Of a stretch of DNA of 64,000 nucleotides, positions 1 to 64,000 are shown piece after piece. Origin of the DNA: Chiloscyllium plagiosum (Eukaryota); NCBI RefSeq assembly GCF_004010195.1, contig NC_057718.1:84381586-84445585 (forward strand). The letters are read 5' to 3'. The position numbers were made by a program, and so were the translations under genes. The notes beneath the pieces are model-generated. The model was not told the DNA's origin. It saw only the letters and a list, made by a program, of their open reading frames with translations, and searched no databases. How positions within the stretch are numbered: the stretch's first letter is position 1; each line of letters opens with the position of its first letter.

Positions 1-475
1 AGGTGCACCATCGAGAACGTTCTGTCTGGATGTATCACTACCTGGTATGGCAACCGTACCATTCAAGATTGGAGACGGTTACAGAGAGTGGTGAACTCAA
101 CCCAGACAATCACAAAGGCCAATCTCCCATCTATAAAATCCATCCACTAGGCCCGCTGTCAAGGAAAGGTCGCGAACATTTTCAAAGATCCATCCCACCC
201 TGGCAATGCTTTTCTACAACCTCTACCATCAGGGAGAAGGTACAGAAGCCTGAACATATGCACCAGCTGGTTTTGAAACCGTTTCTACCCTACTGTTGTT
301 AGGATACTGAATGGACTCTCAAAATCTTAGCATTCGTTTGTACCTGTTTTTGTTTTGCCACTGTTTATCTATTATTACTTAGCTATGCTATTTAACTATG
401 TGATTTGCCTGTATTGCTTGCAAGACAAAGCTTTTCACCGTGCCTCGGTACAAGTGACCATTAACTTCAATTCAA
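1..475 (+). mobile_element. Rex1/Babar-type LINE, 3' end (ORF C-terminus plus 3' UTR)
   Basis: Frame 1 reads RCTIENVLSGCITTWYGN...LQRVVNS, typical of the Rex1/Babar C-terminus; ends in a short TTCAA-like tail near 466-475. Confidence 0.7.
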
Positions 476-621
476 GAGTTTCATTAAAACCCTTCTGCTT
501 TGAGCACCTGTATCAATTCTCCCTGAACCTTCTATGCTTGAAACAGAACAATCCCAGTTTCCACAATCTCTCCACCACCTGAATTGTAATATTGCTCAGC
601 ATTGTTATATATTTGCCTTAC

Positions 622-776
622 CTTGTCAAATCCTTTCAAGCCACCATGTATACTGTTTGGCCCATTATTAATGGGCAGCTGATATTCCTTTCCATCAATA
701 CTAAATTTCCCTCCTGCAATTCGATTTGCAACACGGCCAATCACTGCCCCAAAGTATGGATGCTTGTTAATATAAC
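622..776 (-). CDS. GALM: Galactose mutarotase (aldose 1-epimerase), coding exon 2
   Basis: Encodes [52 protein letters not shown]. Acceptor TTTACAG (AG at 778-777), donor GTAAGG from 621. 155 nt; phase fits exon 1. Confidence 0.96.
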
Positions 777-1429
777 CTGTAAACATAATTTAAACAAGTT
801 ATCATCCAGGAGTGAGTGATTTTGACTTCTTAATACTTTTTTGCACTTTACAAATTACATTGACACTCAATCGAATTTTGTTAGTTTCTTCCTCTCTAAA
901 ATTGTTACTGTTTTCCAATGTCTTTTGGAACGAGCAATAACAACCCAAGTTTATAAAGCATTTTTAATGTATTCAGACATCTAACATATCTCACAGGAGC
1001 ACTGTAAACTGTCTGACTTGTTGCTCTGTCCTGTTCAAAGAGGCAATGGGCCAGATCATCTTGACATTATATTCCATCTGCCAATTTGTTGTTCATTAGC
1101 TCAACCTGACTATATTCCTTTACAGATGTTTGTCATCCTCACCACTTGCTTTCCCAATTACTTTGGGTCATCCACAACTTGATGATAGTTCATTCATTTA
1201 CCTCAGCCAAGTCATTAATATATACTGTAAATACCTGTGGTCCCAGCACTGTTCCCTGTGGCACACTGCTGGTAACAGATTGTCATTGTGAAATGCTACC
1301 CTTACGCCAGGGCCTGGAATAATGATGGAGGAGGTAAAACTACACTGTCTCTGAGCATTTTGCTTTGACTGCGCGGGAGGGGGAAGAACAGGATGACATC
1401 AGATTGATCTCTTTCCTCAGTATCTCCCT

Positions 1430-3200
1430 GGGTCCCACACCCCTACCTTACTAGTTTAAACCCTCCCGAGCAGCTCTAGCAAGTCTCCCTGCCAGTATTT
1501 TAGTCCCCTTCCAATTCTGGTGCAATCCATCCTTCTTGTACAGGTCACTTCTACCCCAGAAGAGATTCCAATGATCCAAAAATGTGAATCCTTCTCCCAG
1601 ATACCAGCTCCTCAGCCATGCATTCATCTGCTCTATCATCCTATTCCTGTCATCACTAGCTCGCAGCACAGGGAGTAATCCAGATATTACTACCCTCAAG
1701 GATCACCTTTTTAAGTTCCTACCTAAACTCTATATTCTCCCTTCAGAATCTCATCATTTTCCATTCCTGTGTCATTGGTTCCAATGTGTACAATGACCTC
1801 CTGATGGGCCCTTTCCCCCTTGAACATTCTGCACCCTCTCCGGTGATCCTGGCACCGGTGAAGCAACACACCATTCTGATTTTTCGCTGCTGGCCACAGA
1901 AACATCTGTCTGTACCTCGGACTAGAGAGTCTCCTAACATAATTGATCTCTTGGAACCAGATGTACCCCTCATTAAATTAGAGCCAGTCTTGATACCAGA
2001 AACTTGGCTGTTCAGGCTACATTCCCCTGAGAATCCATCACCCCCTATCTTTTCCAAAATAGCATACTAGTTTGAAATGGGGATAGCCATAGAAGACTCC
2101 TGCACTACCTGCCTACCTCTTTTACCTTTCCTGGAGTTAATCCATCTATGTGACTGTATCTGCACCTTTTCTCGCTTCCTGTAACTGCCACCCATCACAC
2201 CCCCTTGCTCTTGTAAATTCCTCATTGCCTCTAACTATCTCTCCAACCGATCCATTCGATCTGACAGGGTTTGCAACCAATGATATTTATTGTAGATATA
2301 ATCCTCAGCAACATGTAAACTCTCCCTATACTCCCACATCCGTCAAGAAGAGTATATCACTCTACTAAGGGCCATTTTTGCTTATTTTAATCTACAGATC
2401 TAGAAAATAGCACTGCCTTATTCTTCTGCTCCAGGCTAACTTAATATGGGGCAGCATGGTGGCTCAGTGGTTAGCACTGCTGCCTCACAGCACCAAGGAC
2501 CCAGATTCGATTCCAATCATGGGCGACTGTCTGTGTGGAGTTTGCACATTCTCCCTGTGTCTGCATGGGTTTCCTCTGGGTGCTCCGGTTTCCCCTCTCA
2601 GTCCAAAGATGGGCAGGTCAGGTGAATTGGCCATTCTAAATTGCCCATAGTGTTAGGTGCATTTGTCAGAGGGAAACAGGTCTGGGTGGGCTACTCTTCA
2701 GAAGGTCAGTGTGGAGTTGTTGGGCCGAAGGGCCCGTTTCCACAGTGCAGGAATGTAATCTAACTTAAAAAATATAAGCTATAAGTATTAAGTTAATCAA
2801 GAGACATATCTCAATACAACACATAAATCAAGAAAGAACCCACTCTACTCACTATTGCAGACTTATTGTTAGGCCACAGTTAAAAATATTCACTTATCTG
2901 TTTCTGTGCTGTGACCTCTCCCAAACAGATTCCTTCAAGATCAGTTGTGAATTTCACTGTTTGTTAGCCTCTCGCTCTCTTGCGCTGCCTGACCATGTGC
3001 TGCCTTTGTCTGTTCCTCTCCCTTTTAAAAGTGCTGTTATTTTGACTGTTTTTTTCCTCAAGTTCCAATACAATGCAACAGTATTTAAAACAGTAATTGC
3101 TGCTCCTGGAATTTAAGGAAATCACCTCCAACACCTAAAATACCTCAAAAAAAAAGAGCAGCCTGTTAGAGCCAGAATTTTTTCCTGTCATCCATCTTGG
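1430..3200 (-). mobile_element. CR1-clade LINE 5' part (ORF1 SGNH/GDSL esterase and 5' UTR), interrupted by a SINE
   Basis: ORFs 1743-2057 (MLGDSLVRG) and 1451-1699 (DHWNLFWGRSDLYKKDGLH) are frameshifted pieces of the CR1 ORF1 esterase. The 5' UTR extent is approximate. Confidence 0.8.
2448..2762 (+). mobile_element. Shark HE1-like tRNA-derived SINE
   Basis: Head GGGCAGCATGGTGGCTCAGTGGTTAGCACTGCTGCCTCACAG with A and B boxes, conserved body, TAATCTAA tail. Confidence 0.85.
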
Positions 3201-3229
3201 ATTACCCAGAATCCATCTTCCCAATAATG

Positions 3230-4980
3230 AACATTAAGGTAACTAGCCTTTGTTACCGGTTTTTATTCACTATTTCAATGAAGATGCTATATTTTCAGTT
3301 TTCCAATCTTCTGATTTGATTCCTACAAAGATTACTATTCATATATCCATTATCTCTGTAGCTACTTCCTTTAATATCCTGGGACACATGCAAACAGAAC
3401 CATGAGAGTTATCAATCTTTAGCCCCTTTAGTTTCCAAAGCACTTTTTCTCTAGTGATAGTTATTGCACTTATTTTATCTCGTAAATATTTAGTAATTTT
3501 AGAATGCTCTTAACATTTTCTACTGTGAAGACTGAATTGACGTATTTATTCAACTTCTCCACATTTCCTGGTTCCTCATTATTTCCCAAGCCTCATTCTT
3601 GATGGGGGCCTATGTTTATTTTGGCTTCCCTCTTCCTTTTTGTTTATTTGAAGAAGCTCTTGATGTTACTTGCAAGTTTACCCTCCAAGTTTATTTGCTC
3701 CCACTTAATTTATTTTTAGTCAGTTTTATTTGAAATTTCCCAATCCTCTGCTTACTATTAACCTTTGTGTGCTTTTTGTTCATGTGATAATATGATGCTT
3801 GTTAACATTCTGGTTAACCATAGTCAGTTTATCCCCTTTTCAAAATCCTTCTGCCTCACTGGAATATGTATCTGATGTGAGGTATGAACTAATTTCTTAA
3901 ACATTTGCCAGTGTCTGTCCTCAGCTGATTTTACTGCTAAACTCCTTTAGCAGTAAAGTTCACTCCAGTCAGCTCTGCTCATTCCTTTCCAATTGCCCTT
4001 TTTCAACCATAGCAGTGTTGCTTCCAGCCCAAGTTCTCAAACAATTGCTAAATTCTGCATTTTATGGGTCCCTGCTTCCAAGTGGATCTTTTACACTAAG
4101 ATTACTTATTAAATCTGCCTCATACACATCACCAGATCCAAAACATCCTTTCCTGGATCCACAACATACTGTATTGTTCCAGGAAACTGTGCTGAACAGC
4201 ATCGGAATTCTTCATGACTTCCTCGGCCAATCGGACTCTTCCAATCTACGTTAAGGTTAAAGTTACCCATGATTAATGGGTTTGTTACATGCCCTCATTT
4301 TCTCCTGATTTTATTCAGTGTCCCACTATAAAGCTACTGTTAGGAAGCTTACAGATTACTTCTCTACCAATATCTTCTTTCCCTTTTCACTTATCTCTAC
4401 CCATATGGATTCTACATCTTCCAATCAAAGTTCATTTCTTGCTATTGTATTTACTCCATCCCATATTAACAATGCTATCTACCACATTCCTTCTGTTGTG
4501 TCCTTTTGAAAAGTCACATTCCACAAATATTTACTTCATATCTTTGATCTCCTTGTAATCATGTCTCTGTAATGGTTATAAGCTCATACTTGTTAACCTG
4601 TATTTGTACAGGTTAATTAATCTATTCTGTCTTCAACATTATGCAGGTTCAAGGAAAGAGCCATCAATTTTGCCTTTTACCAATTTTCCCTCTTTGACCT
4701 TATTTTGTTACTGTCACTTCCTGTCCCACTCTGGGTATTGTCATCCAAATAACTGCCCTACAATGTCACCAAATTCTGGGTGCTAAGTCTACATTTCCCC
4801 TCTCCCAAAAACTCCCCCACTCTGGTTTCAAGCTCTCTGTACAGCACAGTTCAAGTGAAACCTATCATGTCCAAACTCCACCACCCCACCCCACTGATCT
4901 CCAGCATGGCAGGCCTCCTTAGTCCGTTTGCCCATGGCTCAAGTAATAATCCAGAGGTTATCTTGGATGTTCTGCTTTCT
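3230..4980 (-). mobile_element. Old, degraded CR1-like LINE fragments
   Basis: Degenerate CR1-like sequence; 4860-4970 resembles the CR1 ORF1 stretch at 1620-1710. No intact ORF. Confidence 0.5.
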
Positions 4981-5437
4981 AGTTGAAACTTTATTGCTGG
5001 AACAGCACAGCAGGTCAGGCAGCATCCAGACCTGCTGTGCTTTTCCAGCAATAAAGTTTCAACTTTGATCTCCAGCATCTGCAGACCTCACTTTCTCCTG
5101 TTCTGCTTTCTAATTTAGCTTCCAACTACTCCAAGTCTTTCAGCAAAGCCTCTTTTCTCTCCAGTCCTACCAGTGTCACTGTACTATGTGGATGACTATT
5201 GGATTCCTTCCCTCTCCAAACTTTTCTTCAGTAGAGAAGAAGCTGCCTTAATCCTGGCACTATGCAGGCAACACAACCTTTGGGCCTCTTGCTCATGGAT
5301 ACAGGAACCAGTATCTATTCTCCAATGATATTGTTCCCTACCACAATGACATTCTTATTTCCTTCCCCCACTTCAATACAGCTACCATGGTCAGTTCTCT
5401 CATACTCCCTGAAGTCCCCATTCTTGGCTGGATAACT

Positions 5438-5530
5438 GTATGGGTGGGTTGCGCTTCGGCGGGTCGGTGTGGACTTGTTGGGCCGAAGGGCCTGTTTCCA
5501 CACTGTAAGTAATCTAATCTAATCTAATCT
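5438..5530 (+). mobile_element. 5'-truncated HE1-like SINE with (AATCT)n tail, flanked by an ~85-bp direct duplication
   Basis: SINE 3' end GGGCCGAAGGGCCTGTTTCCACACTGTAAGT(AATCT)4. Flanks 5353-5437 and 5528-5612 differ at one base. Confidence 0.85.
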
Positions 5531-6099
5531 TATTTCCTTCCCCCACTTCAATACAGCTACCATGGTCAGTTCTCTCATGCTCCCTGAAGTCCCCATTCTT
5601 GGCTGGATAACTTGCAAGAACCTCCAAACCCAACTGTCAAGACTAAGGACACGTTTTTAAAGGTCAGGAGAAAGATTTTAAAAAGACACCAGGGGCAAAA
5701 AGATCAGAGAGAGAAAAAAAATACACTAAAGGAACTGCAGATGGTGGAAATCAGAAACAAAAAAACCAAACTGCTTCTAGTAGGATTAGGAAATAATATG
5801 TTGTGGATCCAGGAAGGGATAATTTGGATCTGGTGATGTGTATGAGGCAGGTTTAATAAATGTTAGTGCAAATGACACACTTGGAAGCAGGGACTACAAA
5901 ATGTAGGATTTAGCAATCCGCTTAAGAACTTGGTCTGTCCACAGATGCTGCCAGACCTGCTGAGTTTTTCTAACAATTCCTGTTTCTGTTTGAGAAGCCG
6001 AGAGTTGTAGACAGAGCATTGCAGAGCTTAAATTGGAATTTCTTCACAAGTAGACTATTTTGTTTTTAAATAAGTATGCGAAGGCCCGGTTTGTTTTGC

Positions 6100-6650
6100 C
6101 TCATGAGCGGCGACAAAACTCTCCACTCTGGGGAGCTAGCGGCTGAGTGTGAAGGCCTTGCGGTCAGTCGGTAGGTGTCCGCTAGCCCACCTTGCAAGTG
6201 ATCGAAGCCCAGGACGATGTCTGCCAGTTCTCCGTGCCGGTCCCCGGTCTCCAGGCTGGTTAGAATGCCTCCGAAGCTCAACACTGACAGCTTCACCGAG
6301 TCGGAGCGCAGCGTGAACCGGTGAACCAGCCGCCCGTCCGGCAGCGTCCCGAACACATCGCGACTGACCTCGGCCATAGTCCGAGCGGCCGCGCGGCGTT
6401 TCTGCCGGAGTCACTCAGCAAACCCGGAGGCCGCGGCTGATCGACGAAGGCCTTCCCTCGCCTTATTCTCCACTCCTTAGTGAGCAGATGTGGCAACTCC
6501 CGACTTAGGTCGTAAACAAAAAGTTCATTCGGGATTTTGCAAATTCCAGTTTTCGGTTTAACTTTGCGCTTTTTGCCGTTTTCTTATTCTCGACATTTAA
6601 ACTGTACGGCGGGATCAGCCGTGTCGCTTGCCGTCCAAAACCAGATCCCG
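6100..6650 (-). promoter_or_regulatory. CpG island / GALM promoter region
   Basis: High GC and CpG density around the first exon, in contrast to CpG-poor flanks. Confidence 0.75.
6191..6377 (-). CDS. GALM: Galactose mutarotase, coding exon 1
   Basis: Encodes MAEVSRDVFGTLPDG...GELADIVLGFDHLQ plus one G; donor CAAG|GTGGGC at 6190. 187 nt (phase 1), joins exon 2 as Gly-Tyr. Confidence 0.96.
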
Positions 6651-6961
6651 CCAGCACTCTCTGTCCTTGGGCCCCTATTTCCTGGCTGAGCTGGGAGGGC
6701 AGAGTCTACCTGCAAAAAGGGTTCCCTACATTGATTTAATTTATTCACAAGATTGCTCACAAAGTCTGCCACTTATTGCTTTGCTTCCCCTCCTAATTGC
6801 CCACGTGCCATGACCATATCAAATAGTTGTGAAATGGTAACCTCAGGATGTTGATAGTGGGATGGACCGTGTTGCTATTAGCTGATTAGACGATGATTAG
6901 AATCTGTCTTGCTGCAGATGGTCATTGCCTAGAAATTGGGTGGTGTGAATATTATAGTCAT

Positions 6962-7250
6962 GATTAGATTCCCTACAGTGTGGAAACGAGCCCTTCAGCC
7001 CAACAAGTCTACACTGGCCCTCCGAAGAGTAACCCACCCAAACCCATTTCCCTTTGACTAATATACCTAACACTACAGGCAATTTTGCATGGCCAATTCA
7101 CATCTTTGGACTGTGGGAGGAAACCGGAGCACACCCACGCAAACACTGGGAGAATGTGCAAACTCCAGATAGACAGTCACCCAAGGTTGGAATTGAACCT
7201 GGACCCCTGGCGCTATGAGGCAGCAGTGCTAGCCACTGTGCCATCCATGC
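6962..7250 (-). mobile_element. HE1-like SINE
   Basis: Reverse complement of the SINE head (GGCAGCAGTGCTAGCCACTGTGCC) and of the tail (GATTAGATTCCCTACAGTGTGGAAAC). Confidence 0.85.
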
Positions 7251-7344
7251 TGTTGTAGAGGTCAGCAGCACAGGAAAAAAAGTCATTCAATCCATTACTT
7301 GCTACTTACCAACTCAATCCTGAATGTTGTCCAGGTATTTCCAC

Positions 7345-8625
7345 ATATGTGGAGGTGCTGGTGTTGGACTGGAGTGCACAAAGTTAAAAATCACACAACA
7401 CCAGGTTATAGTCCAACAGGTTTGTTTGAAAGTACAAGCTTTCAGAGCATTACTCCTTCGTCAGGTAGCTGGTGGAGTAGGATCATAGGACACAGAATTT
7501 ATAGCAAAAAAAATCATCATTCCATACACTAATGCGATGTATTGAACAAATATAGATTGATATTAAGTCTTTCATCTTTTAGAATGGGTTGCAGGTTTCG
7601 ATTCATTAGTAAGTAAATCCCACAACATCTTTCAAGTCAGATTCCAGAGACAACTTAAGGCTTTAATTTTTAAAAGTGATTTCTCAACTCAGACAATGAT
7701 AACCTCACAATGCTGCACTTCATTAGCTTCTGCCTTAAACTTATTCAAACAGCCATCCCCTATGGACAAGCCCTAAACATACACAGGATCTGTTCAGATG
7801 AGGAGGAATGCGATACACACCTGATGTGCTGAATTCGCCCTCATAAGAACAGGATACAATGTTCAACTCATCGATCACCAGTTCCAACGTGCCGCACTGA
7901 GAAATCACAATGATCTCCTCAGGAGACAGACATGGGATGCAACCAATGGGGTACTCTTCATTGTCCAGTATTTCCTAGAGAGAAGAAACTATGCCATGCT
8001 GTTGGTGTACGACAGTTGGCATTCTGTGTCCCCGATGTACTGTATCCGTTGCTCTCAATGTGGTCTCCCCTACATTTGGGAGACAGGACGCCAACTTGCG
8101 AAATGTTTCAGAGAACATCTCTGGGGCACATACACCACTTCCCTGTGGCCGATCACTTCAACTTCCCCTCCTACTCCACCAAAGACATGCAAGTCCTGGG
8201 CCTCCTCCACTGCTAGACCTTAGCCACCTGATGACTGGAGGAAGAACACCTCATCTTCTGACTTAGACGATCCAAACACACAAAATCAATGTCAATTTCA
8301 CCAGTTACCTCATCTCCCCTCCATCTTATCCCAGCTCCAACCTTTCAACTCAGTACTGCCATTTTGAACTGTCCAACCTGTCCATCTTCCTTCACACCTA
8401 TCCGGCCTAACCTTCACTCTGACCTTTCACCATCACCCCTCACCTTCATCTACCTATCGCATTCCCAGATACCTTTACCCCAGCCCCACCCCCTCCCATT
8501 TACATCTCAGCCCCTTTGGACCGCCGCGCATTCCTGATGAAGGGCTTATGCTCGAATCATTGACTCTCCTGCTCCTTGGATGATGCCTGACTGGCTGTGC
8601 TTTTCCAGCTACACACTTTTTGACT
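7345..8625. mobile_element. Composite Penelope-like element fragments (terminus, RT/GIY-YIG remnants, hammerhead-like 3' end)
   Basis: Same terminus as 9830 and 33217. YCIRCSQCGLPYIWETGRQL is GIY-YIG-like. CTGATGAAGGGC...CGAA near 8535. Confidence 0.7.
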
Positions 8626-8964
8626 CCATTATAGTGGACTCACTGTCCAGCTTGTCCTGGACAGTAAAGTGTGGAATGGCACTGAGAGCTTCTTCAGTGA
8701 AAATGTTCTCCAACATGTTGAGTTTAAGCTAGTGCCTCATCCACCTTTCCATTTGCCTGCTGAATTTACTAATGTTTCTCACTACCTTTATCCTCAAGTG
8801 GGCTGATTTAGTTGCTGCTAAAGCTGTTGATTTCTTGGTTCCTTCATACATCCCTCTAGCATCTCTGATCTAGCAGATCATGTGCTGTGCAAAGTTTTAA
8901 ACAACACTGATTGGCTCAGTTAAAAATAACCGAAAGAATTAGAGATGCTGGAAAAAACAAAAAC

Positions 8965-9235
8965 CCCCCAGGGACCTGGGTTCTATTCCGGCTTTGACTG
9001 TCTGTGTGAAGTTTGCACATTCTCCCAGCGTCTGCGGGGGTTTCTTCCGGGTGCTCCAGTTTCCTCCCACAGTCCAAAGATGTGTGGGTTAGGTGAATTG
9101 GCCATGCTAAATTGCCCATAGTGTTGGGGCATTAGTAAGAGGTTAAATATAGGGGTCTGGGTGGGTTACTCTTTGCAGGTTCGGTGTGGATTTGTTGGGC
9201 CAAAGGCCCTGTTTCCACACTGTAGGGAATCTAAT
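8965..9235 (+). mobile_element. HE1-like SINE, 5' truncated
   Basis: SINE body and GGGAATCTAATC tail. Confidence 0.8.
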
Positions 9236-9829
9236 CGTAAGGCTCAGCCAGTCTGGCAGCATTTGTGGAGAGAAATCAGAGTTAATGTTACGGTCAGAGT
9301 GATGTTGGAAAAGCACAGCAGGTCAGGCAGAATCCAAGGAGCAGGAAAATTGATGTTTTGGGCAAAAGTCCTTCATCAGGAATAGAAGCAGGGAGCTTTG
9401 ACAAAGGGTCCGTTAGACTCGAAACGTCAGCTCTTATCTCTCCTTACAGATGCTGTCAGACCTGCTGTGATTTTCCAGCATTTTCTCTTTTGGTTTTAGA
9501 GAGCCTCCAGGGTGGAGAGATAAATGAGGGGGGTGGGGCTAGGGAAAAGGTAGCAAAGAATACAATAGGTGAATGGGGGTGGGGATGGAGGTGATAAGTC
9601 AGAGGGGATGGTGGAGGGGATAGGTGGGAAGGGAGATTGGCAGGTAGGACAGGTCATAAGGACAGTGCTGAGCTGGAAGGTTGGAACTGGGTAAGCTGGT
9701 GGAGGGGAAATGAGGAAACTGCTTCGGGTCCAGTGACTCTGCCGCAGAACTGAGGACAATTAGGAAATGTCAATTTTTTTTTTAAATGCAGAAGATAGGG
9801 TGGGTGGATATTGTAAGGAGTAAATAATA

Positions 9830-11258
9830 ATGATTTGGAGATGCTGGTGTTGGACTGGGGTGTACAAAGTTAAAAATCACACAACACCAGGTTATAGTCC
9901 AACAGGTTTAATTGGAAGCATACTAGCTTTCGGAGCAACGCTCCTTCATCAGGTGGTAGTGGAGGGCTCAATCCTAACACACAGAATTTATAGCAAATAT
10001 TCACAGTGTGATGTAACTGAAATTATACANNNNNNNNNNNNNNNNNNNNNNNNNNNNNNNNNNNNNNNNNNNNNNNNNNNNNNNNNNNNNNNNNNNNNNN
10101 NNNNNNNNNNNNNNNNNNNNNNNNNNNTGTTTAGATTGATTCTAATCTAAAAAGTGAGATAACGGAGTTTTACATAAATTCATGCAGTTTTTGAGCAAAG
10201 TACAATGTAACCCTGCAAGTACAAATTGACCCCACAAAATCTATGTGTGCATGTGGGTCTTTGTCTGTCTGTCTGTCTGTGTGTCTGTCGTGTGCGTGTG
10301 TGCGTGTGTGTGTCTGGGTTGGGGGTTGTGAGTGTGAGAAAGTATGTGTGAGTGTAGTGAGTGCAGAGTGTCTTAAGTCTGTGAGGGGGTGCATGTGAGT
10401 GTGGGAGTGTGTGTGTCTGTAAGGGTGTGTGTGTGTGTGTATGTGTGGGTGTCTGTGCGCGCGTCTTTGTGTATGTGTGAATAGGAGGGCCTGTGTATGT
10501 GTGAGAGTGTGTGTGTATAGTGCAATGGTGGTCACCTGTAATGTGACATGAAACCAAGGTCCCGGTTGAGGCCCTCCCTATGAGTACTGAACTTAGCTAT
10601 CAGCCTCTGCTCGGCCACTTTTCTCTGCTGCCTGTCCCGAAGTCCACCTTGGAGGATGGTCACCCAAAGGTCCGAGGCTGAATGTCCTGGACCACTGAAG
10701 TGTTCCCCAACTGGGAGGGAACCCTCCTGTCTGTTGATTGTTGTGCGGTGCCCATTCATCCATTGTTGTAGCCTTTGCTCAGTTTCCCCAATGCACTATG
10801 CCTCCGGGGTTACATTGTACTTTGCTCAGAAACTGCATGCATTCATGTAGAACTCTGAGCTCAAAAACTGCATGAATTTATGTAAAACTGTTATCTCATT
10901 TTTTATATTAGAATCAATCTAAACATCATGGCATAGATGGAGAACACAGGGGGCCAACACCTTCAATATATTGTCTAGCTATCACCATTGTTAACAGCTA
11001 ACCCGAGAATGCAACATTTTTTAAAAAAAGGTTTTGTGATTTACACATGAAAGAAGTGAAACTATCACTGTATTCTAACAGATGAAAGGCTTAACAGACA
11101 ATCAATTTTTCAATGTATAATTTCAGTTACATCACACTGTAAATTTTTGCTATAAATTCTGTGTTAGGATTGAGCCCTCCACTACCACCTGATGATGGAG
11201 CTTCGCTCCGAAAGCTAGTGTGCTTCCAGTTAAACCTGTTGGACTATAACCTGGTGTT
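9830..11258 (-). mobile_element. Penelope-like element with inverted terminal copies, GT-rich tract and GIY-YIG C-terminal remnant
   Basis: ORF 10532-10759 (HRTTINRQEGSLPVGEHFSGPGHS...EQRLIAKF...GLNRD) resembles the GIY-YIG C-terminus. 9884-10029 and 11115-11258 are inverted copies. GAGTAAATAATA flanks both ends. Contains the gap at 10030-10127. Confidence 0.8.
10260..10520. repeat. Imperfect (GT)n/(GTCT)n microsatellite inside the Penelope-like element
   Basis: Directly visible in the sequence. Confidence 0.9.
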
Positions 11259-11924
11259 GAGTAAATAATAGGTGGAGATAGAGCCCAAAGAGAGAAAACG
11301 ATAGTTGGCGTGGGTAACGATCAGGCTCGGAGGGTGAATAGCTGCTAATGTAGACTGTTTTGACTAACAATGGGCTGTGTGTAATAGCAGACAATGTGAT
11401 AACAAGGCCTGGAGTGTGGGGATTGGAGTAAGGACATGGAGACAGTGCCTCAAACTTGAAAATTATTGAACTTGATATTGAGTCCTGAAGGCTATTGAGT
11501 TCCCAAGTGAAAAATGAGGTGCTGGACCCCGTGTCCCCACCTAATGCATTAAAAGAATAACATTTTGCTAACTGCCATCAGTCTGAGGAAGGGTCACTGG
11601 ACCCGAAACGTTAACTCTGATTTCTCTCTACAGATGCTGCCAGACCTGCTTTGCTTTTCTAGCAATTTCTGTTTTTGTTCCTGACTTGCTCAATGCTGTG
11701 CACTCTACTCAGACTTGACTTTGAAAGCATCTAGAATTTGTTTGCCGCGGATCTGCTTATAGATCATGAGGATTCTCATCTTGGTTTCAGTCACTGGTTC
11801 CATTTCCATCCAATTAATCTCATACCAGTCAGCAGTGAGTCAAGACTTTTAGATGCAGTTGTGCGCAGGTGATCACATTTTGGGACTGCATCTTGGCTTT
11901 CAGTGTAGTTGTCCAAAACAGATT

Positions 11925-12460
11925 AGAGTCATAGAGATGTACAGCACGGAAACAGACCCTTCGGTCCAACTCGTCCATGCTGACCAAATTTCCTAAATTA
12001 CCCTGCTCCCATCTGCCTTCCTTTGACCTATATCCCTCTAAACCCTTCCTATTCATATACCCATCCAAATGTCTTTTAAATGTAGCAATTGTACTAGCCT
12101 CCACCACTTCCTCTGGCAGCTCATTCCATACACGCACCACCCTTTGCTTGAAAATGTTGCTCCTTCAGTCCCTTTTAAATCTTTTACCTCTCATCCTAAA
12201 TCTACACCCTCTAGTTCTGGACTCCTCCACCCCAGGAAAAAGACCTTGCTTATTTACCTAATCTATATATCTTTTGATTTTATAAACCTCCTATAAGGTC
12301 ACCCCTCAGCCTCCGATGCTCGAGAGAAAACAGCCCAGCCTATTCAGCCTCTCCCTATAGCTCAAATCCTCCAACCCTGGCATCACCTTTATAAATTTTT
12401 TCTGAACCCTTTCAAGTTTCACAACATCCCTCCTGGGGAGACCAGAATTGCGCACAATAT
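11925..12460 (-). mobile_element. CR1 (HER1-like) LINE 3' end
   Basis: Encodes VVKLERVQKKF...LSYRERLNRL and VRVWNELPEEVVEA; CR1 tail. Confidence 0.85.
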
Positions 12461-12479
12461 TCCAACAATTTTCTTGAGC

Positions 12480-13300
12480 GACATCAGGGGCCTCAGTGCA
12501 AATGTTGATCAAAGAACATTTCTTCTAAGAGTGCCTTTGCTATGCATCAGGAAGCAACCTGTGTCAGCAGATCAGTCAGCACTGTGATAGCTGAGTATTG
12601 AAAGCACTGTTAGGGGTGATACACATAAAGGTAATAATGATGAGATCTAGCTGGTTCCTGTGGTGTGATCTCCATTGTCTCCACCACAATGTCTTGCATA
12701 ACTTGCTTTGGAGGTAGCTATTTATTACACCAAATCCCTGTCAACAGTATAGTTCCAGAAACCTCTTGCTCATTTTCACTCACCTTGCCAATTGCCCAGA
12801 CCCTCATGCATGTTGGTCAAGCTGTGTAATATGAAGCCAACCTTGCGTTGAGGTGCAGTTCCTTAACGCAGGGAATCCTGCTCATAGCAGCATCAAACAT
12901 TTCATAGAATCGATCCTTGATATCAGAGATGAAGTTGGGTGTTGGGGCCTAGCTGAGGTTGACCAGCAAATAAGTTTCTGTAAGGTTCCCGGGGGGTTTC
13001 AATCATCACGAGTGGGGTGTTTATTTGCTGTGAAATCTACATTGTTCTCATGCTGCCTCTGGGGTCTTCCCTGTCAGAAAAGAAAACATGGGTTTCTTTC
13101 TAAGGGATCCCATTTGAGTGAACCCATTTTTTACTGTCCACCTATAGCCTTATAGAGCTTTGTAAGTTCTTTATCGATCACAGGTGTGTATCTATCTGCA
13201 GAAGGTCAGTAAGGTCGAAACACATGGTCCTTACCTTTGAACTTGCAATGCAAAATAACTGATGTCTTCTTAGCTGAGTTTATCTTGCTTAGTGCATAGA
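12480..13300 (-). mobile_element. Highly decayed RTE-type LINE, APE endonuclease region
   Basis: Manual minus-strand translation across stops gives DIKDRFYEMFD, LNARL, GKVSENEQ, FLELYC, WWRQWRSHHRNQLDLII. Confidence 0.55.
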
Positions 13301-13489
13301 TTATTGACCAGCCTGCTGAGAGAAAACTCTCTAAACTTCAACTATAGAAGCAAGCAGACTGCAGAAAGAGAGCAGTTGGGTGCTGCCAGTTTGAGACATG
13401 AAGTAATGAGCCAATTGATACAATGATCTTGTGCTCTACCACCAATCAAGTGAGCTTATACCTCATATATTGCTTCCCTTGTTGTGTTG

Positions 13490-15060
13490 ACATAAATACG
13501 ATATTGAATGAATTGAAAGCAGACATTGTGAGAGCACTGGCTATAAATTCCCAATTCTCCTTCAGTGCAGGGATAGTGCCAGAGGACTGGAAAATTAAAC
13601 CCTTGTTCAAAAGACACGGCAAATCCAGGCCAGTTAAATCTCTGTGGGAACACTTTTAGATGATAACTGGGGACAAACTTAGTGGGATAAATGTGGATTA
13701 TTAAGGAAAGCCAACACAAATTCAAGGGTAACATGTTTAATTAACTTGATTGAGTTTTGTTTTGTGAGGTAACTGTGATATTTTTATGATCCCTTTTAAA
13801 GTCAGGTTACTTTTATAAAGAAATTTTAACTTCCAGTCAAAGAAAGAATGACAAAACAAGATTTCATGTTTTAAAACTTACTGAAACAAATGATTAAAAA
13901 CATTATTGACTGAACTTTTTTTTGAGACAACAGTGCAAGAGATTCTCTTTTATAAACACATAGCACTGTCTAGAGAATTACAGTCCTTAAAATTAAACAG
14001 TCCAGAGTGCTCCCACCTTCCAGTGAATTTCTGTATCCCTGCTTCACTTTGACTGGTTCTTTCCTCACTTTTGGAGGGTGCTTAAGTCCAGCACCAGCAG
14101 ACTAAACTATTCTGATTCCTCTTCCCTCAGCCATGCCAGAACAAAATCTCTTGGAATCTGTTGAAGGCCGCTGAATGCACCTATTCAACTGGAGAATATC
14201 TCCTTCCTGCATCCACTGTGATACCTCACAAATTAAAGTTGCTTTTTCTCTGACCACACAGAGTCTCTCAATCCTATTGAAAAAGCCTGAAACTGAAATC
14301 CCTGGTCTCTGCAATCACAGACCCTAGGTATAAGAATTTCACATCTTGTCCAGCAAGTTCCTCCACTTGAGGTCCCATAGCAACCAGGCTTAATATCAAG
14401 CTGTGTTTGAATAGGTCACATGAGCCCCAGCTTTACCTACATTTAAAGATACGGCCTCAAAAAAACTAAGTTTTTCAAACCTCAAAATTGGAACAGATTG
14501 TGTTTAGTGTGGTTAATGTGATGTACATGGACTTCCAAAAGGCGTTTGATAAAATGCCCAATAGTAGTTTTTAACAGGAAAGTTAGAGTCCATAGAATAG
14601 AAGTGGTATGAAACAGTAATGTGGAACAGATTTTCATTGGAATGGAGAAAGATATATACAGTAATAGGGTTCTCCAAGAGTCAATGTTAGGACCACTATA
14701 ATTCTTATATCCATTACTGACATGGACCTGGGTGCTCATGACACATTTTAAATTTCCCTAATGTTACAAAATTTATAATTATTGATAAGTGTGAGGAAGA
14801 TAGTGGTAATCTCAGAGGAAAGACAGGCTGATGGCAGATGAAATTTATTGCAGAGCGGTGTGAAGAATGAGGAGAGGCAATATGAAACAAAGGGTATAAT
14901 TCTGAAGTGTTGCAGGAGGACAGCAACATGGGGATGTCTGTACAAAAGTCATTGAAAGTGTCAGGGCAGACTGAGAAAGCAGTTAATAAAGCATACAGCA
15001 TCCCGGGCAGTATAAATAGGGCTGTTTTCTTGGAGAAGTGAAGACTTAGAGGAGATTTGA
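13490..15060 (+). mobile_element. Degraded CR1 RT fragments interrupted by an unclassified ~0.7-kb insert (about 13774-14490)
   Basis: GIVPEDWK motif, then the VMYMDFQKAFD-like motif resumes after the insert. Confidence 0.55.
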
Positions 15061-15064
15061 TAGT

Positions 15065-15345
15065 AGATACCCTACAGTGTGGAAATAGGCCCTGCAGCCC
15101 AACAAGTCCACAATGCCCCTCCAAAAAGTAACCCACCAGACCCATTTCTCTCTGACTAATTTACCTAAACTATGGGCAATTTAGCACAGCCAATTCACTT
15201 AGCCTACACATCTTTGGATTGTGGAAGGAAACCCACGCAGGGGAGAACATGCAAACTCCACACAAACAGTCACCTGAGCTTGGAATAAAACCCAGGTCCC
15301 TGCTGCTGTGAGGCAGCAGTGCTAATCACTGAGCCAATGTGCCGC
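15065..15345 (-). mobile_element. HE1-like SINE
   Basis: Reverse-complement head and tail. Confidence 0.8.
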
Positions 15346-15719
15346 TCAACAAAATAATGAAGATTCCAGACAGGTTTGTTAAGGAGAATGTTGTTAAACC
15401 TTCAAAAAAAAATTGATAGTTACCTGAAGAAAAAACATTTAAATAGATGTGGGGAAAAATGGGTGAGGGGGACAAATTGAATTGCTCTTACAGAGAACTG
15501 GCATGGATACATCTCACAGAATGGTATCTGTCTGTGCTGTACTCACTTTTTGATTCATCTTTCATATTGCAAAATGACATTATTTCTTGTGTAATTTTGT
15601 TCCAGTAAAAATAACTTTCAAATTATCATGGCATCCCTATAGTGTGGAAGCAAGCCATTTGGCTCATCAAGTCTACACAGACCCTCAGCATCCCACCCAA
15701 ATCCATCTTCCTACCCTAT

Positions 15720-17265
15720 CTCCAGATGATATGCTGAAGCTTTTGCAACAATCTTCAGCCAGAAGTGCTGAGTTGATGATCCATCTTGGTCTCCTCCATT
15801 GGTCCCCAGCATTACAGATATCAGTCCACTCCTCATGATGTCAACAAACGGTCAGAGAAACCGGTTACTGCAAAGGCTACAGGCCCTGGCAAAATTTCCG
15901 GCAATAGTACTGAAGATTTGTGCTCCAGCTTTTGCTGCTCCCCTAGCCAAACTAATCCAGTACAGTTACAACACTGGCATCTACCCAACAATGTGGAAAA
16001 TTGTCCAGGGCTATGTCCTGTACATAAAAAATCCAAATCCAACTAATTACTGCCCCATCAGTCTACTATCGATCATCAGGAAAGTGATGGAAGGTGTCAT
16101 CAACAGTGCTATCAAACAGTGCCTGCTCAGCAATATCCTTCTCAGTGACTTCTAGTTTGGGTTCTCCTAGGGCCACTCAGCTCCTGACCTCATACAGGCT
16201 TCGTTCAAACATTGACAAAAGAGCTGAATTCCAAAGGTGAGATGAGAGTGATAGTCTTTGACATCAAGGCTGCATTTGACCAAGTATGGCATCAAGGAGT
16301 CCTAGCAAAACTGGAATCCATTGGTATCGGGGGAAAAACTCTCCAATATTTAGAGTCATACCTGACATACAGGAAGATGGTTGTGGTTGTTGAAAGTCAG
16401 TCATCTCAGCTCCAGGACATCTCTGCAGAATTCCTCAGGATAGTGACATAGGCCCAAACAACTTCAGCTGCGTCATCAATGACCTTCCCTCCATCATAAT
16501 GTCCGAAGTGGGGATGTTCGCTGATGATTGCACAATGTTCAGCACCATTCACTATTCCTCTGATACTGAAGCAGTCAATGTTCAAATGCAACAAGATCTG
16601 GACAATACCCAGGCTTGGGCTGACAAGTGACATTCAGAACAGACAAATGTCAGGCTTTGACTATCACAAGTAAAAGACAATCTAACCACCGTCCCTTGAC
16701 ATTTAATGGTGTTACCATCACTGAATCCCCCGCTATCAACATTCTGGCGTATATCATTGACCAGAAACACGACTGGACTCACCAAATAAACACAGTGGCT
16801 ACCAGAGCAGGGTAAAGGCTAGGCATACTGTGGCAAGCAACTCATCTCCTGACTCCCCAAAGCCTGTTCATGATCTACAAGGCACAAGTCAGGAGTGTGA
16901 TGAAGTACTCCTCACTTGTCTAGATGAGTGTTGTTCCAGAAATTCACCAAAGATCCTTAGATAACACTTTCCAAACCCACGACCACTTCCATCTAAAAGG
17001 ACAAGGGCAGCAAGTACATGGAACCACCACCACCTTTCAAGTTCCCACCATACTGACTTGGAAATATATTGCCATTCCTTCAATGTCACTGGGTCAAAAT
17101 CCTGGAATTCCCTCCCAAATGGTATTGAGGGTCAACTCACAGCAGGTGAACTGCAGTGGTTCAAGAAGGCGGTTTACCACCACCTTTTCAATGGCACCTT
17201 TTCAAGACAAAGACAGTAAATGCTGGCTGGCCAGCGATGCCCACATCCCACAAATAAATACATGA
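15720..17265 (+). mobile_element. L2/CR1-clade LINE, 3' half (RT plus tail), decayed
   Basis: Motifs NYCPISLLSII, VFDIKAAFDQVWHQG and GMFADD; tail AAATGCTGGCTGGCCAGCGATGCCCACATCCCA. Confidence 0.8.
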
Positions 17266-17289
17266 AAAAAGTATTCCTGTGACCCTGTA

Positions 17290-17535
17290 TTTTCCCATGG
17301 TTAATCCACGAAGCCTGCACATCCCTGGACACCATGGGCAATTTAGCATGGTCAATCCAGCTAACCTGCAATTCTTTAGACTGTCAGAGGAATCAGACAC
17401 CCTGGCAAAAACCCACGCAGACATGGGGAGAATGTGATGTGCAAACTCCACATAAACCGTTGCCTGAGGGTGAAATCAAACCCAGGTCTCTGGCCCTGTG
17501 AGGCAGCAGCGTTAACCACTGAGCCACTATGCTGC
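17290..17535 (-). mobile_element. tRNA-derived SINE (HE1-related)
   Basis: Reverse-complement SINE head and body. Confidence 0.75.
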
Positions 17536-18204
17536 CCAAATTAATTAATAATCCATCCTTTATGAGATCAAAGCTTTTATTCAAAACAAAAAAAGAACTG
17601 TGGATGCTGGAAATCTGAAACAGAAATTGCCGGAGAAATTCAACATATCTGGCAGCATCAGTGGAGAAAATGCAAAGCCACGTATCAGGACCAGTGACCT
17701 CTTTCAGAATGAATACTCTGTGCCGATATTGTACACTGCCTATACCAGAGGGAGACTGAAATACTATGTGGTTTTTTTTTATTGTAAACATGGAAAGAAG
17801 AATTTATTGTGGGCAAGTTAACACAAAGCATTCTTGAAAATATGACAGAAACTCAAGATTTGTGTAGAAGAAGTGATTATAAATGCAAGTAATAGGCCAT
17901 TTTTCAATATTATAATTTCTTTACAGCCTTTGTTTCCCCGAGGCCTATTGAACCATCATTAAAGTGTTTGCCACATTGTGAGACATGTGTTCAAGAATGT
18001 TTTAATGTTGGGTGTAACTGTTATTTACTGTGACTTTTTTTGTTGTTATGTACTATGTAAAATTATTGTATTATTTCACATTACAAAGGGCTAAGTTTCA
18101 ATTTGTTTGGGTGCTGTAGTTGAAGCTGTCACTCGGGATAGCTAGCTTTCAGTTTGATCAATGAGTTAATGATTAAAGAACATTAATCTGATCTCCCTGC
18201 TTTA

Positions 18205-18700
18205 GGAAAATTGTTGTCAAACTTGAAAGGGTGCAGAAAAGAATTACAAGGATGTTAATTAATTAGAGGGTTTTAGTGAAATGAGGAGGCCAAATAGTCT
18301 GGGACTTTTTTCCCTGGAGTTTCAGAGGCTGAGGGTTGACCTTATAGAGGTATATAAAATCATGAGGGGCATGTTGAGCGTGAATAGCAAAGGTCTTTTT
18401 TCCAAGTAGGAGAATCCAAAACAGGGAGCATAGGTTTAAGGTGAGAGGGGAAAGATTGAAAAGGGACTTGAGGGGCAATGTTTTCATACAGAGCATGGTG
18501 CGTGTATGGAACAAGCTGCCATAGGCAGTGGTGGAGGCTGGTACAATTACAACATTTAGAAGACATCTAGATGGACAGATGAATAAGAAGGCTTTAGAGG
18601 GATATGGGCTAAATGATGGCAAAGGGACTAGATCAGTTTACAATATCTGGTCAGCATGGACGAGTTGGACTGAGGGTCTGTTTCTGTACTGTACAGTTTC
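18205..18700 (+). mobile_element. CR1 LINE 3' end
   Basis: Encodes KLERVQKRITRM and VVEAGTITTFRRHLDG. Confidence 0.85.
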
Positions 18701-19469
18701 ATTACTCTGTCTGGAAAATGTTAACTTTCATTTATTTCAAACTATTAACTCGAGGGCCTTGGTAAGGTTCTAAAGCAAGGAGGTAATGAAAGCATGGCTT
18801 CATAACTAAAGCTCCTGTTCCCCATTCTCTATGACATATGAACCATTCAGCAGTCTTGTGGTCTTATAGACTTCTTCATTTATCAGTATGATCTGTGTAA
18901 TTATGAAAAAATGATGAAGAAAGACATTGACATAAGTTACAGATTTCTTAGGGAAAAGATTAAATAAAATCTTATGATGTAAATGGAGACGTCCAAATCT
19001 CATAAAAGGGAAATTTATATCAAACCTATCACAATGAAGTAAGCCTTGATATTTGGCAATGATGTGTGCAATTGTGGGTTATCATGACACTGAAAGGGAC
19101 ATGAGCCAAGTTTAATTCTTTTACTTTAAAAACACAATTATGATACATAACAAAAGAACCATTTCATTCAGAAAATTTAAATCTTTTCATATCAACTTTC
19201 CACTTCATAGAAGGATAAAAGCATAAAAGGATTTCAGACATTTATTTGGAAGAAAGTTTTCCCATTTCTCAATGGTTGCTTACTTTATCTCTCATAATGG
19301 ACAATAACTGACTTGCTCCGTCACTGTTCTACCAGGCAATAATTCTGACAGAATTACTCTTGAAGTTGCCTTAGATCCACCCAACCTGATGATGTCACAT
19401 AGTCTTGGATGGAGAGATAATTATTCTTGGATGAGTTCCCATTGGAGACAAATGTAATATACACTTTTC

Positions 19470-19560
19470 ATTATCTGTGGATCTGTATACTCACAGATTC
19501 ATGTATTTTTAGACCTGTGTATTTGCAGATCCATGTACTCACAGATCCATGTATTCATGA
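19470..19560. repeat. Degenerate ~16-bp tandem repeat (GATCCATGTACTCACA-like, about 5 units)
   Basis: Directly visible in the sequence. Confidence 0.6.
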
Positions 19561-19829
19561 GGTTGGCCCCAGACCCAATTTATTTTCTCCATTGACAACC
19601 CCAATGGGACATGCATCCTTCACGGTAGATAGAGTCTTTCCATTATAGTGATAACCTTTTTTTCTGGTATCTACGGAAGGTACATACTTCTATACCTTGT
19701 AGATGACAAGGACTAAAACCATAGGCCCATGAAATACAAAGTAGAAATAGGCTATTTGGCCCATCAAGTCTGCGTTGCCATTTGATCATGGCTGATATGT
19801 CTCTCAACTCTGCTCCCTGACTCTCTTGA

Positions 19830-20722
19830 AGTTCTGGTATGCTGCTGGTGTTAGTGAGTTTTGAGAAGATTTGTAGCTCAGGTTGAGGTTCTGGATGTAG
19901 GTTTGCCCACTGAGCTGGAAGGTTCATTTTCAGACATTCTATAATCATACTAGGTAACATCATCAGTGAGCCTCTGACCCATTTTCTATTTATGTGTTTA
20001 GGTTTCCTTGTGTTGGTGATATCATTTCCTGTGATGATGTCATTTCCTGTTATTTTTCACAGAAGGTGGTAAATGATCGCTGGTTTGAAGTTCGCCATTG
20101 GCTGTTTGCTCTACTGTGACATCTAGGAATGGCGGTTTGTTGTTGTTTTCCTCCTCTTTAGTGAATTTTATGCCTGTAAGGGTATTATTGATGGTCTTGA
20201 AGGTTTCCTTTAATTTGATTTGTTTAGTGATAACAAAGGTGTCATCCATGTAGCTGACCCATAGTTTGGGTTGGATGGTTGGCAGAGCTGTTTGTTCAAG
20301 TCTCTGCATTACTCCCTCTGCTAAGAACCCTGATACTGCAGATCCCATGAATGTAGGTTTTGTTGTTGAAGGTGAAGTGGGTGGTAAGACATAGGTCCAC
20401 TAGCTTGACAACATTGTCCTTGCTGATGAAGTTGGTGGTGTTTGGTGTATGTGTTTTTGGTTCGTCTAATAATGTAGTCAGTGTTTCCTTGGCCAGTTGA
20501 TCATTTACCACCTCCTGAGAAAAAGAACAGGAAATTACATCACCACAGAAAATGGCGTCCCCATGGGAAATTACATCACCAACCCAAAGAAACCTAAACA
20601 TATAAATAGAAAGTAGACCATGCCACCAATGCTTCATCTGGACACTCACTGATGATGTTACTTAGTATGGTGATGAAATGTCTGAAAACGAACCTTCCAG
20701 CTCAGCGAGCAAACATACATCC
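19830..20722 (-). mobile_element. Internally deleted Penelope-like element with direct terminal repeats, same family as 41927-43210
   Basis: RT remnant VMQRLEQTALPTIQPKLWVSYMDDTFVI; terminal sequence recurs near 19890-20060 and 20510-20720. Confidence 0.8.
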
Positions 20723-21129
20723 ATGCTGCTGGTGTCTTCCACTGTGAAGGCTGATGCAAAGCATACCTGTCATATAAAACCAAACCACTCTGGATGTAGT
20801 AAAAGATGTTGAAATTCAGTAGGTCTGGCACTATCTGTGAAAAGAGAAAAATCATAGGCTGCATTGTACATTTTTTGACTAAGTCCGAGTTTCCTGGAAT
20901 ATTTTGCAAGGGTCTGTCATTGCACAGCCTAGTAAGTTTGTTTGCACTTTCTTACCAAACCCATTGGATTAATTACTAGACAGGAAAACTGAAAGAACTG
21001 TGGGTGTTGGAAGTGTGAAACAAAAACAGAAATTGCAGCATCTGTGGAGAGAAATCAGAGTTAATGTTTTGGGTCCAGTACCCCTTCTTTATAACTGATG
21101 GTAGCTAGGAAAAAGTTGTTTTTTATGCA

Positions 21130-22125
21130 GAAAATAAGGTGGGGGAAGGGAGGGTGGTTAGGGCCAAAATGAGGGACGTAGGTCGGACCTGGCTGATTGC
21201 CCTGTCAACCATGATGCTAGGGAGTCCTCAGTTGAGGAAGAAAGTGGACATTTCAGAGGCCTCCTTGTCAATGTTGTCATCACCAGAAGAGATGCGACAG
21301 AGATAGAGAACCTGGGAGAATGGAATATGTCTTTACAGGAAGCAGCATGTGAGGATATATAGTGTAGGTAACGGTGGGAGTCAGTGGGTTTATAACAGAT
21401 GTTAGAGTCATAGAAATGTACAGTATGGAAACAGACCCTTTGGTCCAACTCATCCACGCCGACCAGATATCCTAATGTAATCTTGTCCTATTTGCCAGCA
21501 CTTGTCCCATATCCCTCTAAACCCTTCATATTCATATACCCTTCCAGATGCCTTTTAAATATTAGTAGCCAGCCAATTCTTAGAAATAGAAACAGAGATG
21601 ACAAGGAAGGGAAGGGAAGAGTTAGAGATGGATCAGGTGAAGGTGAGAGCAGCGTTGAAATTGGAAACAAAATCGACAAACTTTTCCAACTCCAGATTAG
21701 AAAGGGAAGCAGCATTGTTAGTGTCATTGATATACAGGAGAAAGAGTTATGGGTAGAGGCTGGAGTAGGATTGGAACAAGGAATGTTCCACATATGACAC
21801 AAAGAGAGAGGCATTCCTGGGGCTCTGTAGGTAACCAAGGCCTCCTCTTTGACTGAAAGGAAGTGATAAAGGAGAAGTTGTTCAAGGTGAGGATGAGCTC
21901 AGACAAGTGGAGGAGGGTGGTGGTTGATGGGAACGGTCCAAGGTTTTTTCTGGAAGAAACAGAAACTTGAGACCATCCTGATGGGAGATTACACACCCAT
22001 GATAAAGAGGAGGCAGCTGCAGCACGCAGACTGGACATTCTGAAACCGACACAAAACATCAGAAGAATCATGGATATAAGCCGGAAGGGAGTGGACAAGG
22101 GGAGAAAAATATCAAGTCGAGGTAG
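21130..22125 (-). mobile_element. Penelope-like RT remnant interrupted by a CR1 tail (21400-21560)
   Basis: Encodes YKPTDSHRYLHYISSH; similar to 33620-35780. Confidence 0.65.
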
Positions 22126-22526
22126 GATTTACACTTTACACACATATATCAGCAAACAGAACACAGGATTGGACACCTTGGACAAAAACATTCCAAGGGA
22201 ATCTGTGGATAATTTCAATAATAACCTCGACAGATTAATGAAAAAATGTGACTATGGAACTTTGAAATCTGAATTAGCAAGAGACTCTATTGTTGACTCT
22301 ATCAGTGAGACTTTGTCAGATTTCTTCCAGTTTAAGGAAAATGTAACTTTGGCGGAAACTGTTGAAGTTGTACTGAAAGCAGAAACAAAAAAGGCTTAGA
22401 CAGATCCTGAGAGGGGAACAGCTACCCCAAAATAGCCACAGCATCTGTTCACTTGATAGCATGCAAAAAGCCCAAAGAAGCTCATGGCAAGCCAACACAA
22501 AGACTAGGTCAACAGCAGATACTGAT

Positions 22527-22727
22527 AGTCAAGATTAGAGTGGTGCTGGAAATGCACAAGTCAGACAGCATCCAAGGAACAGGAAAATCGACGTTTTGGG
22601 CAAGAGCCCTTCACCCGAAACGTCGATTTTCCTGTTCCTCGGATGCCGTCTGACCCGCTGTACATTTCCAGCACCACTCTAATCTTGACTCTAATCTCCA
22701 GCATCTGCAGTTCTCACTTTCGCCTAA
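22527..22727. mobile_element. Short palindromic Penelope-terminus-like element
   Basis: 22528-22592 and 22615-22690 are inverted copies; CAGATACTGA occurs on both flanks. Confidence 0.65.
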
Positions 22728-23224
22728 CAGATACTGAGAGTCAGTATTAGTGCTGTGGAATAACACAGCCTCAAGAGCACAGACAATATTCAGCCATGAC
22801 AAAATAATGCTTCATCTACAAAACTGGAGGTCACTTGCAGAAGACATGTAGAACTAGCACAGAACTTCAGAGCAACAAAAGGCTAAATTCTTGAGAACTT
22901 GCTGCCTCAGGAAGCGGTGGAACTGGGAATCATGAAAAATTTTATGTAAGTCGCTTCTTGTTAGGTTAGGGAATCAAAGGGGATAGTTGGGAATGTGGAA
23001 CTTTGAACACAAAACAATTAGCCATTACATTATTGAATGGAGTAACAAGTTTGAGGGGCCAAATGGCCTACTTTTACTCCTAATTTATACGTTCTCGACA
23101 GCATCTTGTACATTCTTCTTTCCTCGCTTCATCGTTGACTTCAACTGTCTATATTACGCTTTTCTTGACTATCAGATGCCCCAAATCGCTTATTAGCTAA
23201 TTAAATTTTTTCGAAAAGTAGTGA

Positions 23225-23660
23225 CTTTTTTATTTCAAAGACATATGTTATTCCTAAAAAAAAATCTTTATAAGTACATAGTCACAAACGCAGTCCGATT
23301 CTGTACAGTAGCATATCAAGGAAACAAACAAACATTGGAGTTTGACTCTATCTAAAAAAATCAAAGGCATCTCTTATTTGTACAAAATTATATTTACATG
23401 CATTTAAGGCACCGGGGTTCAATAACTGAACAGAGTCCCAGTTAACTTCAGCAGAAAGACCCCAGATAGTGGCCTTTTCCCACCGCACCTCGGCAGCAGC
23501 TGCCCCAAGGATTTTGGAATGTGCCAGTCTCCAGCACTCGGTTGAGGTCAGCTCCTTTTTCTGGAAGAGCAACAAGTTTCGGAAAGACCAAGGATTGTCT
23601 TTCACCAAGTTGATGGTCCTCCAGGTGCAGTTTATGTTTATCTCTGTGTGTGTCCCAGGG
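23225..23660 (-). mobile_element. Tx1-like LINE 3' end
   Basis: Encodes GLFPGTHTEININCTWRTINLVKDNPWSFRNLLLFQKKELTSTECWRLAHSK. Confidence 0.7.
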
Positions 23661-25261
23661 AACAGGCCATGGAAAAGCACAGCAAGCCAGGCAGTATCCG
23701 AGGAACAGGAAAATTGGCGTTTTGGGCAAATATCCTTCATCAGGAATAGAGCACAGAGTCCTGTGTCACTGAGCTGCTTGGGATGACTCTCAACAAAAAC
23801 CAGTGCATCTTTCTCCACACTTTGTTGTGGCTGTTATAATGTAGGAAATAAAGCAAATAGCTTTCCCACAGCAAATTCCCACAATTAGCAAAGTGATGGG
23901 GAACAGATAGCCTCTTTTAATCGAATTGACGGACAGATAAATATTGACCAGAAATCTAAGGCCTAAGTCTGCTGCTGCTTTTCAAAAAATGCTGGGTGAC
24001 CTCTTACATCTATCTGTAGAAGGCAATCAGGTATTGGTTTAACATCCCGTTGGCATAATGTTTTGTAATACCCTCCCAAAACTTCACCACTTATCTTTTA
24101 AGGCCCCTCTTCAAACTTACCTCTGACCAAACATTTAGTCATCCCTACCCATCATCTAGTATCTTCCTCTTCGGCTTGATGTCCCATCTTTAGTTGAAAT
24201 AAATTATGTATTGTTACACCAGCTTTCACCACCATATAACATCCTTAAAAGTTACATTTCAAAAGTGCTTTCTTTGGTTGTATAGTCACTGTTGTAAAAT
24301 AGAAAATGCTGCAGGCATTAATCTTGAACAAACCACAATAGGATAATAATCAGGTTTATTACTTTGTTTATTTTACTTATGTTGATTGAGGGATGAGTAT
24401 TGGCCAGAACTCTGGCAATAACTCCCTTAGTCTTCTTTGAAGTAGCATCCTAAGGCCATTTTTGTCCACCTGAGAGAGTACATAGGGCTTTAGTTTAACA
24501 ATTACCCTGTTTTTCCATGTTAAAAGCATTGAATAAATAAAAGTTGAAGTCAACACTATCTTGTCAAAACTGCCCTAACAAAGGTAATGTAACATTTACA
24601 GAGATGCTTTGCTCCTTTTCATTCTCCTTGATGAGTAATATAATAATAGAAGGAGAAAAGAAAGAAATGTTATGGAAATATTGAGATGAAGAAATGAATT
24701 GAGGTAAACATCATAAAGTGCTGGAAGAACTCAGTGAATCTGGCAGCATATACAGAGAGAGAAGAATAGATTTAATATTTGAAGCCTGTATGAGACTTTG
24801 GCACTGAAGAGAGATAGAACAGTGAAGAGTTTTATCTTTATTTATTTCATCTAGAAAAAGATGGGGAGGAGCACATGAAACAGGAGAGAAGGTTCAGGAA
24901 AGATTTGAAGTTGTGAGAGATAAAAGGTCAAAGGTGTCACAGAAGAAAGGGCAAAGAGAATTGTAATGATTGTAGAGGAGAGAAAGTGTAGATCCACCGT
25001 ACGTGTTTATATTAGGTGAAAATAACAGAACATTGGTCGGTTCTGGTCGAAAATAAAATACAGTAGGGAATGGGTGTTGATGATTTTAAGTTGTTGAGTA
25101 CAATGTTGAGTGAAAAAACCTGTAAAGTGACCAAAAGGAATATGAAATGTTGTTCTTGCAGCTTGCTTTGGGCTTCATTTGAATACTACAGCAGGTTCGG
25201 GACAGAAATACAAATGTGGGAGAAAAATGGTGTATTGAAATGGTGAATGACCACTTCCTTG

Positions 25262-25620
25262 GCTTGTTAAGTATCTCAGTTGGGCTCATGGTGGTGGATT
25301 AATGGCTGCCTTGACCACCCCTTGTAATATGGGAACATATCAGTGGGCTAATAAAGGTGAACTAGCATTAATTTGTTTTGAGTAAAGCTTGTTAAGCATC
25401 TCAGTTGGGCTCATGGTGGTGGATTAATGGCTGCCTTGACCACCCCTTGTAATATGGGAACATATCAGTGGGCTAATCACCTGCCATAGTTTACATGTCT
25501 TCTCTCACCAAAAACCAACCTAACATAGCATCGAGCCCAATAACCTGGGAGAAAAATAAACAGCCACTGGGCATATATAGACTAATAAAGGTGAACTAGC
25601 ATTAATTTGTTTTGAGTAAA
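25262..25620. repeat. Local duplication with A-C-A-B-C arrangement
   Basis: A = 25262-25351 and 25387-25477; C = 25347-25386 and 25582-25620. Confidence 0.85.
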
Positions 25621-25629
25621 ATGAATAGA

Positions 25630-26440
25630 CTGTTTTTTTATATAAATATTTTTATTGAGAAGAAGGCTTTGAGTTTTTTACAAAAATATAAAATTACTAC
25701 AAAACAATAGAATAATCTTGCAATATAATAACAATAACAATAACAGTAAACAAATTACTACTCCACTCCACAAACAATTTAGGAGAAAAAAAACTCTACA
25801 CAATCTACAATTCAATAAATAACTAAATCAAAACAAAAAGAAACTAAATTAAACCAAGCTGAACCAAAGCAAATTAAATGAAATTACATTTAAGTTACAA
25901 CACTCAGCGCAATCCCACCAAAGCTCCCCATCACCGGGAGCATCAGTTGGCATACCTGTATTTGTTCAGAATTCTTCCCTCCCCAGGGGCCCCCAGGCAC
26001 AGTCCTCATGGCTACACAAAGGCCCTGACCAACATAGCTGATAAGTCCGCATCTATATGGTTCAAAAAGGGCTGCCACGTCCTATAAAAAGGTTGCGTTT
26101 GGAAGGAAGTCCAGGGGATGTGCTCCATAACTAACCTATGCCACCCTGAGAGTCCTGGGGGATTTTCCAACACCCAGCTCATCAGAATGTTCTTCCTCGC
26201 ACAAAATGAAAGAATACTAAATAATTTCTTCCCATGCGCGTACAAAGAGGGGAGATTCGGCGAACCCAAAAGGAGGGACACCAGATCCACCTTGACTTCA
26301 GTTCCTAAGACCCCTTGCAAAACATTCGCTACAGCACCCCAATACCTATGAAGCTTGTGGCATGACCACAACCGATGAGTAAAAGTACCAATATCTGTTT
26401 ACATTTGGAGCACGTTGGGGACGTTGCTGTCTTAAATTAA
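25630..26440 (-). mobile_element. L1-clade LINE 3' end
   Basis: Encodes MWSCHKLHRYW...ILSFCARKNILMSW...WQPFL; T-rich tail. Confidence 0.8.
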
Positions 26441-26449
26441 AAGAAACTA

Positions 26450-27605
26450 CCTCTGACATCTGTCCTATATCTATCACTCCTCAATTTAAAGCTATGCCCC
26501 CTCGTGCTTGCCGTCACCATTCTTGGAAAAAGGCTCTCCCTGTCCACCCTATCTAACCCTCTGATTATCTTATACGTCTCTATTAAGTCACCTCTTAACC
26601 TTCTTCTCTCCAACGAAACAGCCTCAAGTCCCTCAGCCTTTCCTCGTAAGAACTTCCCTCCATACCAGGCAACATCCTAGTAAATCTCCTCTGCACCCTT
26701 TCCAAAGCTTCCACATCCTTCTTATAATGCAGTGACTAGAACTGTACACAATACTCCAAGTGCGGCCACACCAGAGGTTTGTACAGCTATAGCATAACTT
26801 CACGGTTCCGGAACTCGATCCCTCTATTAAGAAAAGCTAAAACACTGTATGCCTTCTTAACAACCCTGTCAACCTGGGTAGCAACTTTCAAGGATCTGTG
26901 TACCTGGACACAAAGATCTCTATGCTCATCTACACGACCAAGAGTCTTACCATTAGCCCAATACTTTGCATTCCGATTACTCCGACCAAAGCGAATCACC
27001 TCACACTTGTCAGCATTAAACTCCATTTGCCACCTCTCAGCTCAGCTCTGCAGCTAATCTATGTCTCTGTAACCTACAACATCCTTCGTCACTATCCACA
27101 ACTCCACCGACCTTAGTGTCGACTGCAAATTTACTAATGCACCCTTCTACACCCTCATCCAGGTCATTTATAAAAATGACGAACAGCAGTGGACCAACCC
27201 TTGTGGTACACCACTGGTAAATGGACTCCAGGATGAACATTTCCCATCAACCACCACCCTCTGTCTTCTTTCAGCAAGCCAATTACAGATCCAAACTGCT
27301 ATATTTCCCACAATCCCATTCCTCCGCATTTTGTACAATAGCCTACTATGGGGAACCTTATCGAACGCCTTGCTTAAATCCATATACACCACATCAACTG
27401 GCTTACTCTCATCTACCTGTTTGGTCACCTTCTCAAATAACTCAATAAGGTTTGTGAGGCACGACCCCCAGGGGACTTATCTATTTTCACACTCTGCAGG
27501 ATTTCTAATACCTCTTCCTTGTGAACCTCAATCCCATCTAGTCTAGTAGCCTGTATCTCAGTATTCTCCTCGACAACATTGTCGTTTTCTAGAGTGAATA
27601 CTGTC
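26450..27605 (-). mobile_element. CR1 LINE ORF2 fragment
   Basis: Encodes VYMDLSKAFDKVPH, SKFAVDTK and MEFNADKCEVIRFG. Confidence 0.85.
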
Positions 27606-27609
27606 AAAA

Positions 27610-30600
27610 AAAAAACAAGGTAACTTAAATAACAAGTTAACATAAATAATATTCAATTAAATTACTGCACTCAGTGCAATCTCATCACAGCTCCCCACCA
27701 CAGGGAGCAATAGTAAACAGGTCCGTATTTGTTAAGGATTCTTTCTCCCGGGGCCCCCAAACTGACAGACACAGTCCTCATGGCAAAAAAAAGGCCCTGA
27801 ATAATATAGCCATTATAGCTACATCAATATAATTCAAAAAGGGTCACCATGTTCTGTAAAATAGTTCTGTTTTCTGGTGCACTATATTCATAAGGAAGTC
27901 CAGGGGCATGTGTTCCATGACTATCCTATGCCAACACGAGGGTCTGGGGGATTCTCCGACACCCAGCTCATTAGAATGTTCTTCCTCGCACAGAAAGAAA
28001 GAATATTAAACTATTTCTTCCCATGTGTATCCAGTGATTTGGGAAACCCAAAAGGAGGGATACCGGATCCAAGCTAACCTCAGTTCCGAAAACCTTTACC
28101 AAAGCATTCGCTATGTCATCCCAATACCTGTGGATCTTGTGGCATGATCACACGCAGTGAGTAAGAGTACCAACCTCCATTTTGCACATGGGGCACATTA
28201 GGGACAATCTGTCTTGAATTTCGCAAGCCGTCCTGGTACCAGATGAGCCCTATGGAGTACCTTCAATTGAATAGCCCAGGTCCTATTACAAATCGAGATC
28301 TTCCTAACATATGCCCAGATATCCTCCCACATCTCTGAGGAGATTTCCACCCCTAATTCTTGAGTCCAGGTTTTATATAGCTGTTCAATGTCCTTCGAAA
28401 GATGACTACCTAACAAGTAATAGAGAGTGCTAACCAAGAGGGCGCCCGTAGACTGGAGCACTCTCCTCTCCATGTCCGACTTTTAGGGATTAACCATCAA
28501 TGTAGTCTTTTCTTGTACAAAGTCTCTAATCTGGAAGTAATGAAAGAGATCCTTCCTAGGTAGCTTGAACTTCTGACTCAGCTGTTCGAAGGACATCATG
28601 ACCTCCCCGTCAAATAGACCTCCCAAACAGAAGATTTCTCTGGACTCCCAGAGCTAAAAGCCAAAGTCCTGAACATTCATTTTAACCAGAGCTATTCTAC
28701 CCAACCAGGATATTGGAAGATCCTCCCAGTGCTGAAGGTTCTGTCTTATCTTCTCTTGCAGCTCCACAAAGTTAGCTTTATATAATGGATCGAATATCGG
28801 GGTGATAAAAATGCCTAAATACAAAAACCTCCCTGTGACCATCTGAAAGGGAATTGGATTCCACCCTCACGATCGGGTACTCCAGTAAGACCCCGACAGA
28901 CATGGCCTCCGATTTCATTAAATTGATTTAATATCCCAAGAATGAGCCATATAAATTAATCACATATTATATGGGTCACAGATATCGTCAGGTTATATAG
29001 AAAGAGAAGAATGTCATCTGCATAAAGGGTGATCTTATGCCTTTCTGATCCTACCTCCGGGGCACTTACATTGGGTCATTCCAGATGGCTTCTGCCAACG
29101 GCTCAATCACCAATGTAAATAATAGCAGTGAGAGAGGGCACCCTTGTTGGCTGCCTTTGCCAGTACTAAAATTGTCAGACCTTATACCATGAGTGAGAAC
29201 CGCTGCTTTAGGGTCACTTTATAACACTGCCACCCACAAGGCAAAAAGCAAACCGTTCCAGGACATAAAAGAGGCACGGTGGCACAGTGGTTGGGCGGCA
29301 TGGTGGCACAGTGGTGGGCGGCATGATGGCACAGTGGTGGGCGGCATGGTGGCACAGTGGTGGGCGGCACGGTGGCACAGTGGTTGGGCGGCACGGTGGC
29401 ACATGGTTAGCACTGCTGCCTCACAGCGCCAGAGACACGGTTTCAATTCCTGCCTCAGGCGACTGACTGTGCAGAGTTTGCACATTCTCCCCATGTCTGC
29501 GTGGTTTCCTCCGGGTGCTCCAGTTTCCCTCCACAGTCCAAAAATGTGCAGATTAGGTGAATTGGCCATGTTAAATTGCCCATAGTGTTAGGTGCAGGGG
29601 TAAACGTAGGGGAATGGATCTGGGTGGGTGCACTTCGATGGGTCGGTGTGGACTTATTGGGCCGAAGGGCCTGTTTCCACACTGTAAGTAATCTAAAAAA
29701 AGGTACAGCCACTGCACCCAGTCAAACAATTTCTCTGTGTCCAGGGAGACTATTAAGCCCGGAATCAACCCTTGCTGGTATACCTGAACCATATTTAGCA
29801 CTCTCCTAATATTATTAGAGGGCCTGCAAATACAAATAAAACCTGTCTGGTCCTCCCTTACGATGAAGGGCAAGACCTTCTCCAGCCTCAATACCAGCAT
29901 TTTCTACAAAATTTTAAAGTCCATGTTTAATAATGTTATGGGCCTATATGAAGTGCAATCCTCTGGGACTTTCCCTCTCTTGAGAATAAGAGAAACATTT
30001 GCTTCTCACAGAGGCTAGGAGCAGTCCTGACTGTATGATTGACTGTACATATCCAACATTGGCCCAGCCAGCATGTCTATGAACTCCCTATAAAACTCAC
30101 TCCGAAATCCATCTGAACCGAGCATTTTACCATTCTGGAGCTGCCTCACCACCTCCTGTATCTCTTAGATTGTCAGAGGGGCATTCAAAAGAGACGCCTG
30201 CTCTGAAGTTACACCTGGGAGGTTCAAGGTCCTAAAAAAGGACTCAATCTTCACCAATCTGTCCTCACAGCCCTCCGACCAGTACAACTCACAGTAGAAC
30301 TTCCTGAATGCTGCATTAATCTCCCTCTTTGCTGTCTGGGTGAGCGCGGTATTTAGAACAGCCCAGAGGGCTGTAATCCTCTGCAGCTTAGTTACAGACG
30401 GTTTGTCAAGATAGGTTGTCTCAGCTGCCTTCAGCCAGGCCTCGAGCATACGGTGCTGCTTTCCCTTCTGCTGCTTCTGAGTCGCTGAGTACGAAATAAT
30501 CAAACCCCTTGCATAGGCCTTGGCGGTNNNNNNNNNNNNNNNNNNNNNNNNNNNNNNNNNNNNNNNNNNNNNNNNNNNNNNNNNNNNNNNNNNNNNNNNN

Positions 30601-32166
30601 NNNNNNNNNNNNNNNNNNNNNNNNNNNNNNNNNNNNNNNNNNNNNNNNNNNNNNNNNNNNNNNNNNNNNNNNNNNNNNNNNNNNNNNNNNNNNNNNNNNN
30701 NNNNNNNNNNNNNNNNNNNNNNNNNNNNNNNNNNNNNNNNNNNNNNNNNNNNNNNNNNNNNNNNNNNNNNNNNNNNNNNNNNNNNNNNNNNNNNNNNNNN
30801 NNNNNNNNNNNNNNNNNNNNNNNNNNNNNNNNNNNNNNNNNNNNNNNNNNNNNNNNNNNNNNNNNNNNNNNNNNNNNNNNNNNNNNNNNNNNNNNNNNNN
30901 NNNNNNNNNNNNNNNNNNNNNNNNNNNNNNNNNNNNNNNNNNNNNNNNNNNNNNNNNNNNNNNNNNNNNNNNNNNNNNNNNNNNNNNNNNNNNNNNNNNN
31001 NNNNNNNNNNNNNNNNNNNNNNNNNNNCATAGTTTGAACCAAATTATTATCAATAGAGGAACAAAAAGGGGAAAAACAAAGCTCCAACCAGATTTCCTCC
31101 ATTTCTTTTACAGAATGATAAACGCGTACCCAAGCAACAATATTTATACACACTACAATTGTTTAAATTAGGTTAGTTTGTCCACAAAGTCGCTTGCCTT
31201 CTCCGATGTGTCAAAGAGATGCATGGATCCATCTAAGGTGATCCGAAGCACTGCCAGATATCTCACGGAGTACTGAATCCCAAGCTTCTTCAGTCTTCTC
31301 GTGACATCATCATGCAATTTTCGTTTCTGGAACCGCCGCTGAAAAGTCCTGAAAAAACGTGATCTTAGACCCCTCATAAATTAGGGCCTTTGGATCCTTC
31401 CCCTGGTGTCTGGAAGCCTCCATGACACTCTCCTTATCCTGGTAATGATGGAACCGCATCAGGAAAGGACGAGGGTGTTGACCCAGACGCGACCTCCGCA
31501 CTGCGACCCGGTGAGCCCTCTCTATCTTCAATCCTCTCATGCCAGTCTCCAAGTCAAGGAATTTCGGAAGCCAATCTTCAACAAATTCCGCAGGCCGCTC
31601 ACCTCCCTTACCTCAGGCAGACCGATGATCCAAATGTTTTTTCTCCTGCCCCTGTTTTCAAGATCATCCATTTGGTCACGCAAATTACGAACCTGCGAGT
31701 TCAGGACTTGGATCGCTTCCTTGAATGAACTGGCATCAGCTTCCACCACTGTGACCCTGTGCTCCACCTCATCCATCCTCTTCTCCAGGTCTCCCAGCTG
31801 CTGCTCATGCTTCTGCAGCATGAGAGAGACTGGAGCCAGCTTTTTTTTCAATCTGTTTCCCCAACATCTTGCGAGATTTCAAGAGCTGGTTCACCAGGTC
31901 CTGGAGAGTAATCGTCTCTGAGGCTGCTGCAGGCTGAGCTGCAAGCCCAGCCTCAGATGATCCTCCTCCCTTTTTAGGCATTTCTGGACAGCTGAAAATA
32001 CAGGTAAGTCAATTTTTAAATGTTTCTTGAGGCTCCACAATCTTTCCAACGCCCCAAGAAATCCTGATGACCTGGGTTGGGTGGATTAAAGAACCGTCCT
32101 GCTCCTGCTGCGATGCGAAGCTCTGCAGTGTGATCTTCTCAGATCAGCGCCATCTTAGATCCCCCC
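27610..32166 (-). mobile_element. Near full-length decayed L1-clade LINE (ORF1 about 31168-31980, ORF2 fragments), with nested SINE and assembly gap
   Basis: ORF1 LENRGRRKNIWIIGLPE; ORF2 IVSLDTEKLFD and LPISWLGRIALVKMN; 5' end GGGGGGATCTAAGATGGCG with a YY1-like site. Confidence 0.85.
29273..29697 (+). mobile_element. HE1-like SINE with a six-fold tandem 5' head
   Basis: (GGGCGGCAYGGTGGCACAGTGGT)x6 followed by a complete SINE body and tail. Confidence 0.9.
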
Positions 32167-33216
32167 GCTGTAACTTTAAGTGCTCCTTAGATGTGTTTTT
32201 TGCAGCAAGGCTACATCAACCTTTTCCTTTCTAAGGCTTGAAAGTACTTTTTTTCTCTTAATCAGCATTTAAATGAGTGTTTAGCCATACCCATCCAAAG
32301 CAGCCCATGACCCCGTGGGAGGAAGAATCCCATTTGTCGCGCACCGAGTGAAGGAAGAGTAAACAATTTGTACAAACTTGAAAATAAAATAGATTGATTT
32401 TTGATGAAGTAACAGAATTGTTGGATGAGACCGCACAGTTGATGGTATGTACATGGAGTTTCAAAAGGTGTTTGATAAAATACCACAGAATAAATCTCTT
32501 AAAGCTGTGCAAGTGCAGCTTGATAGCACTGTGGATATTGTAGTTAATAGAATGTCCCTTTCAAATGAAACAACAACTTTTTGGGCACACTAAAAGTAAC
32601 ATTAGTCAATTGAATGACATGCTGGGAAAACTGTTGAACTGAATAGCATGTTGGGAATTGGATCAGTCCAGACAGATATGCAAACCATTGATTGATTATA
32701 TTGAATAGGTGTTAATGAAACAGTGGAACTGAGTAAGCAAAAATACTTGCAGGATTCACAGTCAAAATGGATTAAGCTGGACAGAAATGCAAGCCATTCA
32801 CCTTGACTGACCATATTGAATAGGTGTTGATGGGACAAGGTTTCAGTGCAACAATAGATCGGTGTTTCAATAGAAACAAAAAGTGTTGGCGATCACAGCA
32901 GGTCAGACAGTATCCATGGAGAGAAAGCAAACTAACATTTGGAGTCTGGATGACTCTTCATCAGAGCTCAGGCCATATTGCAGCATCTGCAGTAATTTCC
33001 TCCTATGTGGAGTTTCAGTGAAATTGTTTTGAGACAGCTGACCTCCTAGGGTCAGCTCAATCATGAGTGAAACTACAATATCCAATACTGTCGTTGGTAA
33101 GACCCTTCCTGTAACACTGAATTATGTTGATTACATTATTACATCAAACTGGTGATACTTAGTGATATTAAGTGAAGCTTGCCAAATGCCTTCTTCACCA
33201 CCTTGTCTACTAGAGT

Positions 33217-33426
33217 TAAAAATCACACAACACTAGGTTATAGTCCAACAGGTTTAATTGGAAGCACACTAGCTTTCGGAGCGACGCTCCTTCATCAGGT
33301 GATCACCTGACGAAGGAACGTCGCTCCGAAAGCTAGTGTGTTTCCAATTAAACCTGTTGGACTATAACCTGGTGTTGTGTGATTTTTAACTTTGTACACC
33401 CCAGTCCAACACTGGCATCTCCAAAT
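33217..33426. mobile_element. Palindromic Penelope-terminus insertion with a 15-bp target-site duplication (TSD)
   Basis: 88-bp arms, 33215-33302 and 33303-33390. CTTGTCTACTAGAGT at 33202-33216 and 33427-33441. Confidence 0.85.
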
Positions 33427-33619
33427 CTTGTCTACTAGAGTGGACTAATTCAATTGGAGCAAAGCAAGCAAAAACCAGATTTAGTCAAGGGTTTCAAAAT
33501 TAGTGCTTTAAGGGAGGCATAGAGGAATAACTCTGCTTTTATTTGGGAAGTCAGTGTCAAGAGGTTATCAGTGTAATATGGTACAGGATTTCCTAAGCTT
33601 GTGCAAAAGAAGAATAACA

Positions 33620-35780
33620 AACCAAAGGAACTGCAGATGCTGAAGATATGATAACACGTGATAACAAGGTCTGGTATGTGGTTGTTGGGGTAAGGACATG
33701 GGAGAAGGTGCCTCAAACCCTAAAATTGTTGAACTCAATATTAAGTCCAGAAGGCTGTACAATTCCCAAGTGGAAAATGCGGTGCTGTTCTTACAGCTTG
33801 CACTGTTTTCTAGTGCACTGCAGCAAGCCTGAGCCAGTGATGTTGGCCAGGGAACAAAGTGGTGTGTTGAAGTGGCAGGCAACTGGAAGCTCTGGGTCTT
33901 TTTTGTGGACAGAATGTAGGTGGTCTGTGAAGTGGTCACCCAGTTTACACTTCATATCCCCCAAGTAGAGAAGACCACATTGTAAGCAGTGAATGCAGTA
34001 GACTTTGATTAAGTGAAGTACGGGTAAAGTGCTGCTCCATCTGGAAGGTGTGTTTGGGCCCTTGGATACTGAGGAGGGAGGAAGTGAACAGGAAAGTGTT
34101 ACACCTTTTGTGACTGTAGGGGAAGGTGCCATTGGGCTGTGGGGTCACTGGGAGTGAAGGAGAAGCGGACCAGGGAGTCCTGGAGGGTGTGGCCCCTCTG
34201 GAAGGCTGAAAAGGGAGGGGAGGGTCTGGTTTTGGCATCCTGCCAGAGATGGCCAAAATGGCAGCTAATGATTCCCTGCTTCTGGATGCTGGTCAGATGG
34301 TGGGTTAGGAAAGGGGGACCCTTTTGCTGTTGTGGGAGGGAAGAGATGGAGTGAGAGCCGAAGTGTGATGGGTTGGACCCGGCTATGGTGCTGGGGAATC
34401 CTCGGTTGTGGAAGGTGGACATTTTGGAGGCTCTCTTGTCAAAGTTAGCATCATCAGAAATGATGCAACAGAGACAGAGGAACTGGGAGAATGGAATAGA
34501 ATCTTTAAAGGAAGGAGAGTGTGTCCAAGGTAACTGTGGGCATCAATGGGCTTGTAGTGGATATTAGTGGCCAGTCTATTCCAGAAACAGACATCGAGAT
34601 GTCAAGGAAGGGAAGGGAGGAGTCAGAGTTGGTCCTGATGAAGGTGAGAGTGGGGTGGAAATTGGTAGTGTAATTGATACATTTTTCCAGTTCTGGATTA
34701 GAGAGGGAAGCAGCACTGATGATGTCATTGATATAGCGGAGAAAGAATTGTGGGTTGAGGCTGGAATGGGCTGGAACAAGGAATGTTCCACATATCTCAC
34801 AAAGAGACAGGTTTAATTCGGGCCATGTGGCCACTCCTTTGACCTGAGGAAAGAGAGAGGAGTTAAAAGAATAGTTTAGGATGAGAATGAGCTCAGCCAA
34901 GTGGAGGAGAGTGGTGGTGAATGGTTACGGTTCTGCCCAAGACCATCCTAATGGGGGATGGAATGTAAAGGGATTGCACGTCCATAGTAAGGGGGAGGCA
35001 GCAGGAGCTTGCAAACTGATGTAAAGCATCAGAGGAATCGCAGACAAAAGTGGGAAGGGACCAGACAAGGGGAGAAAAAAACTGAGTCAAAGTTGGAAGC
35101 GATGAGGTCTGTGGGGCCGGAGCAGGCAGAAACAAATTGTCTGTGCGGGCAGTCCTGTTTGTGGATTTGCAGAAGGAGATGGAAGCAAGTTATTTGGGAG
35201 ACTATGTGCTTAGCGGCAGTGGGTGGGGGTGGGAAATCACCGGACAAAGTGAGGTTAGTGACTGTAGTGGACACAATGGCCTAATGTTTCATAATGGGGT
35301 CACGGTCTGGGGGAGTTAGGAAAAGATATCTGGGAGCTGGTGCTCAGTGTCTGCAATCTGGAGGTCAGTCCGCCAACTACAACAGCACCACCCTCATCAG
35401 CAGGCTTAATTACAAAGTCAAGGTTGGATCTGAGAGTTAGGACTGCAATCAGTTCATGGGGAGATAGTTTCGAATGGGTGAGGGGGCAGAGAAATTGAGG
35501 CAAACAATGTCATGTCGACAGTTCTCAATGAACAGGTCAAATACAGGTAAATTGCCAGAGGGAGGGGTCCAGCTGGAGGGAGAGTGTTGGAGCTGGGCGA
35601 AGGGGTCTGTGGAATAGGGAATGGACTCTCATCCAAACAAAATGGGCATGAAGGTGAAGGAGATGGAAGAAAAATTCAATGTCATGCTCAAAATTCATTA
35701 AGGTGGGGACACAGAGGGATAAAACTGAGACCTTTGCTGAGGACAGAACATGCAGCATCAGAGAGTGGTCAGACGGGATG
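33620..35780 (-). mobile_element. Decayed Penelope-like element (RT plus GIY-YIG)
   Basis: Encodes IKPADEGGAVVV, LTMDVQSLY, FFLRYINDII, LPFLDI and VYCIHCLQCGLLYLGD. Confidence 0.8.
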
Positions 35781-38299
35781 GTAAACTCTCATAAAGAGGT
35801 GGGGTTGTGAGAGGCTAAAGTGGGGTAAGAGAAGGAGAATAAAGTTAACACACAGGAATTAGTTTAAGATTAAGCCAAGGCATGGCAGGGGAGCTCAGGG
35901 GAGTATTGCACAGCCTGTGACATGTGGGAAATCTTAAATGCTCCTGATAGACTGGATAACTGGTTTGTCCAGCTTGATGGTCAGCTGAAGGCACTTCAAT
36001 GCATCCATGAGGCGAAGAGTTACTTGGACATCATATTTTTAAATGTGGACACAACACCCCTAAGGAAGTGCAGTCAGTGAGGGAATGAGTAACTATCAAT
36101 TAGAAGAAGGGAAGCAGACAGGTAGTCAGGAAAGCCCAGTGTGTATCTCACTCGTAGCACATTTTCTGTGTTGGAAGATGATGAAAGTTATGGTTCCACC
36201 TGGGAATGCAGCCAGAGCTCATCTGAACAAGGGGAGAGCACAAACTGAGGGAGAACAATAGTGATAAGTGATTCAATAGTGAGGGATAGAAACAGGTGTC
36301 CCTGCAGCCAGACAGAACTTCAGGATGGTGTTTCCTCTATGAGGCCAGGCTCTCTTGTGTTTTAATGATAATAAACCATGCCTCATGTAAACCACATCTT
36401 ATTATTAGTGCAAATCGAGTCCCACTAAGTACGTATCTCCTTCCACTATGATACTGATGATCGAGAGTAGGTTGCTGGGCCAATAATTGGCTGAGTTGGA
36501 TTTGTCCTGCTTTTTGTACACTAGTCATACCTGGGTAACTTTCCATATTGTCAGAAAAATGGCAGTGATGTTGTTGTACTGGAACCGTTTGGCTAGGGGT
36601 ATGATAGGTTCTAGAGCACATGTTGTTTCTGTTGCTAGATCATTGTCAGGGTGCAAAATGTATGCAGTATCCAGTGCCTCAAATCTTTGCTTGATATTAC
36701 ATTGAGTGAATCAAATTGGCTGAAGGCTGGCAACTCTGATGCTGGCAATCTACAAAGATGTCTGTGCTACAAGAGCCCTAAGAACATCTTTTTTAAATGT
36801 GCAAAGCTAGGAAATGTAGTAGTCCAAAGAGATTTAGGAGTTCTTTAACACTGAGCACTAAATATAAACATAGGGAATGTTAACCTTTAATAGTTAGAAG
36901 GCTCGAATATAAAGGAGAAGAATTTTTGGTGCAATTTTAATCAAAATCCTGGTTCCACCACATATCAAGTAGCTTGTCCAGTTCTGGTCACAATCCTCAG
37001 AAGGGATAATTGACTCTGAAAGAAGTGCAGTGGAATTTTATCAATCAGTTCCCAGGTATAATTTACAGGGAAAGACCCCTTGATTCATTCACTCGTTGCC
37101 ACATAGCTGCAGTGACTTGAGTATCTCATACATGTTCTCCACCTACAAAATGTGAAGATTTAAAATGTCAATTTCAATAATTGGTTTTAATCGTGACTTT
37201 CATTTGCTTGAAAATATTCAATAAAAAAGAACAAGTCGATATGGAGTAACACAATAAATGAGTAGCACAGTTGCATGATTTCTTGTGGTCTATTATTTGG
37301 ATGCTTTAATCAGTTTATATATTAAAACACTTTACCGAAGCGTTCTTGTCAATGAGCTGGACAAAGGGACACAGAATTCAGTTTGCAGTTCCATTCAATT
37401 TTATTAACAAAACATTCCTTATAAATTTCCACAGTATTTACACCCAATCTAGCTCTATCCTTCTGCAATAATCCACATGTTTGAGATTGAATCTCCCTCC
37501 TCCCCGATGAAAGATGGCTTTCTTCTACGAAAATCAGTCTCACAGTCAGGGAGGATCTTCTTAGGGTGCGACATGGTCTTCTGACACAAGACTTGCTAAG
37601 GGGGTGCCTTCTAGGTGTGTTTTATTCCCCTTGCCCCAGACATCTCTGATTGTTCTATGGCTTTTGGCCAATGGGATCATGAATACCGTTCAAAGCATCC
37701 AACAGGGTCACGCCAACACACTTCACTGTTACCATCCTGAGGCACTGGCTGGAAGTCAAGGTGCTGGAAAGTCTGATCAATAATTTTCCAAAACACAATC
37801 CTCTAGCTGACCTTGGTTTCCACTATTGTCTGTAGCCCCATAGCTGCTGGCTCCTGATTAATTTATTTTGGCCAATTATCAGTCAGACACGATTTCTACA
37901 GCTATGGGTCACTTGACCACATCCTTTTGTACCAACAAGAATTTTGAATTTTTTGGTACTTTTTAAACAGGACGTGCCTCAAGATGTTTTATATTGGGGA
38001 GTGCAAAACGAATGCGAAATGAACTGTAGTTTGTTAATAAGTGTTTTGGGCGTTTTGTTTTCAAGGTAAGCTGGAGAGAACTGAATCCAGAGGGGGAAAC
38101 TTTCAGTAAATAAGTGAAGTGAAAGTATACTTTGTAGATAATGAATATTGCTTTGTGGAAAAGGGTTTGGGTGGTGAGTAAAATAAACTGGGGCAGTTTC
38201 GGGTCTTCGCAGAGCTGCTCTCTTTAACAGAGTTGGCAAAGTCAACAATTCGGTTCTGATCCCGAAGAAAATGTCAGCGGCAGAAAAATCCTGAAATTT

Positions 38300-39450
38300 C
38301 AGAGCTCTCTCGCGAGATCAAGAGTGAGGCTAGATTTGACTAAGAAACTGTGCCTCTGACAATTTTGCCAGAGGTGGCATTTCTATGCTCCACAGGAAAA
38401 TAAATATTTCTTGGTGCTAAAAGGCAGTAGAAACCTTTCCTCAAAATGCAGCAGATTCTAGCTAAAGCAATCCTGTTAAACACAAGATCAGCGCATTTCC
38501 GCTGACCACGGGTGTGGAGCCGAGCTGGATCGAATACGGATCAGCCACAATCCCATTGAATGGTGAAAGATTACACAATCTCCCACTCCCCTCAACATTT
38601 CCAGCCGCTCTGCCTCTGACTGCAAGGGGGCGGCCGGCAGCAGAGGAGGGCGGGAATAGATGCGGGAGTACTGACGTCCCAGCAGCCAATAGAAAGACAG
38701 AAGGCTCAAGTAGCGTCGGGCCCCTTTGTTCTCCTCTTCAATCAGGGACGACCGCCGGGTGTCCCTCCGGCCAATGGGCGAGAGGCTGGGGGCGGGGACG
38801 CGCGCGCGGATTGTGCCGTGCCCCGACGATCCATCGCATTTTCGCGATCGTGGACAAAAGAGTGAAACGCTGGGTCGGTTGCGCTAAGAGGAGCGGGGAA
38901 AGAAAACGGAGAGGCTGCCGGCTGAACTGAGGTGTTTTCATTTAGCAAGGCTTTCCTTCATCGAGTGGTGACTGACAAACTGGCCCCTTTTCAAATTGTC
39001 TAGTTGCCGATTTATAAAAAAAAAGTTACATAACAGCTGCGGCCTCCGATTTCCTCTCTCCCTCTGCATCGCATTTATTTTGGGGGAAAATTCTCTGGAG
39101 AAATGTCGTCGGCGGACTATTACGAGTCGACGGACTATCTGGACGAATATTACGAGTCCTCCCGGCACCCGTCTAAGCGGCTCAAGGTCGACGAAAGCGA
39201 CACCGACTTCGATAGCGAGGAGGATGAAGGACGCGACGTTGGTGGCTCGGATGGGGGGGAGGTGAACGCTCCTGCACGTTCCAACTTTACACCTTTCACA
39301 TACTCCGCTCCCAGGCCGTGCTGAAATTTCGGAGTAACTTTAAATACTGTAATTCAGAGAGAGTACGCGCATGAGTTATCCCACCCACCAAAGTCCCGGC
39401 TTCGTTCGTTTGTTTCGTTGATCCCGACTCTGCTTTTTCGCACTGCACCA
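38300..39450 (+). promoter_or_regulatory. HNRNPLL CpG-island promoter and 5' UTR
   Basis: CpG-rich. TCTCGCGAGA 38308-38317, TGACGTC 38672-38678, CCAAT at 38686 and 38771, GC box GGGGCGGGG 38789-38797. Confidence 0.8.
39103..39261 (+). CDS. HNRNPLL: hnRNP L-like protein, coding exon 1
   Basis: Encodes MSSADYYES...YES SRHPSKRLKVDESDTDFDSEEDE...GGE, resembling human YESQAKRLKTEEGEIDY. Donor GAG|GTGAAC; 159 nt, phase 0, in frame with exon 2. Confidence 0.85.
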
Positions 39451-41926
39451 AATGTGCCAGCGTGACACTTGTTTTTTTTCTATTTTGCGTACTCCAGCCA
39501 AAGTGCGGCTGCTGATCTATCTTTAACGTGAGTGCCATCACCACCTGAGAGGTTGGGGAGGCCTCCATCTGGAGTTGTGAGCCTGTATTTGCATACTACA
39601 TTTTTAAAACCTCATCGGTCTACACCACCGCACGCTAGTCTACCAGCGGCTGGTTGCGATAATTATTTCGGTTAGGCAAAGGCTTTTGGAGATGTTTGTC
39701 CAGCGTCCGCATTCCCTCTGCTTGCACCGCGGATAAAAATTGCCACATTTGCTGGTTAGATAACCTATAGAGCCACTGAGACAACGGAGGTTGCAAAGCC
39801 TATTCTATTTTAACGAATCAAACAAATTTTCATTTCTACAGAAATTGAAATAAAGACTCAATCAACAACTGTGTGGATTTTTTAAAATGTTGCTGTGTAA
39901 CCTGTTAAACTACAATATTGATCCTAAAGCTCCGTTTCTCAGACCCAAAGAAACCGGTGCTTAATGTTCAAAGCTTAAAATATACTGCTGTTTGCCGGAT
40001 AAATCCGCTAACCACATTAGGTGTGAGATTATGATGGAGGGTTGGTGGGAGCCTGTTATACCTTTATATTTCTGCAGTATAAGCCAAAAATACAATATTT
40101 GTAAAGGAGTAACGCTGTTCCGATGTCCTGAAATAGAAATGAGTAATGGAGATGTCAACCTCTGTAGCGCAGTATGCCGACTAGCGAGTGTTGGCGTGTT
40201 TTGGTTCTGCTTATAAACCAGTGAAGGGAATGAACATTTGTGATGGGTATTATTCCTTCCCCTCCATTAGGGACTTTCCGTTAATTTGTCTTTCAAACGT
40301 GAATTGCAAGTCTTTGACATACAATTTAAATTCACGTAAATTAATCTTCCATATTACAAATTATGGAAATTGTCTTTTCGTGCTATCTCCAAGATAAATA
40401 TTTTTTCAGTCATCTCTCTAGTGAGAGCAACCCTATCGTCCTCTGGGACTATGGAGACATGATCCTATTTGACTAATGTTTCCTGTTATGCCAAGCTTTG
40501 TTCATAACTATTTCCCTTTTGACATCTTTTCATGTAGTTGCTCCCAAATTGTAATAGTGTGATAATTTAATACTTAGAGCATCCCCCCAGCAGGCTTCCA
40601 AACTGCACAATCAATTTTGACCAAGTACTTGAATGTTGATTTATTTTGCTGTAGACACACACACAGATGAAGAAGAGCTTTGCATTTCGTAGAGTTGTTG
40701 GGCAAATATACTCCTAAGCAATGCCACAAGGTATCACTTGTGAAGTTCTTCTCTGGGTCATATTTTATTAACTTATTAGTGACAGTCATACTATATGTTT
40801 CCTTCTATGAATCATAGAATCCTGATAGTACAGCTGTTAAAATACCTATTTGAGACTGCTCAGGGAATCCCTGATGGACTTGACCTGTATCTTCTCTTGG
40901 ATCGCCCCAGAGATCGTACTCTGTGGTAGTCTGGAATATAAAACTCTTACATACAGTTTAGTTTAAATTATTACCTTTTATTTACCAATGGCATCAGTGT
41001 TACACTATAACACCAATACTTACAAGTCAGAACACGGATACCTACAAGCTCGGCTTGTGCTAAGTTTCTAAAACCTTTAGCAGAGTATTAACATTACAAG
41101 AGTGCCACATGTCCTCAATCAGATAAGCAGCAACAAAATGGCAAAAGTTTGCAGAGGAAGAGAAACTCATTGACAGGTCTGCATATGCTTGACTAATTAA
41201 GCTACATGCACATCAAAGTGGGAAACCTTGATCCAGCCAGGTCCCAAATGGCTGATTGCTTTGGCTGGATAACCTTCCCTTTAAACAGTACCTCATAACA
41301 AGGGACTAGTCTAATCTATGTGGAAAGGTCATGAGGTAACCTTGCTCAGCTAACCTATCCAGTATTATTATCCTACAAAATGGCTTTTTGTTTTAAAATC
41401 ATCTTAGACTCCAAGAATTAAATTCATGACCTTCCTGAATCTCGAGCTCCAGTGAACAACATACATTCAATCCATGACAAGCCAGTGTTCACTCAAATCA
41501 GACTCTTACCTGTCTCGTTTGCTCATGCGTGCTCTCTCATTCACATGAACATCTTCCATCTTTCAAGCTTCGTGTTTTCTGCGCCTGTAAGGGTAATGAG
41601 ACATTCACTTCCCAGAGCAGTCAAGATGAGGGAGCTGAGCTTCGTAAACTCAAATCTGCTAGTGTGGTTTACGTGAAAATTTCAGGATTGTTATATTGCG
41701 TGCATATTCCACTCAGTTTATTAAATTACAAGTACATTTCCTATTGAGGAAAATTATAAATATTGAAAATCTAAAACATTTTCCATAGACTGAAAAATAC
41801 TCAGCTAAGCTAGACATGGTTCCGTTGTCTTTGTTAAAATTTTCAATGTAAAACTATTTAACTAATTTGAGATTAATATATTTTTGCTGGACAAATGTAT
41901 CATTGATGTAAGAGACAAAGACCACA

Positions 41927-43210
41927 CTTTTAGATGAGACCATCACACACACACCCCAACCACCCTCAATCACATTACCAACGAAAACATCATGAAGCCA
42001 CTGGACCTGTGCCTCACCACCCACTTCACCTTCAACAACATAATCTACAAACAAACTAATGGCACACCCATGGGATCTCTGCTATTTGGATTCATAGCAG
42101 AAGTGGTAATGCAAAGACTAGAACAAACAGCCCTACCAACCATCAAACCAAAAATCTGGGTCCGCTACGTAGATGAGACCTTTGTCATCACAAAACGAAA
42201 CAAGATAGAAGAGACATTTAACATTATCAACAACACTCTCTCAGGCATAAAGTTCACCAAGGAGGAAAAAACAGACGACAAACCCGCATTCCTGGATGTC
42301 ACAGTCGAAAGAAAGGACAATGGAGAACTACAAACCTGCGTATACAGAAAACCGACAAACACTGACCAAATACTTAACTACACCAGCAACCATCCCAACA
42401 CACACAAACGAAGCTGTATCAGAACACTATTCCAAAGAGCAACCACACACTGCAGCACAGACGAACTTTGGAAAACAGAGGAGAACCACCTATACAACAT
42501 ATTCAAGAAGAACGGATACTCAAAAAATACAGTCCGCAGATTCCTCAAGAACAAACCACGACAAGCAGACCAAACACAGCCAGAAATCCTAACCACCTTA
42601 CCATACATCAAAGAAGTTTCAGAAATGACAGCCAGACTACTAAGACCCAGCGGAATCCTAGTAGCACACAAACCCACCAACACACTCAAACAAAAACTAA
42701 CAAACTTAAAAGACCCAGTACAACCCATGGTCAAAACCAATGTCATCTACAAAATTCCACGCAAGGACTGCCACTAACAGTACGTGGGACAAACAGGAAG
42801 AAAGTTAGCCAGGATACACGAACATCAGCTAGCCACAAAAAGACATGACCCTCTCTCCCTTGTAGCCCTACACACGATGAAAAAATACACCATTTTGACT
42901 GGGACAACACATCTATCCTGGGACAGGCTAAACAAAGACATGCCAGAGAATTCCTAGAGGTCTGGCACTCCAACCACAACGCCGTAAACAAACACACAGA
43001 TCTAGATACCATCTCTCAACCCCTTCGAAAACGAACAGGAAATGACATCACCACAAACCCCAGGAACCCCATCCAGGACAAACCTATAAATAGAAAGCAG
43101 GAGACGACAGCTTCGCTTACTTGAATGTCGCCATTGACAATGTTACTGAGCCAGGTCATGAAACGTCTGGATATCAAACCTACAGCTCAGTGAGCAAACC
43201 TACACCCTAG
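41927..43210 (+). mobile_element. Penelope-like element, 5'-truncated (RT plus GIY-YIG plus terminus)
   Basis: 261-aa ORF with GTPMGS, YVDETF (catalytic DD degenerate), AFLDV and YRKPT, then NVIYKIPRKDCH*QYVGQTGRK. Confidence 0.9.
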
Positions 43211-45254
43211 ACGAAGACCGGAAAATAAGTCCGAGCGAAAAGTCCTCAGCTGATTTTTCTTGACTATTACTTGATTTAGCCTGTATATTATTAAATGGAC
43301 ATTTCAATTAAAATAGTTAAGTGAATCTTTAACAGTTCAAGGCATAAACTGTGTAAAATTATCATTCTTGCCATCCATCTTCCTATTATGTGTTGTGAGA
43401 CTTTGGTTTCTGTGGTTTGCCAATAATTTATTTCCAGATCTTTTGGAGTGGTAAAATTCTCCACCTTCAATATAGGAGTGCTATTAGAAATTTGGAGAAT
43501 GTGATATGCTGATCAGGTTTATCGGTGAGAGAAAGATCATGTTGATGTGCTCTGTTGAAACCTGGTTTTCTTTAAAATGGTTGACATTTCAGTTTTCTTG
43601 CTACTTATAGCTAACTTGTGGATTGTTGGATAATGTGTTACTTAACGTAACTTGTTTGGAAAACTAGTACTGTATTATGTACTTTGAATGCTACAACTAT
43701 TTTGCACCTCGTAGCTGGCTATGTTTTCTGTCAACCAGATACACTTTTTATACTTGGAGCTAGATTAGTTAGTTACATCTGCTCTTTTCTCCCTACTGAA
43801 AAATAAAATTACTTTATATTTTTTTGAGTTATTATCCAGTAATTTAAGCTTTATGGGGCGGTATAACAGAAGTATTCAGTGCTTAAGAGCCTATTCTGCT
43901 ATTGACTTAGATCACAATCAAAGTCTGCACCTTGACAGTTATTTTCCTGTCTTTGTCTCTGACCTCCATGATAGTTTTACATTGAAATTTTTAGCAAAGG
44001 CAACGGAACCATGCCTATCTTAGCTGAGTATTTTTCAGTCTTTGGAAAATGTATTCTAAGCGTTTTATCCTTGGTTCATTGGTAGTATTCTTGCTTTTAA
44101 CCATCAGATTTATAGCCTCCAGTATCACTTGAACACTTAACCTTAGCTGACACTCCAGTGCAGTGCTAAGGAGTGCTGTGCTGTGCTGTTGGTATGTTCA
44201 GTTGAAATATTAAATCCCACCTATCACAGCAAGGTCCCATAAAAGTACAATGTACAAATTAGCATCCAAAATTCCTACATTATATCAGTAAACATTGGCT
44301 GTCTTGTTCTTTTGAAATGATGCACATTGATGAGAGGTACACTAAATGCAAGCTCTTTCCTCTGTAATGTGAGTCACCATTTGCAAATGCACATAATTTG
44401 CACCGTTGTCATTGCACCCTCTTAGATTTGTTTTATTTCAGCAAAGTAAAAGCTGGAATGAATGTGGGTATTTCTGGTCGTTACGTGAAGTCTGGGCAGT
44501 TATCTTCAGCATTTTGATCATGCATTGTGTAATTGTATTGTGGAATTCTGCAAGTTTTTAGAATTGTGTTTTTGTAAGTTGCATAAAGTAGGAATTCCGT
44601 AATGATTTTTGAGCATACCTGTGCAGCTCTGTTCACAAACCTTTTATTGAATCATTAAATGCAAGAAAAGTCCAATTAGTCTTTTGTGTTAGAGTTTGGA
44701 AAAGCTATTCATTTGTCTCTCTGATGCTGTTTCTTTCCTTTAGCCCTAAATAGTTTCTTTTAAATATATACATTTTAAAATTGAGTCTATTTATATTGGA
44801 CATGTTTATTTAAAATCACAAGCTTTCAGAGCACTACTCCTTTGTAAGGTGCCAGTCCTGGCAAAATGCTTATACATCTCTGAATCCTTTCGTGGTTTTA
44901 CAACAACCTTTCCATAGCAGGGAGACCTGAATGTTCATAAATTGTTGCATTTCTGTTAAAAATTGCCTGCTCAATTTTTTGCTAAATGTCTTGAGTGTGA
45001 AATTACATTCAGTTGCTCTGTGGCATGTGTTACTTCAGTTCACTGTTAGTATCACAATCAGCCAATTACCTTGAATGGCTTTGTGAGTTGGCAAAATTCA
45101 GGGCTACTTTGATTTTTTTAAAAAATTATTTTTGTCATTAACCTAAGTACAGTGTAAAGCTTTTGTTTTGCGAGGAGTACAGGCAAATCATGACATACAA
45201 GGACATACGGATCATAGGGTGTTTAGACAGAATGAACCAGACATGGTTAGGACT

Positions 45255-45537
45255 AGATTCCCTACAGTATGGAAACAGGCCCTTCGGCCCAACAAGTCCA
45301 TACTGACCCTATGAAGAATAACCCATCCAGACCTATACCCTATATTCACCCCAATTATGGGCAATTTAGCATGACCAGTTCACCTAACCTGCACATCTTT
45401 GGATTGTGGGAGGAAACCCACGCAGACACAGGGAGAATGTGCAAACTCCACACAGTCAGTTACCCAAGGCAGGAGTCGAACCTGGGTTCCTGGTGCTGTG
45501 AGGCAGCAGTGCTAGCCACTGAGCCACCGTGCTGCCC
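45255..45537 (-). mobile_element. HE1-like SINE
   Basis: Reverse-complement head and tail. Confidence 0.85.
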
Positions 45538-45594
45538 ATCATGGGTGCACAGGAAGTGCACAAAGGCAAAATCAACATTAGATACCCACCCCCT

Positions 45595-46502
45595 TTCGAA
45601 GCAAAATACTCAGACACAGTGTAGTTTTACCTCCTTCATCTTTATTCCGGGCCCTGGAGGGAGAGAGGAGCGATCACCCACGTGCACAGAGACATGAGTT
45701 CTCGACCTTCTCTCGTGAACAACAGTTTCTTAAGGAATTATATACAGAGGAACCTCTACTATCGGAATGAGATGGGTAGGCACTATTTCGTTCGGATAAT
45801 TGAATATTCAGTTAATTGATTCAATCCCTTTCCTCTGGGGCTCGAGTTTTCTATTAAGTTTGCTCCCTATTCGGTAGACTAGCAGCAGAACACCGCCTCC
45901 AACACCACCCACCCCCAAAACCCCAAATGTGTGGCAAGGGAGAGAGGGCGGGAGGTCAGTCATTTGGAGACAATACCTTGGCTCTCATCTATGTCCAGTA
46001 CTGTTCTCGGCAGAGATCTGTTTAATCGGTGTAAACAGAAGATTTGATCAGGGTTGAAATGGCTCTTTCACGTAATGTTTCTATCGGGACCTCGATCTCC
46101 ATCGAATAATTGATATTTGAATAATTGAGGTTCCTCTGAGTCATTTCACAGGGAGGAGCATCCAGATAAGGCCACATACATGTTGGGTGACCGTCACAAT
46201 CAAAGTGTCAATAGCGATTAAACCATCTGCTGTTACACAATGAATGTTCTTAACCTTAACTGGCTTCACATAATGAATACTTTTCACCTTGTTAACTGAT
46301 CTTACTGAATACTTCCATTATTGTGAAATGGCTGTACATAATGAATGCTTTTCCACCTTGTTAACCCATTACCCTTGCCTCCAGCACCCAATTGTTAACT
46401 AAATGTTCTTATCTGATCTGAGTCCTGCTCAGCTGAACCTCGTGTTTCGCAGAACTCAAAGCGTAACTCTTCCCGACCTGCTTATACCCATACACATTCT
46501 CA
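45595..46502 (-). mobile_element. Putative 3' LTR of an ERV-like element
   Basis: On the minus strand: polypurine tract (PPT) AGGAGGGAA (46511-46503) directly followed by TG; U3-like repeats (46235-46365); TATATAA (45744-45738); AATAAA (45646-45641). The terminal CA was not located. Confidence 0.6.
45745..46138. mobile_element. Tigger/pogo-like MITE inserted in the putative LTR
   Basis: Terminal inverted repeats CAGAGGAACCTC ... GAGGTTCCTCTG; TA on the left flank. Confidence 0.7.
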
Positions 46503-46611
46503 TTCCCTCCTATCATTTTGTGATAACCACCTAGATGGCACTACCAGCTTTCATAAGATTCTGACAGCCAGTATTCAAGCAAGTTATTGATACATAGTGT
46601 ACAATGATTAT

Positions 46612-47380
46612 AGAGTCATAGAGATGTACAGCACGGAAACAGACCTTTCGGTCCAAATCGTCCGTGCCGACCAGAATCCCAACCTTGGCCTATATCGTCT
46701 CAAATCCTTCCTATTCATATACCCATCCAGATGCCTCTTAAATGTTGCAATTGTACCAGCCTCCGCCACTTCCTCTGGCAGCTCATTTCATACACATACC
46801 ACCCTCTGAGTGAAAATGTTGCCCTGTAGGTCTCTTTTATATCTTTCCCCTCTCACCCTAAACTTATGTCCTCTAGTTGTGGACTCCCCCCACCCCAGGG
46901 AAAAAACTTTGTCTGTTTATCCTATCCATGCCCCTCATGGTTTTAAAAACCTCTATACGGTCACCCGTCACCCTCCAACGCTGCAGGGAAAACAGCCCTA
47001 GCCCTATTCAACCTGTCCCTGTAACTCAAATCCTTCAACCCTGGCAACACACTTGTAAATCCTTTCTGAACCCTTTCAAGTTTCACAACATCACTGCAAC
47101 ATGACCTCCCAACTCCTGTACTCAATACTCTGACCAATAAAGGAGAGCATACCAAATACCGCCTTCATTATCCTATCAGTGCAGCTCCACTTTCAAGGAA
47201 CTCCAAGGTCTCTTTGTTCAACAACACTCCCTAGGACCTTAACGTTAAGGTGTATAAGTCCTGCTGAGATTTGCTTTTCCAAATTGCAGTGCTTCACATT
47301 TATGTAAATTAAACTCCATCTGATACCTCTCAGCCCGTTGGCCCATCTGATCAAGATCCTGTTGTAATCTGAGGTAACCT
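46612..47380 (-). mobile_element. CR1 LINE 3' portion inserted in the ERV-like unit
   Basis: Encodes DVVKLERVQKGFTSVLPGLKDLSYRDRLNR; CR1 tail. Confidence 0.85.
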
Positions 47381-47639
47381 TTTTCTAACAACAAAAATTA
47401 CTAGTCGTTACAGTAAATAGAATTTGAAGAATTCTCCCATCTGGGGAGAAAAAAATCACCAGTAAAGATCCTAAATCCGCAATCTTTAGCGACCACTCCA
47501 TCCCTCTAAGTCAGGTGGAAATGAGCAAGTTCTCCAAAATCTCCTTCTGTAAAGTCCAACCCGAAAACAAAATTCAGTCTTGTCCTTCTGTATCACTCCA
47601 CAGAGAAATCTGAATTCTTGGATAAGAGCAGTTAAATGC

Positions 47640-47962
47640 TTAACAACACTGACAAGACTTCCATTCTTCTGGAGATACTTCAGATGGAGCATACCAGCGC
47701 ATCTAAGCGTGCAGTGCAGCAGCTGCAACTGCAAGCTAGGTGAAAGCAGCATTCTTCGCTGACTCTGCTCCTGCTCTGCTGTCAAATGTAACAAAGCCAA
47801 ATGGCCATTCCGATGTTCGCTTGATCAGTGACCCTTCATATCCCTTAAATGATCGAAAGTGAAGGTAAAGCTTATGTGGCCTAATGTCTATCGAAGGCCA
47901 CTGACAAAAAGCGTACTGACCTCCTATTCACTGTTGTTAGCCTATCCACCCCTCATGCGCAT
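47640..47962 (-). pseudogene. RBPMS2: Processed, internally deleted RBPMS2 retrocopy
   Basis: Manual translation: [21 protein letters not shown]/(P)[81 protein letters not shown]. Matches the RBPMS2 RRM and C-terminus; no introns, four premature stops, one frameshift. Confidence 0.9.
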
Positions 47963-48368
47963 GCCTGGGGATCTTATTGAATCCGCTGGATCAGATTGTA
48001 GGGGGTGGGTGGTGGTATGAAGGCGTGCCAATCCTGTGAATGGAGGAACCCTAGAGAAACTGTTAGGTGCTGAAAGCATCCTTGCGTCTCCTCTCCCCGC
48101 CAAGGTGGCCATCAGTATGAAGACAGTCACACATCTAATTACACTAAATTGCGTCTGTCTATCTCCCCCTTATCTGCATTCTTGAAGCCTGTTAATTATT
48201 TATGACATCAAGTTTTATACAATCCATAAACCTCTAAATTGTACTGCCTAAACAATTGTCAGTTGTAAACAACAATCAGTAGTCCTAAAGTCAAACCCTC
48301 TGGGCACCCCATTCAGGTTATTCAAAAATTATTTTCCTTTAACAAATTGATACTTGGTTAATGTGAAA

Positions 48369-49599
48369 GCTGGCAGGCAGAGGTTACAGTCCTCCTTGCT
48401 GCATTGGGCAGATGGGTGGACGTAAGAGGTTAGAGTCCTCTGCATGGTACTGGGGCTCGAGTCCCCGAGGTGAAAGCTGTCAGGAAAAGTATTTCAAAAG
48501 TCTGGAATGGCAAACCAATGAAAAAATGTTTCCTGTGCTTTTGTAATTGAAGAGGCTGTTTCAGTTCATATTTAAATCTCAAATATTTGTGGGAAATAAA
48601 TGCTGAATATTTTAAAACTGAAACTTCCTAAATAAAATAGTCAGAATTATGGTGGCAACCTTGATAGAGATCAACATGCCTTGAATTTGCAACATGAAGG
48701 GGGCCAATGAAGTGTTAACAATAATTAACAGAACTGAAACAGCTCAGCCTCAAATTCAAGTATTCTCCAAATCTTAACAAAACATCAAACTCAAAATGCA
48801 CTCTTTTTGTGAACACTTTGCGTTTAAAACCACAGCAGCAATACTATCGTCTGGCTAAAGCATGATCATTGACAATAGTTTTTTTCTGAAACGGGCATTG
48901 TAGAATTTGAAACAAATCAGGGGCTCAAGGCACTCGATCAATTTGTTTTAAGGTTACAGGTTTGAAATTGTACAACACTGTCATGTTTAGAATGATCAAT
49001 GTAAACACAAAATCTGGCCCATTACATACCCCCACAAAACACATTGAATTGAGATCCTGATTCAAACAAGGCAAAACCGTTACTCAAAAGGATTTTCTGA
49101 ATCAGTATTTTAATAAATGCAAGTTTTTAAACATCAAATGCGCTCAGCATGGCACAATTAACATCAAAACTTTCCTTTTTCTACCCAAGTATTAGTACAA
49201 CCTTAATTTCAGCATTTCTTGTTTTTTATTTTTTTTCATCCTCACTGAAATTACACTTAAAAAAGAGAGCCCTCGCAGTGGACCACATGGCACTGTAGTC
49301 CAAGCCGCTCTCTTTCTCCCAGAGCAAAGATTCGCAGAGGCTCAAATTTTGCCACCAGGGGACTTTAACCCCTTTCTCACTTTAATCCTCATTGGGGCTT
49401 GAACCTCACTTAAACACAGAGTTCGAACCTCAAATCAATCCACCCAGTAGACTCAAACCCCAATCCACACAGAGGACTTGAACCGCAATCAACCCCACCT
49501 AGGGGACTCGAGCCCCAGTACCATGCAGAGGACTCTAACCTCTTACGCCCACCCATCTGCCCAATGCAGCAAGGAGGACTGTAACCTCTGCCTGCCAGC
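48369..49599. repeat. 104-bp inverted repeat pair (48369-48472 and 49496-49599)
   Basis: Manual alignment: 102 of 104 bases identical. Confidence 0.95.
49359..49590 (-). repeat. Array of about 8 tRNA T-arm/B-box-like motifs (GGTTCRAGTCC-like on the minus strand)
   Basis: Plus-strand units GGACTTTAACC, GGGCTTGAACC, GAGTTCGAACC, AGACTCAAACC, GGACTTGAACC, GGACTCGAGCC, GGACTCTAACC, GGACTGTAACC. Confidence 0.7.
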
Positions 49600-49790
49600 G
49601 CGATTGCATAACTGTCTGTCTCGACTGAACTAATTACTGTTTGAGGAGTCCATGGAATAGAGAATTATTGAATGAGGGGACCATCTCTGCCATACAAATG
49701 TTGAGAGGGACCAAGGTTTAAAATCTTACCTTGTGGGCCCATCTGTCTCGACACCGAGTGACCACTGACACCATCTGATTGTAACTATCT

Positions 49791-49814
49791 GTTTGAATCC
49801 TGCCAACTATGTCA
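49791..49814 (-). other. tRNA-Ser primer-binding site (PBS) of the ERV-like unit
   Basis: Plus strand GTTTGAATCCTGCCAACTATGTCA versus tRNA-Ser 3' end GTTCGAATCCTGCCGACTACGCCA: 20/24, all transitions, three at CpG. Splice donor CAAG|GTAAG lies downstream at about 49730 (minus). Confidence 0.7.
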
Positions 49815-49909
49815 ATATTGTCCCCCTTCCCAACACGCACCACCAGACTTTGGATTTTGGAGCTTTTTGGATTTTGGAATTTAAGATAATGGGTTCTCTA
49901 CTTGTACTT

Positions 49910-51800
49910 TCAACCTCCTGTACACTGGAGCTACAATTCAGGTTCACATCCCCTTGTAGAATTAGTTTAAACCCTCCCAAAGAAGATTAGCACCCCCCCC
50001 CACCTCTTTCCCCCAAGGATAGTGGTACTCCTCTGGTTCATCTGTACACCACCCTTTGGTTCAGGTGCAGACCATTCCATTTGTAGAGGTCCCATCTACC
50101 CCAGAATGACCCCCAATTAACCACGTATCTGAATCCCTCCCTCCTGTACCATCCCTGTAGTAGTTGAACATGTAGCTCTCTGTCCCTATTCCTTGCCTTG
50201 CTAGCACATGGCATGGGTAGCAAACCAGCGATAACAACTCTATTCTACCTCTAAGCTTCTACCCTAGCTCCTTGAATTTCTGCCTTACATCCCCATCCCT
50301 TTTCCTACCTATGTCATTGGTTCTTATGTGGACGATGACTTGGGGCTTTTCCCCCTCCCCCTTATGGATCTTGGAAAAGACAGTATTGTTGAGGAGAATA
50401 CTGAGATACAGGCTATTAGACGAGACAGGATTGAGGCTCACAAGGAGGAGGTGTTAGCAATTCTGGAAAGTGCAAAAATAGGTAAGTCCTGCTGGGCCGG
50501 ATGGCATTTATCCTAGGATTCTCTGGGAATCTAGGGGGGAGATTGCAGAGCCTTTGGCTTTGATCTTTGTCATCATTGTCTACAGGAATAGTGCCAGAAG
50601 ACTGGAGGATAGCAAATGTCCCTTGTTCAAGAAGGGGAGTAGAGACAACCCTGTTAATTATAGACTAGTGAGCCTTACTTCGCTTGTGGGTACAGTGTTG
50701 AAACAGACTACAAGATATAAGATTTCTAATCGTCTAGAAAGGAATAAGTTGATTAGCGATAGTCAACACGGTTTTGTGAAGCACGACTTACCCTTCACAA
50801 ACCTTGAGTTCTTTGAGAAGGTGGGCAAACAGGTGGATAAGGCTAAAGCAGTTGATGTGCATACGGGTTTCAGTGAAGCATTTGATAAGGTTCCGCATGG
50901 TTGGCTATTGCAGACAATAGAGGCATGGGATTGAGGGTGATTTAGCGGTTTGGATCAGAAATTGGCTAGTTGTAAGAAGACAGAGTGGTGGTTGATGGGA
51001 AATGTTCATCCTGGAAGGATGGTTTAGTAAATTTGCGGATGACACAAAGGTTGGTGGAGTTACGCACAGTGCGGAACGATGTTGCAGGTTACAGAGGGAC
51101 ATAGATAAGTTGCAAAGATGACTGAGAGGTGAGAAATGGAGTTTAACATGGAAAGATGTGAGGTGATTTACTTTGGAAGGAGTTACAGGAATACCGAGTA
51201 GTGGGCTGCTGGTAAGATTCTTGGTAGTGTGGATGAGCAGAGACATCTTGATGTCCATGTGCGTAGATCCCTGAAAGTTGCCACCCAGGTTGATAGGGTT
51301 GTTAAGAAGGCATATGGTGTGTTACCTTTTATTGGTAAAGGGATTGAGTTTCGGAGTCATGAGGTCATGTTTCAGCTCTACAAAACTTGTGCGGCCGCAT
51401 TTGGAATATTGTGTTCAGTTCTGGTCGTGACATTATAGGAAGGATGTGGAAGCATTGGAAAGGAGGGTGCAGAGGAAATTTACCAGGATGTTGCCTTGTG
51501 TGGAGGGAACATTTTGTGAGGAAAGGCTGAGGGACTGGTGGCTGTTTTCATTAGAGAGAAGGAGGTTGAGAGATGCCTTAGAGACATACAAAATGATCAG
51601 AGGATTAGATAGGATGGATAGTGAGAGCCTTTTTCCTCTGATGATGGCTAACAGGAGGGGACATAGTTTTAAGTTGAGGTTTGGTAGATCTGGGATAGAT
51701 GTGAGAGGTAGTCCCTTTACTCAGAGTACTAAGGGTGTGGAATGCCCTGTCTGCAACAGTAGTAGACTTGCCAACTTTAAGGACATTTACATGGTCATTG
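49910..51800. mobile_element. CR1 LINE pieces: ORF1 esterase fragment (minus, to about 50340) fused to an ORF2 3' half (plus)
   Basis: Minus: WGSFWGRWDLYKWNGLHLN. Plus: NYRLVSLTS, AFDKVPHG, KFADDTK. Confidence 0.85.
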
Positions 51801-52049
51801 TCCTTTCATCTTAAAGATGACCACTGTTTTGTAAATGTCGCAGTACTAAGTGTTGCTGCACCGTGTGTCAGTTTGATTTTCAAATTCCTGAATTGGAACT
51901 CATTCAAGAAGTGATTTGTGATGCCTACTGAACCACAGTTAAATTACTAAGCATCAATTAACAATTAAAACACTTAAGTCTTATTACTTGAGACTTGTTT
52001 AAAGTTACTTCTGACTGCATGAGTGCTTCAAATTAGAGAAATAACACTG

Positions 52050-52212
52050 GTTAGATTAGATTAGATTACTTAGTGTGGAAGCAGGCCCTTCGGCCCAACA
52101 AGTCCACACCGACCCTCCGAAGAGCAATCCACCCAGACCCATTCTCCTACAGTTACCCCTTCACCTAACACTATGGGCAATTTAGCATGGCCAATTCACC
52201 TAACTTGCACAT
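52050..52212 (-). mobile_element. HE1-like SINE 3' fragment
   Basis: (TTAGA)n tail and SINE 3' body. Confidence 0.85.
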
Positions 52213-52316
52213 TGTGAATATTTTGATTTGATGCAATGACCCATGCAGGGGTAAAGTATTAAAATAGAATTGTCTTGAAGATAATTTATTTACAGTAACA
52301 AACATTCCCCTTTTAG

Positions 52317-52483
52317 GATCGCGATAGAGATCGGGATCGCGATAGAGACAGGGACCGAGATCATGATCGACCGAGAAGTCAACATAAGACTGCCCCATCG
52401 CCTGTGGTTCATGTCCGTGCTTTGTGTGACTCTGTGATCGAAGCTGACCTGGTGAAAGGCGTTGATCGATTTGGGCTCATAAG
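52317..52483 (+). CDS. HNRNPLL: hnRNP L-like protein, coding exon 2 (DR repeat plus start of RRM1); missed by the ORF track
   Basis: Acceptor TTCCCCTTTTAG; encodes DRDRDRDRDRDRDRDHDRPRSQHKTAPSPVVHVRALCDSVIEADLVKGVDRFGLI; donor AG|GTAAGT; 167 nt. Confidence 0.93.
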
Positions 52484-52899
52484 GTAAGTGACTCACCTAA
52501 TTAGCCAAGGGTAGTTGGTTAGAATTCTCACTGACCTTCATGCACCTCTTCTGTTTCCAAAGTGAACTATGTTGTATAAAAGTATTGTGGATCAGGTTGC
52601 GTGGATTCCTCTTTCAGTGTAAGATGAGAAGACAAAGAATGAATTGGTGGAAGTGGGAGGAGTGAATTCTCCAAGAGTTTTGGGAGGGGTTACTAAAGAC
52701 ACTTTGTAGTATAGATGTATGTTGCGCTTACACATTCACTAATTTTGCGTAAATGCGCTTCATCACCATATTGTATTTCAAATTCTCAAGATGAAATATC
52801 TGGCAACAGCAGCTGATTTTTCTCAGCCGTTAGGATTAGGGTTGAAGTTATTTAATTGATGTTCAAGGTCAATATTGTGCATGAGGTTCAAACGCTTTG

Positions 52900-55800
52900 A
52901 TTTTACTTTTCTTTTAAAAATATATAATTTGAAAAATAAATTTCTGATATTACAAATACAAATACAAACAATACAATTCAAAACAGTACAAAGAAAGAAC
53001 AAGAGAAACCAGACTGCACTCATGTACAAGTGTATAAATCTGTATATAAAAAAACCTAAATACTTTAATAAACAATAACTAACTAGTAAATCATAATAAT
53101 ACAGCTCAGTGAGACAAAACACTAGCCCTCGACTCTTGAGAACATTAATTTCCACATTCATACATTCGCAGTTCCCTCTCTCTAGGTGTTAGACTCTTAA
53201 AACACAACTGGTTTGGCTATATAAAAACCCTTATTAGTGTGGCAGACATCTATGTCCAGGTAGTCCGTAAAGGGCTGCCATGTCTTATTAAAATTTCTGT
53301 TTTATGGTGCACCATACTTATAACAATATCCAAAGGGATATGTGCCATAAGAATCTTATGCCAACCCTACAAACTCTGATGATTTTCAGATACTCAACCT
53401 AACAGAATATTCTTCCTTGTGCAAAAAATAAGGATGTTGAAAAGTTTTTTTTTCTGATGCGCATCTGCAGGCAATACACTGGGAAGGCCAAGAAGAGGAG
53501 AAATCTGGTCCATCTCCACCCTTGTCCCCAAGATCCTCTTTATTGTACCTGCCACAACGTTCCAGTATGTTCAGAGCCTGCAGCAGGACCAGAGAGGCAC
53601 TGAGTCAGAGTGCTTTGCACTTGAGACATGTTGAAGACCCTGTGGGGAATCTTCAACTGTAAATTGCAAATCAAGATCTTTCTCGCGTTTTCCCAACAGG
53701 TGATAAAGCGTGCTGACAGAAAATGTGTTCTTAGCACTGAGCGCCGTCTTCTCTATGTTGGAACTGTGGGAATTGGTTAAATGTTCCTTCCCTTTTTGAA
53801 CAAAGTCCCTAATTTGAAAAAAAATGAAAACGGGTCCCTGCTATGTAGCTCATATTTCCGAGCTGACTTGTCAAAACACATCATTGTTTCCCCCTCAAAT
53901 AAATCACTCATGCAGGAGACACCCATAGGAGAAAGTGAGGACTGCAGGTGCTGGAGATCAGAGTTGAAAGTCTGGTGCTGGAAAAGTGCAGCATCCGAGG
54001 AGCAGGAGAACAGACATTTTGGGCATCGATTTCTCCTGCTCCCCTGATGCTGCCTGACCTGCTGTACTTTTCTAGCACTCAGTCACACCCCTAGCTGCCC
54101 AAAGCTTAAATCCTGAGTCCATCATCCCCAGTTGAAAACCCAGCAGACCAACTGTGTAGGTGTTTTTTAAAAAAAAAATGTTTTGGCAATATATTGCCTT
54201 CACTCAGCCACACTGCCTTCCATGCTTTAACAGTATTGATAATTCATTAGTCTGTCCAGGCAATATTTCATAACTGTCCTCATTTTGTCCAGAAACAGCA
54301 AACTAGCAAGGGGGCACCTTGCCTGAGAAGTCTCCATATCTAACCCACAAGCCTAGTCACACTCATAAGATAAAAACGAGCTTAGTTGATTTTAATGTCT
54401 GGGAGAATCACTCCCCCAGTCCATGAGGCAATTGCAATTTAGCCAACTTAATAATGGGATACTTACGATGCCACATAGAAGAGCTGAATCAGCTGTTCAG
54501 TCTCCTGAATGTTTGCCAAGTGAAAATCGAGGGGACCATTCGCATAGGTTACAATAGAGGGGTGGGGTGGGGGCAAGAACATTTATTTTAATGAGGGCTA
54601 TCTGACCTAACCAAGAAACCAGAAATGCCTCTTTGAAGGTCTTGTTTGATCTTTGTCAAATAAATGCACAAAAATTAGCTTTAAACAGCCAATCGAAAAC
54701 GAGAGTAATGAATATACCCAAATCCAGAAAACCTCCCTGTGACCACTTAAAAGGGAATCGAGATTTGCCATCAAAACCTAGCATTTTTGTAAGACCACCT
54801 ATAGGCATAGCGTATGACTTTGCAAAATTGATCTTGCAACCCAAAACAGTGCCAAACAAATTGATACATTGTATCAGGCGAGGCACTGAAACTGCTGGGT
54901 TTGACAAAAAGATGAGGACGTTGCTCACATACAACGAAATCTTGTGTGCTTTTGACCCCACTTCTGGAGCCTATATATTAGGGTCCCTATGAATAGCCTT
55001 CGACAACTGTTCAGTCACCAATGTAAAAAGCAATGGCGATGAGGGACAGCCCTATCGACTGCCCCTAAAGATATTAAAATTGCATGATCGCACACCATTG
55101 GTGAGAACTGCAACGAGAGGGTCACCATAGAGCACCTTTACCCATCTTGTAAAGGCTTTACCCAAGCCAAACCTTTCTAGAGTATAAAAAAGGTACAGCC
55201 ACTCAACCCGGTCAAATGCCTTCTCTGCATCTAGAGAGATCACCAATCCCTGTACAGACTGTTGTTAACACGCTTGAATTACATTAAATAACCTGATATT
55301 ATTGGAAGATCTGCGGCCTTCTATAAAGGCCATCTGGTCCTCTTTAATAATAGAAAGCAACACAGTTTCCAGCCTTTCCGCAAGAGTCTTAGAAATGATT
55401 TTAAAATCAACATTTAAAAGTGAAATGGGCCTATAAGTGGTACCGTCCTCCGAGCTTACCCTTTTCTTAAGAATAAGAGAGCTATTGGCCTCTCTTAGAT
55501 GGTGGGAGGCGATCATGACTGTATGAGTCATTGAACATGTTGAGCATTGGGCCTGAAAATATGCTTATATGTTATAAAATTCACTGGGAAGTCCATCAGG
55601 ACCAAGCGCCTTTCCACTCTGAAGCTGCTTCACATCCTCCTGCTCTGATAAGGGGGCATTAACAAAAAACTCTCTTGTCCGGGAGTTATACCTGGAAGCT
55701 CCAGATTCTTGAAAAAAAGGCTCCATCCTAGCCTGCCCATCCTCTCTACTTTCAGACTGGTATAATTCAGTAAAATCTCTGAAATGCTACATTAATCTTT

Positions 55801-58800
55801 CTAGAATCACAGGTTAGGTTTCCAGCACCTTCCCTGATTGATGTAATGGATTGAGGGGCACTCTTTTCTTTTCCTGGCAAGATACGCTAAGTACTTGCCC
55901 AGTTTGTCACCATGCTCAAACAGCCTTTGTTTTGCAAAAGTAAGCTCCTTCTTTGCTGTCTGCTTGAGCATGGAGTTCAATGCAGACCAAAGAGCTGTGA
56001 TCCTGTTACTTAGTCAACGAGGCCCTGTCGAAGTACCACTTCTTGGCTGCCTTCAACCATGCTTCAAGCAGATGATGCTGCTCCCCCTTCTGCTGCTTCC
56101 TACCGGCGGAGTAGGAAATAACTAACTCTCTGGCATAAGTTTTAGTTGCCTAAAGAACGGACAGGCTACCAGCCAAACCTGAATTGATGTATAGGAACGC
56201 CCTGAATTCAGTAGAGAAAAACTCCACGAACTTACTATCCTTCAGGATAAAAGGATCCATTCGACAGTCTCTTGAGACCCACTACAGCTTCCGTAATCTT
56301 AACCAAAAAGTACACTGGAGCCTGATCAGAGATGGCAATATTACCAATCGTACAAGAGATCGCCAAGTCCAGGATTGCCTTGGGGCAGTCAAAAAAAAAT
56401 AATCCTGATGTGGCACCTGTGCAGATTGGGGGAAAAACAATGTAAAATCCCTGCTGTAGGGTGGGCACTCCTCCAGATGTCCACCCACCCTCACTCCACA
56501 CACACACACATCCACTAATTGCTTGGTTTGTAAAGAAGGTATCGGGGGGGGCTTTGGACAATCTGTCTACTGCAGGATCCATAAGACAATTAAAACTTCC
56601 CCCTATGATATGCTGCGATTCAAGACTAATCAATTTAGAGAACGCATTTACCAGAAATTTGAGGGATGGGCCAGGGGATAGTAGACATTTAAAATACTAT
56701 ATTCTTTACTATTTATCAAAGCTTTAAGGATTACAAACTTCCCATGTGTGTCTTTAACACACACCCTAGTAACTTAAAGGGAGATTCCTCCTAACCAATA
56801 TGGCCATTCCCTAACTCTGAGTATTAAAAGATGAAAAGTAAACCCGATCAAATCCATTCTGCTGCAATTTCAAATGTTCCCTCTTACTCAAGTGCTTCTC
56901 CTGTGACAAAGCAATATCCACCTTTTTCCTTTCTAAGACTTGAGAGTACCTTCTTCCTCTTAATTGGCGAGTGACTCCCTTTGATAGTCCAGGTGCACCA
57001 TTTAAACAAGTCATTAGCCATAATGTTCGGCAGTAATATTTAGACTCCAGAGAGGAAGAACTTGAATTAGAAGTTGCTGAGCCTTAATAAAAGAAAATCC
57101 ACAGAACCTTAAAAACTACACAAACTAAAACCACTACAATTAACAAACCTAGTCGAGAGTGTAGTGCTGGAAAAGCACAGCAGATCAGGTAGCATCCGAG
57201 GAGCAGGAGAATTGATGTTTCGAAGGGCTTAAGTCCTCCTCGGGTGCTGCATGACCTGCTGCGCTTTTCTAGCAATACACCCTCAACTCTGATCTCCAGC
57301 ATCTACAGCAACCAAGGCATTTAAATACCTGAACTGGCTTAAAGTGGCAGTAAGTAGGCATCTTGCCATCCCAATTATTTTGTCGTCTCCTAGCTAGAGC
57401 CGCACCATAAACACAAGCGGCAATAAAAAAGAAAGTATAAGAAAGAATAATATTGTAAACAAAAAAGTTAAAAGTGAATAGTAAGTACCCCACCCATCCC
57501 CTGGTATAGCTTAACTTAGAAGTTAAAAGTAAATTCCCCATTCATCCCAGAGCATAATTGAACCCAGATTATTTCCAAAAAGAAAGAGGAAAAGAAAACC
57601 CCAACACTCTTTCCTTTTTTCAAAAAAAAAGACTTCCAAACAATGCTATTACCTGTACATATTAAATGATTCAGACTAAGTTAGCTTGTCCAGAGTCTCT
57701 TGCTTTCCCTGAGTCAAAGAAGTGTATGAATCCATTAAAGGTAATCTGAAGCACTGCCAGGTATCTTAGAGAGTACTAGATCCTGAGTTCCCTCAGTCTT
57801 TTCTTAATGCCATTGTAGGATTTCCTTTTCCGGATCACCGCCATTGGGAAGTCCTGGAAAAGCATGATCCTAGGGCCCTCATAAACTAAGGCCTTTGATC
57901 CTTCCCCTGGATTCTGGAAGGTTCCATGATTCTCTGCTTGTCTCTATAATTATGGAACCGCACCAGGATAGGGCAAGGACGTTGGTCCAGACCTGACCTT
58001 CATGCCGTGACTCGGTGAGCCCTCTTAACCTTCAGACTTGACCATTCCAGACTCCAAGTTAAGGGATTTTGGTAGCCAATCCTCAATAAATTCCACTATT
58101 GCTCTCCTTCCTACCCCTCTGGCCGACCAATGGTCTGAATATTTTTCTTCCTGTCCCTGTTTAGATTAGATTATTTACAGTGTGGAAACAGGCCCTTCGG
58201 CCCAACATGTCCACACCGACCCGCCGAAGCGCAACCCACCCATACCCCTGCATTTACCCCTTACCTAACACTACGAGCAAGTTAGCATGGCCAATTCACC
58301 TGAGCTGCACATCTTTGGACTGTGGGAGGAAACCGGAGCACCCGGAGGAAACCCACGCAGACACAGGGAGAACGTGCAAACTCCACACAGGCAGTTGCCT
58401 GAGACGGGAATTGAACCTGGGTCTCTGGCGCTGTGGGGCAGCAGTGCTAACCACTGTACCACCGTGCCGCACACCGTGTTCTCGATCATCAAACTGGTCA
58501 AGCAAATTACAGACTCACATCTCCGGGCCTGGATCCTATCCTTAAAGGAATCAGTCTCCGCTTCCACCACTGTGACCCTGTGTTGTACTTTGTCCGACCT
58601 TATCTCAAGGTCTCCTAGCTACTGTTTGTGCTTTTGCAGCATAATAGAGATCGAGGCCAGTTTCTTTTCAGTTTGCTTACCCAGCACCGATATCGGGGCC
58701 TGGTAAGAAATGAAGTCCGGGGATCCTGTAAGTTGGGCTGCGTCCCTGGCCGCGGGCGAGTCTGCTCCCTTCTTAGGCATCCCGGGACGGGTAACTGCCT

Positions 58801-58940
58801 TCTTAGAACTTTTTAGGACTTTGCAACTTTTTCAGAGTCATAGAGTACTGGGTAGGGTGGGTTAGGGCTTTGTCCTGCCTGCGATGTGGTGCAGAGCTCT
58901 GCAAAGTGATGATCTTAGATCGCTGCCATTTTGGATCCCC
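52900..58940 (-). mobile_element. Near full-length decayed L1-clade LINE with nested short elements
   Basis: 5' end GGGGATCCAAAATGGCAG; ORF1 remnants 57680-58790; APE KVDIALSQEKHL; RT YRPISLLNVDFKI and ISLDAEKAFDRVEW. Confidence 0.85.
58160..58470 (-). mobile_element. HE1-like SINE inserted in L1 ORF1
   Basis: Complete SINE in reverse orientation. Confidence 0.88.
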
Positions 58941-61900
58941 TCCACTTTTACTTGTAAGTTTATACAAATCTTGAAACACAGTAAGAATTTAAAACTGACA
59001 ACATTAGTGTATACCCCTCAGAAGCTGTGATGTGCCTTCTCAGTATTAGTCAGACGAGCAATGATAATGAACAAAACAATTGTTGAAATTTGGTTTAATG
59101 CACTGCATGTGAGAGCAAAGTAGTGTACTTTATGAATAACCTGTAATTCCGAAATGACTGAGATAAGTATCTTAGACTTGATGCTAAATGTATCTAGCGC
59201 AATAATCAATAAAGACAATAAGGCATTAAACTCCATGGCCCATTATAAAAGTTGATAATCCAAATTTGATCATTCTGCTCAGATGCTACCTGGAGTAAAG
59301 TTCCATTTTGAAATCAAGAAACAAGGGGTTTTGAAAAACTGGATGTGGTCCTGCAAAGAATTACAAAGCTGCTTTCTGATCTTATGAGGCTGGACTTGGA
59401 AAAAACTGGTCGAGAAATTCGATTGTGGTCAAATCCGTATATGATTGCAATGTAGTTCCCACTGTGAGGCCCACTGCGGATCATTTCAAAGTGGCCCTCT
59501 GTCTTCTTTTTATTTATGGCGCATCTTGTGTTCAGTTACAAAGGAATTTGCAAAACAAGTCCTGAAATAGATGTTAGGCTCTCCACTTGAAGAGGAGGTG
59601 GGGATAGGACAAGAAATTGTGGTCCTCCAGCTATCTTACATCTAGGCAAAGTGGAGAAATCTTTGGGGTGGGGCGGAATGAATGACTTTACACTGAACAT
59701 GAATAAAGTGTGATTTTGGAAGGGGTGGGGAAGATGTGTGGAGGTTGCTTTGGAAGGCAGATGTCTGATGGGACAGAAAAGATGAACACTTTGTGTGTAG
59801 GAGGAGGAACTTCACTGTTTTCTGTCTTCAGGAGACGCAACCCACGCGAATGACTAAATAAGGGATTTGCAAAGCATTTTAAAACATTTTCATATTGATA
59901 TGATTGTGTGTTAATCTATAGCACATGAAATTTCAACCAAATGTCACTGTAGTTTTGTTGGCATTGTGGTTTCATTGATTTCCAATTTGTGGATGTCACT
60001 GACAAGACCGGTTTTTGCCCATTATGTTTGCCTTTGGAACTCACCACCAGTCTTTCATAGGGATCACATTGGATTTCAGTATAGATTGCAGCCTGTGCAG
60101 TAATTTGCTCCTACAAGGTCACATTCTTTTGTTAGCAAAGACTTTGTCCTGTATAACATGCTACAACTGCAGTAAATGCTCTGGTCACTTTTGGTGATTT
60201 GATACCTTTGAAACTAGAGACCAACAGTAATAAATTTCAGAAGATTGCTTTGTCCCAATCTGACAAGAACATTTTACCCACCTGAATAATTTGTGACATG
60301 TCCATCAGTTTAATAGTGTCATAGCAAAGAGTGAGGAACCATAAAAATATAACTGAACTGCCAAGTTCCCTCATTTTCCCAACTGTCCATTATGACACTT
60401 CTGTCTATATACTGGTACTTTTGCCCATCTGATTAATTATTTCAAACATCTAAGATTTAGTTCTTCCTATTGTGTTTAAGATCAAGATCTAATTTAAATT
60501 TCGGCCCCAGATTTTTAAATTTGTCTCAACTGTTCGAATTCTTTTTATTTGTAAACCTGTGTTATTTACAATTAATTTGTTCTTTAATGTGTTGAGGTGA
60601 GGTAGTCTTGTGGTGCAGTGGATAATGTATCTACCCTTTGAACCAGAAGCTCTTGGCTTGAGTCGTATTCCTGGGACTGATGGCCACAGGGAAGGTGTGT
60701 TCATAAATTAATCAAACAAGTTGATCATCCACTGTAAAGCTTTTATGGCAGGTAGGGGAGTTTGTTTGATTTGGAATGGTTTCGTCAAGCTCTACAGCCT
60801 GTAGACATAACTGTATACTTTGTGTCATGCACTGCTGGACAAGCAAAAGCTTCCAAGTCAAATTACTGTTTAATCTGCAGGCTGGATAACTTCCTAAATT
60901 GGTCATTGATTAAATACAGCATTTTACTTTTGTTAACTATTTCTTTACGTTTGTCCAAATAATTTTTGAAGAATTGGCACCTGGGTCTAGACTTATACAA
61001 GTCATTTTCCTACAATGGTCTTTTTGTTAGCACAAATTCGATATATCAGGATTGGGGACACTGTTTCTAAAGCATGAACTTGTAAAACATGTGTTGACTG
61101 TCATACAACTACATTGCCAACATTTTAAAGTGCTCTTTCTAAAGCACGATTTTTCTATAATGCAGGGTTGCACAATAATGCAACCATCTAGTTATAGAAG
61201 AACTACCTGTATCTTAAAGGTTACCCTATTAACCCAGCAACCTAATTCACAAATCATTAGATGGTTATGGCCTATTGTGTCTGTGCCAGCTCTCTTCTAA
61301 AGAAAGTAAACCAGTCCCACTCTGCTATATTTCCATTGTAGCCCTGCAAATGTTCTCTCTTTCAGAAATGAATCATTTCCCATTTGGGAAAAAATTCTCA
61401 ATTTAATCTGTTACGAACAGTTTTGGGTAACTCACTGCAGAATCTAGCCTCTTGCTGTTTTTGTTTAGATAAAGTTTTGGTCATGCTCCAGCTGGTTCTT
61501 TAGATGTTCACTTTAAATCGATATTCTGGATGTGATCCTTGTGCTGAGAGGAAACACTTTCTCCCTGTTTAATGTCTCGTCATTTTATAACTTTGAAGAG
61601 AATGATGAGAGGAGAACAAGCCTATTCCAGACTATTTTAAGATGCTAATAAAGCATAATGTTACAAACTTTTAGGAAGTCTAGTGATTTAGTGTTGGACT
61701 TGTTTGGGCATGTTTTGCTATGATATACCCTAAATACGGTTTGTCAAAGGGTGGGTAAAGGGAGACCGGAGTTAATATGCCACCCCAATTAGAGTAGGTG
61801 AAGTGATAATGTTGACTTGTGCTGTTTTTGCACTGCTGTGGAGATAGTTCAGGTGTTCGAATAAGTGTCTTTCCTCTTGTAGGCTGCTTGGGCTACAGCA

Positions 61901-61949
61901 GTGTTTTAGTCCTAAGAGCAATTCTTCATAGCTGGACTTTTCATTACAG

Positions 61950-62187
61950 CTACGTGATGATGTTACCAAACAAACGACAAGCTCTGGTGGAATTTCAAGA
62001 TTTGCGAAGTGCCCAGAAGTGTGTTGCTTATGCTAAACGGCGGATTGTCAATATTGCTGGACATCCTGCTTTCTTTAACTTCTCCACAAGTCAACGGATC
62101 ACCCGTCCTGGGGGTCCTGAAGATCCAAAGCATGTCAACAATGTTCTCTTCTTATCTATTCAGAATCCGCTATATCCAATCACAACG
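61950..62187 (+). CDS. HNRNPLL: hnRNP L-like protein, coding exon 3 (RRM1 to start of RRM2)
   Basis: Acceptor TTACAG; encodes (S)YVMMLPNKRQALVEF...AFFNFSTSQRITRPG...LSIQNPLYPITT; donor GTAGGT; 238 nt. Confidence 0.96.
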
Positions 62188-62479
62188 GTAGGTTTGTCTT
62201 AAACCCTTAACAGATAAAGTCACAATTGTTTTTAAATGATTGAAACTCCTCATATGGTAGACTGACAATTTGTAAGTCATCGTAACTTATGTCTTTTATT
62301 TAGAGCGTGTCGCCTTATGCTAAATTTTCATTGAATGAAAAATAATGACTGAATTACAGTCTGGACCAAATTCTAATGGAAGAGACAAACCTTGAAAGGT
62401 GTTGCATCTTCGTCTTATTTATTATTTTGATCTTGTGTTCAATCCTGCTGTGTCAATCCCCATGTCTTTTTTTTTCCAG

Positions 62480-62565
62480 GATGTTCTGTATACTGTCTGC
62501 AATGCATGTGGTCCAGTCCTCCGTATTGTCATCTTCAAGAAGAATGGAATACAGGCTCTGGTTGA
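62480..62565 (+). CDS. HNRNPLL: hnRNP L-like protein, coding exon 4 (RRM2)
   Basis: Acceptor T-tract-CCAG; encodes DVLYTVCNACGPVLRIVIFKKNGIQALV(E); 86 nt; followed by ATATCTTT. Confidence 0.93.
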
Positions 62566-62574
62566 ATATCTTTT
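62566..62574 (+). other. U12-type (AT-AC) 5' splice site
   Basis: ATATCTTTT starts exactly where protein homology ends; the U12 consensus is ATATCCTT. Confidence 0.8.
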
Positions 62575-64000
62575 TGCAATAGGGGAAATGCACTGTCCCA
62601 GTGTGCAACATCCATTGGCTTTGACTTCCAATTGATGATCACGTTTTAGAACACTTTTTTTTATTTTGCTACAGGATTGTTTATGGGTTTTTAAACCTGT
62701 AGTGTGTTCAAGTAGTTGCTTTACAGTATCATTAACTATTTAGTCACCAATACGTTTATGATCACAAATGTATTTCAATGAATGAGTGAGGATAATGCAG
62801 CTGATGCGGTTACTTGGGATTCCAGGAAACCTTTGATAAAGTACCATGTAGCAGTCTTGTAAGCAGATGTAAACCCTTGAAGTAAGAGACTGTGGTAGTA
62901 TGGTTGAGAAGTTGATTTCAAGACCAAGAAACAGTAGGGGTGAGTATGCTTATTTCAGGTTAGGGGACCATATAAAGTGGAGTTTCTAAGGAGTCTTATT
63001 CAGACCATGTCTTTTCCTGTTCTCTAAATAATTTGACCATGAGTATGCAGGACACAATTTCAAAATTTGCTGATTCCACAAGATTTGGAAGTACTGTGAA
63101 GAAGAGAATGATAGAAATTAAGAGGTATTTAGAGTTGGTGGTTGGAGTGAGTGGTATATTCTGGTAGAAAGAGCGAGGAGAGGCAGTATAAAAGATTATT
63201 GCACAAACCTTTGAAGTTGACAGTGTAGGTTGAGAAAATCGCATATGAATATCTATCAGAATGATCCTGAGCTTCAGGAGAAATTTGATTGAGATGCTGA
63301 AAATCATGAGGGGTCCAGATTGAGTAGATCTTATTATTCACTTATAAAATGTAGACATCACTGGCTGTGTTAGCATTTATTGCCCAGAAGACAGTTAAAA
63401 GTCAACCACATTGGTATGGGTTTGCACTCGCCTGTAGACTATTAGGTAAGGACATGAGTGAGCAACTATTCTCATTGGTTTCAGAGCCACCATGCCCAAT
63501 TACAATAGCGTAAGAATGAAATTTTGAGAAGAGAAAACGTTTTCAAGAGTGTATAAGGTCTGGGATGCGCTGCCTGAGAAAACAGAATCCATTTGTGGCT
63601 TTTAAAAGTGAATTGATTAATTACCTGAAGAGAGAATGTGTGGAGCTGTAAGGTTGTGGGATTGGAAGATGTGCTGTTGCAGTAAGTGGGCATGGACCTT
63701 GCATCCAAATAAGCTCATCCAGTGCTCAAAAATGGATATAAAACATTTATTGACACCACTAGGTGAAGAGAAGGGGCGTTAAGTCTACCCCTCAACCAGC
63801 ATCACCAAAGCCATTTATATGATGTGTTGACTCATTGCTGCTTGAGATTGTTGCTCGACAGGTTTGTTATTAAGTTTCCTATATTACTGTGGTGACTATG
63901 AATCTGATGTACTCCATGGATGTAAAGTTAATTTGGATATTTTGAGGTTTTGAAAGCTGCATATAAGAGCATGGCATGAGTAGGCCTTTCAGTTTCTTGA

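Follow-up and report, generated by a model that had tools for sequence, protein, structure and literature searches.

We found that a 64,000-nt stretch of Chiloscyllium plagiosum DNA (hereafter the window) contains one decayed copy of a non-autonomous ERV-derived family, and that this family carries a spliced copy of the host gene RBPMS2. A sequence-only reading of the window had proposed an ERV-type unit of this kind, and it was confirmed by paired LTRs, junctions shared among copies, microhomology and the lack of poly(A). The family very probably arose through retroviral capture of RBPMS2 mRNA by template switching, followed by trimming of the cargo, a change of backbone and a burst.

The copy in the window

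Read on the minus strand, the element runs in the order LTR, tRNA-Ser primer binding site (PBS), leader, AT-rich segment, integrase scrap, intronless RBPMS2, env tail, polypurine tract (PPT) and LTR. The features are given below, with coordinates as positions within the window.

49815..49845, minus: last bases of the 5′ LTR and a 4-nt spacer before the PBS; GACA, 4 nt and PBS as in sister copies
49797..49814, minus: PBS, tRNA-Ser(AGA); 15 of 18 positions match a tRNA-Ser(AGA) gene of the genome
49311..49796, minus: leader; splice donor with its GT at 49729, GAGTCC-type repeats in tandem; high copy
48141..49310, minus: AT-rich non-coding segment, derived from the A2 intermediate; present in 38/40 copies
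48369..48472, plus: inverted 104-nt leader copy, private; source 49496-49599, arms 98% identical, flanked by a 10-nt duplication
47990..48140, minus: integrase scrap in which the start of the zinc finger is fused to a C-terminal piece; 76-88% match to pol-bearing ERVs without the capture
~48051 and ~48034, minus: candidate env-type splice acceptors, inside the integrase scrap
47432..47988, minus: processed RBPMS2; exon-by-exon match of 75-94% to the host gene, all introns gone
47383..47439, minus: env TM tail, part 1; aligned to uncaptured relative L165, starts with the 8-nt word common to the RBPMS2 3′UTR
46613..47382, minus: LINE (CR1-like) 3′ fragment, later and private; matches other window repeats, high copy
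46503..46612, minus: env tail, part 2 (46612 to ~46512), and PPT; homologous in uncaptured relatives
45575..46502, minus: 3′ LTR, type B, ~540 nt minus insert; TG start, TATA-like box 45744, AATAAA 45646, end decayed
45745..46138, no strand given: MITE-like insert at the LTR TATA box; perfect 12-bp terminal inverted repeats, a separate high-copy repeat
39103..62190, plus: hnRNP L-like host gene around the element; exons at 61864-62190 match hnRNP L / L-like structures

Much of this layout had been recognised before: the PBS starting at 49814 (here compared with the 3′ end of a tRNA-Ser(AGA) gene, CCA assumed), a splice donor near 49730, a PPT abutting the TG at 46502, and the TATA-like box and AATAAA of the LTR. 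RBPMS2, whose ATG is at 47962, was also rightly described as intronless and in the same sense, but it is not the whole mRNA: the sequence from late exon 4 to mid-exon 6 is missing. Two other statements had to be given up. The reading had seen no gag/pol remnant, and about 150 nt at 48140-47990 are integrase-derived, with an env TM tail present as well. Furthermore, it had supposed that the CR1 hides the RBPMS2 3′ junction, which in fact lies about 50 nt upstream of the insert. Its proposal of a capture was upheld, but RBPMS2 did not replace gag/pol; most of the integrase and env were replaced, and gag/pol were lost by separate deletions.

The 5′ LTR of the window copy, already described as unrecognisable, is gone except for its last few bases, and no further LTR-B match was found upstream on the same strand within the window. 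Thus, the target duplication is unreadable here, where none had been found before, but 4-bp duplications could be read in sister copies.

The LINE-like and MITE-like inserts had been judged to be later arrivals, and none of the 40 other copies has either of them at these sites. A Pfam scan of the LINE-like insert gave zero matches, and its label, CR1, is a putative one. A Tx1 insertion at the LTR TATA box was rejected for the insert at 45745..46138, which has terminal inverted repeats.

In addition, we observed the inverted leader copy at 48472-48369, which was absent from the sequence-only reading. Sister copies spanning this site are contiguous across it, and the inverted copy is either a templated insertion or an assembly error. 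The 104-nt inverted pair was considered as a MITE and rejected, because the segment between its arms is native and collinear in sister copies; the real MITE lies inside the LTR.

The element had been placed antisense in an intron of a splicing-regulator gene as a non-autonomous unit. This agrees with the matched hnRNP L-like exons, and the intron appears to be the first one. The stretch ~39103-39267, which has an open frame, is the putative exon 1 of this gene; it gave no family match.

Copies and subfamilies in the genome

The abundance of the family was estimated with a 20-mer across the deletion junction of the cargo. At least 369 genomic places matched it with at most 2 mismatches (control, 0), and the probe recovered 34 of 40 known copies. 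Thus, the expectation that other loci would have identical RBPMS2 junctions was borne out at hundreds of places. The 40 sister copies were the best matches to the window copy, a choice biased toward complete elements. LTRs stand on both sides in 30 of them, as paired direct LTRs with TG...CA ends, and family copies have a PBS after the 5′ LTR and a PPT before the 3′ LTR, which had been named beforehand as signs of a true family. The PBS was matched within 5 mismatches in 23/40 copies (one doubtful), the integrase scrap (~150 nt) was found in 39/40, and the env tail/PPT segment adjoins RBPMS2 in 38/40. For LTR-B, the genome gave 6361 first-look candidates.

Among the sister copies, 17 had a clear LTR start, and the end was callable in 13 of these and not callable in 4. 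A 4-bp target duplication was exact in 6/13 callable copies and had at most 1 mismatch in 10/13; none of the 13 showed an exact duplication of 3, 5 or 6 bp. The splice donor context is present in 26/41 copies, with the GT kept in 21, and the acceptor AGs at ~48051 and ~48034 are kept in 35/38 and 32/38. A donor context related to the B-type one was also found in A-type elements and in the uncaptured relative L171.

The copies are spread over dozens of contigs. Their tree is star-like, with a median end branch of 0.078, and the median copy-to-copy distance is 0.14. That the copies are segmental duplications or assembly duplicates of a single insertion is next to impossible, although the pair L069 and L072 differs by only ~3-4% in the cargo: the flanks differ between copies, and the distinct 4-bp duplications of individual copies refute such an origin.

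Besides the window family (type B), there is a rarer A-type family with a different LTR, which carries the whole coding sequence. LTR-A and LTR-B cannot be aligned. We found 29 A-type copies that keep exon 5 and have the other LTR; within A1, all exons are kept in 10/29 and the C-terminus is lost in 19/29. The A2 intermediates combine LTR-A with the deletions and the AT-rich insert that are also seen in the window family. In A-type elements this insert is placed in the integrase zinc-finger region. Two hits aside, its best 40 hits were family-like copies, with no host source among them. In the window family, the end of the RRM is missing, and a stop just after the deletion is shared by 27/41 copies. 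Furthermore, the differences from the host common to the copies number 9 amino-acid-changing and 5 silent in B, and 2 and 4, respectively, in A1.

In the subfamily tree, only 5 of 71 inner branches are well supported, with the bootstrap itself unsettled. Because the tree does not resolve the order of the subfamilies, the order was read from shared deletions alone. These suggest that trimming of the cargo came first, and that its transfer to a second LTR/PBS backbone, which reached far higher copy numbers, followed. One point against the overall scheme is the A2 copy L162, whose LTR pieces are 97.5% identical over 320 nt, unlike the rest.

Capture junctions and fate of the cargo

The host RBPMS2 gene lies on another contig (G000:C40:25,026,138-25,132,105), with 8 exons over ~106 kb and 7 GT-AG introns. 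The paralogue RBPMS was rejected as the parent, since the host locus is 88-100% identical per exon to elephant-shark RBPMS2. The window cargo consists of the end of the 5′UTR, exons 1-4, a deletion, part of exon 6, exon 7 and the first ~205 nt of the 3′UTR exon, and it is frameshifted and contains stops. The deletion is not explained by exon skipping, because its breakpoints are inside exons 4 and 6. In the host, the 3′UTR exon continues past the cargo end, and its first AATAAA is ~2 kb further.

Eight relatives without RBPMS2 (L164-L171) were found in the genome. The Pfam matches in the scanned uncaptured copies were reverse transcriptase (RT), RNase H, the integrase zinc finger and core, protease and an Ebola-like TM heptad, several of them below the curated cut-off. 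The order gag-pro-RT-RNase H-integrase-env, with a second RNase H-like tether, was read in L165/L172, L167 and L171, where some matches are below cut-off and the gag part has no family match. The Ebola-like HR1-HR2 match in L171 (E 0.001) is below cut-off. In addition, a CX6C motif was read in the translations, and CXnC is a listed env subtype (bioRxiv 10.1101/2021.11.23.469661). In the RBPMS2-carrying family only scraps of gag/pol exist, and Pfam gave a weak RRM match on these elements and nothing else; decayed pol-bearing relatives with A-type LTRs do exist. An RNase H scrap of an A copy had the MLV/XMRV RNase H as its best match (E 1e-4). From these domain matches, the parent would be an env-bearing class I (gamma/epsilon-like) ERV, an assignment that stops above genus.

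Microhomology, which had been predicted for the junctions, was found at both of them in comparison with the uncaptured relatives. At the 3′ junction, TGGGAGGA (8 nt) is present in both the host RBPMS2 3′UTR and L165 env. At the 5′ junction, CCCCTC is present in both the host 5′UTR and the RT stretch of L172/L173; here 6-8 nt are shared, up to 8 nt with L172. These shared words match the prediction of template switching. Thus, the copies show intron loss, microhomology at both switch points, and neither poly(A) nor a target duplication of their own. One point against the capture is that, in the A copies, the ~60 nt separating the RT piece from the integrase scrap were left unplaced.

Poly(A) had been named as the mark of an independent LINE-mediated insertion. 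It was found in 0/40 copies; the 3′UTR breaks off at ~205 nt, where env sequence takes over, so the copies lack the form of a LINE-mediated processed pseudogene. One might still suppose that a LINE (or another element) placed a retrocopy of RBPMS2 into a resident provirus, that later DNA-level deletions removed the tail, and that the ERV then spread the cargo. LINEs are abundant in this DNA and have inserted in these elements, and microhomology at a final junction can equally arise from later deletion. However, both cargo ends lie inside the transcript, far short of the host AATAAA at the 3′ side, and both share words with viral sequence in sense orientation. We regard this course of events as highly improbable.

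We return to retroviral capture by template switching, which very probably proceeded as follows. A class I env-bearing retrovirus in the shark germ line would have co-packaged RBPMS2 mRNA. Its reverse transcriptase would have switched from the env TM region to the RBPMS2 3′UTR at one short shared word, and from the RBPMS2 5′UTR back into pol sequence at another. The spliced mRNA would thereby have taken the place of most of the integrase and env, downstream of the putative env-type splice acceptor. The defective LTR-A element, its gag and pol already fused by deletion, would have spread in trans to some tens of loci, and then dropped RBPMS2 pieces and acquired the AT-rich insert. Its 3′ half may have recombined onto a second backbone with LTR-B, a tRNA-Ser PBS and a related leader, and this version would have spread in a burst that reached several hundred loci and probably left numerous solo LTRs behind. 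One of its copies is that of the window, which later lost its 5′ LTR, received the LINE and MITE insertions and perhaps underwent a templated inversion. A point against this scheme is that no autonomous LTR-B element was found among the 19 LTR loci and 20 leader loci inspected, so that neither the helper nor the element that supplied the second backbone has been seen.

Between the copies and the coding sequence of the host gene, the divergence is ~12%. For rare mutations in codons 1-70, pN/pS was 0.87 in B and 1.08 in A1, against a neutral expectation of 0.76-0.89. The cargo thus decays neutrally after insertion, which makes the copies decaying pseudogenes. Of 41 B copies, 10 still have an open frame that starts at the ATG and spans 68 or more codons; purifying selection on it, as in a functional retrogene, was not seen in the family pN/pS, which is near neutral. 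Most likely, RBPMS2 is a passenger.

A different possibility is that RBPMS2 was useful cargo, expressed like env from a spliced subgenomic RNA and, much as a viral oncogene would, promoting the early spread of the element or virus in oocytes. The cargo does lie in sense behind retained donor and acceptor sites, and the N-termini of the database models P0043 and P0089 can be read as a leader exon spliced, at the integrase-scrap acceptor, into the RBPMS2 frame. An open frame of 181 aa in one A1 copy (L107) carries a protein annotation (P0092), and zebrafish rbpms2 RNA is found in oocytes (PMC6049948). However, the most-spread subfamily is the one without the end of the RRM, with the shared stop and with the excess of amino-acid changes noted above; the leader ATG survives in 8/26 copies, and most A1 copies have lost the C-terminus. 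We consider useful cargo unlikely.

It is very unlikely that the dispersed copies act on the host, through antisense or piRNA products that tune germ-line RBPMS2 mRNA. Their number and the antisense position of the window copy in a host intron would suit this, and there is a precedent in the W-linked Masc retrocopies of the diamondback moth (bioRxiv 10.1101/2022.04.04.486979), but the copies have diverged from the host sequence and decay neutrally. By analogy with Masc in moths, one could also imagine an oocyte-fate regulator relayed between two backbones, whose copies (some antisense in transcribed genes) might give small RNAs tuning shark RBPMS2, and whose full-length version might have been expressed from the env site and aided spread in oocytes. 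We hold this combination to be quite improbable. The passenger reading is preferred here.

Comparison with known captures

Transducing retroviruses (v-onc capture) carry a host mRNA in place of viral genes, and their defective genome relies on a helper. The shark family resembles them in the first respect and presumably in the second. However, RBPMS2 encodes an RNA-binding regulator of oocytes rather than an oncogene product, and it shows no sign of selection. RSV src and WEHV cyclins are named as transduced host genes (PMC4299795).

The crocodilian ERVs CrocERV31 (nectin3 replacing env) and CrocERV29 (KIT-ligand) also have captured mRNAs. Like the shark family, they have a spliced host mRNA in sense at the env position, several loci and deletion derivatives. 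According to the same source, they have 6 and 9 copies, purifying selection on their ORFs and, in one case, a parent of group ERV4 (PMC4299795). In contrast, the shark family numbers at least 369 copies that decay neutrally, descends from a class I-like parent and has changed its LTR/PBS backbone.

The frog ERV-GA.a-Lle is closer in scale. It is likewise an anamniote ERV with an intronless host gene and very many copies: OGFr, whose host gene is highly expressed in the ovary, is carried with a gamma-type env in 2331 of 4552 copies (bioRxiv 10.1101/2021.11.23.469661). There, a mostly intact env accompanies a cargo that lies in the pol frame, and reinfection is the presumed route of spread. In the shark family, env and most of gag/pol are gone, and thus it would have required a helper to spread. 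A look for RBPMS gave nothing in the main text of that preprint, whose Chiloscyllium ERV table, a supplement, could list these loci.

Tan et al. 2016 (PMC5131818) described LTR-mediated retroposition by microsimilarity-guided template switching, with human FAM8A1_r and maize Bs1 among the examples. As in those cases, the shark copies have a partial mRNA chimeric with an LTR element, short shared words at both switches, no poly(A) and secondary retroposition. Bs1 has 1-5 copies, and the serial trimming and transfer to an unrelated LTR seen in the shark family are not described in the accessible part of that paper.

We found no literature describing this shark family in a search that covered mainly openly available papers and the main texts of preprints. 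Chimeric RBPMS2 proteins in other species were not found, the sole candidate being P0001 itself; among 120 of 242 protein matches listed, the chimeric ones all came from one species, which is weak evidence.

With such captures already described in crocodilians and frogs, the shark case adds a clear new example of an established principle, and even its scale has precedent. What is unusual is the completeness of the record: one genome preserves the host gene, uncaptured relatives, both switch points, full-length and trimmed intermediates, and a second LTR/primer backbone. In addition, the family explains spurious 'RBPMS2-like' gene models in the bamboo shark (four database proteins), which bears on gene counts and on how RNA-seq reads of an ovary-fate gene are mapped. 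Retroviral capture and mass amplification of a host gene thus occurred in sharks too.

Structure and setting of the window element

The sequence-only reading had proposed that a minus-strand ERV/LTR-like unit captured a spliced RBPMS2 mRNA. This was borne out with small corrections, and the RBPMS2-carrying, ERV-derived family is real. The parts of the window copy are as follows.

Parts of the window element, in its own 5′ to 3′ order
49845-45575, minus: whole element
from 49845, minus: last bases of the 5′ LTR, the first part
at 49814, minus: PBS, 15 of 18 positions matching the 3′ terminus of one of the genome's own tRNA-Ser(AGA) genes (CCA assumed)
49729, minus: predicted splice donor, downstream of the PBS
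49311-49796, minus: leader with tandem repeats, containing the donor
48141-49310, minus: AT-rich segment, between leader and integrase scrap
between AT-rich segment and RBPMS2, minus: integrase-derived sequence, ~150 nt
after the integrase scrap, minus: processed RBPMS2, then env tail interrupted by a LINE fragment
TG start of LTR at 46502, minus: PPT, then LTR interrupted by a MITE

The proposed tRNA-Ser primer site was thus supported. The reading of the unit as free of gag/pol remnants has to be corrected: an integrase scrap is present here and in 39/40 sister copies. The host RBPMS2 gene (G000:C40:25,026,138-25,132,105, on a contig of the same genome) is interrupted by seven GT-AG introns, and its open frame codes for a protein of 194 aa. 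These introns are precisely absent from the window copy, as expected of the claimed intronless copy, which includes exons 1, 2, 3, 4, part of 6, 7 and ~205 nt of the 3′UTR exon (75-94% identity to the host). An internal deletion runs from within exon 4 to within exon 6, so exon skipping was ruled out as its source; a stop just after it is common to 27/41 copies.

An hnRNP L-like gene (39103-62190, + strand) surrounds the element, which is antisense to it and sits between its putative first exon and its later exons, in agreement with the proposed position in a splicing-regulator gene. The first exon of an aldose 1-epimerase (GALM-like) gene (6066-6380, -) is divergent from it, and we take these two genes to be adjacent in other vertebrates. 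In addition, a short piece of the 3′ end of the window family's LTR (LTR-B) lies at 1307-1390 on the opposite strand. The remaining 5′ LTR sequence is bordered immediately upstream by a fragment (49900-50370) that lacks a Pfam match and is presumably LINE ORF1-like. The insert at the LTR TATA box (45745-46138) has 12-bp terminal inverted repeats and is an internally deleted member of a high-copy repeat of ~800 nt (4236 candidates in the genome). Meanwhile, 48369-48472 is an inverted 104-nt copy of the element's own leader (49496-49599), 1 kb downstream of its source and 98% identical. A duplication of 10 nt flanks it, and each end has shared words of 3-5 nt. It resembles a recent insertion left by templated repair; the alternative is an assembly error.

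Abundance and structure of the family

First-look genome searches gave 6361 candidates for the LTR, 680 for the leader, 573 for the AT-rich segment and 659 for the RBPMS2 region; it should be noted that these are not copy numbers, and the best 40 were scored per search. A 20-mer spanning the internal RBPMS2 deletion matched 369 genomic places (≤2 mismatches), and its reversed control matched 0. Because this 20-mer recovers only 34/40 known copies, at least 369 places carry the junction.

Forty sister copies of 9 kb each were compared (35 from the RBPMS2-region search, 5 from the LTR and leader searches). The paired LTRs sought as support were found in 30/40, and a 3′ LTR in 36/40. The leader was present in 32/40, the AT-rich part in 38/40, and the env tail directly after RBPMS2 in 38/40. 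A poly(A) tail, which would have pointed to independent LINE-mediated insertion, was seen in 0/40, and so were the LINE and MITE inserts of the window copy. The LTR start was clear in 17 copies, and in 13 of these the end could be called as well; a 4-bp target duplication was exact in 6/13 and within one mismatch in 10/13, and none of the 13 had an exact duplication of 3, 5 or 6 bp. Of 19 other top LTR matches, three were 3′ LTRs of the family, one was a 5′ LTR with leader, and no internal sequence of the family was seen beside the other 15. No autonomous LTR-B element was found among the 19 LTR loci and 20 leader loci inspected.

At four loci (L068, L083, L097, L099), part of an LTR is joined straight to internal sequence, i.e. 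these are further large internal deletions in the B family. The leader's tandem unit has grown into long arrays at two loci (L008 2380-3381, near-perfect across 1 kb, and L075 2550-4080); therefore, a dead element seeds minisatellites.

Capture of RBPMS2 and its probable transfer to a second backbone

Probing with the stretch of exons 5-6 that the window subfamily has lost yielded 52 matches from 72 candidates. Thirty loci were examined: one was the host gene and 29 were element copies, of which 10 kept all exons and 19 had exon 6 joined to the 3′UTR. LTR-B occurred in 0/29; most shared another LTR (LTR-A), which does not align with LTR-B. Upstream, these A-type copies carry a gag-like start fused to an RNase H end, and their PBS presumably resembles tRNA-Leu. 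The best structure matches of the RNase H scrap were MLV/XMRV RNase H (E 1e-4), and searching with it revealed eight longer relatives (L164-L171) without RBPMS2 within the sequence examined. Pfam matches in the scanned relatives, some below the curated cut-off, were protease, RT, two RNase H-type domains, integrase zinc finger and core, and an Ebola-like TM heptad. The parent would therefore be an env-bearing class I-like ERV.

At the 3′ switch point, TGGGAGGA is common to the host 3′UTR and the env TM region of the uncaptured relative L165, and lies exactly at the passage between the two in captured copies. At the 5′ side, an 80-nt RT piece in A copies matches relatives L172/L173; its last bases, CCCCTC, are at the same time the first of the captured 5′UTR (overlap up to 8 nt with L172); ~60 nt between integrase scrap and RT piece lie outside the placed segments. 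The anticipated junction microhomology is thus present at both ends, and such shared words are the signature given for LTR-mediated retroposition by Tan et al. (PMC5131818).

Five loci (L157, L161, L162, L163, L174) combine LTR-A-type context or A-type gag/RNase H scraps with the AT-rich insert and the window family's 5′ trimming, and the three reaching far enough (L161, L162, L174) also have its internal deletion. Unlike this trimmed version (A2), the window family begins with another LTR, followed by a Ser PBS and a leader that is related; the join lies midway through the AT-rich insert, and a second LTR change follows right after the PPT. Judging from the shared deletions, the simplest path would lead from an uncaptured ERV through full-length capture to trimmed A2, then by transfer to backbone B and a burst. 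A tree of 74 cargo sequences was star-like (5/71 inner branches well supported) and cannot confirm this order.

The LTR pieces of L162 (G000:C42:19219700-19224400) are 97.5% identical over 320 nt vs ~88-90% in the family, through late insertion, gene conversion or an assembly effect. The AT-rich insert, ~1.6-1.9 kb in the integrase region (L160 1970-3570; window 48141-49310), stands between two A-type LTRs without RBPMS2 at L160, and may be a second captured host 3′UTR.

Age, predicted splicing and significance

Divergence of LTR pairs had a K2P median of 0.124 (n = 20, range 0.103-0.188), or 0.102 uncorrected without CpG sites. This gives about 280 My at 2.2e-10 per year (assumed in PMC4422223) and about 60 My at 1e-9, our own upper guess. 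Since the age hangs on the assumed rate, and PMC10587355, in the part consulted, gives its rate in per-generation terms only, the date is old but loose. For rare mutations in codons 1-70, pN/pS was 0.87 in the window family (B) and 1.08 in the copies keeping exon 5 (A1), against a neutral expectation of 0.76-0.89. Most B copies share 9 replacing and 5 silent differences from the host, most A1 copies 2 replacing and 4 silent ones. So the most widely spread version did not conserve the cargo.

The predicted donor GT is kept in 21/26 copies with the donor context located, and the AGs of two candidate acceptors within the integrase scrap in 35/38 and 32/38; the second lies 72 nt ahead of the RBPMS2 ATG in 22/37. 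Four database "RBPMS2-like" proteins of Chiloscyllium plagiosum (P0001, P0043, P0089, P0092) are element copies by sequence, P0092 matching L107 (1300-1842) exactly over 181 aa. The N-termini of models P0043 and P0089 read as leader-exon residues followed by the integrase-scrap acceptor region, which suggests env-type splicing as predicted in these two gene models. Furthermore, zebrafish rbpms2 RNA occurs in oocytes and is required for ovary fate (PMC6049948), so that co-packaging of RBPMS2 mRNA in the germ line is plausible.

Crocodilian ERVs carry KIT-ligand in 9 copies and nectin3 in 6, under purifying selection (PMC4299795), and a frog ERV carries an intronless OGFr in 2331/4552 copies (bioRxiv 10.1101/2021.11.23.469661). 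So neither mRNA capture nor the copy scale is new. No description of the shark family was found in the literature searched, repeat libraries and bioRxiv supplements lying outside that search. What stands out is the completeness of the capture record, together with the cargo's probable relay onto a second backbone.
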